From NCBI RefSeq assembly GCF_002571385.2, contig NW_019217806.1, positions 280,982-344,981 on the forward strand: a stretch of DNA of 64,000 nucleotides. Reading direction: 5' to 3'. Shown here piece by piece: positions 1-64,000 of this stretch; the stretch's first letter is position 1, and each line of letters opens with the position of its first letter. The position numbers were made by a program, and so were the translations under genes. The notes beneath the pieces are model-generated. The model was given only the letters and a program-made list of their open reading frames with translations. It was not told the origin of the DNA and searched no databases. The DNA comes from Stylophora pistillata (Eukaryota).

Positions 1-3000
1 AGAATCTTATAAGAATGTAGCTTTTTTCATCTCAGCTACTTTCTGCACCAATTTACGAACCCGTATTTCCTAAATTTTTTACCGTCAAATTTTTCTCGGG
101 AACTCGATGGGTTTTGTGTTTTAATTTGTCTTGCGATTTATTTCACCTAATCAACTTTTTAGGTACACCTGAAATAAACTGTTTTTGACGTATGCAATGG
201 GCAGGTTTTTAAATCAAAGTTCAAATGAAAGCAATCTTAGACTGCTGCATAATCGGGCATATTATGCCACAAATGCAGATCCATGAAAATGAATTTATTC
301 TTGCACAAGAAGTGTATAGAAACTGATTATAAATTTGCCAAACAGTTGTTAAAACTACATACACTGACTTACAGAAAACGAACTTAAATCAAGAAGTCCT
401 AATTTTTTAAGTCCTCGAAGCTCTTTGTATGCTGTGTTTTGGGTGTAAGGCTAGTTTGTGTAACATAATAATACCCATGTTTTTAATTGTAAGTGCTCGT
501 GGAAACAATATAAAAAGCTACTCATATAAATTCTCCAAATTGAATTCATGTATAGCCTGGTATATGAATTTCGTAAGAAATTTTCAATTAAGGCATTTGA
601 CGCCAGAAAAACCAATTACAAAAAAATAAAATAAGAGACCTTAGATTTCTTTTCCATAACACTGTTTGACTTTAAGAAAAAAAAAACCGCAAATCAACTG
701 CTTTGAGGCCAAGTCTCGAGGGTTTTTGAATATCCAGTTAGGAGTGGTTTCAGTGGTTTCGTTTGGTCACGAGCATGGTGGATCGGTCAATGTTGTTCTG
801 TCTGAAAAGTGTTGATAAACGAGAATGTCACTCCCTTCCTCTAGGCTGAAAACATGTCTTTTTCGAAGATGACCATCTAGTGGTATTCATTCTTCGTTGG
901 GTTTTTTCCGTTGAAAATGGAGGAATTCTTAAAAATACTGTGCCGCGGACTCTTCAAATCTAGGCTCTATTTCAGAGCCAAACATATCATTTCCAATTTC
1001 CACACCTGTTCTTGAAAGTCCACCTCCCTTTTCAGTTGTTGCTTTTAAAAGTCGTTTTGGGGTTACCTGTTTATGAGGCAGTAATCTTTATTGCAGCGCA
1101 TTTTAGCTTAGCATCAGAACTCAAGTAAAGAGTTAGTAAAATTTACTCAAATTTCTGAACTGGAATGATATTTGTTAACTTTTCTGTCTCTAATATTTCT
1201 TTGGAGAAAGACAAATAGGATCATCATACGCAATTTAGACCACGATGGTCAAAATCTACGTCAATTCCAAGCCAAAAATGGCTCAAAATCCACACCCCTC
1301 AGGACAGAACATACCCATCTAGCTTAAGTAGAATAGAATATCTGCGCAAACTCTTTATTTCATACATTTTTAAAGCCAATAATTTGACTGAAGAATAGCT
1401 TTTGATAGAAAAGGCTCATGCGACGATTATCGAAGTTCCATGGATTATATTCGCTGACTTTAACAATTGCTAACCCTCAGCAACATCAACTTGAATGGTC
1501 AGCGCGCCAGTAAACGTACTACACAAATAAAACCTGGGTCAGTCCGAGTCCTTAAGATGAAAAAAACAAAGACCAAACCAAAATCATAGTCAGTTAGTTT
1601 TTAGAATGACAGTTCATTGCACATGTACGTAATTCTCTTCTTTTCTCTATGCATATAGTAACCTTCCACATCATCTATCTCAGTCCATGGCGGTCCAAGT
1701 TTATCCTCGGAAAAGGACTCATTCAAATTTTCATTTAAAACGTTTCGGCACGATCTTCAGTCGGCTACGCGCTAACGTTTTGGTCTCGAAACATGCATGT
1801 AACAGCTTGAAGGCAGAATTGGTACCCTGAGGGTTTTGAGATCGCGAAACTTCTGATAGGCTCTCAAATAGATTGGACCGTTGCCTTGTATAAAGTAAAA
1901 CTGATATTTTGTAAACCACAGAAAAGGTTATCCTATAGAAGTTATATCAATAAGGGGAAAGGTTAACCGGACTGTGTCAGAGAGGCTTTAGTGGCACTAC
2001 TTTGAGTAAGCTTACGTTATCTCTAAATGATGCCAAATGTTTTCACATTCAGATGATGTGATAGTCTAGTTTGCTGATTTTTAATTTCTATTTTATAGTA
2101 AAGGTTGAGGTGATTCAGTCCTCTATTTAATTTATATATAGAATTTATTCATTATTTATTCTTAAACTCAATTATCTTTAAATTTTACGCATAGTAAACT
2201 AGATTAGTGTTAAAAAACAAAATGACTGAAATAAATAAATAATTTGTCAGTTTTCGTCAATTCTCACGAAAAAGTGAGTGGATAACGGAATAAACAAAAA
2301 AACAAAGCATTTCGATGGTTTTAACAACTTCAAGACACATTTAGCTAAATAACTCGTAAAAAGAACTGCAGTTATCAATGAGAAGTTAAAGTTTGCGTCC
2401 TTTTTTTAGGGAAATTGCATTGAAATAGAAAGATATCTCTGGGTGCATGTAATGGAAGGCAAGAGAAAAAATTTAAGCCGGTTAGAATTTGAAGAATTGA
2501 AAACAGACAAAAACGAAAAAACAATTATAAAAACAACAATCACGGTGGTTTTTAAGGTTGAAACGAATCACCAATGAAGAATTTACCTGATGAACTTACT
2601 TTTGGAAATGCATAAGACGCCAAGTGGTTGAACTGAAGTGACTATCAGTGTTGACAGTGTAGGCCCGTAACAAACTCACCACAGTGTGTTCCCAGGAGGA
2701 AGCGTTTAGGAAAAACAATAGCAATAAATTGGAAAATCTGTTTTGGTGATCACACAGACTAGGAAACAGTTTTTTTTTACAAGTAATTTTTTTGTGTTTG
2801 GAATCATTTCCTATGTCAATTTTTAATTATTTCTTTTTCTTTCTTCTTTTTAATTCAAAGCAGTTTTAAACACCGAGCAGACTTAAACATAATTTTGTAC
2901 AATTCTTTCGATTGGGATGACGATTAACAACTTCTTGCGATCCAAATGAGTCCTATAAAGTCCAATGGTTTAATACATGCATTAACCACTTTGTACGAAG

Positions 3001-4802
3001 AAATATGATTTCTATGACTAATTCATGATGACACCGAAACGTCGGTTTTTATCGTTGGTCTTTCAGTGCATGTCTTCGTAATTCATTTTGAGCCCAAAAT
3101 TATTTTGGCTTGATTTCTACATTTTTTGTTTGAATGTAAAGCTAAAAACATGTCAAGCTGTTAATATGGTAAAGAAGGTTTCAGCTAAATCGAATAAAGT
3201 AGATAATAAATTGAGGACAGTCATCAGCAGTAATTACATCTCTATTTTCCTATTGGTTCCTACCCTGTAGTTATTAACTTAGGCCGAGAAAAGAAATGCG
3301 GCCATTAGGGTAAAACATTATGGAACAATAGCCAAAGTGTTTGAGTCAAGCAGTTAAATCGTAGTGATGAATTTTTTTTTTAATGCTTGTAGTATTTGAG
3401 TCATGCAGTTAAATCATAATCTTATTCTTTTAAGTTTTTTTGATAAAATTTGCGTTATTTGCATCATAATCCTAAACCACTTGAGTGGCGTAGGCAAGTT
3501 TAATAACAGATGTAGCCATATTGTTTTTTATCATTTAATTTTGCTAAAAATTTGAACTGCGAAATCTAGTTTCCAATATTGTGGTTCACTTTGAGTTGCT
3601 TTGCCCTTTAAGGTAATAAGATAAAATCAGAGTAACACTCAAAAGCCAGGTCGTTTTGTCTAAAAGCTCGTTTATTTTTTATCGAGTCCTGATTGAAATA
3701 GACTCATTGAGAAAGTTTTGGTTAATTGAATATTTCAATTTCTTACAAAATTCTTTTCATTAGGTCGCTCAACAGATGTATGCTGCTCGGAATGTTTTCT
3801 GATAATTTCGAATATTTAAGAAGCTGAATTTTGCTATTTTACGATTGCAGTGGTCATAAAAAATCTTGGAAAAAGTAAACTAAAATAAGATCGAAACATT
3901 TATTTCTTTGGCTGGATGGAAATGAGCATATTTTGGTAATAGGTGATGTTGAAGTAATGGAGTGACCCTAGTTATGGGCGAGAATTTCGTCATGAAACTT
4001 CTTTTTGCTTTGCGAGTGCATTGTAACTAGAAACAAGGTTCATACAAATTTTACCGCTTAAATGAATCTGGTTTTCTAATTAACAAAGCGGTTTGTTTTT
4101 AAGCTGGATCATGCTAACTTCGTCATAAAAAAAATCAAAATACTACATGATCTCGATTTAAATGCATTTTGCGAAAACAAAAATAAAAAATAATTAGAGA
4201 AAACTTGGATTTCATCTTACCTCAGGCTTTGAAGAATCTTAAAAAAAGGCTACTGCTGAAAACTATGAACCTGTACCTCTTTTTGCTAATCGAGAGCAGA
4301 CTCGAACGGTGTTGTCAATCAAAGATACAATCTGATTTTTCAAAAGCGTGACAATGACTAATTGCAAGTGACTTGCGTTACCGCATGAGGGAATTGTGTG
4401 AACTGGCGCTGAAGAACATGTAAACACTTACTCGTCTTTCTGCGAAATATCTTAAAAAAGCAAATGAGACCTGCTTTTCGTGTTTACATAGCCCCATCTA
4501 GACACCCGCGGAGTTGTAAGAATTCTAAAAAATTTCTGCAAACCGTCGACTGCCTACACAAGTCTGCTTTACTTCTCGAGTCCCCTCCCCCCCCATCCCC
4601 CCCTCCAGTCGCGGCTTTACTGGTCTCAAAGGGGTGACGTTAAATTTTTCCGATTATAGCGGTTAATATTAAAAATTAAAATAGTGATTCGGAGACTTTT
4701 AAAATTAACAGATTATTCGTTTGAAACAGTACCATAGCTTTTAATATTGCAGACAGCATTAGCAGAGTTTTGCAGAGCTGGTTCATTTTGATCAGAGCTT
4801 AG

Positions 4803-5829
4803 TGTTGTGAGGTGAATTGAAAGCTGTTGTTTTGAGACTTTTCTAGTTAAGCCTTTTGTTTTGTTAATCCTTGCCTGTTGCGCCTACGTGTTGTTTTGGT
4901 AGATTTATGTATTTTTTTTGGCTCAGCTCACGGATTTCCTTGTTATCGTGTTAGACATTAAGACAATTAGACAGTTTCACAGATGGTCGTATTTGCGTTG
5001 GTAAAGCTGACCTTGAGTTCTACCCACACTGAAGTTCCTGTTTGTGTGCGCAATTCTTGTGCGCAGCTGTTAGCGTTCAATTGGTTTGTGTGCGCAATTC
5101 TTGTGCGCAGCTGTTAACGTTTAATTGGTTCCTCGGTGCTCGCCAAGTACTTCGGTGAGGGCCAACCAGTTTCCTCCTTTTTGCAAATAAACGGATACAC
5201 TGTGGAACTCTCACAGTCAGCTAACCCAAACACGTCTACGGTTTTCCTACTTAAAGACGAAGGCGCGCTATAAAAGGAGCCTTAGGTCCCACTGAACCAT
5301 TTGTCAATCAACCGTCGTGTGATGTAGAACTCTTAGAGTCAAGTCAGCTTGAGCTACAGCTACTCCAAAGCAGTGTACAGCGGGCGCATTCCTCAATATT
5401 GTTTTATGTCTTCATCACAATGCAAGAACTTTTGAGATTTGTATTTCCTTTCTGGCGGTAAATTTGAGATCGAAGTAGGTGGTTCGCACATTACCTGATG
5501 CCACCATGCTGGTGGAAGTAAACAAAAGATATCTCATTAACTTCTTTTGTTCGTCTACCAGCATTTAAATTTGACCCACACACGTCAACGGTGAGTGACA
5601 AATGAGCCTTGGTCTTCCCAGGGAAGACTTCCTTATATAGTGCGCCTTCGTGTTTAAAGCGTTAGTACCTCTCGCATGATAGTTGGATGCGTAGAGCATT
5701 AGATGCACAGAGTATCAGATGCATAAAGCGTTGCTGTAGTAGCTCTCCAGAAGAGAATAAAAGAAGAAAAGTACAGAGTCTTGGCACTTCTCGTTAATTC
5801 GTCCGAGCGAGCAGTAAAACCCCCCAACA
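4803..5829 (+). repeat. 5' LTR (about 624 bp plus a 403-bp MITE insertion)
   Basis: Aligns by eye to 9264-9888 apart from the insert at 5255-5657. Contains an internal ~44-bp tandem duplication (gtttgtgtgcgcaattcttgtgcgcagctgtta...). Confidence 0.92.
5255..5653. mobile_element. 399-bp MITE with TTAA target duplication (Kolobok- or piggyBac-type target)
   Basis: TIRs AGACGAAGGCGCGCTATAAAAGG / CCTTATATAGTGCGCCTTCGTGT. TTAA at 5251-5254 and 5654-5657. Absent from the 3' LTR. Confidence 0.9.
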
Positions 5830-5833
5830 AATT

Positions 5834-5847
5834 TGATGGAGGACCCG
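5834..5847 (+). other. Putative primer-binding site (tRNA-Ala-like, one mismatch)
   Basis: TGATGGAGGACCCG a few nt after the 5' LTR. Resembles TGGTGGAG, the complement of a tRNA-Ala 3' end. Confidence 0.4.
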
Positions 5848-6432
5848 TCTTCAACAAAACCGGTGAAGCACCCGTTATCTACAAGTTGGTAAAGGGCGCT
5901 TTAGGAATTCCTGGAATTGTGAGTGGAACTTCGCTTTTATCAGTATGCTTTTCCGTTGCAAGCTAATTTGACTTCAGTTCTAAATCTGAGTGATAGTCGA
6001 GTTCTTTTATAATGATTTAGTCAGCGTAGAATGTAACAGTTTATTTAGTGTATAGGTCAGTTAGCTTCTGATTTTATTATCGCCGTTAATGGTCAATTGC
6101 ATGGTTTGGATTTTCAATTACGCGTCTGTAACATTTTCTCTTTATTAGTACCGTTTTCGATTACGTTGCTTTCAATTTTGGGAAATTTGGCTCATGCGAT
6201 ATCTCTTCAATAATCATCCTGATTACTATGCAGCGAGCGCGAGCCCTGGCGGAAGAGGCCGTTCGCCAGGAAAATTTAGCTGTGACTTCGGGTTCGAATG
6301 AGTGGCCAGCCCCTCCTCCACCCGTTCAGAAATCTGGAGTACCACTCTTCCGTTCACTTTTTAAATCAGCCAATAATCGCCGAGGGCTGACACGCGATCA
6401 AAGGCGTTAAGTGGAATTCCTACTTCTAGTGA

Positions 6433-7642
6433 ATGTTCTCTAATTTCTTTTGTACCGGTAGCCATAGTTCGGACTCCAAAGAGGATCTTATTTATGAGAA
6501 CGGCAAGACCAGAGAAAATCTTGAGAATTGTGAAAATGTAAGCGAAGATTCTCTCGAAGCTCGTAATGACTCGGTTGTTGATAATCGACAGAATTCTTTA
6601 GACTCAAATCAGTTGTCTCTTGCACCAGCCTATGCAGAGATGGAAGACCAAGTTAGTCAGTTATGCCAAGCAGTCGAACGAATGCAAGCTTCGGTTAATT
6701 CACAAAATAGAAGCGGCGGTGTGAAATCGTCAGTTACGTTTCCAATTTTTAGAGGTGACGAATCCGAAGAGACTCATGAATTTGTTAGGAATTATAAGAG
6801 GGCCGGTAGACTAAATGGTAGGGACAACGAAAGTTTAGCATTAGGGCTTCCTCTTTATTTAAAGGGCTACGCTAGCGCTTAGTTTAAAACTTTACCGAGC
6901 GCCGACGAGATGTCTTTCGAAGAATTGTCTGAGAAGTTAATCACGCATTTTGCCTCCGGTGCTAGTGAGTGGCGCGTAAGACACTGGGCGCTAGGGCAGC
7001 GACGGCAACTAGAGAAAGAATCGTTTGCGGATTATGCCTATAGCCTTCGAATACATTGTGCGATAATTAATTTGCCTAGTTCTGAGTGGACACACTATTT
7101 TTTCCAGGGTCTCATTCCCGAGATTCGCGAGTACGTTGTTTTGCAACAACCTGAAAATTTGAAATCGGCAGAAAACTTCGCTAAGTTTAAAGAGTCAGTA
7201 TTACAAGGGTCGAGTAAACGCGCAGATTTTAACCCAAAGGAGGTATCGGCGCAAATTCTGGAAGAGCTCTCAAAAGCAATTAACTCTAAATGATAAGTCA
7301 ATCAGTGCTGTACGTCCAGCTCTATGTCAAAACCCTTACGTGAACAAGTCTGAGATGAAGCAAATTATTAGAGACGAATTTCGCGAGTTAATGGGAAGTA
7401 CTCCTAATATTAGACCCAGTGGTTATAATCAGCGCTCAAACCAGACTTTTCAGCCAAGAAGTTTCCGGTCTCGCTTTGGCGATGCCGTTTGCTATAATTG
7501 TGGTCGAAAAGGACACACTTATTATTTTTGTCGCTCAAAATCTGGTCCTGGAAATTTTCGTCGTGGAGGTAGTAGACAAAACTTTTATCAGAATAGAGGT
7601 CAAAATACTTCTGAATGGCAGTCTAAGCAGCAGGGAAACTGA
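6433..7642 (+). pseudogene. gag: Decayed retrotransposon gag
   Basis: ORFs 6433-6882 and 6910-7293 are in the same frame separated by a TAG. They show capsid-like sequence (FPIFRG..., LPLYLKG.A, ...EWTHYFFQGL.PEIREYV). A frameshift leads to 7340-7642 with zinc knuckle CYNCGRKGHTYYFC. Confidence 0.88.
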
Positions 7643-8310
7643 AAAGTGCCCCTGTCTTGTTAGAAAATGAACCCGCGACGGGGGCGTCAAATACTGTGCA
7701 AAAAACCTTTAATGAAACTTGTAGACCGAATTTTATCGGTAGGATCGTGCAATGCTGATAAACTTGCTTTCAGTAAAGCCAAGCCTGCCGATATTTCGAT
7801 AGATGAGAGAATTGATTTAGCGAAACATGTTGTTGAAGGTAATTGTCAAATTTCGCCAAAACATTCATCAAGTCAAGCTACTCAGAACGGTAGACAAAAA
7901 CAAGGCACTTGTTTGGAGAGTAGCATCATCGTTATTTTATCCATTGTTTTCGCTATTATCATTAAACTACTTGAGTTGTTCGAAATAGTCATAACGAGTA
8001 CGGTGGATGTACTGAATACGACCGCCGGTGTCTAGTAAAAGACATGCAGCTTTATTTTCAGGCGCCAGTACGCCTAATTCTTCTGCCTTGTCTATTCAGG
8101 ATAAAACTGCTGAGTGTTTATGTAAGGTCTCAAAGGAAGAGCCTCCAAGTTTTAAAAGTGTTGTTGTTGAAGAAAACAGCCTAGTTTTTTAGCAAGCAGA
8201 TATTTTTAATGATGATATATTGAGTAGTGACGATATTGTTATTTCGGAGTTCATGTCACACAGTGTTAAGCAAAATAAGATAGCTGAACAGGGGTCTACA
8301 AGTTCACCTA

Positions 8311-8550
8311 GTGATGCTGGATAATTCTAGCATCACAACCCATCTCTGCTCCAGTTCTGCGGATTCTTTTGTGAAGCCGGACTCGAGTCGCGTTGACAAT
8401 TTCGTGGAGGACGAAGTCGATGATATTTGTATTTCTTTTGTGCCTGAAAGTTCCCTCCTACCTGTTACTATTAAGGGTCGTGATTTTCATTGTTTAATAG
8501 ATTCTGGAGCTGCTTTTATCCAAGACGAACCATTCAAGGAACTGAACTGA
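8311..8550 (+). pseudogene. Truncated retroviral-type aspartic protease
   Basis: LPVTIKGRDFHCLIDSGAA matches the D-[ST]-G-A active site. Similarity stops right after it, consistent with a deletion breakpoint. Confidence 0.75.
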
Positions 8551-9234
8551 ACTTCCGATAATGCATTACGTAATAGCACTGACCTTACTTAATTTCTCTA
8601 CAATTCTGAACGATGCCACAGCTGCGTATTTAGCGTCAGTTAGCGGTCTTTTTGCTTCATTTAAATGTGGATATGACGCCTGTTGTTCGGGGCAAGCAAC
8701 ACCAGTTTTTCGCTTTAACCGCCCTTTCTCGTGGCAAACCACTAATTTCTTTTTAGGGTTATTTTCGGGTTTCAGTCGATCGTTAGACTGGGAGTTAGAT
8801 AACGTCCCGAGTTTATCCAAGTTTGTCATTATTTCATGGTCCATGAACGAATCTTGAGCGACGTCTTTCGCGTAACTTTTCCGCGTGACTACTGCAATTC
8901 GTTCGCAGAAAACCAACTCTGCAAAGTGTTGTTCGCTCTGAAAGCTTCTCGTTACCTTTTTCTGGCTCGTAACCTTACTATTCGTGCGTCACAAGAGTTT
9001 GAAAACGTTTTCATTTTCGAAGATCTGATGTCAGCCTCTAGTGTAGATGATTTTAAACGGTCCGATTGACGGTCGAGTGAAGGACTTAGGCATCAACTGA
9101 CATATGTTTACAAAGATTCTTAAAATCAGTTTTTATGTACATTAATTCACCGAGGATTAGTTGATTATCGACTTAGTATATGTTCCAAACGAAGCCTTTT
9201 CTTCCCGTCCGCATCGAGGACGATGCCCGATTTA

Positions 9235-9263
9235 GGTGGGGGTAGAGGGGGGGAGGGGTGGAA
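9235..9263 (+). other. Polypurine tract
   Basis: G-rich purine run (GGTGGGGGTAGAGGGG...GGGGTGGAA) directly abutting the 3' LTR. Confidence 0.85.
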
Positions 9264-9888
9264 TGTTGAGAGGTGAATTGAACGTTGTTATTTTGAGACT
9301 TTTCTAGTTAAGCCTTTTGTTTTGTTAATCCTTGCCTGTTGCGCCTACGTGTTGTTTTGGTAGACTTATGTTTTTTGTGGCTCAGCTCACGGATTTCTTT
9401 GTTACCGTGTTAGACATTAAGACAATTAGACAGTTTCACAGATGATTGTATTTGCATTGGTAAAGCTGACCTTGAGTTCTACCCACACTGAAGTTCCTGT
9501 TTGTGTGCGCAATTCTTGTGCGCAGCTGTTAGCGTTCAATTGGTTTGTATGCGCAATTCTTGTGCGCAGCTGTTAACGTTTAATTGGTTCCTCGATGCTC
9601 GCCAAGTGACTTCGGTGAGGGCTAACCAGTTTCCCCCTTTTTGCAAAATAAACGGATACACTGCGGAAACTCTCACAGTCAGCTAACCCAAACACGTCTA
9701 CGGTTTTCCTACTTAAAGCGTTAGTACCTCTCGCATGATATAATGGATGCGTAGAGCATAGATGCACAGAGTATCAGATGCATAAAGCGTTGCTGTAGTA
9801 GCTCTCCAGAAGAGAATAAAAGAAGAAATATACAGAGTCTTGGCACCTCTCGTTAATTTGTCCGAGCGAGCCGTAAAACCCCCCAACA
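9264..9888 (+). repeat. 3' LTR (625 bp)
   Basis: TGTTGAGAGGTGAATTG...AAAACCCCCCAACA. Carries the empty TTAA site (cctacTTAAagcg) that is occupied in the 5' LTR. Confidence 0.92.
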
Positions 9889-10513
9889 ATAGTTTATTCC
9901 GAAGCGAACGAAATAAGAGGCGCGGGCGATTCACCGACACCGAACAAGCATACGGGAGCTGGCTTCGCACCAACACGCTCCAAAGAGTGAATAGGTATAT
10001 GAAAAAACAAAACAAAACAAAACAAAACGAATAAAACAGCTAATGAAAGACTATAATGATAATTGGTTTTGCCACACATAATACGGTTTGCCATGCATTT
10101 CACAGCTCATACTGTAAGTGCTTTGTTCAGTAAATAAAACGCTATGGATTCAAAAACATTTTGCAAGAACCCAGTAGTTAAGAACAAGTCTCACCGTTAG
10201 AATAACTATCTTCGTCACCGGGAGGAAGTTTTGGTAGGTCCACGTCAAGTCACTGTTGGGTTGTTATTTTGTAATTTTCTGTTTTCCCCTCAGCAGTGTT
10301 ACTGGCCAGTACAGCTTGTGCTCAAATGAACCAAACCGAAATTTCCTAACCAAGTCGTTGACAACGGGGAAGTCCGCTGAAATCTCCTAATTCGTTTCTA
10401 GTTTTTCCCGATAGGAACTCCTTTTCTATATTGCTGAATTGCTTTCTATTCCTTTTTATGACTAACTAACTAACTAACGACCACTTTCAGGTCGCTCGAC
10501 GTGATGTAGGACT

Positions 10514-11270
10514 TGCTATTGGTGATCGCATGGCGGAATCAGGTGCCGCGTGGCGTAGTCAGAAACAAGTTATCATGGAAGTAATCATTTTTGAAATATA
10601 ATTGCAATATTAAATTGAATATTCAATTTCTCAAAGTGTCACTTAATGCAAAATTCAGTGAAAACTAAATTGAATCGATTTGGAAACCTGGCGACCTTTT
10701 TTTTTCTGTCAAAATGAAACGTTCTGTGATTGGTAGAACTGTTCATGGCAAGTGGCATAGTCATTGTTGCCAGGAGCCCATCACTTGGCCTCCTGATGTT
10801 GTTAAATAACCAGAGATGTGCGGTAGCATTTTATTTTTTGCGTCATTGTCAATTTATAAAAACAGTCTTACTGCTATTAGTGATCGCACGGCCGGAATGG
10901 TGGAATGGTGGAATGGTGGAATGGTGGAATGGTGGAATGGTGGAATGGTGCCGTGTGGTGTGGTCAGAAACTAGTTGTTAATGTGGTAATCATTTCTGAA
11001 ATATTTAAATATTAAAATGAATATTCGTTTTATCAAAGTGTCACTTAATGCGAAAGTCAGTGAAAATTAAATGACAATAAATTGAATCGATCTGGAAACC
11101 TGGAGACTGGTTTTCCAGTCAAAGCGCTCTGGGATTGGTAGAACTGTTCGTGGCAAGTAGCAAAGTCGCTGTTGCTAAGAGCTCATTACTTAATAGACTA
11201 CTGTTGCTAAACAACCAGAGATGTGCGGTAGGATCTTATGTTTAGCTTCATTGTAAATTCATAAAAACAA
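10514..11270. repeat. Diverged tandem duplication of a ~355-bp unit
   Basis: 10514-10866 and ~10870-11270 share blocks such as gctatt.gtgatcgca, tcaaagtgtcacttaatgc, attgaatcgat.tggaaacctgg, gattggtagaactgttc and accagagatgtgcggtag. Confidence 0.85.
10894..10949 (+). repeat. (GGAATGGT)7 tandem repeat
   Basis: Seven perfect 8-bp units, present only in the second copy of the duplication. Confidence 0.95.
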
Positions 11271-11296
11271 TTCAAATACTCTTATCAGATCAAAAA

Positions 11297-11549
11297 TGAT
11301 AATCATAATAATAATTTAATATTTATATTGCGCAAATTAACATGTCGATATGATCAAATGCGCATCACAACACTGTTCGGGGGTCTTTGGCCAGACTGCA
11401 TCAGCAGTTTACAAACAATCGAAGGAAACTTGATCTGAAGATGCCCCGTCCCCCCAATTCCCAGTAAACAGGCCAGACCACGTCACAGTAATCTCGTGAG
11501 TGCGTTCTTTAACGTCCCCTGCCTAACCAAATTATCTAATTAATAGATG
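11297..11549 (-). mobile_element. 5'-truncated SINE (body and (TAA)n tail only)
   Basis: Shares agatgcccc...cccccaattcccagtaaacaggccagaccac.tcacagtaatctcgtg with the copies at 20372-20729 and 31061-31468. Confidence 0.8.
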
Positions 11550-11851
11550 TGGTTAGATTAGTGTAAGTTGTCATTTATTTGTACTTGGACTGAAATTTGT
11601 ACAGTTTATAGATAACTCCGAATCTAATGTGATTCTACAAGAGTGGGGACGGCTTTTCTATACTACAGTTTGTAAATGATGAGGAACTAGCCTTGTTTGA
11701 CTGCTTATTTTTGTTCGTTAGATAGTTTTAAACACAACTTTGATTTAATTTAAACAAAACATTTCATTCACACCTTAATGAAACGAAATTCTAAAGTTCA
11801 GTTGTCACCGTTGCCCAGATTATAATTTTCATTCGAGAGAAACATATCACT

Positions 11852-12718
11852 TCATTTCAATTCTTGAATATCTTCTTTGCTTTCATTTCCGTCTTCTTCC
11901 GTGCTTTTTACGCCAATTAGTTCCCTTTTTGATGCTTTAGAGACTTTTTCAATTTCCCGACCCCAAAGTCCCGGGGGTCTATTTTGCAATCCCCTACCCC
12001 AGAGTCCAGGAGGTTTATTATTGAGCTCCCGTCCCCAAAGACCTAAGGGACTACTTCGCAATCCCCGACCCCAGAGTCCTGGGGGTTTATTTGCGTTTCT
12101 AAGGCCTAGAGCTGAACTTCCTCTAACTTCACGTCCCCAAAGACCTGGAGGACGGTTCTGTAATCCCCTCCCCCACAGACCCGGAGGACGGTTTTCCAAT
12201 CCTCTACCCCATAGACCTGGGGGCTTGTTACTTAATCCCCGTCCCCAAAGACCCGGGGGCCTGTTATCCAATCCCCTATCCCAAAGACCAGGGCCGTAAA
12301 TAATTTCTCGTCGTTCCGCCTTGTTCCGTGCTGAAAAGACCGATGGACTCTCGTCTTGATAATGATCTTCCGATTCATCCTCCTGCTCGGGACCAAACGG
12401 TAAATCGTTGCCAATTTTTTGCGCCTGGTTTTGATACTCAGTAGATCTTTCCAACATTCCGGGAAAATCGTCTTTCCTTTTATTGCTGTGGGATTCTGGA
12501 AGATGCTGTATGTCATCAGCTTCTGTGTTTAACGTTTCCTCCTCCACGCTGTTTTGCTGTTTCCTCGTTTCATCAAGTGCGTCTCCTCGCTGATGGAGCT
12601 CACTTACAGCGCTGTCCTCATCCGTGAATTCGGATCGTCGAGCGTTGCACATCGCCAAAAGAACCAAAAAGAAGACGATGACTTTAAAAGCTGGCATTCT
12701 GTAAGATAAAATGCTCAT
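11852..12718 (-). CDS. GLWamide: GLWamide (LWamide) neuropeptide preprohormone, 288 aa
   Basis: Signal peptide (FKVIVFFLVLLAMCNA) and an acidic pro-region. Eight GLW-G-R units: 4x RPPGLW, 3x KPPGLW, 1x SPLGLW, each with a Gly amide donor and an Arg cleavage site. A splice acceptor (ttttatag) lies 14 nt upstream of the ATG. AATAAA occurs on the minus strand at 11574-11579. Confidence 0.97.
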   Translation of the reverse strand: MSILSYRMPAFKVIVFFLVLLAMCNARRSEFTDEDSAVSELHQRGDALDETRKQQNSVEEETLNTEADDIQHLPESHSNKRKDDFPGMLERSTEYQNQAQKIGNDLPFGPEQEDESEDHYQDESPSVFSARNKAERREIIYGPGLWDRGLDNRPPGLWGRGLSNKPPGLWGRGLENRPPGLWGRGLQNRPPGLWGREVRGSSALGLRNANKPPGLWGRGLRSSPLGLWGRELNNKPPGLWGRGLQNRPPGLWGREIEKVSKASKRELIGVKSTEEDGNESKEDIQELK

Positions 12719-12910
12719 TCAATTGATGTTATCTATAAAACCAGCACAATAGTGGTATACCGGGTATTACCGTCAAATTGGCCAATTGCAAGTTTGGCCC
12801 AAATCCATTTAACCTTCTCTGTAGGTCAGTTGGTATACTTACGTTGTAGTGTGGCGATAACAGAGTTTGTCACGGCTCTTTGACCAAGATATCTGAGATA
12901 TATTGAATGT

Positions 12911-13096
12911 ATAAAGGCTGATAGTTTCTAAAGAAACTGTTTGGGGCTGCGTCAGTTGGGGTAACTGCCTTTAAAGGCACACAAAACCCGCAATTCCTCT
13001 ATTCGCTCCGTCGAAGGGCTAACGCTCGAAACGTCAGCTTTTATAATCGTAACGGTGGCCAATTTACCATTTCAACTTTGTTGATATGTTCAAATT
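12911..13096 (+). mobile_element. Penelope-like pseudo-LTR fragment with degenerate minimal hammerhead motif
   Basis: 13-bp direct repeat ATATATTGAATGT at 12898-12910 and 13097-13109. Contains CCGTCGA-AGGGCTAACGCTC-GAAA-CGTC. Same family as 36677-36922. Confidence 0.75.
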
Positions 13097-16000
13097 ATAT
13101 ATTGAATGTGATTGGTTTTGGAAATTCAGTCTATAATGGACAAGTAACCATCCTTGGAAACTGTTAAATTTACGACTATTTTACATGTGACTTATGACTT
13201 ATAGTACCCTTAAAACACGTGATCAAACCTACCCACCGAAAACGATGGTTTTCTAACCGATGAAAATCGGGCAAATTGTAATATATTGTAGCCTTTTCTG
13301 CAAAACATTATTTACTAACTCAGACGGAAGCGGACATAAAGTTATTATGGTTCATGAAGATTCTTTTTTTTTTCAGTTGTGCAAACATGTTCTATCGTCG
13401 CCTCTTTCCTTAATTTCCGAAAAATATTTGCCCCCAAAGCAAACTATTAAACAAACCAAATTTCCGTATTTATAATGTAGCCAATTTCGTTTGTCGTGAC
13501 TACCCTCCCAGGCTACTACGAATTTAAATAGATAATTTTTGTTAGTTCATAAACGAGAAATAATGATGGCTGGATGTGAATATTTCCCCCTAGAGTCACT
13601 GGAATAAAGTTGAATTTCTAATCTACTGTTCCTTTGTTTTTAAAACTAGCATACAGCTTTTGTTGTTTGCAAGTTTATCAAATGAAATTAGCTTCTGAGT
13701 TTACATGGTAATCAATGAAACAGGCTGAATTGAAATTGCTTGAGTCGTGTGGGCCTTTTGATTGCTTGGTTAGTTCAAACAAAATTAGTGCGTCTACAAG
13801 GTAAAAACAAAGTTAGTGATGGGAGTGAAAAGGTTGGGTGTCAATAATTCGATTTATCAAAAATTACTAAAATCCAGAAATCTAATTTCCCCAGTTTGAC
13901 TAAAGGGTCACACTGGTTTGTCTCCCTTTTTTTTTTTTTTTTAAAGAAAAAGTTTAAAGGGATACTTGTAATGCAGTCATTGATAAGTAGGTACTCAAAA
14001 AAAGAAAAAAAGAAATAAGGATCTTTCATGATCTCCAACAGAGTTTTATCTTTTTCCTTCTTTTTAAAATCTGACCAATTTTGCATAATTTGGGACCTTC
14101 AAAAGGTAAATATCAGTAGATGTAAGGCGGCAGCAGAGTGTAGAGAGCAAGAGAGTTCAGTCGACAAAAAAATATCTGTTCAACAGAATGGCAAGCACAA
14201 TATAAAAACACTTGCCATCTACAAGAGTCGCAGTTGGTATTCCAAGTGTAAAAATGAGTCAGTAAGTGACAAGAAACATCAAGCCTACCTAAAATAAATC
14301 GCTAGTCCTGAGGTTGCTCACTTTAAGGCGATAGATGTCTTTCTAAGAGAGCATGGAGATTTGTATCTTCTGTCCGATGAAGGATCTTTTTCGCCACAGT
14401 CTTACAAAGGTTTGTCGAAAAAAGAGCAACGTGTTCTCATTTAATATCCCGCTTGGTATAACAAACGGAAATGTTTCTGATATACACAAAAAAATAATAA
14501 ACTATCTTTCATTAACGTAAATAAAGGCTTGAACAATAGGTAGCGCCAGGCGCCAGACTGAGTTAAAGCAAATTGGTTAATTACGTTTTATAAAAGTACC
14601 CTGAGGTGTTTTTCTGTGACGTCCCTAATATCGCTACGAGTTAATGATATTTACACTTCTGATAGAATCGAAAAGAGACAACACTTAAGAAAATATCTCT
14701 GCCTCAACGAGTGTGGACTTTCGTAATCAGAATCAATATTTTGATAATTTTGATTTTTTTCAAGGGAGGCTTTCACTGCGCGACATGGTATTTGTATTAG
14801 GGTATTGCGTACTTAACTTGGATAATTTCCCCCCTACGTGGGAAGTAACCTGATTGTGTTTTATTTCTACGTTAGAAATGTTGTTTTTTAGTTAATTTTT
14901 TGGCATTTCCTGCCCTTAAGTGGACACACACACTCAAAAAAATGCATTCAGAGTTTTATTTTTCACGAATACTAAAATTTAACGAAAATAAAATGGAGGA
15001 TTTCTACATTTAATGAGAAGTGGCAAGCCTGCATTCGGCAACTAAGATTTCTCAACGGTCAGTGGGGATTTTGCATAGATATGCTGAAATGTTGGTAATT
15101 TCATACCTTTTGACATGAAGCTAATATATGCATTGCAGAGCTTAATTGCCATAGAGCCTTACAAATAACTAAATTTGCCAGAAAGTCAAATGATCTTAGA
15201 TAGCGTTGGGATATTTTGTTGTATGGCTTAAGTGGAATTTTCCTTCTCATAATTCAACTTTCCTATCTTCAAAGACCCGAAAAAAAATTTTGCCAAATAA
15301 GTGTAACCAAGTAGAGAACAGAAACCAATAGAAAATACACACCATTTTGCACACAAAAACACCAAAATAATCCAGAAACATCTACTGCAAACGAAATGAA
15401 ATAAGTGAGTACCTTCCTAAACACACTTAATGAATTAGCCTGTTTTTCAAAATTATTAAGACAAAAATTCGTCTTTGAAACACCCATTGCAGTCTTATAG
15501 CGTATTTTTTTTAATGATGACTTAACTGATCCGCAACATTAGCCACGACTACCTTTCATTATTTTCAACCTCACAAGTGTGGAATAGCTAAAAGTGAATT
15601 AACCAATACGCATAACTTTCTTTCTCCACAACCTCTTTATAAAAAACGTCGCTCAATTTCAACATCGCTAGCTTCTTTCTTAATTTTTTTTTGCACATTT
15701 GTACTTCTGTATCAGATAGAAGATATTTTGTGTATTGTCAAAATTCCCTCGTCAACCATTCTGAAGGATATAGCATTTTCATAGAAGGCATGAACGTGTT
15801 ATTCTTATCTTTAAATTTTTTAAAGTGTCCAAATGCAATCATTCGCTATCAAATTCTACATTTGATAAATAAAAAGTCAGAAATAAAGGGTTTAATGTAG
15901 TTCTTACAAGGATGATTCCAATTCATTCTTAAGCTGGAATAAATATTTGCTATCGATCAATGCTCAATATATTCTTTACAAAGCGGTTTCAAGTTATCCT

Positions 16001-19000
16001 GAAGGTATGATACGAAGCACGTAGTATGCCAAGTATGAAGAAAAGCTGTTTAATTTCTTGGCTTCTGGCTCCAGAAACGACTATATTGTACTGAATCACC
16101 ATACCACAGCGTTTTTGAAAAGGGAGCAGAAAATAAAGTCGTACAATCCAATAATAGATCTCACAATTATGATCAATTATTGTGTTTGTTCGTAAAACTT
16201 TTTTCGTCCATAACATTCAAATGTTTAGAACGCATTGAGACAAACATCATGGAAAACTGTACTATTTAAACGGCCATACAAGTTAAAATATGCAATCAAT
16301 GTTTGCACAAAGATGGATCAGCCTAATGCCTCACTAAATAAGATGGATAAAAAAGCACAACTGTTTGAAATTTAAACGAGACGAAATAAAAGGAAGTTAT
16401 GAATTCATGAATAATACATGTTTCTAAAAGGTTAATCAGCGTGGTAGTTTTGCATGAACCCCAAGTACAGGTTGCACCAAATTGAGGCCCACGCTACAAA
16501 ATATCCAATTTTCCATTTCCTTTCCTTGACGTAAGATTGAATTACTTATTTGGGTAATTTCAGCAATGTTTATTGATTCCTTTTTACGTTCATGATAATC
16601 AAAAATCAGGGGGCACTCAGAAGAGTGATGCTCTTAATAGTTTCTTCTTTTTTCTTGAATTTTTTGTAAAGAAACGAATTTTGGCAAAGAAGAATGATTT
16701 TTTTCAAAATCTATGATTCCAAAACCATATTTTTCTGCAATCTTATTTCTTTGAATATATTCTTAAATCAGTCATTTCAAGTTAACTTTCAAGTTGATTC
16801 AGCTATTTGATCTTTTTTAAATAACGTTTTCATACTGTGCTTCTCTCAGAAACCTTGGTGTTGACTTTTTTTTTTTTTTATCCGAACCATGTTCTCATTC
16901 ACCGTCGGTGATTATTTGGTGAAATTCCTTTGACAATTTTTGGTGTTTTCATCTTCGACGTTTAATCATAGCTAATATAAATTTATCATTACCATTAGAA
17001 CTGTCTGTAGATCATCTTCAAAATGACATTTCAGTTTAAACTAAAGTGCACAAAAAGTGTCATCAAGATCAAAGAACATACCTGAACTGACTCTTTACTA
17101 AAAGTAATGTCTGCATGTTTTTCAACGAGACCTGTTTACTTTATCCAAGATGGATTTGCTGCCTTCGTTTTAAGATTAACATTGGAAGCCGGATATGCAA
17201 AATATCTTAACAACTTGGCTTGATACAAGACTAAACAAATTCTAATTTTGTAGTATGTTACAAGCTTAAAGGCATCAGAAATAAAATACTGTGCGACACG
17301 ATTGTTATTTACTGGTTGTACCGTTATTTTAAGGCTCTGCTGTCATTAAAAAAGATCCTTTCTTATGCTGTTGTTGCAACTACTTTGTAGCCAATTTTTT
17401 CTTCAAATAGGACTTGATCATGCACATAGAGGCTACTTTCCCATATTCATGGGTGCCATTAGTAAGTTACTCAGTATGAGGCCTATATAAGCCATAGCAG
17501 AGTGATATCACTGTTTTGTATCTAGATTTGGCATGGTTCCAGGAAAACCAGTAGAAAATTATCTACACGCCCATACAATATATGCCTGCTATGTACTTTC
17601 AAGAGAAAATAATGTGCCATCATTTTCTCCTCATACTTTGTTTAGTTTTTGTGTTCATGAAAAAACGAATGACTTAAAAAATAATTTTGGAATCGTGAGT
17701 TCGAGTATTTTTGAATTTTTTTGTACAATTTTGAATTATTTTATTGTGTTGTATATTTGAAAGGAAGACCTTATTCTAAGGACGTAGGTTAATCAGCAAA
17801 TCTGGCGTATGACATCATACTTTTAACATGTTATTCTCTTTTTGTAAGCATAAAAGGCTGTTTACTAACAGATTGATTTTCTCGAAATAACTGTACGATA
17901 ATTCCGCCCTTAGTGATAAAGTAGGATTTGATTTACCCATGATAGGCACCTGTATCATAGTTTGACAGTAAAACCTGGAAAATCTACTCGTTAGAGTGTG
18001 ATACGTTTAAAAGATTTTCTAAATGAAGGGAATGTAATGTTTGAAGTCGCCGACAAGAAGAAGAAACGTTTTTAAACCCAAACACTTGTGGCTGAAAGTC
18101 AAACAGTTCTATTATCAAAAAGGAAGTGAAACCGATAGAAGACAAACCCGACCTGATTGATCTCAGCTATTAAGATAAAAAGACTAAATTACCAAGCTTT
18201 GGTTATTTCATAAAAAATACCAAATTTTAGACATGGTCTCGCAATTTCACAAACATCATACAACCTTCCATGTTGGACAATGAAAACTCGAGTTATGTTT
18301 CATTTGCATTTTGTATATTATTTACATATTGCTTGCTCTGGAGAAACTTTGACACGCGACAAAACAAAGTTGAAGAGAATTTGAATTAGGGCAAGAGAAT
18401 CTTAACCAAACAAAATTCTACACGGAAAACAACAGGTTTTAGCATTTGGTTCCATTGAGAATTAACGAAGACTAAGCTCAGGGTTGGCCAGAGATTCCAA
18501 ACAGATGTAGTTCACTTAATCTTAAATATATATTCATTTTAGGGAAAAAAAATTGAAATTAATCTAATTAACGAAAATTCTTCACGGCAACGGAAAGATA
18601 CAAATTACACATAATTGGTTTGCATTCCTCTTAATTTCGCGATTGGATGCGGCGGATACATGAATATAACTTAGTTTTACTACTTGCTACTTTGCCTCAC
18701 AGTAATGAATTTCTGTCTCCCCTTTCACGAAATAAACCACAAGCATCCATGATACTGCTAGAGGCAATAAAGAAAAGGCCTCGAGGAGAAAAATCCTGAC
18801 CCTATTTCACAAAAAAATTGGTAAAGCTCAACCGAAAATTCCGCTTGAGTAACTCTTTTGGTTATTTCTGTTATTCATCTGGAGTTAAAGAGACATCAGT
18901 TTTTTCATTAAAATACAATACCTAATTGATGACCATACAGGTCAAAATCTGTTTTTAGACTCAATCAGCTCAAAGCCCATACTTCTTCATGTGTCAAATA

Positions 19001-19437
19001 ACTAGTAAAAGGGGAACAAACCCTTTCCCCCCTACCTGCACTTTGTTCAAAGATATGCTTTTTATGGTCGAATTCACCTCGCACGCACTTTGAAGCAAAT
19101 GCAAGCACTTGTAGTGTTAATGATAATTACTTGTCCTTAAAATTATAAAGAAACGTTTTCTGCTTCAGGCTGAGCACCACTATCACGGCTTAGAATCTTT
19201 TACCATGCGTAAATAAATTAGAAAACGGAAAACATATTTAAACGGAGAAACATCAAGCATAATCACAAGAAGGATACGGTATCGAATTTTTAGGAAAAAG
19301 AGAATAATTTATCTTCCTTGTTCCATTTATTTGTGTGTGCAGAGGTAAACGATTAACCCACAAAAGTAAAAAAGAAGGGGAAATCACATGATCCTTCGAT
19401 GTAATTTTGCGTTTTTAATTAATATATATTGGTTTTA

Positions 19438-19471
19438 ACAATAATAATGATAATGATAATAATAATAATAA
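19438..19471. repeat. (TAA/TGA)n microsatellite, probably the tail of the SINE across the gap
   Basis: ataataatgataatgataataataataata next to the N gap. Confidence 0.7.
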
Positions 19472-19479
19472 CTTTTCTT

Positions 19480-20371
19480 NNNNNNNNNNNNNNNNNNNNN
19501 NNNNNNNNNNNNNNNNNNNNNNNNNNNNNNNNNNNNNNNNNNNNNNNNNNNNNNNNNNNNNNNNNNNNNNNNNNNNNNNNNNNNNNNNNNNNNNNNNNNN
19601 NNNNNNNNNNNNNNNNNNNNNNNNNNNNNNNNNNNNNNNNNNNNNNNNNNNNNNNNNNNNNNNNNNNNNNNNNNNNNNNNNNNNNNNNNNNNNNNNNNNN
19701 NNNNNNNNNNNNNNNNNNNNNNNNNNNNNNNNNNNNNNNNNNNNNNNNNNNNNNNNNNNNNNNNNNNNNNNNNNNNNNNNNNNNNNNNNNNNNNNNNNNN
19801 NNNNNNNNNNNNNNNNNNNNNNNNNNNNNNNNNNNNNNNNNNNNNNNNNNNNNNNNNNNNNNNNNNNNNNNNNNNNNNNNNNNNNNNNNNNNNNNNNNNN
19901 NNNNNNNNNNNNNNNNNNNNNNNNNNNNNNNNNNNNNNNNNNNNNNNNNNNNNNNNNNNNNNNNNNNNNNNNNNNNNNNNNNNNNNNNNNNNNNNNNNNN
20001 NNNNNNNNNNNNNNNNNNNNNNNNNNNNNNNNNNNNNNNNNNNNNNNNNNNNNNNNNNNNNNNNNNNNNNNNNNNNNNNNNNNNNNNNNNNNNNNNNNNN
20101 NNNNNNNNNNNNNNNNNNNNNNNNNNNNNNNNNNNNNNNNNNNNNNNNNNNNNNNNNNNNNNNNNNNNNNNNNNNNNNNNNNNNNNNNNNNNNNNNNNNN
20201 NNNNNNNNNNNNNNNNNNNNNNNNNNNNNNNNNNNNNNNNNNNNNNNNNNNNNNNNNNNNNNNNNNNNNNNNNNNNNNNNNNNNNNNNNNNNNNNNNNNN
20301 NNNNNNNNNNNNNNNNNNNNNNNNNNNNNNNNNNNNNNNNNNNNNNNNNNNNNNNNNNNNNNNNNNNNNNN
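19480..20371. other. Assembly gap (892 N)
   Basis: Run of N. Confidence 1.
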
Positions 20372-20729
20372 GGGGGGCGAGACTTTACCAGACTGCTAAG
20401 CAGTTTACAATCAAATAAAGGCGAATCTAACAGATGCCCCCTTCCCCCAATTCCCAGTAAACAGGCCAGACCACATCACAGTAATTTCGTGAGAGGTTTC
20501 GCCTAACCAAGTTAACTAATTAATAATGATGCAGGAGACGGGACCTACGGTTTATTCTTCCTTATCCGAGAAGACCAGAATGTCTATCCATTTCTTGATG
20601 TTATAGAAAGGTAGCACATTCTCCTCAGTTATTTTTAAGACCCTGAGTGTTGGTCCGGCCGGGGCTTGAACCCTCGACCTCCTGCACAACAGTCCGGAGC
20701 TCAACCAATTGAGCTAACCGGGAGGCGGT
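20372..20729 (-). mobile_element. tRNA-derived SINE (Nin-SINE-like head)
   Basis: Minus strand reads ACCGCCTCCCGGTTAGCTCAATTGG (A box) ... GGTTCAAGCCC (B box) GGCCGGACCAACACTCAGGGTCTT..., followed by the body shared with the 11297 and 31061 copies. Confidence 0.85.
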
Positions 20730-21462
20730 CTATGTTAAGACGTTCAATCCTCGGTCTTCAGTGTAATGCATGGCGACTTGAGCTAACCCTTACTTACTTT
20801 ATGTTTTTGAGTTGCGATAGGAATTGCTGCTACCACGTTTGAAAAATCATCTGTTTGCCGTGGGCATTTCATATAGTCCCCCGCGCTCTTCATATCACTG
20901 GATAATGCCTTCGGTTGCGATTTTCAATAAAACACTCATTCATACCTGTAACTTGAACTCTCTAAAACAAGGCCTAGTTTTATGGTAAATGTTACTAAAC
21001 AGGAGAGATATCAAGGGTTTGATGCTGCTCTCCACTGCACACTTAGCCTACATATAAGTATAAAAGTAATTCTTTTAAGGATTTTTTCATAGTTACCACC
21101 AGGTTAAAGCTCTTTAATCAGCAATTTTGTTGCATTGAAATTAGAGCCTTATAAAACTTCTAGTATGATTCTATCAGTTCCTATCTCTCTCCCCGGCTAG
21201 ACCGAATCATCTACCGTTTCTCTTTGAATTCGCTCTAACGCCATTCAATTCAGTGTCGAGTTCAACAATTTCCATTAGAAACGAACAGAAGTCAAATAAA
21301 AGACATCGTTATTACATGTGAATTGATTTGGTTTTACTCATTAACGTTTAAATTAAAGTACCCCCAGTCAGTATTAAACTCCCAAGATATATAATTCACC
21401 AAAAAACAGAAAGCTAATAATATGATTAATAAAGCTATATCTGAGTTTAAAAGCTAACTTAC

Positions 21463-21603
21463 CGGAAAGCTTTTTACTTTATTGTGCTGCTGGTAAACTG
21501 GGTTTAAAGCACTCGATAATAACTAAATTAACAGTGAAGCAAACGGTTAGGTCTAGGGTAAGCTTAGGGTTAGGGTTTGTGTTAAACGGGCACTTTAAAT
21601 ATA
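21463..21603 (-). promoter_or_regulatory. Candidate TATA-like box and non-coding first exon of the GLWamide gene
   Basis: Minus-strand TATATTTAAA at about 21594-21603 and a consensus donor CG|GTAAGT at 21463/21462. Other donors (12842, 17081) are also possible. Confidence 0.3.
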
Positions 21604-24152
21604 TTCCCTTATGATGCCGTGACAGTGTGAAAACTTCGGCTCAAAAAGAAGAGGTGTTTGCTTCAGCAAGCGACTTTCCTGAATCTTTTGTCTGTTGAGT
21701 TCATTATAGCATTCACAAGTAGCTATCACATGTACTAATCTATTCAAGGTGTTGCAGAGAATTACAGCTCTTAGTTCTCATTAATTTTGTCTCAATAACG
21801 ATGAGCTAACGCTTTTTGTTCATTCGGAAATCAAGATTCGCCGGCGCCTCGCATTAGCGCTTTGTTAGCGTTTTCTCGGCTTATGTTTTACTTTTTATTG
21901 CTTTGTATTTAAGATCTCTAGATCAATCGAGCCGGCTTTTAGATACTCAATAATGAACTCAGTCATAAAAAGTTTTTATTAGTTAGGAATCATAAATTAT
22001 AATTAGGCTGAGGTATAGACTTGTAAATAGTATAACAATCATCACAGCTATACACATAACTAAACTTGATGCGGAAATAAATCAGATCCTGAAAAACTTT
22101 CGCGTTCATTTGCGAGATTGGAGGTTGCAACCGCGATGAAATAACCTTTCCACGCCAGAATATGATTATTCTTTAACTTTGTTTCATGATTTTCAGTAGA
22201 GAGCCAGCCAGAACTTGGAAACGTTGCTGAACAGAATTAAACACTGCAAGAAATTTAACAGAATTTCACGGTAATTTTAGCGGTATATTGGATCGACACC
22301 TCATCTTATAGTTTCAGACGCAATTCCAATTTTTCCGCCTTAAAAATGTATGAATAAATTTTGGCATTTTTTATAAAGATGAATTAACAAGTTAAACTTC
22401 AGTACGAATTGCCTTTATCGAAGAACCTGTGAAAGATCGCACGAAAAAATAATTGGTCTTTTATTTCCAAAATAAAAAAATGATAACAGCATAAAGTAAG
22501 AGAGAAAATTTTGAAAATAAATCAGTGAATGAAGTATGAAAGTCCACCTGATGAAGCATATACGTCATGAAATACTCAGTGAACTCAAACAATCTTCAAT
22601 CTGCTGATCTATATTTCTTTCTTCATAGACAATGTCTCTAATGAAGAAGTGAGAAACTCAACAAGGCAAGCCATCGGAGTCTTCGGACCATACAAAGATT
22701 CAAACTGGATTGCGCATGGGCACATCAATTTCATGAGAAATTTCTGTACGACTTTCATGGAGGGCATTACGTGAAGAGGGAGAAGGAGAAGGAGACATTG
22801 AAAAAAAGAGGTCGAATGAAAACATCCGAGACTAGACTAGCTTGACGCTGAGCGATACTCTAACATTTTCAGTGGCGCCCAATCCCCGGAGGAATACTCC
22901 TCGGACACTTCGAAGGGGAAGGGGGAGAGGGGGGAGGGGTTGTGCCTTCCCGCCTGACCGTGAGACCAAAAATGTTATTTTCCATGCCAGTTTTCGGATC
23001 TGGTTTTAGAAAGTTATACTTGATTCATAACGCTCTTTCTGTGGTCATTTTTAATTCTAAATCAGTAACAGAACATCAGAACGGGTAGAATTCACCTGGA
23101 TTGGTTATTACCTCTCTTTCTGTATTCTTCATTCTTGGAAATGCTAAGAGGACTATTTTTATCAGACTCTCTCGACCCAATTTTAGATGATAAGGGCTAA
23201 ATTCTCTACTTGTGTTCAGACCAAAATCTAAAAACTATGCATCCTTTTAGGTCGGATATACCTTTATTCCTTTATGGTCTATGCAAGCAGAATTAGCCTA
23301 TGCAGAAAATTATCCCTTACCTCAAGGGACAAGAGGAGTGCAAGCATTTTCGGAAATTCGCGTTCCATTTTGATTCTGTTTGAGGATAAAGCCCACGGTC
23401 AATATAGTTTTATCGAAAATCTAAACCAAATCAAATATGACGATTTCCTTAGCTCACCCCTCTATCACAGTGGGTTTTTCTTTCCTTTTCTCATGTTTTT
23501 TTTTTAAACACCCATATCCTTGTGAATCACCACATATTGTAGCATCTTCTTCGAGTTTGCCTCACCACCTCACCACTTTCGCAGAGCTCAAGTAAGGGTT
23601 AATTAATTGTAAGTGACATGAATAAAGGATCCACGAAAAGGAAATCAAATTCTCACCCACATTTCATGTACGTGCTCGCTTTGAATCGGTTTTGAAAGGT
23701 GACTCGTGGCAATATGTTGTTCGCCCTTACGTGACGATTAAAATACAAAAAAGTAATGATGTGCTAGTTTCACAATTTGTTTCATCACTTCTTGATCAGT
23801 AGCTACTTAGGTAGCCTTTGCGCCAGTTTTCATCATATATGTGTTGGCTCGATGTGCACGGTGAAATTTGATTAATTCACTCCATAGTTTAAGTGGATCA
23901 GACCTTTTTGCGTTGGTTCACCTCTTGACCTCTCCTTCCTACAGGAAATCATAAATATGTTTTCCTGGCCAACGTAAGAAAAAAAAAATAGGAAAGAAAA
24001 ACACTTTTGATTTGTGTGAATAAACTCAGATTTTAAACATTGCTACTATAACACAAAAGAAAGTGCGTCGATTGTCACACGAAATACGAAAGGTCTCTAT
24101 AATCTATAATTGTCCAGTCTGATGCTACTGGGCTGATTCGCGTCTTTCATTG

Positions 24153-24444
24153 CAGGGGCGGATCCAGGATTTTTTTGAGGAGGGGGTGCACCACCAAAGA
24201 ATGGCGTAACTGACTGGTGACCGGACATAAACAAATTGTAATAGCAAATACGAAAAAGGCTTTTGCCCGGGCAATAACATATTGAACTGCTGAGAACACA
24301 TATCAAACGCTATAGTACTTCAACACCAATAAACTACATAAATTTTTTTTTTTTTTGCAGAATACCACTTGTATTAGAAAGCCGCAGGTCATCTCAGGGG
24401 GGAGGGGTGCGCACCCCCTGCACCCTCCCCTAGATCCGCCCCTG
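24153..24444. mobile_element. MITE (non-autonomous DNA transposon)
   Basis: TIRs CAGGGGCGGATCCAGG / CCTAGATCCGCCCCTG. Flanks CATTG/CATTA are an ambiguous TSD. Confidence 0.85.
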
Positions 24445-27400
24445 CATTAATACATTTGTTCTACACGTCAAGTTGACCGAATTTACATTTTCCGTCGGTG
24501 AATGACCAAGGTTGTTTTGTTTGATGAAGGGGGTGATCCTGGACGAGTTATATAACGGCTTTCAAGAAAAACATTCTACCAGCACAGTCAAGAGGTTAGT
24601 CTTAGTCAGTCCAGATATATCTGTTTTCATTTTTTTCAGTTTACACTGCAGCGGTTTGACCAATGACTTATTTTTCACAGACGACTCCGAAATTTACTTG
24701 GATTACGAAATTGTCTTTATCTCAATGAAAAGCGTCTAAGGTGTTACCTAATTCTGTATAATTTTTGTTGGAATTGTACATCATGGAAACTTTCTACATT
24801 GTTTCCAGTGAGTCGCTCTTCTTAGAGGTTTTATTGTTCAAAGAGTCATTTTAGCAGAACTCGACCAGGTCATTTACGTGTAGATCGCAGAACCATTTTT
24901 TAGCAGCATGCACTGCGTACAATACGACCAAACTCGCACGTACATGGAGAGGATGTTGTGGTTCGGCAGTATTGTGCGCTACGGTGATTCTAGCGTTCTG
25001 ATAAATGAACGTTTAAACTCGTGCGTGCACCTGCGATACGCTGCAGAATGAATTTTGATGTCTGTGAAGTAAAACGTGTGAGGACCACAAGAGACCGGAA
25101 AGAGGGAAAAAGCTCTTTGTCTTCAAAATTTTACATATGCCCTCGTAACCTCGCTTCTTGGCCAAATATTCATACCATGGACAATCTCTCAGCCGCGAAC
25201 ATTACCAGCCGACATACCAGCCGCCTGAAGAGCTTTTTTATTTCACTAACTAGACACGTATTAACCAAAGCACGATGTCTTGATGCATTACCAAACTCTC
25301 CCAACTCATTGATTTGTATATCAACACGAGCAAAGATTCACAGATCAGATTTTAAGAGTTATTTCATGCATTGGACCAATCGGGTCTTAACCGAGTACAT
25401 ATTGGACGAATGTGTTCATTTTTCTTAATGGAAACGAACTTGTATTAATAAAAGAAAAGTTCTCCTAAAATTGTAGTTTCTTTCAAGCTGAACTATTTTT
25501 ACCGTGGGTACTTGATTGCCGTGCAATCTTATATCATTAGGAAAACGTTTGATGCACTCTGTATCCGTTGGAAATTCGTGTATGTCTTTTTGTGGTTACT
25601 TTACAAAAATTCCGCGTTGGAACAGAGTCATAAGGGTGTTTTAGCTGATGTTTTTCTCGTTTCATGCGCGACTAAGTTTAGACATCTTTTATCTTGATTT
25701 AGAGAATGAATAAGGTTAAATTTCGTCGTTACAAGTAATCTAATCCTTTTCTGCGTCGATATAAGGCTATTAAGCGATTTTGAACATTGGAGGAGGCTCG
25801 CCCAGGAAGCTTAGAAAAAATTGTGTTCCCATCAGCTGATTATGACGTTCGTTTGGCACCTCTTAAGTTTAACAGGAAGCAGTTGACAAGTTAGAAGAGA
25901 AAGTGGGTGGACTGGGGAAGAATAGGAGTAGCTCTAACACGCACAAACTTTGAAAATGCGACTGATAAACAGAAATACATCCTCTGAAAGTTGATAGTGA
26001 CTCTAAATCGTGACATAAACGATTGAACTTTCATTTATCATCATTACTACGGTGAACAAATACATCTTTTAGAAATTGAGGGCACCCTTTGGTGACAACG
26101 TTAAACAGCGTTCAGTTCCCCTTAGAACAATCAGCGAATAATTTAAAGGAGCAGTATGATTAAAGAAATAACTTTGTCGCAGTTTAAAAGGAAAACTCAA
26201 TGACTCATCATGATTTGATAAATATATCCACGGCTGGCTTGAACTCATAAAAAAAAACTTGCTCAATTTGCTAAGGACCTGTGTTACATCCACGCAAGAT
26301 CGACTGGTGAGTTTCCAAAAGGACGAACTGTACCATTTCGCGCACATCAGCGCCTCTAAGCCGGAAACATTAGTCACCTCAAAAAGTAAGGTTCACCAAT
26401 ATTAGTCGGATTGGTGTGATACGATTTGATAGACATGTGCCAGTTTGAGTCTGAACGCTGATCGTAGGGGGGCCGTTCACTAAAGGCCATTATAAACACG
26501 AGTATTCTATCAACAAAATGCTGGGCCGCCAGGTCAACTGATACACAAAGTCTTTGTCTACATTAAGACACCCATGCTGTTAAGTCCATCACTTGTTTCA
26601 TTGTCCATGTGGTACTCGATCTCCATTTTCAAACTTTTCTTTGAAACGGATACGATGAACAAAACCCTTCGTTACGGAAACATCGAGTAAATAAGTTGGC
26701 GTGGACATTTCACAAGTTAACTGTAACTTTCCAAACCAAACTGGTTTTTAATTTGTAAGGCGGTAAACTAATTATGCATCTTGTTTTCAAGGTTTCAGAA
26801 GCTTACTTCTTGCACTTTTATATATTTCTGACAAACTTCTGCAATGTGCGTGTTAACTAATAACTTATCACGAGCCTTTCAGTTGCGGTTGCGGAAATGA
26901 AGTAAGACAAAAACATGCACGTGGCAGCCTTCCTGAATGAAATATCTCTTATGTTTTTAAATGCTCGAGTGTCGTCATTATCGTACACCAAAGGAGAAAA
27001 AGGAGACCATCATGTTTTAAAATGAAGTCTCCGTAAAAAGTTTCAGTATAGATATCAAATGGCCTTCTCTCTCTGCAGGTCCTCCCTGACATGTTCGATT
27101 CACACATCGCTCCCCCAAAAATATACGTTGTTTGAATATAATGACTTGGACTTGAATATAAAATTTTCATAACAAAATTGCTGCATTTGGCCTTGCTTGA
27201 TCATGAGAAGTTTTCTTAAATAAATATAATATATTTCTCATGATCATTTGGATCAAAGATAACTTAAAAACAAACTTGTTATCAGATTAAGACATTAACT
27301 TACAACTCTCACAAATGGATTTGTGTGCAGTGTTCAAAGTGTGTTTTAATCGCGTGTAAACCTGTTTTTTTCACTGTGAGATCCCCTTTTCAGTAATTCT

Positions 27401-28061
27401 GTTCAATTACGAAAGTCTCTGTAAGCGGGGGTTTGTGTCCAGCAGGCGACTCGAGGAAGCTATACTGCATTCAACACGTTAACTGAGTGGTTTAACAATT
27501 AAGTTATTCAATTTAATTTTTATCGCGATAGTGGGTTCTTAAAGCGCTTAACTGTGCACTTCTTCCGCGACTTAAGTGCATAAACTGAAGTTAACTTGTT
27601 CATTTATCTTTAGATATAAAAAGATACAAAAATTTATTGATACATTTTTAAATAAGAAAAATAGGCATCGTCGTCAAAGAGTTTATCTAAAACATTTCTT
27701 CAGGCTATATTGATTTTTCGACCATGTTCCTTCATAATTTGAGACTCTATAACTGCGATTAAAGAGTTTGATTTATTCGCTTCGCCAACAGACAGGTGGT
27801 GAGTCTTACCAGGCTAAATAATCAAAATATTGTTCGTGTGCTGTTTCTCTCTTTTTTTTAAAAGCATGCAGCTTCGCGCGGCCACGTGCGCGTGCCAATA
27901 AAAGACAATGCAATGGCTTCCTTAGACGCGCCACCAACAGGCGTTAAATCCACAAAACAGTACTGGGCTGAAACAACGGAAAAACTATGTTGAATTGTAC
28001 GAAACTGATAGCGGATTCCACGTCACTTCCACATCCTATGTGGGGGCTGGGCCGGGGTCTT

Positions 28062-28177
28062 TATAAATTTCTGACGGTTATCACTTCAAGTCACTGAAAA
28101 ACAAACACTGATCCGGTAAGGCCAGATCGGAGTTATCAACGGGTCAATCAAGTAAATTTTACCTTAAAAAACCCAAG
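28062..28177 (+). promoter_or_regulatory. TATA box and candidate non-coding exon 1 of cationic peptide gene A
   Basis: TATAAA at 28062-28067 after a GC-rich stretch. Donors CCG|GTAAGG (28115) and AAG|GTAACT (28177). The next strong acceptor is ttttcctttctag at 30368, upstream of the ATG at 30444. Confidence 0.5.
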
Positions 28178-30443
28178 GTAACTGAATTTTATTTTTGTCT
28201 CTATTTTCTTATAGTGTTGTGATACATGTTATGCTAAAGCTGTGCCTTGAAGAAAAATGTTCGTCAAATTCAGTTTCGATTATCACTTTGGATCAAGCAA
28301 GAAGACTATTAGTTTAAGGTTTGCAATCAATACAAAAGACTGTTTGTAAGATAGATTTATTTCTGTAAATTTTTCACGAGATTTACGCTCAGAAAAACCC
28401 TATCATGTAAGTAGCACATTGCTTAAAAAAACGAACAAATATCTTATGCTATAAGAAGGCTGGACTGCTTGTGTTATACGAGTTGATTTCACTTTGCTCA
28501 CCATATTCCACTAACATAAAGTTGGAATGTTTTTTATCCACACTTTCTTATTTGAAAAATAGGGTTTCAATGAATTAAAAAATTATCATGAGTTCTTTGT
28601 GTTACAAGTTACTCAATATTAACAAAAGAAAATACTGTTATATTGGATTTCGTGATCTCCACATTCATATTTAGTCGCGCTATGTAGGAAATGGTGGTAC
28701 AAAACACAGGATGGATCGTATCAATAGCATCCTGTTAGGTTTGCTGGTTTACTAACTTGTAAAATTAATTAATTGATTTAGTTTCTTGCATGAGTAACTG
28801 TACGCTTGAATAGAGTGGATTAGAGTTTGCTAAAGACAATGAACAAAATAGTTTATGAGAAATTAAAGGATAAGAAAGCCCGTTTATTGAGCTTTAAATC
28901 CGGTTTTGTCGAATTAGCCCCTGCATGATTTCATTTTGAAATGATCTACGTAGGAGTTAAAACTGAACAGCTAGTGTTAGTTTGAAAAATGAAATGATTT
29001 GATCATTTGCATGCTAATTCCAACGGCTTCATCACAAGAAAATTCAAACAAGTAGACGAAATACATTTGCCACAGGATGAACATTGAAACTACCCGTTAA
29101 CTTTCCTTTCACAAAATCATAAATTTTTGGAAAGAGTTTCTTGGGCATTTTGTGTACTAAAAATATGCTCCTTCTCCGCTTATTTCTGAGCTTCTCGTAC
29201 TTAAGGTCAGTTAGAATCGAGAGAAAATTTTGAAAGTTCAGAGAATTAATCAACCATGAGGCCTTATCATGGGGTTGTTTTTAGTTCATCTGTGCTCACG
29301 AAGATCACGGAAGACTCGAAAATAACCAGTCCTGTGATGCGAATTTCGCCAACGCAAACATTCCATGCGGTATATTTTTATTCTGTTGTCTGCGTATATA
29401 TCCTGCAGCGCACGATCTACATGTAACATATTCCGAGAGTTTCAGAATACCACCTGACACTTCTTTTATCTCCTCGCACTGTAATTATCTAACAGATACT
29501 ATCGGGAATCGAAGCAGAGTCACGGATGAAATTTGTATCATTACGCTGGGGCATTCATATCATATCCATTGATCCTATATTTATACATATGATTGCGAGA
29601 ATACTTAGGTTTTCAAATTAATCAGCTGAGAGGTAGGTTAGAGTGCATATTCTTTCCTCCTCAAAACTTCATCCTCAAAGAGTAATCTAAAAATAGCGAT
29701 TGTTGCGTCGTAAATGATCTTCACGTAGACATCACATGTGGGATCTGTCTTGTTCTCCATCAGAGTAAGCAGGAAAATAAAAGGGTGGGAAGAACGCGAA
29801 AAAAGTCAGGCTGAAAATTTTCCAAGTTTATGCAGCTGCAAGTTTGTCTTCGCCTGATCTTATATCATGTCCCATCCATGTCCCCTCTTTTAGCCCCAAT
29901 TTTTTTTGATTAGCAGTTTTAACCGGTTTCTCTGAAATATACACACGGATATTCTTCGTTTTTACATTTTCTTCAATTCACTAACTTTGTGGAACTATCT
30001 TGATAACCAAACCTGTAGTACAGACTGTTTCGACAAAAACTTTGAAATAAGATTAATTTCTGTTGGATATTTCAGACTTTCAATTTTATTGTATATATTT
30101 ATACGCTGATTATTTCGTGACCTCCTCGCAAAAAGTTTTGCTTGTATAATTGAACCTTGTAAGGAACAAAATGTAACAGTATTTTTCATTATCTGAGGGC
30201 TGTTACGTCATCAGTTCTTATCCCAATATCAGCTTTGTAGATGGCTCAACTATAATTTATTTAGTAATCGTTTAAACTTAACTTTTCATGGACATGCCTC
30301 TCATTCTGCTTAACATCTCTGCATTTGATTATCATCATCATCGTTATCATTATTGTTTTCCTTTCTAGCGACTCTGTGTTGGCTAAATCAATAAATTGCG
30401 CTCCACAATCTAAACTGAGTAAACGTTTACAACAACACCTGAG

Positions 30444-31694
30444 ATGAACCGACAGCTACTCTCTATTTTAGCAATAATAACTTTCCTCACGATAGCTGAC
30501 CTTAGCAGCAGAACTGGTTGTGAAGCGAATCAACGACGTAGAAGGTTCACGTGGCACCGAAGGCGTTTGATCACACATCGACCGACGAAGTCTGCATGGA
30601 ATAAAAATGGCCAGGTGAACATGAATTCACAAAAGCCAGCACAAAATGATGATGACACAATAGAAACACAAGATTTTGATAATGAAGAACAGGTTGGAAA
30701 ATTCTACGAGGAAATGTTCGGAAGTGGTAAGATGCATCGTTTTTCTCTAACTAATAGGATCACAATTTTAAAAAGCTTCAATTTAAATCTTCAGTTTTCA
30801 AGATGTGACTCAATTCGTTATTAAAATTTATATCAAAATCCTGCTTGCTGGATAACGTATTGAGAGGTTACATGTTTATCCTCTGTGTTAGTTAGATAGT
30901 TAAGCAAAGAGGTTTCATTCATTTTTCACAAACTTAGTGGAAAAAAAAGCCTTTACATTGAGCTTCGTGCTGTCTTAACGAAATAAACTTTCAAACAGCA
31001 CAGCACAGATAAAAATCACATGGAAAACTCTGGAAAACCAGTCTACATTGATCTTAGTTTTAATAATAAAAATAATAATATAGATCAATTTCTATAGCGC
31101 ATTTCCATGTAAATGCTTTAATGCGCTTTACAACACTGTGCGGGGGACTTTTCTAGACTGCCGGCGGCAGTTTACAATATATAAAGAAGAAATTTTTTTC
31201 AGATGCCCCCTCCCCCCATTCCCAGTAACCAGGCCAGACCACATCACAGTAATCTCGTGCTGTGGGTACTTTAACGTCCCCTGCCGAAATTAACTAATTG
31301 ATAGATGCAGGAGATGGGACCTCCGGCTCTACGTCCTATCTGAGAAGACGAAGCAATGTGAGTGAAACGTCTTGCTTAAAGGACACAACGTGAAGCCCGA
31401 GCCAGGACTTGAACCCGGGCCATCTGACCAAGAGTCCAGCGCACTGAACACTGGACTACTCACGCCTCAGTTTTGCATCTGATTGGTCGAGAAGTTGGCA
31501 CTTATTTTCTGGACCAATCACAGAGAGCAGGGAAACAGACCACTGCAGTTTAGGATTTCTCTTAGCAGTCAATTGAAAATGCCACTTTACGACGCACGTG
31601 TGGGTAATGTTAACTTGTCCAGTCGCTTCTCTACTAACTATAATATTTTTTTCAATTTTTTACAGGTGATATGCGTTACCCACATGAACCTTGA
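30444..31694 (+). CDS. Small secreted Arg-rich peptide precursor A, 103 aa (coding exons 30444-30726 and 31666-31694)
   Basis: Signal peptide MNRQLLSILAIITFLTIADLSSRTGCEA, then NQRRRRFTWHRRRLITHRPTKSAW, then an acidic region (NDDDTIETQDFDNEEQ). Phase-1 donor G|GTAAG at 30726 and acceptor ttttttacag at 31665 give ...FYEEMFGSGDMRYPHEP*. Confidence 0.8.
31061..31468 (-). mobile_element. tRNA-derived SINE in the last intron of gene A
   Basis: Minus-strand A box (TAGTCCAGTG) and B box GGTTCAAGTCC (31405-31415), then GTTGTGTCCTTTAAGCAAGAC, the shared body and a (TAA)n tail. Possible AGTTTT TSD. Confidence 0.85.
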
Positions 31695-34600
31695 TTTTTA
31701 CGAAGACTAGAGATGTTAAATGGAGTCGATAAAAATATAGTTTTGTAAATGTTTTAAATTCATTATATTAATTTATAGAAAGGAAATTGTATTATTTAAC
31801 TGATTTATTAAAGAGGATTATTGGTGCGTCTTGAAACATTACACGAATCATCACCTGCAATCTTCGTAGGTCTCCGTTGTCTCTAAAGTATTATTGTCAC
31901 ATCCCATTCTTGGAAAATTCAGTGATTTACGAGAGTGATTGCTTTTTTTTCTCAAGAAAACTATGAGACTACAACCGAAAATAGTACACGTACAGACTTT
32001 TCCATATATAACTCACTGAAAAACCAGCATACATTCAGTTACGTATTTTTTACACTGATGAGACTGAAAGTTACAAACCTTTTCTGGGTGATCCTACAAA
32101 ATACAGATTGACTGAATAAACTAATCAACAGATCAGTTATTAGCAGCTATTACGCAATGCACATTGGAAAATTTCTACCATGCAAAATGTTTAATCAGTC
32201 ATTTAAGTCTCTCATAAAAAAAGTGTATTTCTGGAAAGAAAATGTTTTAAACTATTACGATAGTTTTACTTCATGCAACTTTTAAAAGTATATAAGTGTA
32301 CAACTGTAATATAATGAAGACAGAAGACGTGAAACAGTGCTGAATTTGGCATGGTTCTGTGCTTCTCCATCTCTAAGACATTAAAACTGAATATCAAACG
32401 GAAAGGAAGATGATTGAAAGGTAAGCAGTTGAATAAAAACGCCAGTAACAGTTTGAACAGAATTTAAACTCACTTTTGTAGATTCAAAATAATTAGAAAA
32501 TAAAAAGAAAAGACTTGATACATGAAAATTAGATGTCAGCGTTTGAGTAAAAGAATTTTTTCCAGCGCACTTTTGCAATATTCAAAATTTCTTTGACAAT
32601 GATGTCGTTTTTAGTTTAGTTTAGTTTTGTTTTTCCTTTAATAGTGCACTTCTTAACACTACGACACTTTTCTTAAGCCTTAAGAATTTGATTAAGTTTC
32701 TAACTGACCGTTAAACCACTGTTGTTAATCTAGAAACAGAAAGAGATCCATGCATGCAGAGCGAAAACATAAATTAGAATAACAGGGATAATTTCAAATT
32801 GCAGTTGAAGAGGTCAAAACATGATAAAACTGGCAATTTCCACGCTGCTGTGCTTTATTGTTTCCCAATACGCTCTTATCAAAACTCTTCTCAAATCCTT
32901 TTATATACATTTCGTTTAACTTAAAAGTTTCCCTTACAGACGATTAAACTACCATCGATGATACATTTCGAGTACGAGAATATTTTGTCGCAGAGTGCTG
33001 TTGAATGGCTAAGTATGTTGTTCACAGTTGTTGATGCTGCCAACAGAGTGTTTTACATTCACACAGTTGTCCAACACGTAACCGAGTAAGTTAATATGAT
33101 TATTACTTACCTTCGTGGGGGTAGAATATCGTTTATGTCATGAGCCGTGCTCAAGCGAGATAAAGTTTTAGCAAAAGGAAACGGAGTTCGTTGCATTTAC
33201 CAAGATCTAGACCACTCTATGTCTTCATGAAATAACATGTATTCGCCAGACACAAAGAAACGTCCAATTACAGGATATTTACCCGAACGTTTTGACGTAG
33301 GTTATAAAATTTTTATTGTAATGATAAGGCCCTGGCTTTTGTGATAAAATTTAGCGCTTAGCAGGATGTCAGAGTATTCTTAGACATCTACTAAAACCTG
33401 GCGAAATTTTTTACTGAATAGCTTCTCTTAATCCCTTTTCTAGTTTAAATTTTATGTGATCGAATCTGGCAAGATAACAGCTCTGCCCGCTTAACGTAAG
33501 ATGTTTAATTCTTTTTCCTAAAATAATAATAATTTGATGATATACTTTGCTAAAATTTCTCGGAACTGAGCAATGAACCTCTCGCGTGCTGGTAGAACCT
33601 ACAAATACGACGACTGTGAAGACGTATGTATTCCGAAGGTTTGTGGGATTGGATCGTGAATTTTATCTGATAATTTACCCTTGGGGATTTGCTGTCTTTA
33701 CGAACTTACCTATCGCGCAGTGGGTTGTCCTTCGAAATAAACCCTTTATTACAAGTGGATTATTCTTTCCCATTCATCGATTTGAATTCGTATCCTGAGT
33801 ACAATGTACCAAGGTATGTGCAAAGAAAGCTATATTTTTCATCATGATTTCTGATGCAGAATCAAATGATAAAAAAATAACCTGTAGTATGCAAAGAAAG
33901 AGAAGAAGATGTATAGAAAGAAGGATAAACAATATAGTAAGCTGTTTGTTATATGATACGTTCTGGATAAATTGCAAACTTCTCCCCACTTCATTGGATG
34001 GAAATAATGATGAGGATGGTGTACACGTCGACTTGTAGAATGATTTTACTGACCCCTCCCTCCGTTTTCAACCCTTATATGGAACACAGAAGTAGGAGCT
34101 CAGGGACTGAGTCATCTAAAATTGAAACGAGGCGTACACAAATACAGTCGACCGCATGCAACGTTTTCCATGAATTGAATTACATGTAGCAGTTGCGACT
34201 AGTAAATATGTTAAGCATTTCAGATTCCTCGCGATTTCGAGAAAATTCCACTTTGTTACTATGCTGTTTGAAATACTTGTGTTAGTCAATAAAATAATTG
34301 ATTTCATTTGAAGTTAGTCTTATTCAAGCCAGAAAACCCACATCTAAAAGGTTATCTCGAGAAGAAATTGCTGTCCTTAACACTTTTCAAGTAAGGACTA
34401 ACTTTTTTCGCGATATTTTGAAGATAGTGTGTACGCTAACTCTGTGAACCTTTTCGGAAAGTGATTTATAATTTGGCGTAATCCATGATGTTATGAACAT
34501 CTTTGATTATACTTCATCGATTAAAAAATCCGTTCGAAAACTGGCTTACCAATTAATATAAATAGAAACTGTGTGCTGAGAAAGAATTGTTACGCGTGCA

Positions 34601-36676
34601 AATGTTTTAAAAACATAATCAAAAAATATCTATAAAACTCAACCAAGAAATATATTCATGTTGTATAATGACATACATATGAATCAACTTATCGAAAGTT
34701 ATCCTTCAAGCAATCCGAGAAAAAAATTTAAGAAATTGCTTCCGAAATTTATGTGCCGATATAATACCGTCAAAAGTTACCTTCGTCACCTTTAAAATGC
34801 CTTTACCATATTACACATACAACTAATTGTTTTCGTGATGTCTCGCACATTTTTTATTATTTTCAAAATCTTGATAAATAGTGACCAATGCGCTTTAGGT
34901 GAATAAAATACATCCAGCTTGTTGATTACTTCTTGTGAAATGCAGTTCTCAGAAGAAAACATAAATCGAGTGGCAGACTAACAAAAATTATTGTGGCATT
35001 CTAATTCACGATTCCAGGCAAATTTTAAGAGTTTTGTGCCTCGTAAAAATGGTCACAAACAATGAGCAGATCTCTCAGTTACATCAGAAAATATTTGTAA
35101 GAAATTCTCAGGGATATGCTTACAGATAAAGCAGTACCTTATGAATACATCTCTTGAATCCACTGTGCAGGGCAAAACCATGTCTTTCTAGTACGTTGTT
35201 TATCAGCAAAGGGTTGCTACCCTCATTTCTTTCGAGCTTCCTTTCTAGGTTTTTAGCTTAAGAGGCAATCACTATAATTGCGAGACACTTTACAGCCTGA
35301 TGTACATAATAAACTTCAGGTCATTTACTTATGTGAAAAATATTGCTGTTTGAAAAGAAGGACAGTTTAAGCTATTTAAAAATACTTAGCTATGAGTGAG
35401 CAAAACTTTAAAAATCCCACTATCAAACGTGTCCGCCACTGAAGAAACTTTTCTCTTTTTGCACTGGGCGTAGCCAGAGATAAGATCACTCAGCAATCTT
35501 TGTACAATTTTTGTTTAAAGACGAAAAGCTATTATTTTCACGTCCGCTACCATTTCATCATTTTAATTTACCTTTTGTTTAACTTTTTCGGCACATTAGT
35601 CGACAAAACAACTTTAGATACAATGTGAGGGTTAGCGTAACTAAACTTTTTAGTAATTCGAAAAATATAAACATTTCTAAGAAGTACAATATCACCTCGA
35701 CTATGTCTAGTCCCAATAAATTTTCACCTTCACGTTAAAAATTTTTTAATCCTATAAGGTCAATTTTGCTATTGATTATCCCCTTTATGTCTCGGCTTTA
35801 AAACTTTTTAGATAATTTATAAGCAAACGTGTACAACGCTTCTCCATCCTATATTGCGAAATTCCATGTTTGAGTTTAAAAACTCCCTTCCTCATACTGA
35901 AGAGGATTTACTGATTAAAGTGCGTCATATTTTTTCATTTCTACACGTAAGTAACAAAAATTGAATTAAATTGATTTCTGCGTACGTATGTGTTATTTTC
36001 ATTTGAACATCACGCAATGCTTTGATGGGTAAGTTAAATAACATAAGGTACTGCTTTAACATCTCCTAGTTATTGATTTTTGAGTTAATAAAAACGAAAT
36101 CAAAAATATATCATCTGATTTTTAAAGCAAGCTTAATGGGAAAATTCCTGGAAGAAAAAAACACAAGCTGAAACACATATCAGGTTTATATCGTTTGAGT
36201 TTTTTGATAATATGTGTTCTGCGTCAAGAAAAAAACTCGACATATTTCAGGAACGAAACTTATGAAAATTGTCCACGCAAACACTTGACCTTGTGTTCCA
36301 TACTTTACAAGGCAAAGTTTGAAGATTTCTTAGGAATTACTGGTACTATTTAGCCTAAAGTGGTAAATTGTAGAAGCTAATACATTAAAATAAATTGAAT
36401 CTAATTTAATTGTGTGTAGCACAAAAAAAAAAAAGCCTCTCAGTTTCGGCGACTCAAAGACAAATTGTTTGGGATTTACGTGCAGTAACTTAAATTAAGA
36501 AAGAACGAAATGGAATGTCATGCCGCATAAAAAGTCTGTTTGATAGCTTAGAAAATAGTATGTGCAAGAAAAAGCTCAAATAGATTTAAATATTAAATCA
36601 AACAAGATGTTTAAACACATGAGAATTTTTAGTGAAATTCTAAAGTTTTACGTTCGCGATGATGTGTAGATTAATG

Positions 36677-36922
36677 AATAAAGGCTGATAGTTTCGAAAG
36701 AAACTGTTTGGAGCTGCGTCGGTGAGGGTAACGAAATAATTTGGATATATCAACAAAGTTGAAATGGTAAATTGGCCACCGTAACGATTACAAAAGCTGA
36801 CGTTTCGAACGTTAGCCCTTCGTCGGAGCGAATGACGAAGGGCTAGCGTTCGAAACGTCAGCTTTTGTAATCGTTACGATGGCCAATTTACCATTTCAAC
36901 TTTGTTGATATATCCAAATTAT
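36677..36922. mobile_element. Palindromic Penelope-like pseudo-LTR pair with hammerhead motif
   Basis: 14-bp TSD TGTGTAGATTAATG at 36663-36676 and 36923-36936. 90-bp inverted arms at 36735-36824 and 36834-36923 with a 9-nt loop. Minus strand has GCT-CCGACGA-AGGGCTAACGTTC-GAAA-CGTC-AGC. Confidence 0.85.
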
Positions 36923-37229
36923 TGTGTAGATTAATGTCTAGATGAAGAACCCCCGCTGTTAAATCATCACTTGCAATCGCGAAAAATCACCCCGCTAGTT
37001 GGTTCTCTATGCCGCTTAAAGGAATCCCTATGATATTCCCATAGTAAGGTTGAAAAAATTGGAAATGAGGATTTAGCTTTGGTGGTTCCTTATTTGTGTT
37101 TTTTCTTTGTAAATACAAAAATTAGACATAAATGATTTCACCAATTTCGGTTTAATAAATAATTTTGCTGCTAAAAAAATTATCTGACGCGGCAAGTTCT
37201 TATCGGAGAAGCTGTTAAAACTTTGAACT

Positions 37230-37362
37230 ATGCGGTGTTTACGCCCGCACAGTAGTTCGAGGGATTGGGCCCCACACCTGACTCACACTCATGATCTTAG
37301 AATGACTGAGGAAAACATGCCACATAGGCATTGCAACTTTATCTGCAAATGGTTACACATTA
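37230..37362 (+). mobile_element. Highly decayed SINE head, similar to the 20.6-kb head
   Basis: acactcatgatcttagaatgactgaggaaaa...tctgcaaatggtta resembles the 20.6-kb head (acactcagggtcttaaaaataactgaggagaa). Confidence 0.45.
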
Positions 37363-37371
37363 TTATATTCT

Positions 37372-37681
37372 GGCCAATAAGGAGATTTTATTACACGACT
37401 CGGGTATTCAGAGGGCCAATAACTAAAATCAACCAATCAAAATGCCCTATTGCCGGTCAATATTCTCTCAGTATTGGACCGGGCACTGTCCCGAATGGTC
37501 CCGAATGATACCGCACTTGTGTCCCTTTGAACTTCAGTCGTACAATAAATCTCTTATTAACCTTTACTGAAAGAATATCGGCCCTCGGTCTTTTTGTACG
37601 GACCTCACTGCGCTCGGTCCGTACTGTCAAGACCTCGGGCCGATATTCTCCCAGTACGGCCCTCGCGCTTGGTTAATAAGA
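37372..37681. mobile_element. Non-autonomous element with inverted repeat plus terminal hairpin
   Basis: IR aataaggagattttattacacgact ... agtcgtacaataaatctcttatt, then hairpin TCTTATTAACC...GGTTAATAAGA (37552-37681). Confidence 0.7.
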
Positions 37682-40600
37682 TATATATAGCTAGCTTGGC
37701 ATGCAGGCCCTTATCGCAAGTGTGGGAAGCGTAGCTCCCAGTTTTTTTATATGATTTTTATCTGTCTCAGCTGGTCCTAATCTCCATATCTCTGCCAAAC
37801 TCCAGCTGCAGGTGTAAACAAATAAATAAACAAAAAGTTCATCAAGACTCGTTGTTCAATGTGATTCTGGTTTTAGGTCTTTGTATGAAATGCTAATATG
37901 GGACTGAACTGTACTTTCATGTAGTACTGCAGTAAGTGTGATTCGGCTGCTTCTTGGGTCTTCGGATAAACCGCCAATTAGTAACCACTTAAATGTGAGC
38001 GGATTTATTTACATACGCTACTGTTTATCATACTGTGCAAGGCGGTTCAAACTCTTTTCTTGCCCATTGTATCCATGGGGAAGCCTTTGTCAGCTACCAT
38101 TTAGATTTGTAGATTTTGATGAGTATTCATTTAATGCCAGTTGAGCATTACTTCTTAGATCTATTCACTCATAAGTAACCTTACAATACCGATACATTTT
38201 TAAAACGAAAGTCGATGGGAGAAATGAGAATCGTCAACCAAGGATGTTTTTGACTGAAAGTGCTTAGAGCCAGTTTGACACGAAAAGCATGCCAGACAGA
38301 GCGAAAATTTATAGCTGGATCTTATGGATAAAAGGATTAAAGGAGATGCAAAATATAGATCAATTAAGCTAAAAAAAACTGTCTAGATCACAAGAATAAC
38401 CCAAAGAACAATGAAGCGAAATGTTAAGGGCCAAGGGTGGACAAGATTACTCTTCCCTTCAATGAAATCTGGTTTAAAATCTTAGTTCCAGGCTTACGTT
38501 CTCATTTCATCACTTATCACCGTAACGCACATCTCGAGGAAGGCACAAACAAAATAAATTTCATTTGGGTATTTTTATTTTTTGGGTCCTCTAAAATACC
38601 GCTTCTCAGGCCCCTGTGAGGTCTCATGTTATAAAAAGGGCAATAAAACAGATTTATATAACGTAGTCTTCAACTTGATAAGGCTTATACTTTGAAAAAT
38701 TTGTAAGCGTGCTTTCCACGCCGCATAGGATCCATTTCGGGGAAATCCCAAAATATTGGTTCAATAAGATGGAAAAACTGCTAAACACCTGAACTAACAT
38801 GTTTGAAGATTGATACTAATAACATCGATTTAAAATGATTTCATTATTAATTACTCTTTTAAGACACAAAATTTTGTCCTGTGGAGCACCTTTAACCCCA
38901 CTGTAATGTCAACTATGGCCTTTAAGAGTTGACGTCTTACACCGAGTATTTTGCGAGTTTTTGCTCTTGGCCTCTACGACTGATTTAGATTTTTCGCATT
39001 GAAAGGAAATTGCTTATACAAGAAATAAATAAATTATATTCCTCCTACAAGAAAGGCTCTTACTCATCAAAATTGTTTTATCACGATGGCCCCTATTTGT
39101 GATAAAATTGTAACTTAGTGTCAGCGGGGGGTTGTTGCTTCGAGGCTTCAGACGCACACACGAACGGTGGCTCTCACGCGATCTCATGGAAATATGAATT
39201 CAATATTACAGCTTACTTACACGCATAGTCCTCGATCTGCAAAAATGAGTTCCCATAGAATAATCTCCCGTAAACTAAAACGCCACAAAAGGCACCACTT
39301 TGAGTCGAATGGGAAGAGGAAAGAAAAGAAAATGAAAAACGAAAAATTAACAACTTACAACAACAACAGCACATGGATCAAGTGTCAATTCGCATATTTG
39401 GACTCAATGAAATAGCGATCTACGAATCATTCTCCGAGTATGACTCGACAAATAAGAGAGCTGACAATTTATATGTTTCTTTCTGCTTGAAGAGATAATC
39501 GATAAGATTTGTTCTCAGCACAAGTTTTAGTCTTTTAATCTTCTCAAAATGAAAAATATTGTTCCTTCGAAAATTAAAACAAAAACAAAACAGATATCGA
39601 TACACAAGAAATCGTCAACCCTTGCGATACACCTCCTGCAAAATTGTCAAGTCACACGATACATTTCTTCTTAACGACAATTCACTTTTTTCGAGAAGCG
39701 TAAATCCGGTTCTGTTATTTCCGCGATTTCTTAAGCCTTGCAACTGTTTGGGCCATAGCTCGCCATAAAATGATATGATTTGTTCGGTTATGGCTGGTTG
39801 AAATTATACCACTTAGAGGAATAAAAAGTATGAGTGAGTCAAAGGCGAGAAAAAGAACAAAAACAGTGAGGTACGAATCGGTGAATTAAAAGGACGACGA
39901 ATGAGTACGAATGAAGAAGAATTGGACAACTTCTTTAAATCTAAGTATTCAAGTGTTCATTGAGATAAATAATCTCGTCAGCAAACTAGCGCGACGGCAC
40001 GCAGAGCTTCGGTCCCGTTTTAGTGGAGATACGCGGGTTTCGTGATAAAATACCCTTATCTATGTTATAGTTATGTGTTTGGCAAATACTCTGTTTTTCA
40101 AACAGAATCTTCTCATTCTTGGGAAGTACGCAATTAATTGGATTTCATCAGCATGCATCATTCAGTTTGTCGTGATCACGAACAAATCAGTGGACGTTTA
40201 GCTCAAACTACATTAACTGACCCACGGTTTTGGTTGCAGACTCTTAAAAATAGAGCCCCAGAGAGACGACAGATAGTGTTTCTTTGTTACGTGGGGGCTA
40301 AATGAAGAAGAATTCAAACACCACTGCATCAAAAAGAGTCATTAAACTCTGTGGGGTTAATCTGCCCTGAAAAGCTTCAGTAGGTGACAATTCTAGAGGG
40401 TTCGGAACGAAAATGGGCCAGGGAAGGATCCATTAATACCTTGTAGGGTGAAAATTTTGGGGATGTTTGTTCTGCGGATTTTGCAAATTGTCCTCGGTCC
40501 TAAAAAAAGGATTCCCGCAGAAAAAAAAAAAGTCCCCAGGTTAAACACCGCAAAAATTTACATCTTCAATTAGGTAAAAATTTCTGACTGCGAATCAAAC

Positions 40601-43600
40601 GTTATTTTTTATTCTTTCTATTCGAAATCGCTCGAATATACATATTCGACTTTGTCTCTTTTCAATAGGTTGAACAGAATATTGTAAATATTACTTCAAA
40701 AGATCATAATTGAGAGATCTCGTACTGCAAAATTCTCTCCCGTCAGACACACAGAACTAACCGATCTGTTACGTTAAATTCTAATCCTGATGTTGCACGG
40801 CTGGAACACAAAAGTCGAACCAAAAATATCGATTCATTGCGTGACTAAAGCGCATATAGTCATCGCACTTTTTTCCATGAGTTGCCAAAAAAAGGTATGG
40901 CCTAAGTCATCCGGCCTAAACTGTTGCTTTGTAATATTCCGTCTGAAAGATAACACGATATATCGTGCAATGAGCTGTTGCATTCGAGACTTCCGGACCT
41001 GAATTTGAAGCGTGTGCGTGGTTTTTAAAATGAGACAAATAGGAAGATATCAGCTGTTTTGCCCACAGGGATGCACTTTGGACACAACTAATTAATTTGT
41101 AAGTTAAACCGTTTATTTTTAGAGGCGAAACAAAACAGAACAAAACATAACAAAACGAGTTTAAAATAGCTGCTTTCCGAAAGAAAGCTTACAAATCAAA
41201 CAGACACCTTATTTGAAAATCTGTTCATATTGTATTTGATTGTATTTAAAAGTCACCATTCGTTGTTGAATGAGACAAAGTAGTTTGTTTTAGGTCTGTA
41301 TCTCGCACGGAACAAAGAACTCTATCCTTTCTCAATTGAAACAGCTGCGAAAGTTGTCAAAACATTCTCCTAGGAGAGCAATAAACCTAATGGCTAATTT
41401 AATTGGACTTAAAACATTTCTTTGGCTGGTATTTAACATTATGTTTTTTTTTACTTGGAATGTCGAAACGTTTTCCTCAATTTCGCTCTTTCATGTTCAG
41501 TTCACGAAATGAATGCCGGAAATAGCCAAAAATTGGTGAATGTATTTTTTATTTGCAGTCAGTGTGAAAAACGTGGGCATCCATTGTGAATAAATAGACG
41601 TTACCCAAAGAAGATAATTGGGTTTTGGCGAGGGAAGTCGATTGTTGTAGATAGGACGTATTAGCGGTTTTAAAAGACACAAAAAGGTAAGTTGTTTGAC
41701 TCGCCTCTCTAAATATGAGTCTCTTGAAAGAAGATCGTCCGAGCGTTAAATCAGAATGCTAACATTCTTCTTTTTCCTTTCGGTCAGCTTTCTAATAGTT
41801 TTGGACACTTTTGAATACAGGCGGAGCAAAATATCTCAAATTTTACTGCATTCTATTGTATTTGAAATGCATTCCTAGTAACTTTACAATTTTTTCTAAT
41901 TATTTATATATCATCGTTTGTTAAAGCTGGTCGAGGAAGGGATTTTCTTGCGGTAAAATTTTAGTTTAATGCTGTTGTATGTTCGAATTGCCTACCCAAC
42001 GTTTAAACCCACCATACTCTTTTCGGTCTCCAGTCGTAAGATTATCTTAACTTAGGGCAAAACTTTTCAGTAAAGATATTACTTGGAAAAGATTCTAATA
42101 GAAATTTAACCTTATTGAAATCCGGGCTATCAGGGCTGTAGACGTATTCTACATTGCTCTCGGTCAGGAAACACTGCCTGAAAGGTTTCAAAAGATATCT
42201 TGAGGACTCGTTACTTTCTATACTGAGGCGTCTTTTAAAGTAATTGCTATGAGTCAGCAATATAATGAGCTCTGAACGAGAAGATATACGAAAGGTGACT
42301 TTTCGTTGACCATGAATTGTACAGGATAAAAAGCTTACCCAACTGAAATTGCCGACGAGAATGTGATAAGGAAAAACATTCAATGCGAAGAACAATATTT
42401 CCAGACACGTTTCAAAACTGTGTATTTCCAAGTTTCCCTAGAAGAAACAAGAACTTCGATTCGCCGAAAATGTTGCGTTTTCTGAAACCAGGAACCCTGA
42501 CGGCAAATCATTCGCGTTTCTACTTTGGACTCCAGGCATCTCTCCGCATGGTGTGCCGAAGGGATGATCTGGCGCAGTTAGTAAAAGTAAACTCAACAGG
42601 CCCCTCACGAAATTCTTAACGGAAATGATGGTTCGTCTTCAAATCTTATTGTCCTCTAAATATCCCCTTTACCTTGGCTATTATGACAACTGAATTTATA
42701 AAGATGGATTAATTTCCTCAGTAAAAATCGTTTATCTGAAAAGTACAAGGAGCAATGGATCACATTTTCCCTCCGGGCACTGTAGCGTTCTTATCCCACA
42801 CGGAATGTTGAGAGAACAAGAGAAAAACATGCAAATTACTCGCCTTACGGCTCGCCATTTGCAGTCTTTTTTTTTTTTTTTTCAGTTTTACAACTACGTT
42901 GTTGCAAACCGCTCAGCATCGGAAGATACATGTACAATTAATAAAAGAAACCTCTAAAAGGGACGTTTTGATAGCGTAAATCAAAATTTATTGTTCAATG
43001 CAATCTGTAAACCAGTCTGCAAAGTGAAAAAAAAACTCTTTAGTAAAACTGAAGCAATTGGCAAGTCGCTAGAGGGCCTAGACATCTTATCTTGGCTTTC
43101 CAGTCCATAAAACAAACTGCCACCTAACACCACCTCAAACGGATGTCGTTATTAAAGTAGCTCTTCCATATGATAGTAGGGACCAATAGCAGTTCATCTG
43201 GCGAAAGGAGTCTGCTTTTGCGATTTTACATCAAAATGGAAGCACATATGCAAAAGTCGATTACAAACTCAAGAGAGAAAATATAACAAGTCATTTTATA
43301 GCAAAATTGTTGGAAATTAAGATTAGCAGCTGCCATTTACTTTATCATAAAACTGAGTGAGGCAACTAAAAGTATTTTCAGGTATTAAGTCGAGGGAACG
43401 TCTGAAATGATAGGTTATAATTCACTCGTTTTATCCTTCATGTTTTTTAAATCGTATTATTGCGTGACTCCTGCTGCTTTCAATTTAATTTCAACCGCTG
43501 CATGTTCAAATAAAACACATTCTCAGTCTTAGTTGATTTTCTAACGTTTGGGAATTGAGCGTATGCCGGATAATTTTACCCATCACGAATCCATGTTGAC

Positions 43601-43966
43601 AATAATGATGCATACAATCAGTGACAACGAAACAAACATTAAACGAAGAAAAATACTACAACAAAGTTATGAATCGTGAACGGTGAGAGCCGACCGCAAA
43701 GAATACTCAGCGGTAGAAATCTTCCTAACGGAGAGCTATCATATTAATAACAAATCGTTTGTACTTTATTCTTGATAAGTTAAGTGATCGTGCTGATCAA
43801 TAACATTTCATTTCATTTCAATTTGGAATTCGCATTAGGCCTGTTTTTAAAGTTTTATTGGAAGTCGCTGGATGAATATAAATTGAGACGAATAAAAGAT
43901 GACGGTGACGAATAATGATGGCAATTCTAATGATCCTAACGTTTATTTTCCTTCAGAAATTTTGTC

Positions 43967-44224
43967 ATGCAGTCGTCCAGGCCTCTCTGCGTTTTCCTGC
44001 TCGTCTTTTTCCTCTGTAATTTAATTATGGCGATCAACTCCGAGGGCAAAACACCTTTTCGATTTCATCGTCGTTGGATTCCACGTAGAAATAAACACAA
44101 GAAGCCAGATGGTAAGACCAATGGGAAAAGATATGCATGGTCGCTGACAGAAGATACAAGGACTGAACCGACAGCATGGGATTCACCGAATGTAACAGAG
44201 ATATCAGAGATTGTTTTTATTTGA
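43967..44224 (+). CDS. Small secreted cationic peptide precursor B, 85 aa
   Basis: Acceptor ttttccttcag at 43956. Signal peptide MQSSRPLCVFLLVFFLCNLIMAINSEG, then KTPFRFHRRWIPRRNKHKKPDGKTN-GKR (amidation and dibasic site), then an acidic tail. Donor TG|GTGAGT at 44235, acceptor tttcacag at 45005, AATAAA at 45333. Confidence 0.8.
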   Translation: MQSSRPLCVFLLVFFLCNLIMAINSEGKTPFRFHRRWIPRRNKHKKPDGKTNGKRYAWSLTEDTRTEPTAWDSPNVTEISEIVFI

Positions 44225-44493
44225 AGAGATACTTGGTGAGTGGAAGCAACGTCTTTTCTGTGTGGGCGTGTATGTAATGCTGTTTGAACAAAAATCAGCG
44301 ACATTCGAGGAGCAAGCATGTGTGTCACTGATTTCTCAACTTAAGGGATGATGACTCCTTCTTGTTTAACCCTGGTTTGGACGTTGTCTGTTGTGATGTA
44401 TACATGAGGAGACAAACTGCAATCTATCTTCTCTTGACATAGAAAAACATCTTAAAGAGATTCTCTCAACACTCAACCGTTAATTTTTTTTCT

Positions 44494-44939
44494 AACTTTT
44501 TGACCCCTAAGAATCGCTAGCATCTAATATCTCCTTACAATATCACCCCTGAATCAAGCACTAAGATGACAAGAATGAAGGAAATGATAATCAACTAAAG
44601 AAACTCTTACGGTCTGATTATTTAAACAAGGCGTAGTGTTGTTTAACAAAACCACGTCCAAAACAATCCTTTAATTTAGCTGAAGCTTTTATCTAAACAT
44701 TTATTTTTGTGAATAGCGTCAAGAGAGCTGAAAACTAACAACGGAAAGGCATTTTTTTTAATTAAGTCAACCCTCTTATAGAGAAAGCCTTAGGCCCACT
44801 GATTGCGTAAAACCTTGGTTAAGGTTGGATCTTGTGTAAATAACCGGCCCATAGTTGTTGAGCAAATTCTCCTTGTCAACCCGTGAGGAAATGTATTAGT
44901 AAATAATATGCATATTGATGCTGAGGGTATCAAGGGTAA
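44494..44939. mobile_element. Decayed piggyBac-like MITE interrupted by a nested MITE
   Basis: Ends resemble (T)TAACCCTTT...AAGGGT(T)AA with a recognisable internal stretch (catctaatatctccttacaatatcacccctgaatcaa ... aaattctccttgtca). Confidence 0.55.
44610..44850. mobile_element. Nested MITE (Harbinger-like termini)
   Basis: Imperfect TIRs CGGTCTGATTATTTAAACAAG / CTTGTGTAAATAACCGGCCC. Confidence 0.6.
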
Positions 44940-45383
44940 GTCGATCTTTCGTGATTTCAAGCACAATCAACATCTAATACACTATATGTGTTTTGTATTT
45001 CACAGGATAATCAAGTTAAGTCTGCTCGGTGAGAATCAATGGACAGGAAAGACGACAAAACTATAGAATATGCTAAAACATAGGGATAGTAATTCATTTG
45101 CAAATTATGACCATTCTAATATGACTGTTCATTTTATGGAAAAACTAAATATATGTCGCTAAAACTTTACCACATAAAAAGAACAAGGCTGTTGATTTGT
45201 TATATTAAGTGAACAATAAGCATCGATAAGCTACAAATGCAATAGCTTTCGAGCATTTGACTGAAGTTTCATCATGGAATGATTGATAATTTCTTAAATG
45301 CGCAATAGAGAAAAGTATACATGAATGCTATAAATAAAAATTTAAGACTTTGGAAAAGTGAAGTTGGAATAACCAATTTATAA

Positions 45384-45818
45384 TGGTAATTGAACTGAGA
45401 AGAGTGCAATTTGGGCTGAAATCATACGCGCGTGATTTCAAAATCGAACGAGCGCGCAGCACAAGTTCGATTTGAAATCACGAGTATGATTTCAGACCAA
45501 ATTGCACGACACGAGGTTCAATTACCAATTTATTTCATCCATTTTGAAATCGCCCAAATACAGGACTTGGTCAATTCAAATATTTTATTGATGCAGTACT
45601 GAGCCAGTTTTTAAATAAAAAGCGGAACTGGAAACGCTTTTACATCTTATTTTGTATGCAAAACAGAAAGACTTTGACGTCATGTGTCATAAACTCAGTC
45701 ACAAGCATAAAATGATGCAATTTAGAGCAAAAACTGGTGCGATTTGTGAATAAATTGCACTAATTCGAGCCAATCAGATTACAGGGACCACCAGTGATTT
45801 CAAAATGGAAGTAATAAA
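45384..45818. mobile_element. Non-autonomous element with terminal hairpin plus inverted repeat
   Basis: Long hairpin 45384-45527 (TGGTAATTGAAC...GTTCAATTACCA), then IR tttatttcatccattttgaaatc ... gatttcaaaatggaagtaataaa. Confidence 0.75.
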
Positions 45819-46357
45819 TCACGAACCTTACCCTCAAGGGGATGAGAAATTTAGCGCGGGAAATTGCCGAAGGCCAAGATAAGTTGTTAAATAAGGCTTG
45901 GAATATAGATCTCAGATGTGTCGGAAAGAACCAACTGAAAGATAAACCATGAACAAATAGAAACCATTATCGAAGAAAAAACACAAAAACTCAACGATTA
46001 AAGTTTGAGCGACATGACAATATTTGAACTTCATATTTCGCCAATAAATATGAGGGCCCAGTTTTATAAATGATTTCCACTAAAATTCAAGTCCAGTGGC
46101 GATGAGAACGCTATAGGGAATCCGAAAAAAGGGGTGTACATGGCCGATCCTAATTCATCATTTTGTAATTTCAATTACTTTCGTTGAGTTAATTCATTCA
46201 TTTGCCGGACGTCAACCTGCCAACCAACGCGGCGAAGAAGGGAAGAATGTACAAAATGAGTTTTGCAGGTCCTACAAAGTCTTCTGAATCACCCGTGAAG
46301 AGAGGGAAAACCATCATACTTCTTCAGTAAAACACCGCAGAAAGTTAAGAACTCGTC

Positions 46358-46679
46358 TTATTATATGGCTGTCTCACGAGGACTGGGAACTACCGAATTC
46401 ACGAATTTGATTGGCTGAAATCAATATTGAATGCGGTCTAGATTTTCCCCATCTAGACCGGCATCTAGACCGGTCTAGAAAGAAAAGGTACAAAAAATAT
46501 AAAACATTGGCATATAAGACACAGCCATATAATAAACATCTTATTAACCGAGCTAGGTCGGTCTGTATGGGAGAATCCAAGTTGACCTCGGTCGCTGGTA
46601 CAAACCTCACTGCATTCGGTCTGTACTGGCGACCTCGGTCAAGATTCTCCCATACAGACCTCCCGCTCGGTTAATAAGA
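46358..46679. mobile_element. Non-autonomous element with inverted repeat plus terminal hairpin
   Basis: Perfect IR TTATTATATGGCTGT (46358) / ACAGCCATATAATAA (46521-46535), then hairpin TCTTATTAACCGAGC...GCTCGGTTAATAAGA (46539-46679). Confidence 0.8.
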
Positions 46680-48961
46680 ACTAAATATTCCTTGAACTCA
46701 TACGTATTACCGAAATAATAACACTTCGTCGGAGTTACATCAGAGCAGCAATTCACATTGATGAATTCCTTTACCATGACACAAGTTAGTTGAGGAACAG
46801 CGAATGCAGATCCCCGACAACATTCTGCTGACAGCAAACTATCTGATTGTAAGTTGTAAATCTTCAACGGGCCGGCAAAGATGACGAAAACTGAAATATT
46901 CTGAATGATGCACTTCGTAGTATTTGTACTTTCTATAACCAGAAAGTTTGGTCACGTTTGAAGCACCTTTCCAGTGAATGTATTGACTTCTATTCTTGAC
47001 TGAGGAATTCGACGAAATTTCCCTCGCTTGTTGTAATACAACCATATTGGAATATTTTCTACAACTGTAGAAATGTTATTTTTCCGAAAATAACATAATT
47101 TTCTCGACGAACGAATCGTAGGTTCGCTGGTTTGAGTTATGCAGTTTGACAGTGGGTTTGGAAAGATGAATGAATGACAATGCGCGCGCATTACCAGATG
47201 TTAAGTGACGTCTTCCGCTTGTAACTGTTTTTCTTTTCTTGGTTTTTAGGTCTTGTTTGCTTTTGCGTGTTAAATTAATTTTTTTTCACCGTTTAATAGC
47301 CACTTAATTAGAAACCAAGAGAATTTAACCTTGTTAGAAACTTAATCGGTGATATCCATAGCCGTTCGGTTGTTGTTGGTAATATAACCTCAAACCTTGC
47401 TCAGTAAGGACCTGTATAGGCTATAGAGTAGTTAAAGTTTGACTTCTGCAAAACCCGGATTAATCTTCTGCAAAACCCATTAATCTTGGGTGCTAACTGT
47501 ACCTTCAATATCAATTATGCCCCTTTTATCGACTCCAAAGATCCCTGGCACGGCAGTAGTATCAGGGAACTAACTGCATCCACCTTCGGTAGTGCTTGCC
47601 ATTATCTCTATGATCTTAATCTCCTAAAAAAAAAAGGGTTACAGTAAATTTTTTATTCCAAAATTGCGAATCTCTGTTCTTTTGTCACATCCTCATGAAA
47701 GATGTTTCGAAAGACGCGTGTTGTGACAGCTTCTAGGCCACTTCCTGTCCTGGCTCGTGCGCACGTTCTAACTTCGCTCTCGTTCAATCGCCGGTATCTA
47801 AAAACAAAAAGGCTTTTCTTTTAATTGTCAAATAGCTACAGATGCTTTTGTTTACTTAAGGTTTGCATGGACTCTGATCTCTAACCACGAGCTGTGTCAC
47901 ACCAAAGTGAGATGTGATATGACGAGTCTCTGCTCTGTATAAAACCGAAATGAGAGTGGGATCAGATCCCAGCGTTTTATGTACAAAGGTTGTGTTTCTA
48001 GATTATCAATCTAATCACAGCCATACCCATGATTGCCTGGGATAAATCTTGACAGCGAAAACATAAATGCAAACTCTTACGAAGAGAATCTACGGTAGGA
48101 GCAGTCTAAAAGTCGCAGCCAACGTTTTTTTTCATTCCATAAGAAGTGAATAACAAAGCTATCACTGAGAGAAAAGGAAATATTTGAGGAGCATTTGATA
48201 TGGTTGTGTACAGTAATTGTAATGTCGATTGATAAGTAAAGCCATTTAGTGACATGATGAAGTAATTAAGTCGGTGCGTAGGATTTAAGCAGATATTTCT
48301 GTAATTTAGCATCAGTATTCCGACGTTATTCTATCCTCAGGGAGTCCATTCAGCAAACAGAATCCCTCAATCCTGGCCTGAGAACGTTTTTGCGAGCTCA
48401 GTCGCCTATTCGCTGAGTAATGTCTCTTGTTCGAGACTCACCTGGAAGAAACGGGCATTTTGTTTCCCAAAAAAGAGAAGAAAACGGCTTCTCTCCAAAG
48501 GTATGTGCAAATACAACTGGTTTTACAGTCTGCACCGCTTTGCCGGGATAAACCTAAGTTTGATTTTACCAGATTAGGCTTTCCTGCGCTTTCCAAGTTA
48601 TTTTGCCATTTTCCCTGTCATAAGCTTGAAAATGCGTCGAGGAAATACGCGAACTAGCTCTTGCTGTTGAACTTTAGACTGTTCTTTGAGTCCAACTGTG
48701 GAAATCTTGACGACCAAGAACAGTGAAAGCACAGATCCTGACGCCATGTTTACATAGCGCTGTTCAAAATGCACGTTAGCTGATTTGCTACATGTTTATG
48801 AAAGAAGTCGATTAACTACTTCTCATCATGGAAAACGGTGAGAAAGGGAAATTTCAGTGAGTCGACAATGCATATCATCATTGAAATCGCTCTACCAACG
48901 TAATTTGTTGATTCACATCTACAGAAATAAAACAATTTCTCTGATAACTCTTTCTCTGATA

Positions 48962-49215
48962 ACTCTCAATGTACAGTCTGATTCAATTCGAGCTAAGGTT
49001 TTTAATTAGCTTCTTACTAGCACTTTCTTTGTAGTTTTATTGTTTGTTTACACCTGCAAAATTTTTTTATATTTCGTACGTGTATATATACATATATTTA
49101 CTGTATTTCATTCCATTCACTTGACAATGACCGAAGCACGGTCGAAACGTCGTGTTTTACCGTTCATTTTTATCGTCAAAACTCTTTCGACGAATTAAAA
49201 ATTAATTGTGCTAAC
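48962..49215 (+). mobile_element. 3' end of a Penelope-like element (ORF C-terminus and pseudo-LTR with variant hammerhead motif)
   Basis: 48962-49009 encodes TLNVQSDSIRAKVFN*, like the P-x-LN-x-Q end of PLE GIY-YIG ORFs. It is followed by CAC-TTGACAA-TGACCGAAGCACGGTC-GAAA-CGTC-GTG. Confidence 0.65.
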
Positions 49216-51432
49216 TTTTTAATAATACAAGGGCTTTCCACTAGTCAACTATAACTGTAATTAACAACGGCTCAACTTCACTGGAGTACTAACAACCCTT
49301 GACACTGAATTGTCGTCGATTTCTTTGTGGCACAGATATTTTGCCGGTGTACACCGGCCGTGTAAAATTGTGTCTCTCCCTGCAGTATCGATTGATCGAA
49401 CCTTTACACTTGAAATCAACTCAGTTTCAGCCATCTATTAATTTATCGTGCACTTAGGTAATTAATAAAACTAATTGAAAGGCTATTTTGTCTGTTTTAT
49501 CTACCAAGTTTTCATAGTCTATCACGGTCCTTACGCACAAGTCAACACTCAAAAATAAGGATAATTTTTTCCCAAAAAAGTTTCACGATCTCTTCAGAAC
49601 CTTCTGGACCGAGCGAACTCAGGAATAACGAGGTAAAATAGAGCACATTTACAGTTTTCGTTTTTATGCGTTACATATTTCTGTGTGGTCGACAGTATGC
49701 AATATTGTAACTTTTCTTCGCCAGCCCTTGTCGCGGATACACTATCTACAGACGGCGATTATTACCTTCAAATACTAAACTTTGACAAAAATTTGTGCCC
49801 TTACGAAGAAAAATTTATATTTCTTTCTGTTGACTGACTTGCTATATAGTCTATCATTAATAATAGTACATACAAAGAATTTTCTTCGAGTTGGTATTAT
49901 AGCTTCCCGATAAATTGACATAACACGCAACAGTTCATTAATTTAAGTCTAAAATTTCACAGGCAAAGCCGACATAGTTCCTGAGGCTAGTTTTAAACTC
50001 AAAAACAAAAACAACAAAAATATTTGTGGTATCACTTCCTTAAGGAAAAAAGTCTATCAGTGCATGGATTACCATGCAAGCTTGGTTGCGTAAATTTTTA
50101 AACTATGGAAAGCAAAACGAAGCGAAGACAGAGAAATTGATCGATTTTGTTTTACACGAGGAACGACTAAGAAGAAATCGTTTTTGCAGTTCGAGAGGGG
50201 GGGGGGTGGTGCGCATTCGTTTCAAAACATTGACGAATTATTTGCAGGGAACAAACAGACTACACAGAATTTCTTTTAGCCCTTTCAGCACTCGTTCTAA
50301 AAGATCTAAAAGCGCCGTGAACAAAGACCAGCGCAATGACATGAAACCTCCATTGAGACGTGTTATTATAGAATTACTTGCGAGCACTTTGTTAAACGTT
50401 CTTAATTCTCCCACCGTCAGCTATTTTCTGACGTGAAAGTGTAGCTAATTTCTAAGCCAGCATCGTATCTCCACATTACACCAACAACGGCAGTAGTGGG
50501 ATAACAAGGTTTTCTACAGTTGACACTGACATTCGCTTGTTTGCCTTGAAAATAACATAATCTTATGTTAGCTTGTCAAGGATCCAAAACTAATTTTTCA
50601 CACCAAGTTATATCTATTTCACGTTACGTAACTATACGACTGAATGGCCAAGAACTGTGATAAATTTCTTCATGATAGTCGTAAAGAAGGAGTTTATCTA
50701 AATGAGAAGGATGAAAAAAAGACATTATCTGTCGTTTGCGTGCTGAACAGTCCGAGTTTAATCGATATATTTTTTTTATCATGGTAACTCATATAACAGG
50801 CGCAAAACTATGTTATATAATAGCTTCAACGTGTAGTCTCCGATCTTAATAAACTCGAGACAACTGAGAAGATCTGATTTTCTTCTTGATATCAAAGAAC
50901 TTATCGCAGTAAACATACGTTACGTGAAAAATATAACAAGTTTTCTTTCAGCTTATATAGTTTCTCTACTTAAAAGTATATACCGCAAATCTCTGGGCGT
51001 GGTATTTGTGAGTGTGCAACAACTGAGAAATGGCTAAGTTTACACCAACGTGTAATCTGTGTTGAGTGCAAAATGAATGGCTGGCTGCTCCCACGCGAGC
51101 ATAATTGATGTCACTGTTTAATTTATGAAGCATTTTCAAATTGAGTGTTGAGAGCCTGATCCCATTGCATTTGTATTGTATTGCATTCAGTGTCCCCGCA
51201 ATTCTTCCGCTGAGTGGGAAGTCTCAGGGAGGGGATCAGGTATATTTTATTATGACACAAGCAAATTCCCCCCACTCTCTCCTCCCCCCGGCTATAAATC
51301 GTGACCTGTCTCTTATCGGTAATTGATTACTCTTGTTTTTGTTATCTGAAAATTGAATAGAATCATCATCCATATCCATATCATCATTCCTTTATTTCAA
51401 AGGCGTCAGACGAACAAAAACGAACAGTTCAA

Positions 51433-54400
51433 ATGACTCGACTACAGTTACACCCAGACCCCAACATGAACACGGACAACCGACTGGGAAAATTGGAACC
51501 GGAATCGGCCCAATCCCCAGGCGTTGAGTCGCAGATGTCATTTAGTGTTTACGACGCTAAAGTTTCCGGTAGAGACAGCTTCTTGGGTGCGCTGCCAAAC
51601 AGTGCCAGCACCATCGGCTTCTTGCCAGATCACCACAGCAAGGCCAAAATGGGCCCCCGAGCTTACTCAAAACGAATACGCCAGCTGACGCTGTTTCTTG
51701 CGGTCTTCATCATCGTGTCGATGGTAATGACTGCATTATTCGTCTGGAGAATGTTCTATTACAAACCTGAGGAAAAAGCCGATGGAAAGTCTCATATCGA
51801 ACAGGTACGATTCTATGGCACCTCATCGACTCCAAACTTTAATTTTTATCCTAAATTTGAAATCTTAAATGCGTAAGTTCGCCGCCAAACACCAAATCAG
51901 CAAATTACCCCGCCAATGAGTTAGACTTACTGTTACGTTTTGAAGAAATGAAAAATTAGTTTTTTGATGCAGACAAATGTAATAAGATGTTTCAATCATC
52001 TTCTCTCACCGGTAAATGCATGCACTTTGCACCTTTTTACGACATACAGTTTTAAGTGATGTCCCCTGAATGATCGAATACGTGATTTCTCTGTTCGTCT
52101 ATTTGCTTAAACTTTTCCGCATATTCTCTGCCAACCTCGCGCGACATATCTCTTAGTCTTGTGGACTATGATCTGCAAATAAATGATGGGGGATTAACTC
52201 TAATAATTTACCAAAAACTGCAACAGGCTGTGTGGGTGGATTTTAATGTACAGGCAAGTTTTCTTTCTTTAATTGTGGAATAGCAGGTGGGAACCAAATA
52301 TTCCGAGAATTAGAATGAACAACACATATTACAAAGACAAGATCACATTTCCATCAAGACACACCCAAAATAAATACCCAGTATCTCTCTCTCCTCTATT
52401 TCAAGTTTCCCTGAACTATATTTCTTTATATCTGGCTAAATAAAAGTTCGTTTTCTAGGTTATTGCAAAAGCTCATCTTTATCGTATAATCACATCGTTG
52501 AAGACCAGAGCAATGCTATGGCGCTGACAAGCGATAAATGTGTCGTATCCTGTTTTGAAATAACACGCACACTTTCCGCTACGGTTGTCAAGATTCAACC
52601 AGCTGCATTCATAGGAAAACATTCCTTTCAAAACAATATGTTTACACTTTAGATGCAATTTCAGCTTCAAAACCGGCTCAAAATGAGCGAACCTTCTCCA
52701 TGAAAATACACCTAACGTGCTAGCACTGTTTTTAGTGTTGATATTACTTAAATTGCGTTTAAAATGTGTGCATGGACCGTTTGTTTTGCACAATTTGCAA
52801 TTACTACATAATCGGCGATAATTTTCAAAGAGTTGATTGTCAGGGCATTGAAATGGCTCTCTCTTGGCGGATGTAGATTCATTGCTAAATATTATGCAAG
52901 GAAAATTGTATTACATATTTAATCGAAGACTTTAAATCAATGAAATGTACTGTAAATCACTCAATACTGTCAGACCGTCAGCAAGAATAGAATTTCGAAA
53001 GCAGACTGCTTCTTTAAATTTTGCCTATTTAGAACTTCAAAGGAAGCGATGATTGTAAACTTTACCTTCGGTAATGGACCCGAGTTTTCAGCACAAGTCT
53101 TTCTTTTACGATGGACAGGCTTTATAGTCAATCGCTTTATTTTAGCATTTTAGAACAAAACAATAACCTAAATCTAAAGATTTTCTTTTCAGCCTTTTTT
53201 TTTTAATTTGCAGCACAATCCACACCATTTAAGGTAATTGATGCGAATAATTTCATTATTTTCCAAACTAGATTACCCGTTAAATTGCTGTTTGATTAGA
53301 AATAAACATCAATAAAAAGAATGTCTTCGGTTGAGATTAAATGCATGTTCTGTACAAACAAGACTTGAGGACATATCGAACAATATTGGCCAGAAGTCAT
53401 ACCGGTATGCGACAAACGTCACCGAAATTAAATTCTAAAGTTTGTTTTGTGATAGCCTGCTAAGAAACCAATAAAGTTCAAGTGAAAAGCGATTGACACC
53501 TGTCGTGTAATGAACCCCTTTCAAACCAAGTGCGCAAACGATTTCCTCCGGAACATTCGAAACTTGAATTCGTAAACGAATTACTGACCACGATCTAAAT
53601 GTGATCAGATTTCGCGATCTTTTGCAAGGAATAAGTGTAGGTCGAGTGCTGAAATCGGTACGGTTCCATCCAAACTTACTCATTATCGTGGCCGCCAGGT
53701 TGACGAGGAAATCTCCAATTGAGCAAGAGACATCATAGCGTAATAATAATGACGATGAAAGAAATTAAAATACAATTTCTTGGATTTTTTTTACATAAGA
53801 GTTCATACACATACCTTTTATCTCGGTGATGAAAAACAATTTTATTGAAGTAGCAGTTAGAAATATAATTTGACGTGTAAGACCCAAAACGCTGCAGTTT
53901 ATAGATGACCTTGAATGGTGTGATATTGAAGTCGAAACAAGCTGATAACAACTGATAAAACGTCTGATTACTTGGCAGCTCAATTTTGACAGCTCACGTA
54001 CTGCACCAAAGATTCTGTGACGCTCGCTTGTGGTTCATGTCCAAAACCCAATAGAAACTAGGATTTGAACAATTTGTCGGCTAACTAAAACAAGAGTTGT
54101 GATTGGTTGGTCTCGCTCGGCCTTGATGGATCAGCTAAGTTTTCATTCGCAATGCAGCTGCAAGCTTTGAATGTAACTTCTTGTTACCGTTTGTTGTGTT
54201 TATCAAGATATATAATGAGTGCATTATCATGAGATTATGAGTAGAATATTTCGGGCTTTTCTCATTAAAATCATGCGGAAACAGAGTTTGCAGATATCAA
54301 GTTCCCGACTCTTTGCTGCTGCTCAAGGAACTGAGGTATAGGTTATTAAAACCTTACAAGCTTCATTTTTAAGTAGTTTAGAAAAATTTACACCACAGCG

Positions 54401-57400
54401 AAGTAAACGGGGCTAGGTGCGTTTCCATGCAATAGAAAAAAAAAAAAAAAAATGGAAATACAAGTCCAATAATATAAGGTAATGATGCCTTCCTACTTAG
54501 AAACCAATTGTTGGAACGAGAAGCGTATGCCCCGTAAGAGCAGAAGCAGTTCCGCTGGAACCTTTGCCTATTAGCATTGAAGAGGCGTTACTAGAAATTG
54601 AGCGTGGACTGAAGGAGGCTAACGCTAAGGATGATAAGGTAAGACATAACCTGGTAATTTAGGAATTACTTCAGGGAGTAAAACAGGACCAAACGGCCCT
54701 GTATGGTAGGGTCAGTTTATAGGAACAGAGATTTCAGCGAGACAACCCACTTTGTCAAATGTAAGCATCTCCAATCAGCAAGACTCAAGAAAGAGTACTG
54801 ATTGGCCATGCAGAGGCTCTGTGACGTTGGGGAGGTCACGGAGGTTGGTTATATTGTTATCATTAAGCCATGTTTACTACCATTAACTTTGAGGTAAAGG
54901 AAACGGAATTAAAAGTTTTAACTAGGTTCAATAGTTGGTTAAAATTTCCTTCAAGATGTCGGTTTTAAAATTTTTTAAAATCATGCAATAAAATTATAGG
55001 CTAAAGAAACAAAATAGATTAGTGAGAGTCCCAGAATCTACTTCTCTGACAAAATATTTAAATTTTGAGCTCGTTAAGTTACCAGGACTTTCGAGATACG
55101 ATCCCTGAGCACAATTGAATAGCTGTCTTATCGTGATTTCTCTTCTAGATAGCCATCATGGCTAACGTTGTCTACATGAACAAAGTAATCTGGGAGCGTT
55201 GGTATGGCAAGATGAATAGATCAAATCCTTCATCTCAAAAACTGTCCAGCAGAACAGTGTTCCCCGTGGCAAGTGTCACTAAGGTCTTAACGGTAAGTTG
55301 TCTGTTTTACTCGGGTATTAGACTTGAAACACCGATGCATGATATACGGACCATGTGACAAACTATCATTTCCTAAATTTGCCGCGATATTTGTTTTTAT
55401 ATCCAACTTCGTTACTAAAAGCTAGTCCCAAATGATCGAGCGATGCTTGATCTCGGCGCTGCTTGTAGATTTTCCTTTTGAACTTTCGCCTAATTTCCTT
55501 CCTCCGAAACAAACACTCTTCTTCTAAGACAAAAAGAAATCTACGTGTAAGAATCATCTCCTTGATATATTACTGATAACAGTGATTTTTCATTTTGGTT
55601 ATGGTTGTTTAGGCCTTAATGCTTTACAAGCTCTACTACGAGAAGAAGGTAAAGTCACTAGATGATCCTTTCAAGAAATATATGCCAGAGTTCTCAATCA
55701 AGGATCCATTTAACTCTCATGAAATCGTACTCAGGTAAAATAATTTTTAATTTTACTTAATGAAAGATCTCAATGCCTTGAACTTACACAAGCAAACAGA
55801 CAGAAAACCAGACTGACGGACAAGTACAAACACAGTTAGGAAGACAGATGGTTAGATAGTGAAACTATATATCGGTGCAGGGATGCTACAATTGGTGCTG
55901 GCCGACCATTGACTGACTGGCTCATTGATGCACTGAGACTTAGTCAACATCTAGTTTTGCGAATAAACTCATTCCTGAATAGCAAGACTAAAAATGAGTC
56001 CCCTGCTGTCAGAAATATTTTGAGAACACTTCAATGGGTAAAATTCTCCTTTTTTTTTAAATGTTTTAGAGTTATTTCTAATGTCATTTTTACAATTATG
56101 GGACTCGGAATACTCTGTGAGGACACCACCCAATCCAGGTCCGATTGAATTCTATTGTAAATGAGGACAATTGTCAGATAGGTTGAACTACTTCGTTTTT
56201 CAGAGAAATGGTTTCGCACATGTCTGGTATTCCACGAGAGGCTCCATGTCTTAAAGAAATGAAAGAGAACCTTTGTCCCGACAATAACACTGTTATGTTG
56301 GACCGAATAAAGAATCTAACTCTCGTTACTGAACCAGGCAATAAAGTCAGCTACAGGTATGTTAGTCTTCTCATCACTCTTTCCATCCTCTTCGTTTTGA
56401 ATATTGTTCACAAATGACTGGAAAATTTATTAAGGGGTAACACTGCCTTATCTTATAGTAATTTAGGGTTTGGTCTGCTTGGTCAAGGACTGGCTCTTTC
56501 ACAGAACGTCTCGTACGAGGAATGGATGCAGAAAAGTGTTTTTGATCCACTAGACATGCATGATTCGGGATTCAAGCTAACTCCCAAGTGAGTGGTAACA
56601 TTTTCCTTAAATAATTCATAAAAGAAAGAGATCAAGAAATGAATTAAGAGAGTAGAAGAGTAGTCCAGGATTGCATTTAATTAGTCTCCTTTAGCTGGTC
56701 TTGCTTCTTTGTTGTGGACTGGTTCTGAAAAGTTGTGTTATCCTCTGAACTGGCTTGCTCACTTTAGTTTTCCGCACTAGAGAGTAGGTGTCATGCATTG
56801 ATGCTGTGTTCTCAAACCCCTTAGCTTGACTTTGTTTCGAAATTGTAAGGGAAAATTATGTGTTGATCACTCCATTGACAGTTGGAAGCAAAGAATTCCC
56901 GTGGGTTTTCTTGGGAATTATTCTCAGCAGCCATTTGAGTGGGGATGGGCCAATCCAGCCGGTGGAATGTTTACGTCACTGGAGGATATCGCGAAGGTAG
57001 TGTGAAAGGTTGAAAGACATTGTCGTCAAATTACTAAAAGTATCTTTAAGGTTAAAATTCGTCGACATAGATCGCATGTAGAGAGTTTCGCGTGAACTGA
57101 AATTTCTAGCCAGCGACCAGGTTGTGTGGGGCGGTTTCAAGGTGACCTCTATTATTTGCGTGATTTCATGACTCCTACGAACCCCTAAGCTTTTGCTTGA
57201 TGATGATGGTGAAACGTATGATGTCATACGATCCAAAACGGCGTTTAGTGGGGAATGCAAGCTTCCATGCTGCTCGTATTTTTTCCAGTTTTTGCACAAT
57301 TTGGTGCTTGATTTCCATTCATATAAGTAACTTCGTATCAAAAAAGATTGTCTTCCTTGAAACAGCAACCTGTTCCAGTAGCTACAAAGGGAGTTTTCTT

Positions 57401-60400
57401 TATATTTCAAAAAAATTTGGACCATCTACACCTTTACTTCTATATTTGTAATTCCCATGATTACCCTCTCGGCCTTTTTCTCTGCCAGTGAGCCCTTTCT
57501 CTTACCTTTGATGCCCTCTCTCTCTTACTATTCGCATGGACATTGACTCATTTAACATGAACCATGTGATTATTTTTTTTTGTTTTTTTGTCTCCAGTTG
57601 GAGATTAAGCTTTTCAATTCCACGGAGGAGGACGACTTTCTATCTCCTGTCCTGACCGAAGAATTTTTCTCACCCGGTGAGGAGCTCTTTAACTTGTTTT
57701 TATCTTATTTCTGTTTTGATGGTTTTTTTCTTTTATTATTATTAGTTCCAAATTCTAAGAGGTTTTGCTGCCGGAACTGGGAGTTTAAAGACATATAGTG
57801 TCACTTATATCTCACCACGAAATGCGTTATTTTGAGGTATTTTCCTTGCAGTGTTTATCCTGGATGGCAAGCACTTCATTGGGTCTCCATGGGAGATGTC
57901 TCTCATGAACGGTTACATTGCAAGAGTAAAAACTGGATATGTGTATGGCTATGCATCCAAAATTTTCCTCTTTCCTGAGCTGAAACTTGGTAAGTTTGTC
58001 TATACTTGGCATCTTGGTGTATGAGTTATAAATTCAATGAAAGTCAAAGCAAAAAGTAAATTGGACTTAAGCAGTACATTTGCACTGGATGGCTCTTCGC
58101 GTCCTCTATTCTTCAGCTCAAATAAGAATGTTGAGTTTTGTGGAGGCAGGAAAACCGAGAGGAAATATTAAGAGCGTGGAGAAAAACCGTCGCAAGGAGA
58201 CCAATAACCAACAACAAACTAGGTGATATAGCGTTAAGGAATCCAATCCCGGCTACAACGGTGGGAAAAGAGCACTAGCTTCACTACGGCAATATTCTTT
58301 CACCAATCTATCCTACAAAATACGTCCATTATAGTTAATGTTTGCTTGCTTCTCTGTAGGGAATGAGCCCCAGGATCCCATGCAATCAGGCCTGGAGTAA
58401 AAGTAGTCGAGAGGCCGTTTACATTTGTTCGACATGCAGCTATCCAGCCCCTGAGTTTCTGTATCAGACCCTGATTGCGCAGCTAATCAGCTGTCAAAGA
58501 ATCTTGTTTTGATTTCGTTATTTTACCAAAAGGACGTAAAGACAGCAGAGTGACAATAACTCTCAAAAAAGAAACAACAACTTTCAATTTAAATTTCCAA
58601 GACATGTAAGGACATTGTCATGTCATCTTCAGTTGCAAATGAGCATTTAACTGTTGTGCATTTGAATTTAAATTAAGGTACGTTACAAAATACGTGTCAG
58701 GGCTTACGTTACATTTGAATGTAAAAACGCGAAAAAATGTAAACAGCGCGCGCTTGACTGATCAAAAAAATAAATAAATAAATATAATAATTATAAAAAT
58801 AAATTAAAAGACCAAGGAACAACATAATTAAAAGGAAAGAGACAATTCTAGGTGTTTCAATTGCTGATTAAGGATGGGTTTTTCCCACTTAATATGCAAT
58901 GCCTCTTTGATCTTAATTTGGTATTTTGAAGCGGCAGAATCTAAGATCGTGAAACATTCAGTATCACAAGAGTCAAGACAGGCCCTTGATGATTGCAGGT
59001 GCTTGTAAATATGCGAAGTTTTGAGAATACTTCTATCGAAGTAAGCAAAGCTGAGTTGGATTTGAATTTTCTTAAAAACTGTTTATCCTTCAATGTGTTT
59101 CCGATGTGGTAGANNNNNNNNNNNNNNNNNNNNNNNNNNNNNNNNNNNNNNNNNNNNNNNNNNNNNNNNNNNNNNNNNNNNNNNNNNNNNNNNNNNNNNN
59201 NNNNNNNNNNNNNNNNNNNNNNNNNNNNNNNNNNNNNNNNNNNNNNNNNNNNNNNNNNNNNNNNNNNNNNNNNNNNNNNNNNNNNNNNNNNNNNNNNNNN
59301 NNNNNNNNNNNNNNNNNNNNNNNNNNNNNNNNNNNNNNNNNNNNNNNNNNNNNNNNNNNNNNNNNNNNNNNNNNNNNNNNNNNNNNNNNNNNNNNNNNNN
59401 NNNNNNNNNNNNNNNNNNNNNNNNNNNNNNNNNNNNNNNNNNNNNNNNNNNNNNNNNNNNNNNNNNNNNNNNNNNNNNNNNNNNNNNNNNNNNNNNNNNN
59501 NNNNNNNNNNNNNNNNNNNNNNNNNNNNNNNNNNNNNNNNNNNNNNNNNNNNNNNNNNNNNNNNNNNNNNNNNNNNNNNNNNNNNNNNNNNNNNNNNNNN
59601 NNNNNNNNNNNNNNNNNNNNNNNNNNNNNNNNNNNNNNNNNNNNNNNNNNNNNNNNNNNNNNNNNNNNNNNNNNNNNNNNNNNNNNCTTATGTTAGGCTC
59701 ATGAAAACAGATGAACATCGGAAACACATTGAAGGATAAACAGTTTTTAAGAAAATTCAAATCCAACTCAGCTTTGCTTACTTCGATAGAAGTATTCTCA
59801 AAACTTCGCATATTTACAAGCACCTGCAATCATCAAGGGCCTGTCTTGACTCTTGTGATACTGAATGTTTCACGATCTTAGATTCTGCCGCTTCAAAATA
59901 CCAAATTAAGATCAAAGAGGCATTGCATATTAAGTGGGAAAAACCCATCCTTAATCAGCAATTGAAACACCTAGAATTGTCTCTTTCCTTTTAATTATGT
60001 TGTTCCTTGGTCTTTTAATTTATTTTTATTATTATTATATTTATTTATTTATTTATTTATTTTTTGATCTGGTCAAGCGCGCGCTGTTTACATTTTTTCG
60101 CGTTTTTACATTCAAATGTAACGTAAGCCCTGACACGTAGTTTGTAACGTAACTTAATTTAAATTCAAATGTACAACAGTTAAATGCTCATTTGCAACTG
60201 AAGATAACATGAGAATGTCGAAACATGTCTTGTAAATTTAAATTCAAAGTTGTTGTTTCTTTTTTGAGAATTTCGTTATTTCCATTAATCAGACACATGA
60301 TTTCGTTCAGAGAGGACGCTGAGTAAAACTACATTTAAGCGAAGTGAAAGTGAAGTCAAGCAAACTATCTTGGGCATCATAGTCTACGTTGTTGCTGATC

Positions 60401-61362
60401 CTTTTTGTTGTTGTTTTTAGCGTTTAACATTTTTCATACGGGAAGCTATAAAGACAACTGTTTTTCAAGCGTTGAGAAGCTGTTGAAAGCATTCCACCAA
60501 GAGCTAACTGCGAGAGATAAGGAGGTAACTATAGAATACTTCACAGGCTCTGATCCCTTGTTGTTATTTTCAGAATCAGTGAGCTGAAAGCTTAAACGAG
60601 AGGTATGTTCCAGAAAAATTGGATTTTGTCTCGGCCATTTAAGAGTGCGTTCAAGAACTCGCTGCCCACTATACAGAGTAACTGAAAGATTCAAAATGGT
60701 GGCATTCTCAGAAAATTTTAATTTCGAACGGTTACGTTTAGGAGTCAAACTTTTGAATGTACTTTTATGAGTCATGGCGAGATAAAAATGATATGTTGTC
60801 CGGTGCATACCCAAACATCATGTTAGCTGAGGAATAGTCCTAAAATCTAGAGATTGGATTCTGGGCCTCGGCATAACGCCTAACAGCCACAGTGCTGTCT
60901 GATGTATCGATATATGCAAATTTTAGCTGAAGAGCAATTTGCTGTACTAACCTACTATGGATATTCACTGGGTTTTATTGGTTCTGAAAGAACTAATCAT
61001 AAATCTCTTTAATATTTAAGAAACAGAAAGTGATCCAGCAACAAGATGCAGCCCCATATCTGGGAGAGTTTTACACTAAAGATGTACCCACCATCAGAAA
61101 GGTCATCATCAGGTACAACGAGGGAAGAATGAGTTTTTCCGTGGACACACTAGTTTTCCGTCTAAATCACATCAAAGGAACGACCTTTGAACTAATTGAC
61201 CGAAGAAAGGTCGATTGTCTTGCGATTGCAGTAATGGGAATAAATCACGAGAAGGTGCACTTTGACCCTCCAGGAAGTTCGCCCGACAGAATTTCACCTG
61301 GCTTTACGGTATTTGGGTTCCATCTTCGAGGCAAGGCATATTTCTATAGAAAACAGTTATGA
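51433..61362 (+). CDS. LACTBL1: Membrane-anchored serine beta-lactamase-family protein (LACTBL1-like), about 611 aa, 11 coding exons
   Basis: Exons 51433-51804, 54501-54638, 55149-55292, 55613-55734, 56204-56356, 56459-56587, 56882-56996, 57598-57676, 57852-57989, 60421-60524 and 61021-61362. All introns are GT-AG and phases are consistent (1836 nt). Motifs: FPVASVTK (SxxK), LDDP, SHMSGIPRE, EPG..VSYSN (YxN), PAGGMFTSLEDIAK, VKTG (KTG). TM helix LTLFLAVFIIVSMVMTALFVW. The gene symbol is by family resemblance, not proven orthology. Confidence 0.9.
55149..55292 (+). CDS. LACTBL1-like exon 3 carrying the catalytic SxxK (SVTK)
   Basis: tcttctag|ATAGCC...TTAACG|gtaagt, translating to ...RTVFPVASVTKVLT. 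Confidence 0.9.
57852..57989 (+). CDS. LACTBL1-like exon 9 carrying the KTG motif
   Basis: ccttgcag|TG...CTTG|gtaagt, translating to ...GSPWEMSLMNGYIARVKTGYVYGYASKIFLFPELKL. Not listed on this strand in the ORF track. Confidence 0.9.
58133..58291 (-). mobile_element. Decayed tRNA-derived SINE (second family)
   Basis: ggaggcaggaaaaccg...ggagaaaaacc...aaccaacaacaaact...ggaatccaatcccggctac...ggtggga...cactacggc resembles a reversed SINE head and core. Confidence 0.5.
59114..59686. other. Assembly gap (573 N)
   Basis: Run of N. Confidence 1.
60191..60236 (+). ncRNA. Minimal type I hammerhead ribozyme motif (Penelope-associated)
   Basis: Stem I 5' TTTGCAA, core CTGAAGA, stem II TAACAT-GAGA-ATGTC, GAAA, palindromic stem III ACATGT, cleavage triplet GTC, stem I 3' TTGTAAA. 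Confidence 0.65.
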
Positions 61363-64000
61363 TATGGTTTCACCCCCATCCTTGCGGACGCCGTGAGGAA
61401 AAGATTGATTTCAAATACTTTCCCTTTTTCATTCCTCAGTACCGACTTATTACAGGCCTATAGTCGTTTCTACGCTCGCAACTGTGATCGTGCTCGCGGG
61501 CAGCTCATTTTTAACAAAGTTGTCGTGCAATTGCTGCTTTGGTATAAATTCTTCACGCCATGGAAAACTGACAGTATTCAGTTGGCACGGAAGCAAAATA
61601 TTTAACACTGATAGAGCGGAGATACTGATCGTGAAGCCGCGTTCAAGCGTTTTAGAGGGATTGCATGTGACAGATAAACTGAAAATAAGGTTTCAATTTT
61701 CTAGGCCTGACTACGGAGGTCTTTGGGTGCACTTGATCATCCATTCCATATTACGATGGAGGAAAAATCTATAATCAGAGATCCTAAAATACTTACAGAT
61801 AATAATAAAATGTTGGTAGAGAACCAGATTCGTTGATGAAGAGGAGGAATGACCCTTAGGCTAAACGGGACTTTGTAAATCGAGTCGTACAAAATACAAA
61901 TACATATTTCCTCAGGAGTACGTTAGAGCCGATAAGAGTTAAATAAGGGGCAAGTCATCGATTTAAAAGTTAGAGACCATAACCTACGTGGTATAAAATC
62001 TTAGATGAGCGCTTTTCCCTTCAAATGTGGCATGGGGCAAAAACCACTTTAAGCCGGTGACGATTATTCCGAGAAGGAAAAGTTTTTTTGAAGGTGTATC
62101 ACAAGGAAAGTCCTAGTATAGTCTTGTGAAGGGCAAGTCCACCCCGAAAACCGCACAGTTTTTCAATTATGACATTTACTGTGTGTTAGATTCCAAAAAG
62201 TAACCTAACATTTCAAATATTATCTTCAAGTTTGCTAATAATTGACTGAAGACGTCATTTTGAATTGTGCTTAACAGCCTTGTCATTATCTCTGAGATTT
62301 CAAAGTTTCAATTCTTTTCTTATTTTTGACATCTGTTTCAACAATTAGGTTAGGAGCCTTAATAAGAGGACTTATTGACTCAAATAATATAATTTTCCCC
62401 TGATAACCGAGCAGAAGCTGTTTGTGACCTGTTCGCCGCAGTTTTGCTCGTGAGGATACGTTACTAAGATGTTTCAAAATGGCGGCGTCCATTTTTAACA
62501 TTTATACACAAACTGTGTTTTATGGTACCAGTACTAAAGACACAGATTCAGCTCATTATAAAAGAATGCAAATAATCACTTCGCCTACGAGAACGTGTAC
62601 ATCTAGCATAACTGAATGCTGTAACCCCAAAGAAACTTTCTCAAAGATTATAGTATTGTTAAGTGAAGACGAGGGAAAGTTTTTATCTTCCAGGTCATGA
62701 TATGAAAACAAGTTTCTCACCTCGTATTCTCGGTCCGTGTAAAGATGACAAAAAAAGTGTTCTAATTTTTGAAACGGCTTGAGAAGCAGCCTCTTCTCGA
62801 AAAATGAGTTGCGTTTCTTCTCGGGAAAATCAAAGACCTCACTTTGAAGAGAAGGGCAAACATTGAATGCGATTGGCGGTTGAGGGAAGGTCGAGACAGG
62901 AAGAAGTGTTTCTGTTATTATTCCATCCAAAATTTAAGCTTTCTCCAATAGGGAATTTCCAAACGTTTTCCCGTCCCTCCACCCAATACCTAAACCTTTT
63001 TGGCCAATGTGGCGGTCCGCTCATGTTACGATTTGGGTTCTATTCTTCGCTTAGTATTTGTACATCCGGGTTCAATAACAAGACGTCGAAAAAATATGTC
63101 TTATAGAGGGTTTTGACAATAGTCACAAAGGCTTTTTTATGTCAGTTTTTTATTTAAAATTGCTTTCTCTGTACTCGAAACCAAACTACTCGGTTGGAAA
63201 GCCCTACTTCAACATTTCGATCTATATGTAAGCTTGGAGGAAAAATTTACAACAAACATAGGGGAAGGACTCTTTTAAAAATTCTTCATCATTTCCTTCT
63301 TACTTGTCGACGAAACCCAAAACACTTGCAAAGACACTGATGGCGCTTTAATCATTGTTTGGGAACGACGAAAGCGAGAGAAGCCCGAAGTAAGGCGAAG
63401 TTATGCATTATAATGACCGGGCGCCAACGAACGGCGGCGATTAGCGTGTGAAAACTGGCCATAGCCGACAGTCATTTTTGTCGTAAAGTAATTAACGACC
63501 TTTTCCGGCGCTCTGATAATAACTGTTAATCAGGGCTACCACAGTCCCGACAGGACTTCGTCAACCCTCTCCTAAGTCTAAACAGAGAGGGAACCAGACA
63601 TTTCTTGACAGGTGAAAAAACTTACGGAGTTCAATAAAACACTGAATTCCGGCCTAACTGTACAAAAACAGCGGGCGCTGTTAATCTAACAAAGTCAGTA
63701 ACATACTACGCATATGATTTCACGGTCCTTTCACAAAGGTTTGTTTTGTAATTAAGCAAGAATCCCATGCCCTAAAAACAAATCTTTCGTTACCACGATT
63801 AATGGTTTCGTCTTTCTCCCACGGGATTCAGCTCCGCAGTTTCCAGTCCGTTTCCCTGTTTATCTTGACGAAGGTATGCAAATGTTGAAATATGTCAAAC
63901 TATGAACTGTTGGCGAAGCTCGCTTTAAACCACAGCTGTATGTGTTATTCACGCAGTTTTTTAATTTCACGTCGCTTCTTTTCGGTTGTTCTATGCTCAC

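What the first reader, a model, noticed from the sequence alone, without database searches (positions are those of the whole stretch)
30444..44224. Two paralog-like, unassigned secreted cationic peptide precursors sharing an F-x-[WF]-H-R-R motif
Seen: two same-strand genes about 13 kb apart share a layout of an intron just before the ATG, one main coding exon and a short last exon. Each encodes a signal peptide ending in a small-residue site (GCEA| or NSEG|). An immediately following very basic, Cys-free segment (A: NQRRRRFTWHRRRLITHRPTK; B: KTPFRFHRRWIPRRNKHKKPDGKTN) leads to a K-x(1,2)-A-W motif and an acidic C-terminal region. Established: a cationic mature peptide plus an anionic C-terminal propiece is the layout of piscidin/pleurocidin and the tunicate clavanin/styelin antimicrobial peptides, and Arg/Trp-rich linear peptides are a known membrane-active class. 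The coral antimicrobial peptide damicornin is Cys-rich and different. Inference: this is a diverged tandem family of linear Arg/His/Trp-rich host-defence or signalling peptides that I cannot match to a named family.
Basis: partly seen in the sequence, partly recalled or inferred. Interest (0 to 1): 0.82.

Follow-up and report, generated by a model that had tools for sequence, protein, structure and literature searches.

The report
Two small coral signal-peptide genes
Both small genes are real and transcribed in this stony coral. The first belongs to an unnamed, unstudied small-protein family found in several stony corals, the second is at best a much-diverged tandem copy of it, and nothing tested supports an antimicrobial role.

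Summary
Both ORFs are at the stated coordinates (A 30444-30824, B 43967-44224), and both are intact and syntenic in Pocillopora-like coral scaffolds.

Gene A is spliced in polyA RNA from three studies. The junction is 30726|31666 (GT..AG), which gives a 103-aa product with a 9-residue last exon.

Gene B's exon is held by many polyA RNA runs at exactly the share expected for an exon ending at the predicted donor 44238. Its stop codon lies 14 nt before that donor, so B has no coding last exon.

The A-B similarity claim is weak:
- BLASTP gives E 0.45.
- A shuffle test gives p 0.27-0.38.
- The K-x-A-W and H-R-R motifs are not kept in either gene's orthologue.

New here: gene A is not an orphan. 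It belongs to a conserved stony-coral family with no Pfam model, named only 'hypothetical protein' in Desmophyllum and Oculina. Family members share an N-terminal signal-like helix, an invariant RR..W..RR..P block, a disordered linker, an acidic helix and a short last exon.

A profile of that family aligns collinearly with B at P 2.6e-4. With the tandem position and matching exon size, I put paralogy at about 0.55.

The cationic block is the most conserved part, which argues against a generic antimicrobial peptide. My best reading is small secretory-pathway pro-proteins of unknown, possibly signalling, function.

The parts
30369..30443 (+). Gene A, predicted 5' untranslated part of the main exon. 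It runs from the candidate acceptor at 30368|30369 and contains an in-frame stop at 30420-30422.
   Evidence: The acceptor ..ctag|cga is conserved in the Pocillopora-like locus. The in-frame TAA 8 codons before the ATG was read directly from the sequence. No RNA joint was seen at this acceptor.
30444..30726 (+). Gene A, coding part of the main exon: 94 codons plus 1 base. It encodes a signal-like helix, a poly-Arg/Trp block, a linker and an acidic helix.
   Evidence: ORF listing. RNA contigs cover 30442-30728, 30540-30725 and 30559-30725. The orthologue is 79% identical. dN/dS is 0.33.
30727..31665 (+). Gene A intron (GT..AG, 939 nt, phase 1). It contains a dispersed transcribed repeat at about 31088-31460.
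   Evidence: The joint is seen in runs X2, X13 and X9.
31666..31694 (+). Gene A, coding part of the last exon. It completes the Gly codon and then encodes D-M-R-Y-P-H-E-P and the stop.
   Evidence: It is nearly identical in the Pocillopora-like loci. The last exon of the Desmophyllum and Oculina homologues shares the pattern D-x-x-Q-P-x-E-P with the Pocillopora-like last exon; the window has Y in place of Q.
31695..31812 (+). Gene A 3' untranslated region, reaching at least 31782, with a candidate ATTAAA signal at 31807-31812.
   Evidence: An RNA contig covers 31665-31782. Identity to the Pocillopora-like loci exceeds 90% against a background of about 74%. The ATTAAA was read from the sequence and is unverified.
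43956..44238 (+). Gene B exon (predicted limits), from candidate acceptor 43955|43956 to candidate donor 44238|44239.
   Evidence: PolyA RNA runs from several studies hold 0.60 of the sampled words of 43956-44420, while DNA-type runs hold 1.00. An exon ending at 44238 predicts about 0.58. Both splice sites are conserved in L012. The limits are inferred; no joint was seen.
43967..44224 (+). Gene B coding sequence, 85 aa: a signal-like helix, a basic block with RR, RR, KK and GKR sites, and a weakly acidic tail with a conserved N-V-[TS] sequon.
   Evidence: ORF listing. The orthologue has 86 codons, the same start and stop, and one in-frame 3-nt indel. dN/dS is 0.72 between genera. Within the Pocillopora-like set there are 4 synonymous and 5 non-synonymous variable sites.

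Best explanation
Shown. These are two real, transcribed, protein-coding small genes of a pocilloporid stony coral.

Gene A encodes a 103-aa protein. It is a member of a conserved, so far unnamed family of stony-coral proteins of about 90-105 aa. Family members have, in order:
- an N-terminal hydrophobic helix ending in a small-x-small site;
- an Arg/Trp block with invariant W, RR and P;
- a disordered Pro/Gln/Asn-rich linker;
- a conserved acidic helix (QDFD..E..[YF]W..YENG);
- a phase-1 intron;
- a last exon of 8-10 residues.

Inferred.
- Gene B (85 aa) is known only from Stylophora-like and Pocillopora-like genomes. It is most likely a fast-evolving tandem duplicate of A. It lost the coding last exon through a stop just before the donor and carries one conserved G-K-R cleavage/amidation site.
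- The N-terminal helix is a cleaved signal peptide. In gene A its hydrophobic core is only 14 residues, which is too short for a membrane span.
- The mature, largely disordered pro-proteins travel the secretory pathway and are cut at the conserved RR(R/K) sites. The strictly conserved basic block and acidic helix then act by specific recognition (signalling or regulatory peptide or protein) rather than by generic membrane disruption.

The function itself is not shown.
For: Gene reality:
- A splice joint is seen in 3 polyA runs from 3 studies.
- The B exon is held at 0.60 of words in polyA RNA against 1.00 in DNA-type runs.
- Syntenic intact orthologues occur in collinear scaffolds that are about 74% identical overall, while the exons are 85-88% identical.
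- dN/dS is 0.33 for A and 0.72 for B.
- Each gene is single-copy in its own genome.

Family of A:
- The whole-library profile search gave six full-length homologues at E 3e-17 to 1e-4.
- The profile word search gave 23 proteins down to E 8e-44. They include KAJ7376101.1 of Desmophyllum pertusum and ACROYT_G024174 of Oculina patagonica, both named 'hypothetical protein'.
- Alignment A4 has invariant W37, R40, R41 and P47.
- The spliced C-termini are alike.

Structure: AlphaFold2 on 18 sequences gives helix 3-24, a disordered 25-80 and helix 81-92. The Atlas model of B has mean pLDDT 0.30.

B related to A:
- hhalign of the family against the B alignment gives P 2.6e-4 over 51 collinear columns, from the [DE]G-K site through the RR block to the D-S-P motif.
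- The Pocillopora-like B alone gives P 4.7e-4. Two control proteins from the window gave P 0.22 and 0.046.
- The two genes are on the same strand in tandem. The distance from ATG to donor is 272 nt in B, 283 nt in A and about 262-283 nt across the family. The spacing from RR to D-S-P is nearly equal (38 versus 39 residues, counted).

Cleavable signal: the small residues at -1 and -3 are kept across the family although the surrounding letters differ (TDG|Q, TDA|Q, CEA|N, VDA|N).
Against: - No signal-peptide or topology predictor could be run. In most family members the hydrophobic core is 17 residues and the C-terminal flank is far more basic than the N-terminal one, which would fit an uncleaved anchor with a cytosolic tail.
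- No peptide or proteomic data exist, so no cleavage is shown.
- The short x-x-W-x-x stretch between the basic sites is variable apart from W, and only 4 of 18 members have a Gly before the RR. This is not a classical conserved amidated neuropeptide.
- Homology of A and B is weak. The direct comparison is not significant. The family HMM does not recover B in the own genome at E <= 10. hhalign picks a different register for the window's B alone (P 0.0087). B lacks the invariant W and P.
- No B-like ORF was seen within 10 kb downstream of the A homologues of three other corals, nor within 10 kb upstream in Oculina.
Confidence: 0.5

Rival explanations
1. Small single-pass membrane proteins. In this reading the N-terminal hydrophobic helix is an uncleaved anchor. 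The poly-Arg/Trp block is a cytosolic juxtamembrane (stop-transfer or lipid-binding) segment, and the acidic helix is a cytosolic interaction motif. No peptide is released.
For: - The hydrophobic core is 17 residues in most family members and in B.
- The C-terminal flank carries about +4 net charge against about +2 on the N-terminal side, so the positive-inside rule (established knowledge) favours an N-out/C-in topology.
- The N-terminal helix is about as conserved as the rest of the protein.
- AlphaFold2 models it as a confident 22-residue helix.
Against: - In gene A and its orthologue the uninterrupted hydrophobic core is only 14 residues and is followed by Asp, which is too short for a membrane span.
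- A small-x-small pattern typical of signal-peptidase sites is conserved just after the helix although the letters differ.
- B keeps an N-x-[ST] sequon, which matters only on the lumenal side.
Confidence: 0.25
2. One reading: linear cationic Arg/His/Trp host-defence (antimicrobial) peptides, each released from a precursor with an anionic C-terminal propiece, as in piscidin, pleurocidin, clavanin and styelin.
For: - The layout is signal-like N-terminus, then cationic segment, then acidic tail.
- Arg/Trp-rich peptides are a known membrane-active class (established knowledge).
- B evolves fast (dN/dS 0.72), as many immune effectors do.
Against: - No antimicrobial-peptide family matched in Pfam.
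- In the A family the cationic block holds the invariant residues and the acidic helix is also strongly conserved. This points to specific recognition rather than a composition-driven membrane activity.
- The model gives the cationic block only a 4-residue helical turn, at low confidence.
- The block is interrupted by RR and RRR sites that convertases would cut into very short pieces.
- No induction data were available.
Confidence: 0.12
3. A and B are unrelated. B would be an independent, pocilloporid-restricted young gene that happens to lie next to A and to share a signal-plus-basic composition.
For: - BLASTP E 0.45.
- Shuffle p 0.27-0.38.
- Neither profile finds the other gene in the own genome.
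- hhalign gives two different registers.
- B lacks the invariant W37 and P47.
- There is no DNA-level repeat between the two loci.
- No B-like ORF lies near the A homologues of three other corals.
Against: - The profile-profile alignment is collinear over 51 columns at P 2.6e-4, and the controls score much worse.
- The genes are on the same strand in tandem.
- They share the exon plan and the ATG-to-donor length.
- The RR-to-DSP spacing is the same.
Confidence: 0.4

Closest known systems
Unnamed stony-coral 'hypothetical protein' family (Desmophyllum pertusum KAJ7376101.1; Oculina patagonica ACROYT_G024174; about 20 unnamed proteins from coral assemblies)
   Same: Gene A aligns over its whole main exon, with family hits at E down to 3e-17 with the A-only profile and 8e-44 with the wider profile. 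It shares the invariant W, RR and P residues, the acidic QDFD...[YF]W helix, the phase-1 intron after the Gly codon and the short last exon.
   Different: The pocilloporid A is the most diverged member, at 30-35% identity to most others. It has a longer stretch between the hydrophobic core and the basic block, and F-G-S-G in place of Y-E-N-G. B fits the family only weakly. No member has a known function.
Single-copy cnidarian preprohormones with the peptide directly after the signal sequence (Antho-RWamide and phenyllactyl-peptide type; Koch and Grimmelikhuijzen 2020, PMC7523074)
   Same: These are small precursors with a signal sequence followed at once by the candidate peptide and then basic cleavage sites. 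In most family members Gln is the first residue after the putative cleavage site, so it could form pyroglutamate. B has one conserved G-K-R site.
   Different: The A family has no conserved Gly-basic amidation site. The stretch between the basic sites is conserved only at W. The most conserved parts are the basic sites themselves and a 20-residue acidic helix. Neuronal expression is unknown. The family is not among those listed in the sections of that paper that I read.
Piscidin/pleurocidin and tunicate clavanin/styelin antimicrobial precursors
   Same: The order of parts is the same: signal, cationic segment, anionic C-terminal part.
   Different: There is no sequence or Pfam match, no predicted amphipathic helix in the cationic part, and strict conservation of the cationic block across the family.
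Damicornin (Pocillopora damicornis antimicrobial peptide)
   Different: Damicornin is Cys-rich. A has no Cys after the signal-like N-terminus; its one Cys lies in the G-C-E-A stretch before the proposed cleavage site. B has none after its signal region.

Membership tests
Unnamed stony-coral small-protein family (Desmophyllum KAJ7376101.1 / Oculina ACROYT_G024174 type) | Significant full-length profile similarity | tested here: met
   For gene A: six full-length hits at E 3e-17 to 1e-4 in the whole-library search with the A profile, and 23 proteins down to E 8e-44 with the wider profile.
Unnamed stony-coral small-protein family (Desmophyllum KAJ7376101.1 / Oculina ACROYT_G024174 type) | Invariant W37, R40, R41 and P47 in the basic block, plus the acidic D-F...[YF]-[WY] helix | tested here: met
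   Gene A has all four invariant residues and the D77/F78 motif.
Unnamed stony-coral small-protein family (Desmophyllum KAJ7376101.1 / Oculina ACROYT_G024174 type) | Phase-1 intron after the Gly codon and a coding last exon of 8-10 residues | tested here: met
   Gene A: the RNA joint 30726|31666 followed by 9 residues. The homologues end in D-[IV]-S-Q-P-S-E-P-G-F.
Unnamed stony-coral small-protein family: does gene B belong? | The same invariant residues, retrieval by the family HMM, and a coding last exon | tested here: not met
   B keeps the RR pair but has F (or a shifted W) at the invariant W and has no P47. The family HMM does not find B in the own genome at E <= 10. The stop precedes the donor. 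Only the profile-profile comparison gives a hint, at P 2.6e-4 and 42% probability.
Amidated cnidarian neuropeptide preprohormones | Peptide copy or copies followed by Gly plus basic residues, conserved across species | tested here: not met
   In the A family, Gly precedes the RR in only 4 of 18 members. The window's A has H-R-R-R.
Amidated cnidarian neuropeptide preprohormones | Gene B: a conserved Gly-Lys-Arg site | tested here: met
   N-G-K-R-Y is invariant in all 6 sequences of alignment A2, the window plus five Pocillopora-like loci, so in both genera. Processing itself was not tested.
Amidated cnidarian neuropeptide preprohormones | Expression in neurons or secretory granules, and detection of the peptide | not testable with these tools
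   Only whole-tissue RNA contigs were available.
Piscidin/pleurocidin-type linear antimicrobial peptide precursors | Family profile match | tested here: not met
   There are no Pfam hits above noise for A, B or six homologues.
Piscidin/pleurocidin-type linear antimicrobial peptide precursors | Cationic segment forming an amphipathic helix | tested here: inconclusive
   AlphaFold2 models only residues 38-41 as helical, at pLDDT about 54. Helices induced by membranes would not show in such a model.
Cys-rich coral antimicrobial peptides (damicornin type) | Conserved cysteine framework in the mature peptide | tested here: not met
   There is no Cys after the signal region in A or B.

The most novel reading that the evidence does not exclude
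The RR..W..RR..P / QDFD..YW..YENG proteins are a previously undescribed prohormone-like signalling family found across several stony corals, and probably order-wide. In pocilloporids a tandem duplicate (gene B) was remodelled into a new precursor with a conserved G-K-R amidation site. The locus lies about 18 kb from the GLWamide preprohormone gene. This would add a new peptide-signalling family to the small known coral repertoire.
Probability: 0.2. Interest if true: 0.6.

Novelty: new member of a known kind. Interest (0 to 1): 0.42.

Why it matters
Small taxon-restricted secreted proteins are routinely missed by genome annotation. In this search the family carried a name in only two deposited coral annotations, and only as 'hypothetical protein'. 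It has no Pfam model, and a full-text search of the held papers for its motif strings and two locus tags found none.

A family with invariant residues kept between corals that share only about 30% identity must have a specific function. Its layout (signal, polybasic sites, conserved acidic helix) makes it a testable candidate for coral peptide signalling or secretory regulation. Only about seven to ten peptide families are known in corals (PMC7523074).

The finding also corrects the antimicrobial reading. The motifs proposed as the signature are not the conserved ones.

Tried and rejected
Similarity between A and B:
- Direct BLASTP of A against B found nothing significant.
- The shuffle test did not exceed composition for the window pair.
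- Searches of the own genome with A, B and profiles A1, A2 and A4 found no further copies and no cross-hit.
- A DNA repeat search across 29800-46000 found nothing linking the two loci.

Family and fold searches:
- Pfam on A, B and six homologues gave only noise: DUF6508, DUF3592 and UstYa, all far below their cut-offs.
- ESM Atlas scores were below 0.8, which is uninformative.
- A PDB profile search gave E 0.9 only.
- I ran no fold search, because the model has no globular fold.
- P0008, a 647-aa repeat protein, hit the A profile at E 5e-6 in four short stretches. I set it aside as a repeat or composition match.

Search for a B-like gene elsewhere:
- ORF listings near the A homologues of Oculina and two unnamed corals showed none within 10 kb downstream in all three, nor within 10 kb upstream in Oculina.
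- An exact look-up of the Pocillopora-like B protein, both full-length and from the second Met, found no record.

Literature: a full-text search for family motif strings and the two locus tags found nothing.

Not done:
- The script machine was lost. The planned HMM-against-shuffled-B null and the trimmed family alignment were not run.
- The joined (spliced) 103-aa product of A was not sent to any search, under the operators' rule. Exon 1 was searched by reference and the 9-residue last exon was only read.


Full report
**1. What is in the sequence**

The + strand carries ORF A at 30444-30824 (126 aa if read through) and ORF B at 43967-44224 (85 aa).

The window is contig C23:280982-344981 of a 397.6-Mb, 5513-contig assembly. 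Its closest relatives here are Tara Pacific coral-metagenome scaffolds that are collinear with the window at about 74% nucleotide identity. I did not test that, but a pocilloporid coral fits. I call the scaffolds 'Pocillopora-like' on the same reasoning; their species was not identified either. Each gene is single-copy in the genome.

**2. Are they genes?**

Conservation:
- Both ORFs are intact at syntenic positions in 13 (A) and 6 (B) Pocillopora-like scaffolds.
- A's orthologue is 79% identical over the main exon.
- B's orthologue is 66-70% identical. It keeps the same start and stop and has a single in-frame 3-nt indel.
- The exons are 85-88% identical in nucleotides against about 74% in the flanks.
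- Nei-Gojobori dN/dS is 0.33 for A and 0.72 for B.
- Among the six Pocillopora-like B alleles I counted 4 synonymous and 5 non-synonymous variable sites, a ratio of roughly 0.36 per site.

RNA:
- A 465-nt query starting at B's candidate acceptor is held at exactly 0.60 of its sampled words by polyA RNA runs from several studies, and at 1.00 by DNA-type runs. An exon ending at the candidate donor 44238|44239 predicts about 0.58.
- Laying contigs of four RNA runs from four studies on 29500-35499 gave a GT..AG joint at 30726|31666 in three polyA runs. Contigs cover 30442-30728 and 31665-31782.

So A is spliced and B's exon is present in mature RNA. A's product is 94 codons plus one base from the main exon, then G-D-M-R-Y-P-H-E-P and a stop at 31692-31694, which makes 103 aa. 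An in-frame TAA at 30420-30422 fixes the start at 30444.

The last exon and 3' UTR are more than 90% identical to the Pocillopora-like loci.

B's conserved stop lies 14 nt upstream of its donor, so any downstream exon is untranslated. The internal GGTAAG at 44109-44114 is not conserved (GATACC in the relative) and is not a likely donor.

The 5' introns 'just before the ATG' are plausible. Both acceptors are conserved, and the Oculina homologue is annotated with a 5' exon. No RNA joint was seen for either here.

**3. Are A and B alike beyond chance?**

By direct comparison, no:
- BLASTP's best alignment has E 0.45 and does not involve the motif.
- Against 5000 composition-preserving shuffles, the local score has p 0.27-0.38 for the window pair, whether whole, mature or basic segment only. 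It has p 0.045-0.065 for the Pocillopora-like pair.
H-R-R becomes H-G-R-R in the A orthologue and H-S-R-R in the B orthologue. K-S-A-W becomes K-S-A-S and K-R-Y-A-W becomes K-R-Y-V-G.
- hhalign of the two small alignments gives P 0.0077 over 15 columns.

**4. What gene A is**

A profile of A and its orthologues, searched against 1.84 billion representative proteins, found six further full-length relatives at E 3e-17 to 1e-4. A word search with the widened alignment found 23 proteins down to E 8e-44.

Two of these carry names: 'hypothetical protein OS493_036864' of Desmophyllum pertusum and 'hypothetical protein ACROYT_G024174' of Oculina patagonica. The rest come from unnamed coral assemblies and sequencing runs.

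The 18-sequence alignment shows this architecture:
- M-[NDE]-R-K;
- a hydrophobic core of 14-17 residues;
- a small-x-small site (T-D-G, T-D-A, C-E-A, V-D-A), mostly followed by Q-K;
- R-R-[RK]-x-x-W-x(1,3)-R-R-[FLM]-[IT]-R-x-x-P-T-K;
- a variable Pro/Gln/Asn linker;
- Q-D-F-D-[SN]-P-E-D-A-x-E-[YF]-W-x-x-I-Y-E-N-G.

W37, R40, R41 and P47 are invariant. R32, T48, D77 and F78 are nearly so.

Unspliced ORF calls read G-K or G-E after this point (GT-AAG or GT-GAG donors). The two annotated, spliced members continue with D-[IV]-S-Q-P-S-E-P-G-F, which resembles A's D-M-R-[YQ]-P-H-E-P. The phase-1 intron and the short last exon are therefore family features.

Other searches were blank:
- Pfam has no model for the family.
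- The PDB has no relative.
- The ESM Atlas gives nothing.
- The motif strings and locus tags occur in no paper of the library.

AlphaFold2 with the alignment gives a confident helix at 3-24, disorder from 25 to 80 and a helix at 81-92.

**5. Is B part of that family?**

For:
- With the wider profile, hhalign against the B alignment improves to P 2.6e-4 (probability 42%). There are 51 collinear columns running from [DE]-G-K through the RR block to a D-S-P motif.
- The Pocillopora-like B alone gives P 4.7e-4.
- Two control proteins from the window, the GLWamide precursor and a TM protein, give P 0.22 and 0.046.
- Independent of sequence, the two genes lie in tandem on one strand. The ATG-to-donor distance is 272 nt in B, 283 nt in A and about 262-283 nt in the family. 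The RR-to-DSP spacing is 38 versus 39 residues.

Against:
- The window's B alone gives P 0.0087, and in a different register.
- The family HMM does not recover B from the genome.
- B lacks the invariant W and P.
- No B-like ORF was seen within 10 kb downstream of the A homologues of Oculina and two unnamed corals, nor within 10 kb upstream in Oculina.

I put paralogy at about 0.55. If true, the duplication is probably specific to pocilloporids and was followed by fast divergence, loss of the coding last exon and gain of a conserved G-K-R site.

**6. How it most likely works**

Shown: these are small, mostly disordered proteins with an N-terminal hydrophobic helix, conserved di- and tri-basic clusters and, in A, a conserved acidic helix.

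Inferred: the helix is a cleaved signal peptide. I rest this on two things. A's hydrophobic core is only 14 residues and is followed by Asp, which is too short to span a membrane. The -3/-1 small-residue pattern is conserved although the letters change.

After cleavage, convertases could cut at R-R-[RK] and R-R. The R-x-R-P pair should resist cutting, because Pro at P1' blocks convertases; this is established knowledge and was not tested here. The result would be a tiny W-containing fragment and a peptide of about 70 residues that ends in the acidic helix.

Strict conservation of W, RR and P and of the acidic helix across members only about 30% identical points to a specific partner, such as a receptor, an enzyme or an intramolecular basic-acidic pairing. 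It does not point to composition-driven membrane attack.

The main rival is an uncleaved anchor with a cytosolic basic juxtamembrane segment. That would fit the 17-residue cores of most members and the positive-inside rule. I could not run a topology predictor.

**7. Comparison with known families**

The closest relatives by sequence are the unnamed hypothetical proteins above.

By design, the nearest described class is the single-copy cnidarian preprohormone with the peptide placed directly after the signal (PMC7523074, sections 7 and 9). The A family lacks a conserved amidation site, so I do not file it there. B has one conserved G-K-R site.

The piscidin/pleurocidin, clavanin/styelin and damicornin comparisons fail on every feature I could test.

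**8. Limits**

- The script machine was lost, so a matched shuffled-B null for the profile comparison was not run.

**9. Verdict**

The notable result is that gene A belongs to a conserved but unnamed and unstudied stony-coral small-protein family. The antimicrobial reading and the proposed motif signature are not supported.

Noticed in passing
window 11852-12718 (-): A 288-aa ORF with a signal-like N-terminus and about ten copies of ..[NK]-[RK]-P-P-G-L-W-G-R-[GE]... This is a GLWamide-type neuropeptide preprohormone. It lies about 18 kb upstream of gene A on the other strand. GLWamide genes are known in all hexacorals (PMC7523074).
   Followed up: partly
window 31088-31460 (inside gene A's intron): Summed contig depth reaches the hundreds to thousands in all four RNA runs, with many loose ends. 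This indicates a dispersed, transcribed repeat. The sequence at about 31330-31470 looks tRNA-derived or SINE-like.
   Followed up: no
window 31695-31800: The 3' UTR of gene A is more than 90% identical to the Pocillopora-like loci, against about 74% background and about 88% in the coding exon. That suggests a constrained regulatory element.
   Followed up: partly
window 40079-41703: An intergenic block is about 80% identical to locus L004, above background. It contains a small ORF whose Pocillopora-like counterpart (93 aa) is recorded in 120 blocks of the collection. Its nature is unknown.
   Followed up: no
window 51368-51991 (+): A 147-aa ORF (51433-51876) with an internal hydrophobic segment lies in a block 84% identical to L012, where a 167-aa gene is called. 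It is probably a conserved small membrane-protein gene.
   Followed up: no
window 6433-7293 (+): Two adjacent ORFs of 149 and 127 aa look like a retroelement gag-type region. I did not examine them further.
   Followed up: no
L025:10001-10150 (Oculina patagonica): The deposited model ACROYT_G024174 starts at an upstream ATG in the 5' exon, which adds 47 residues before the family's conserved Met. In the window an in-frame stop rules this out, so the Oculina start is probably over-extended.
   Followed up: partly
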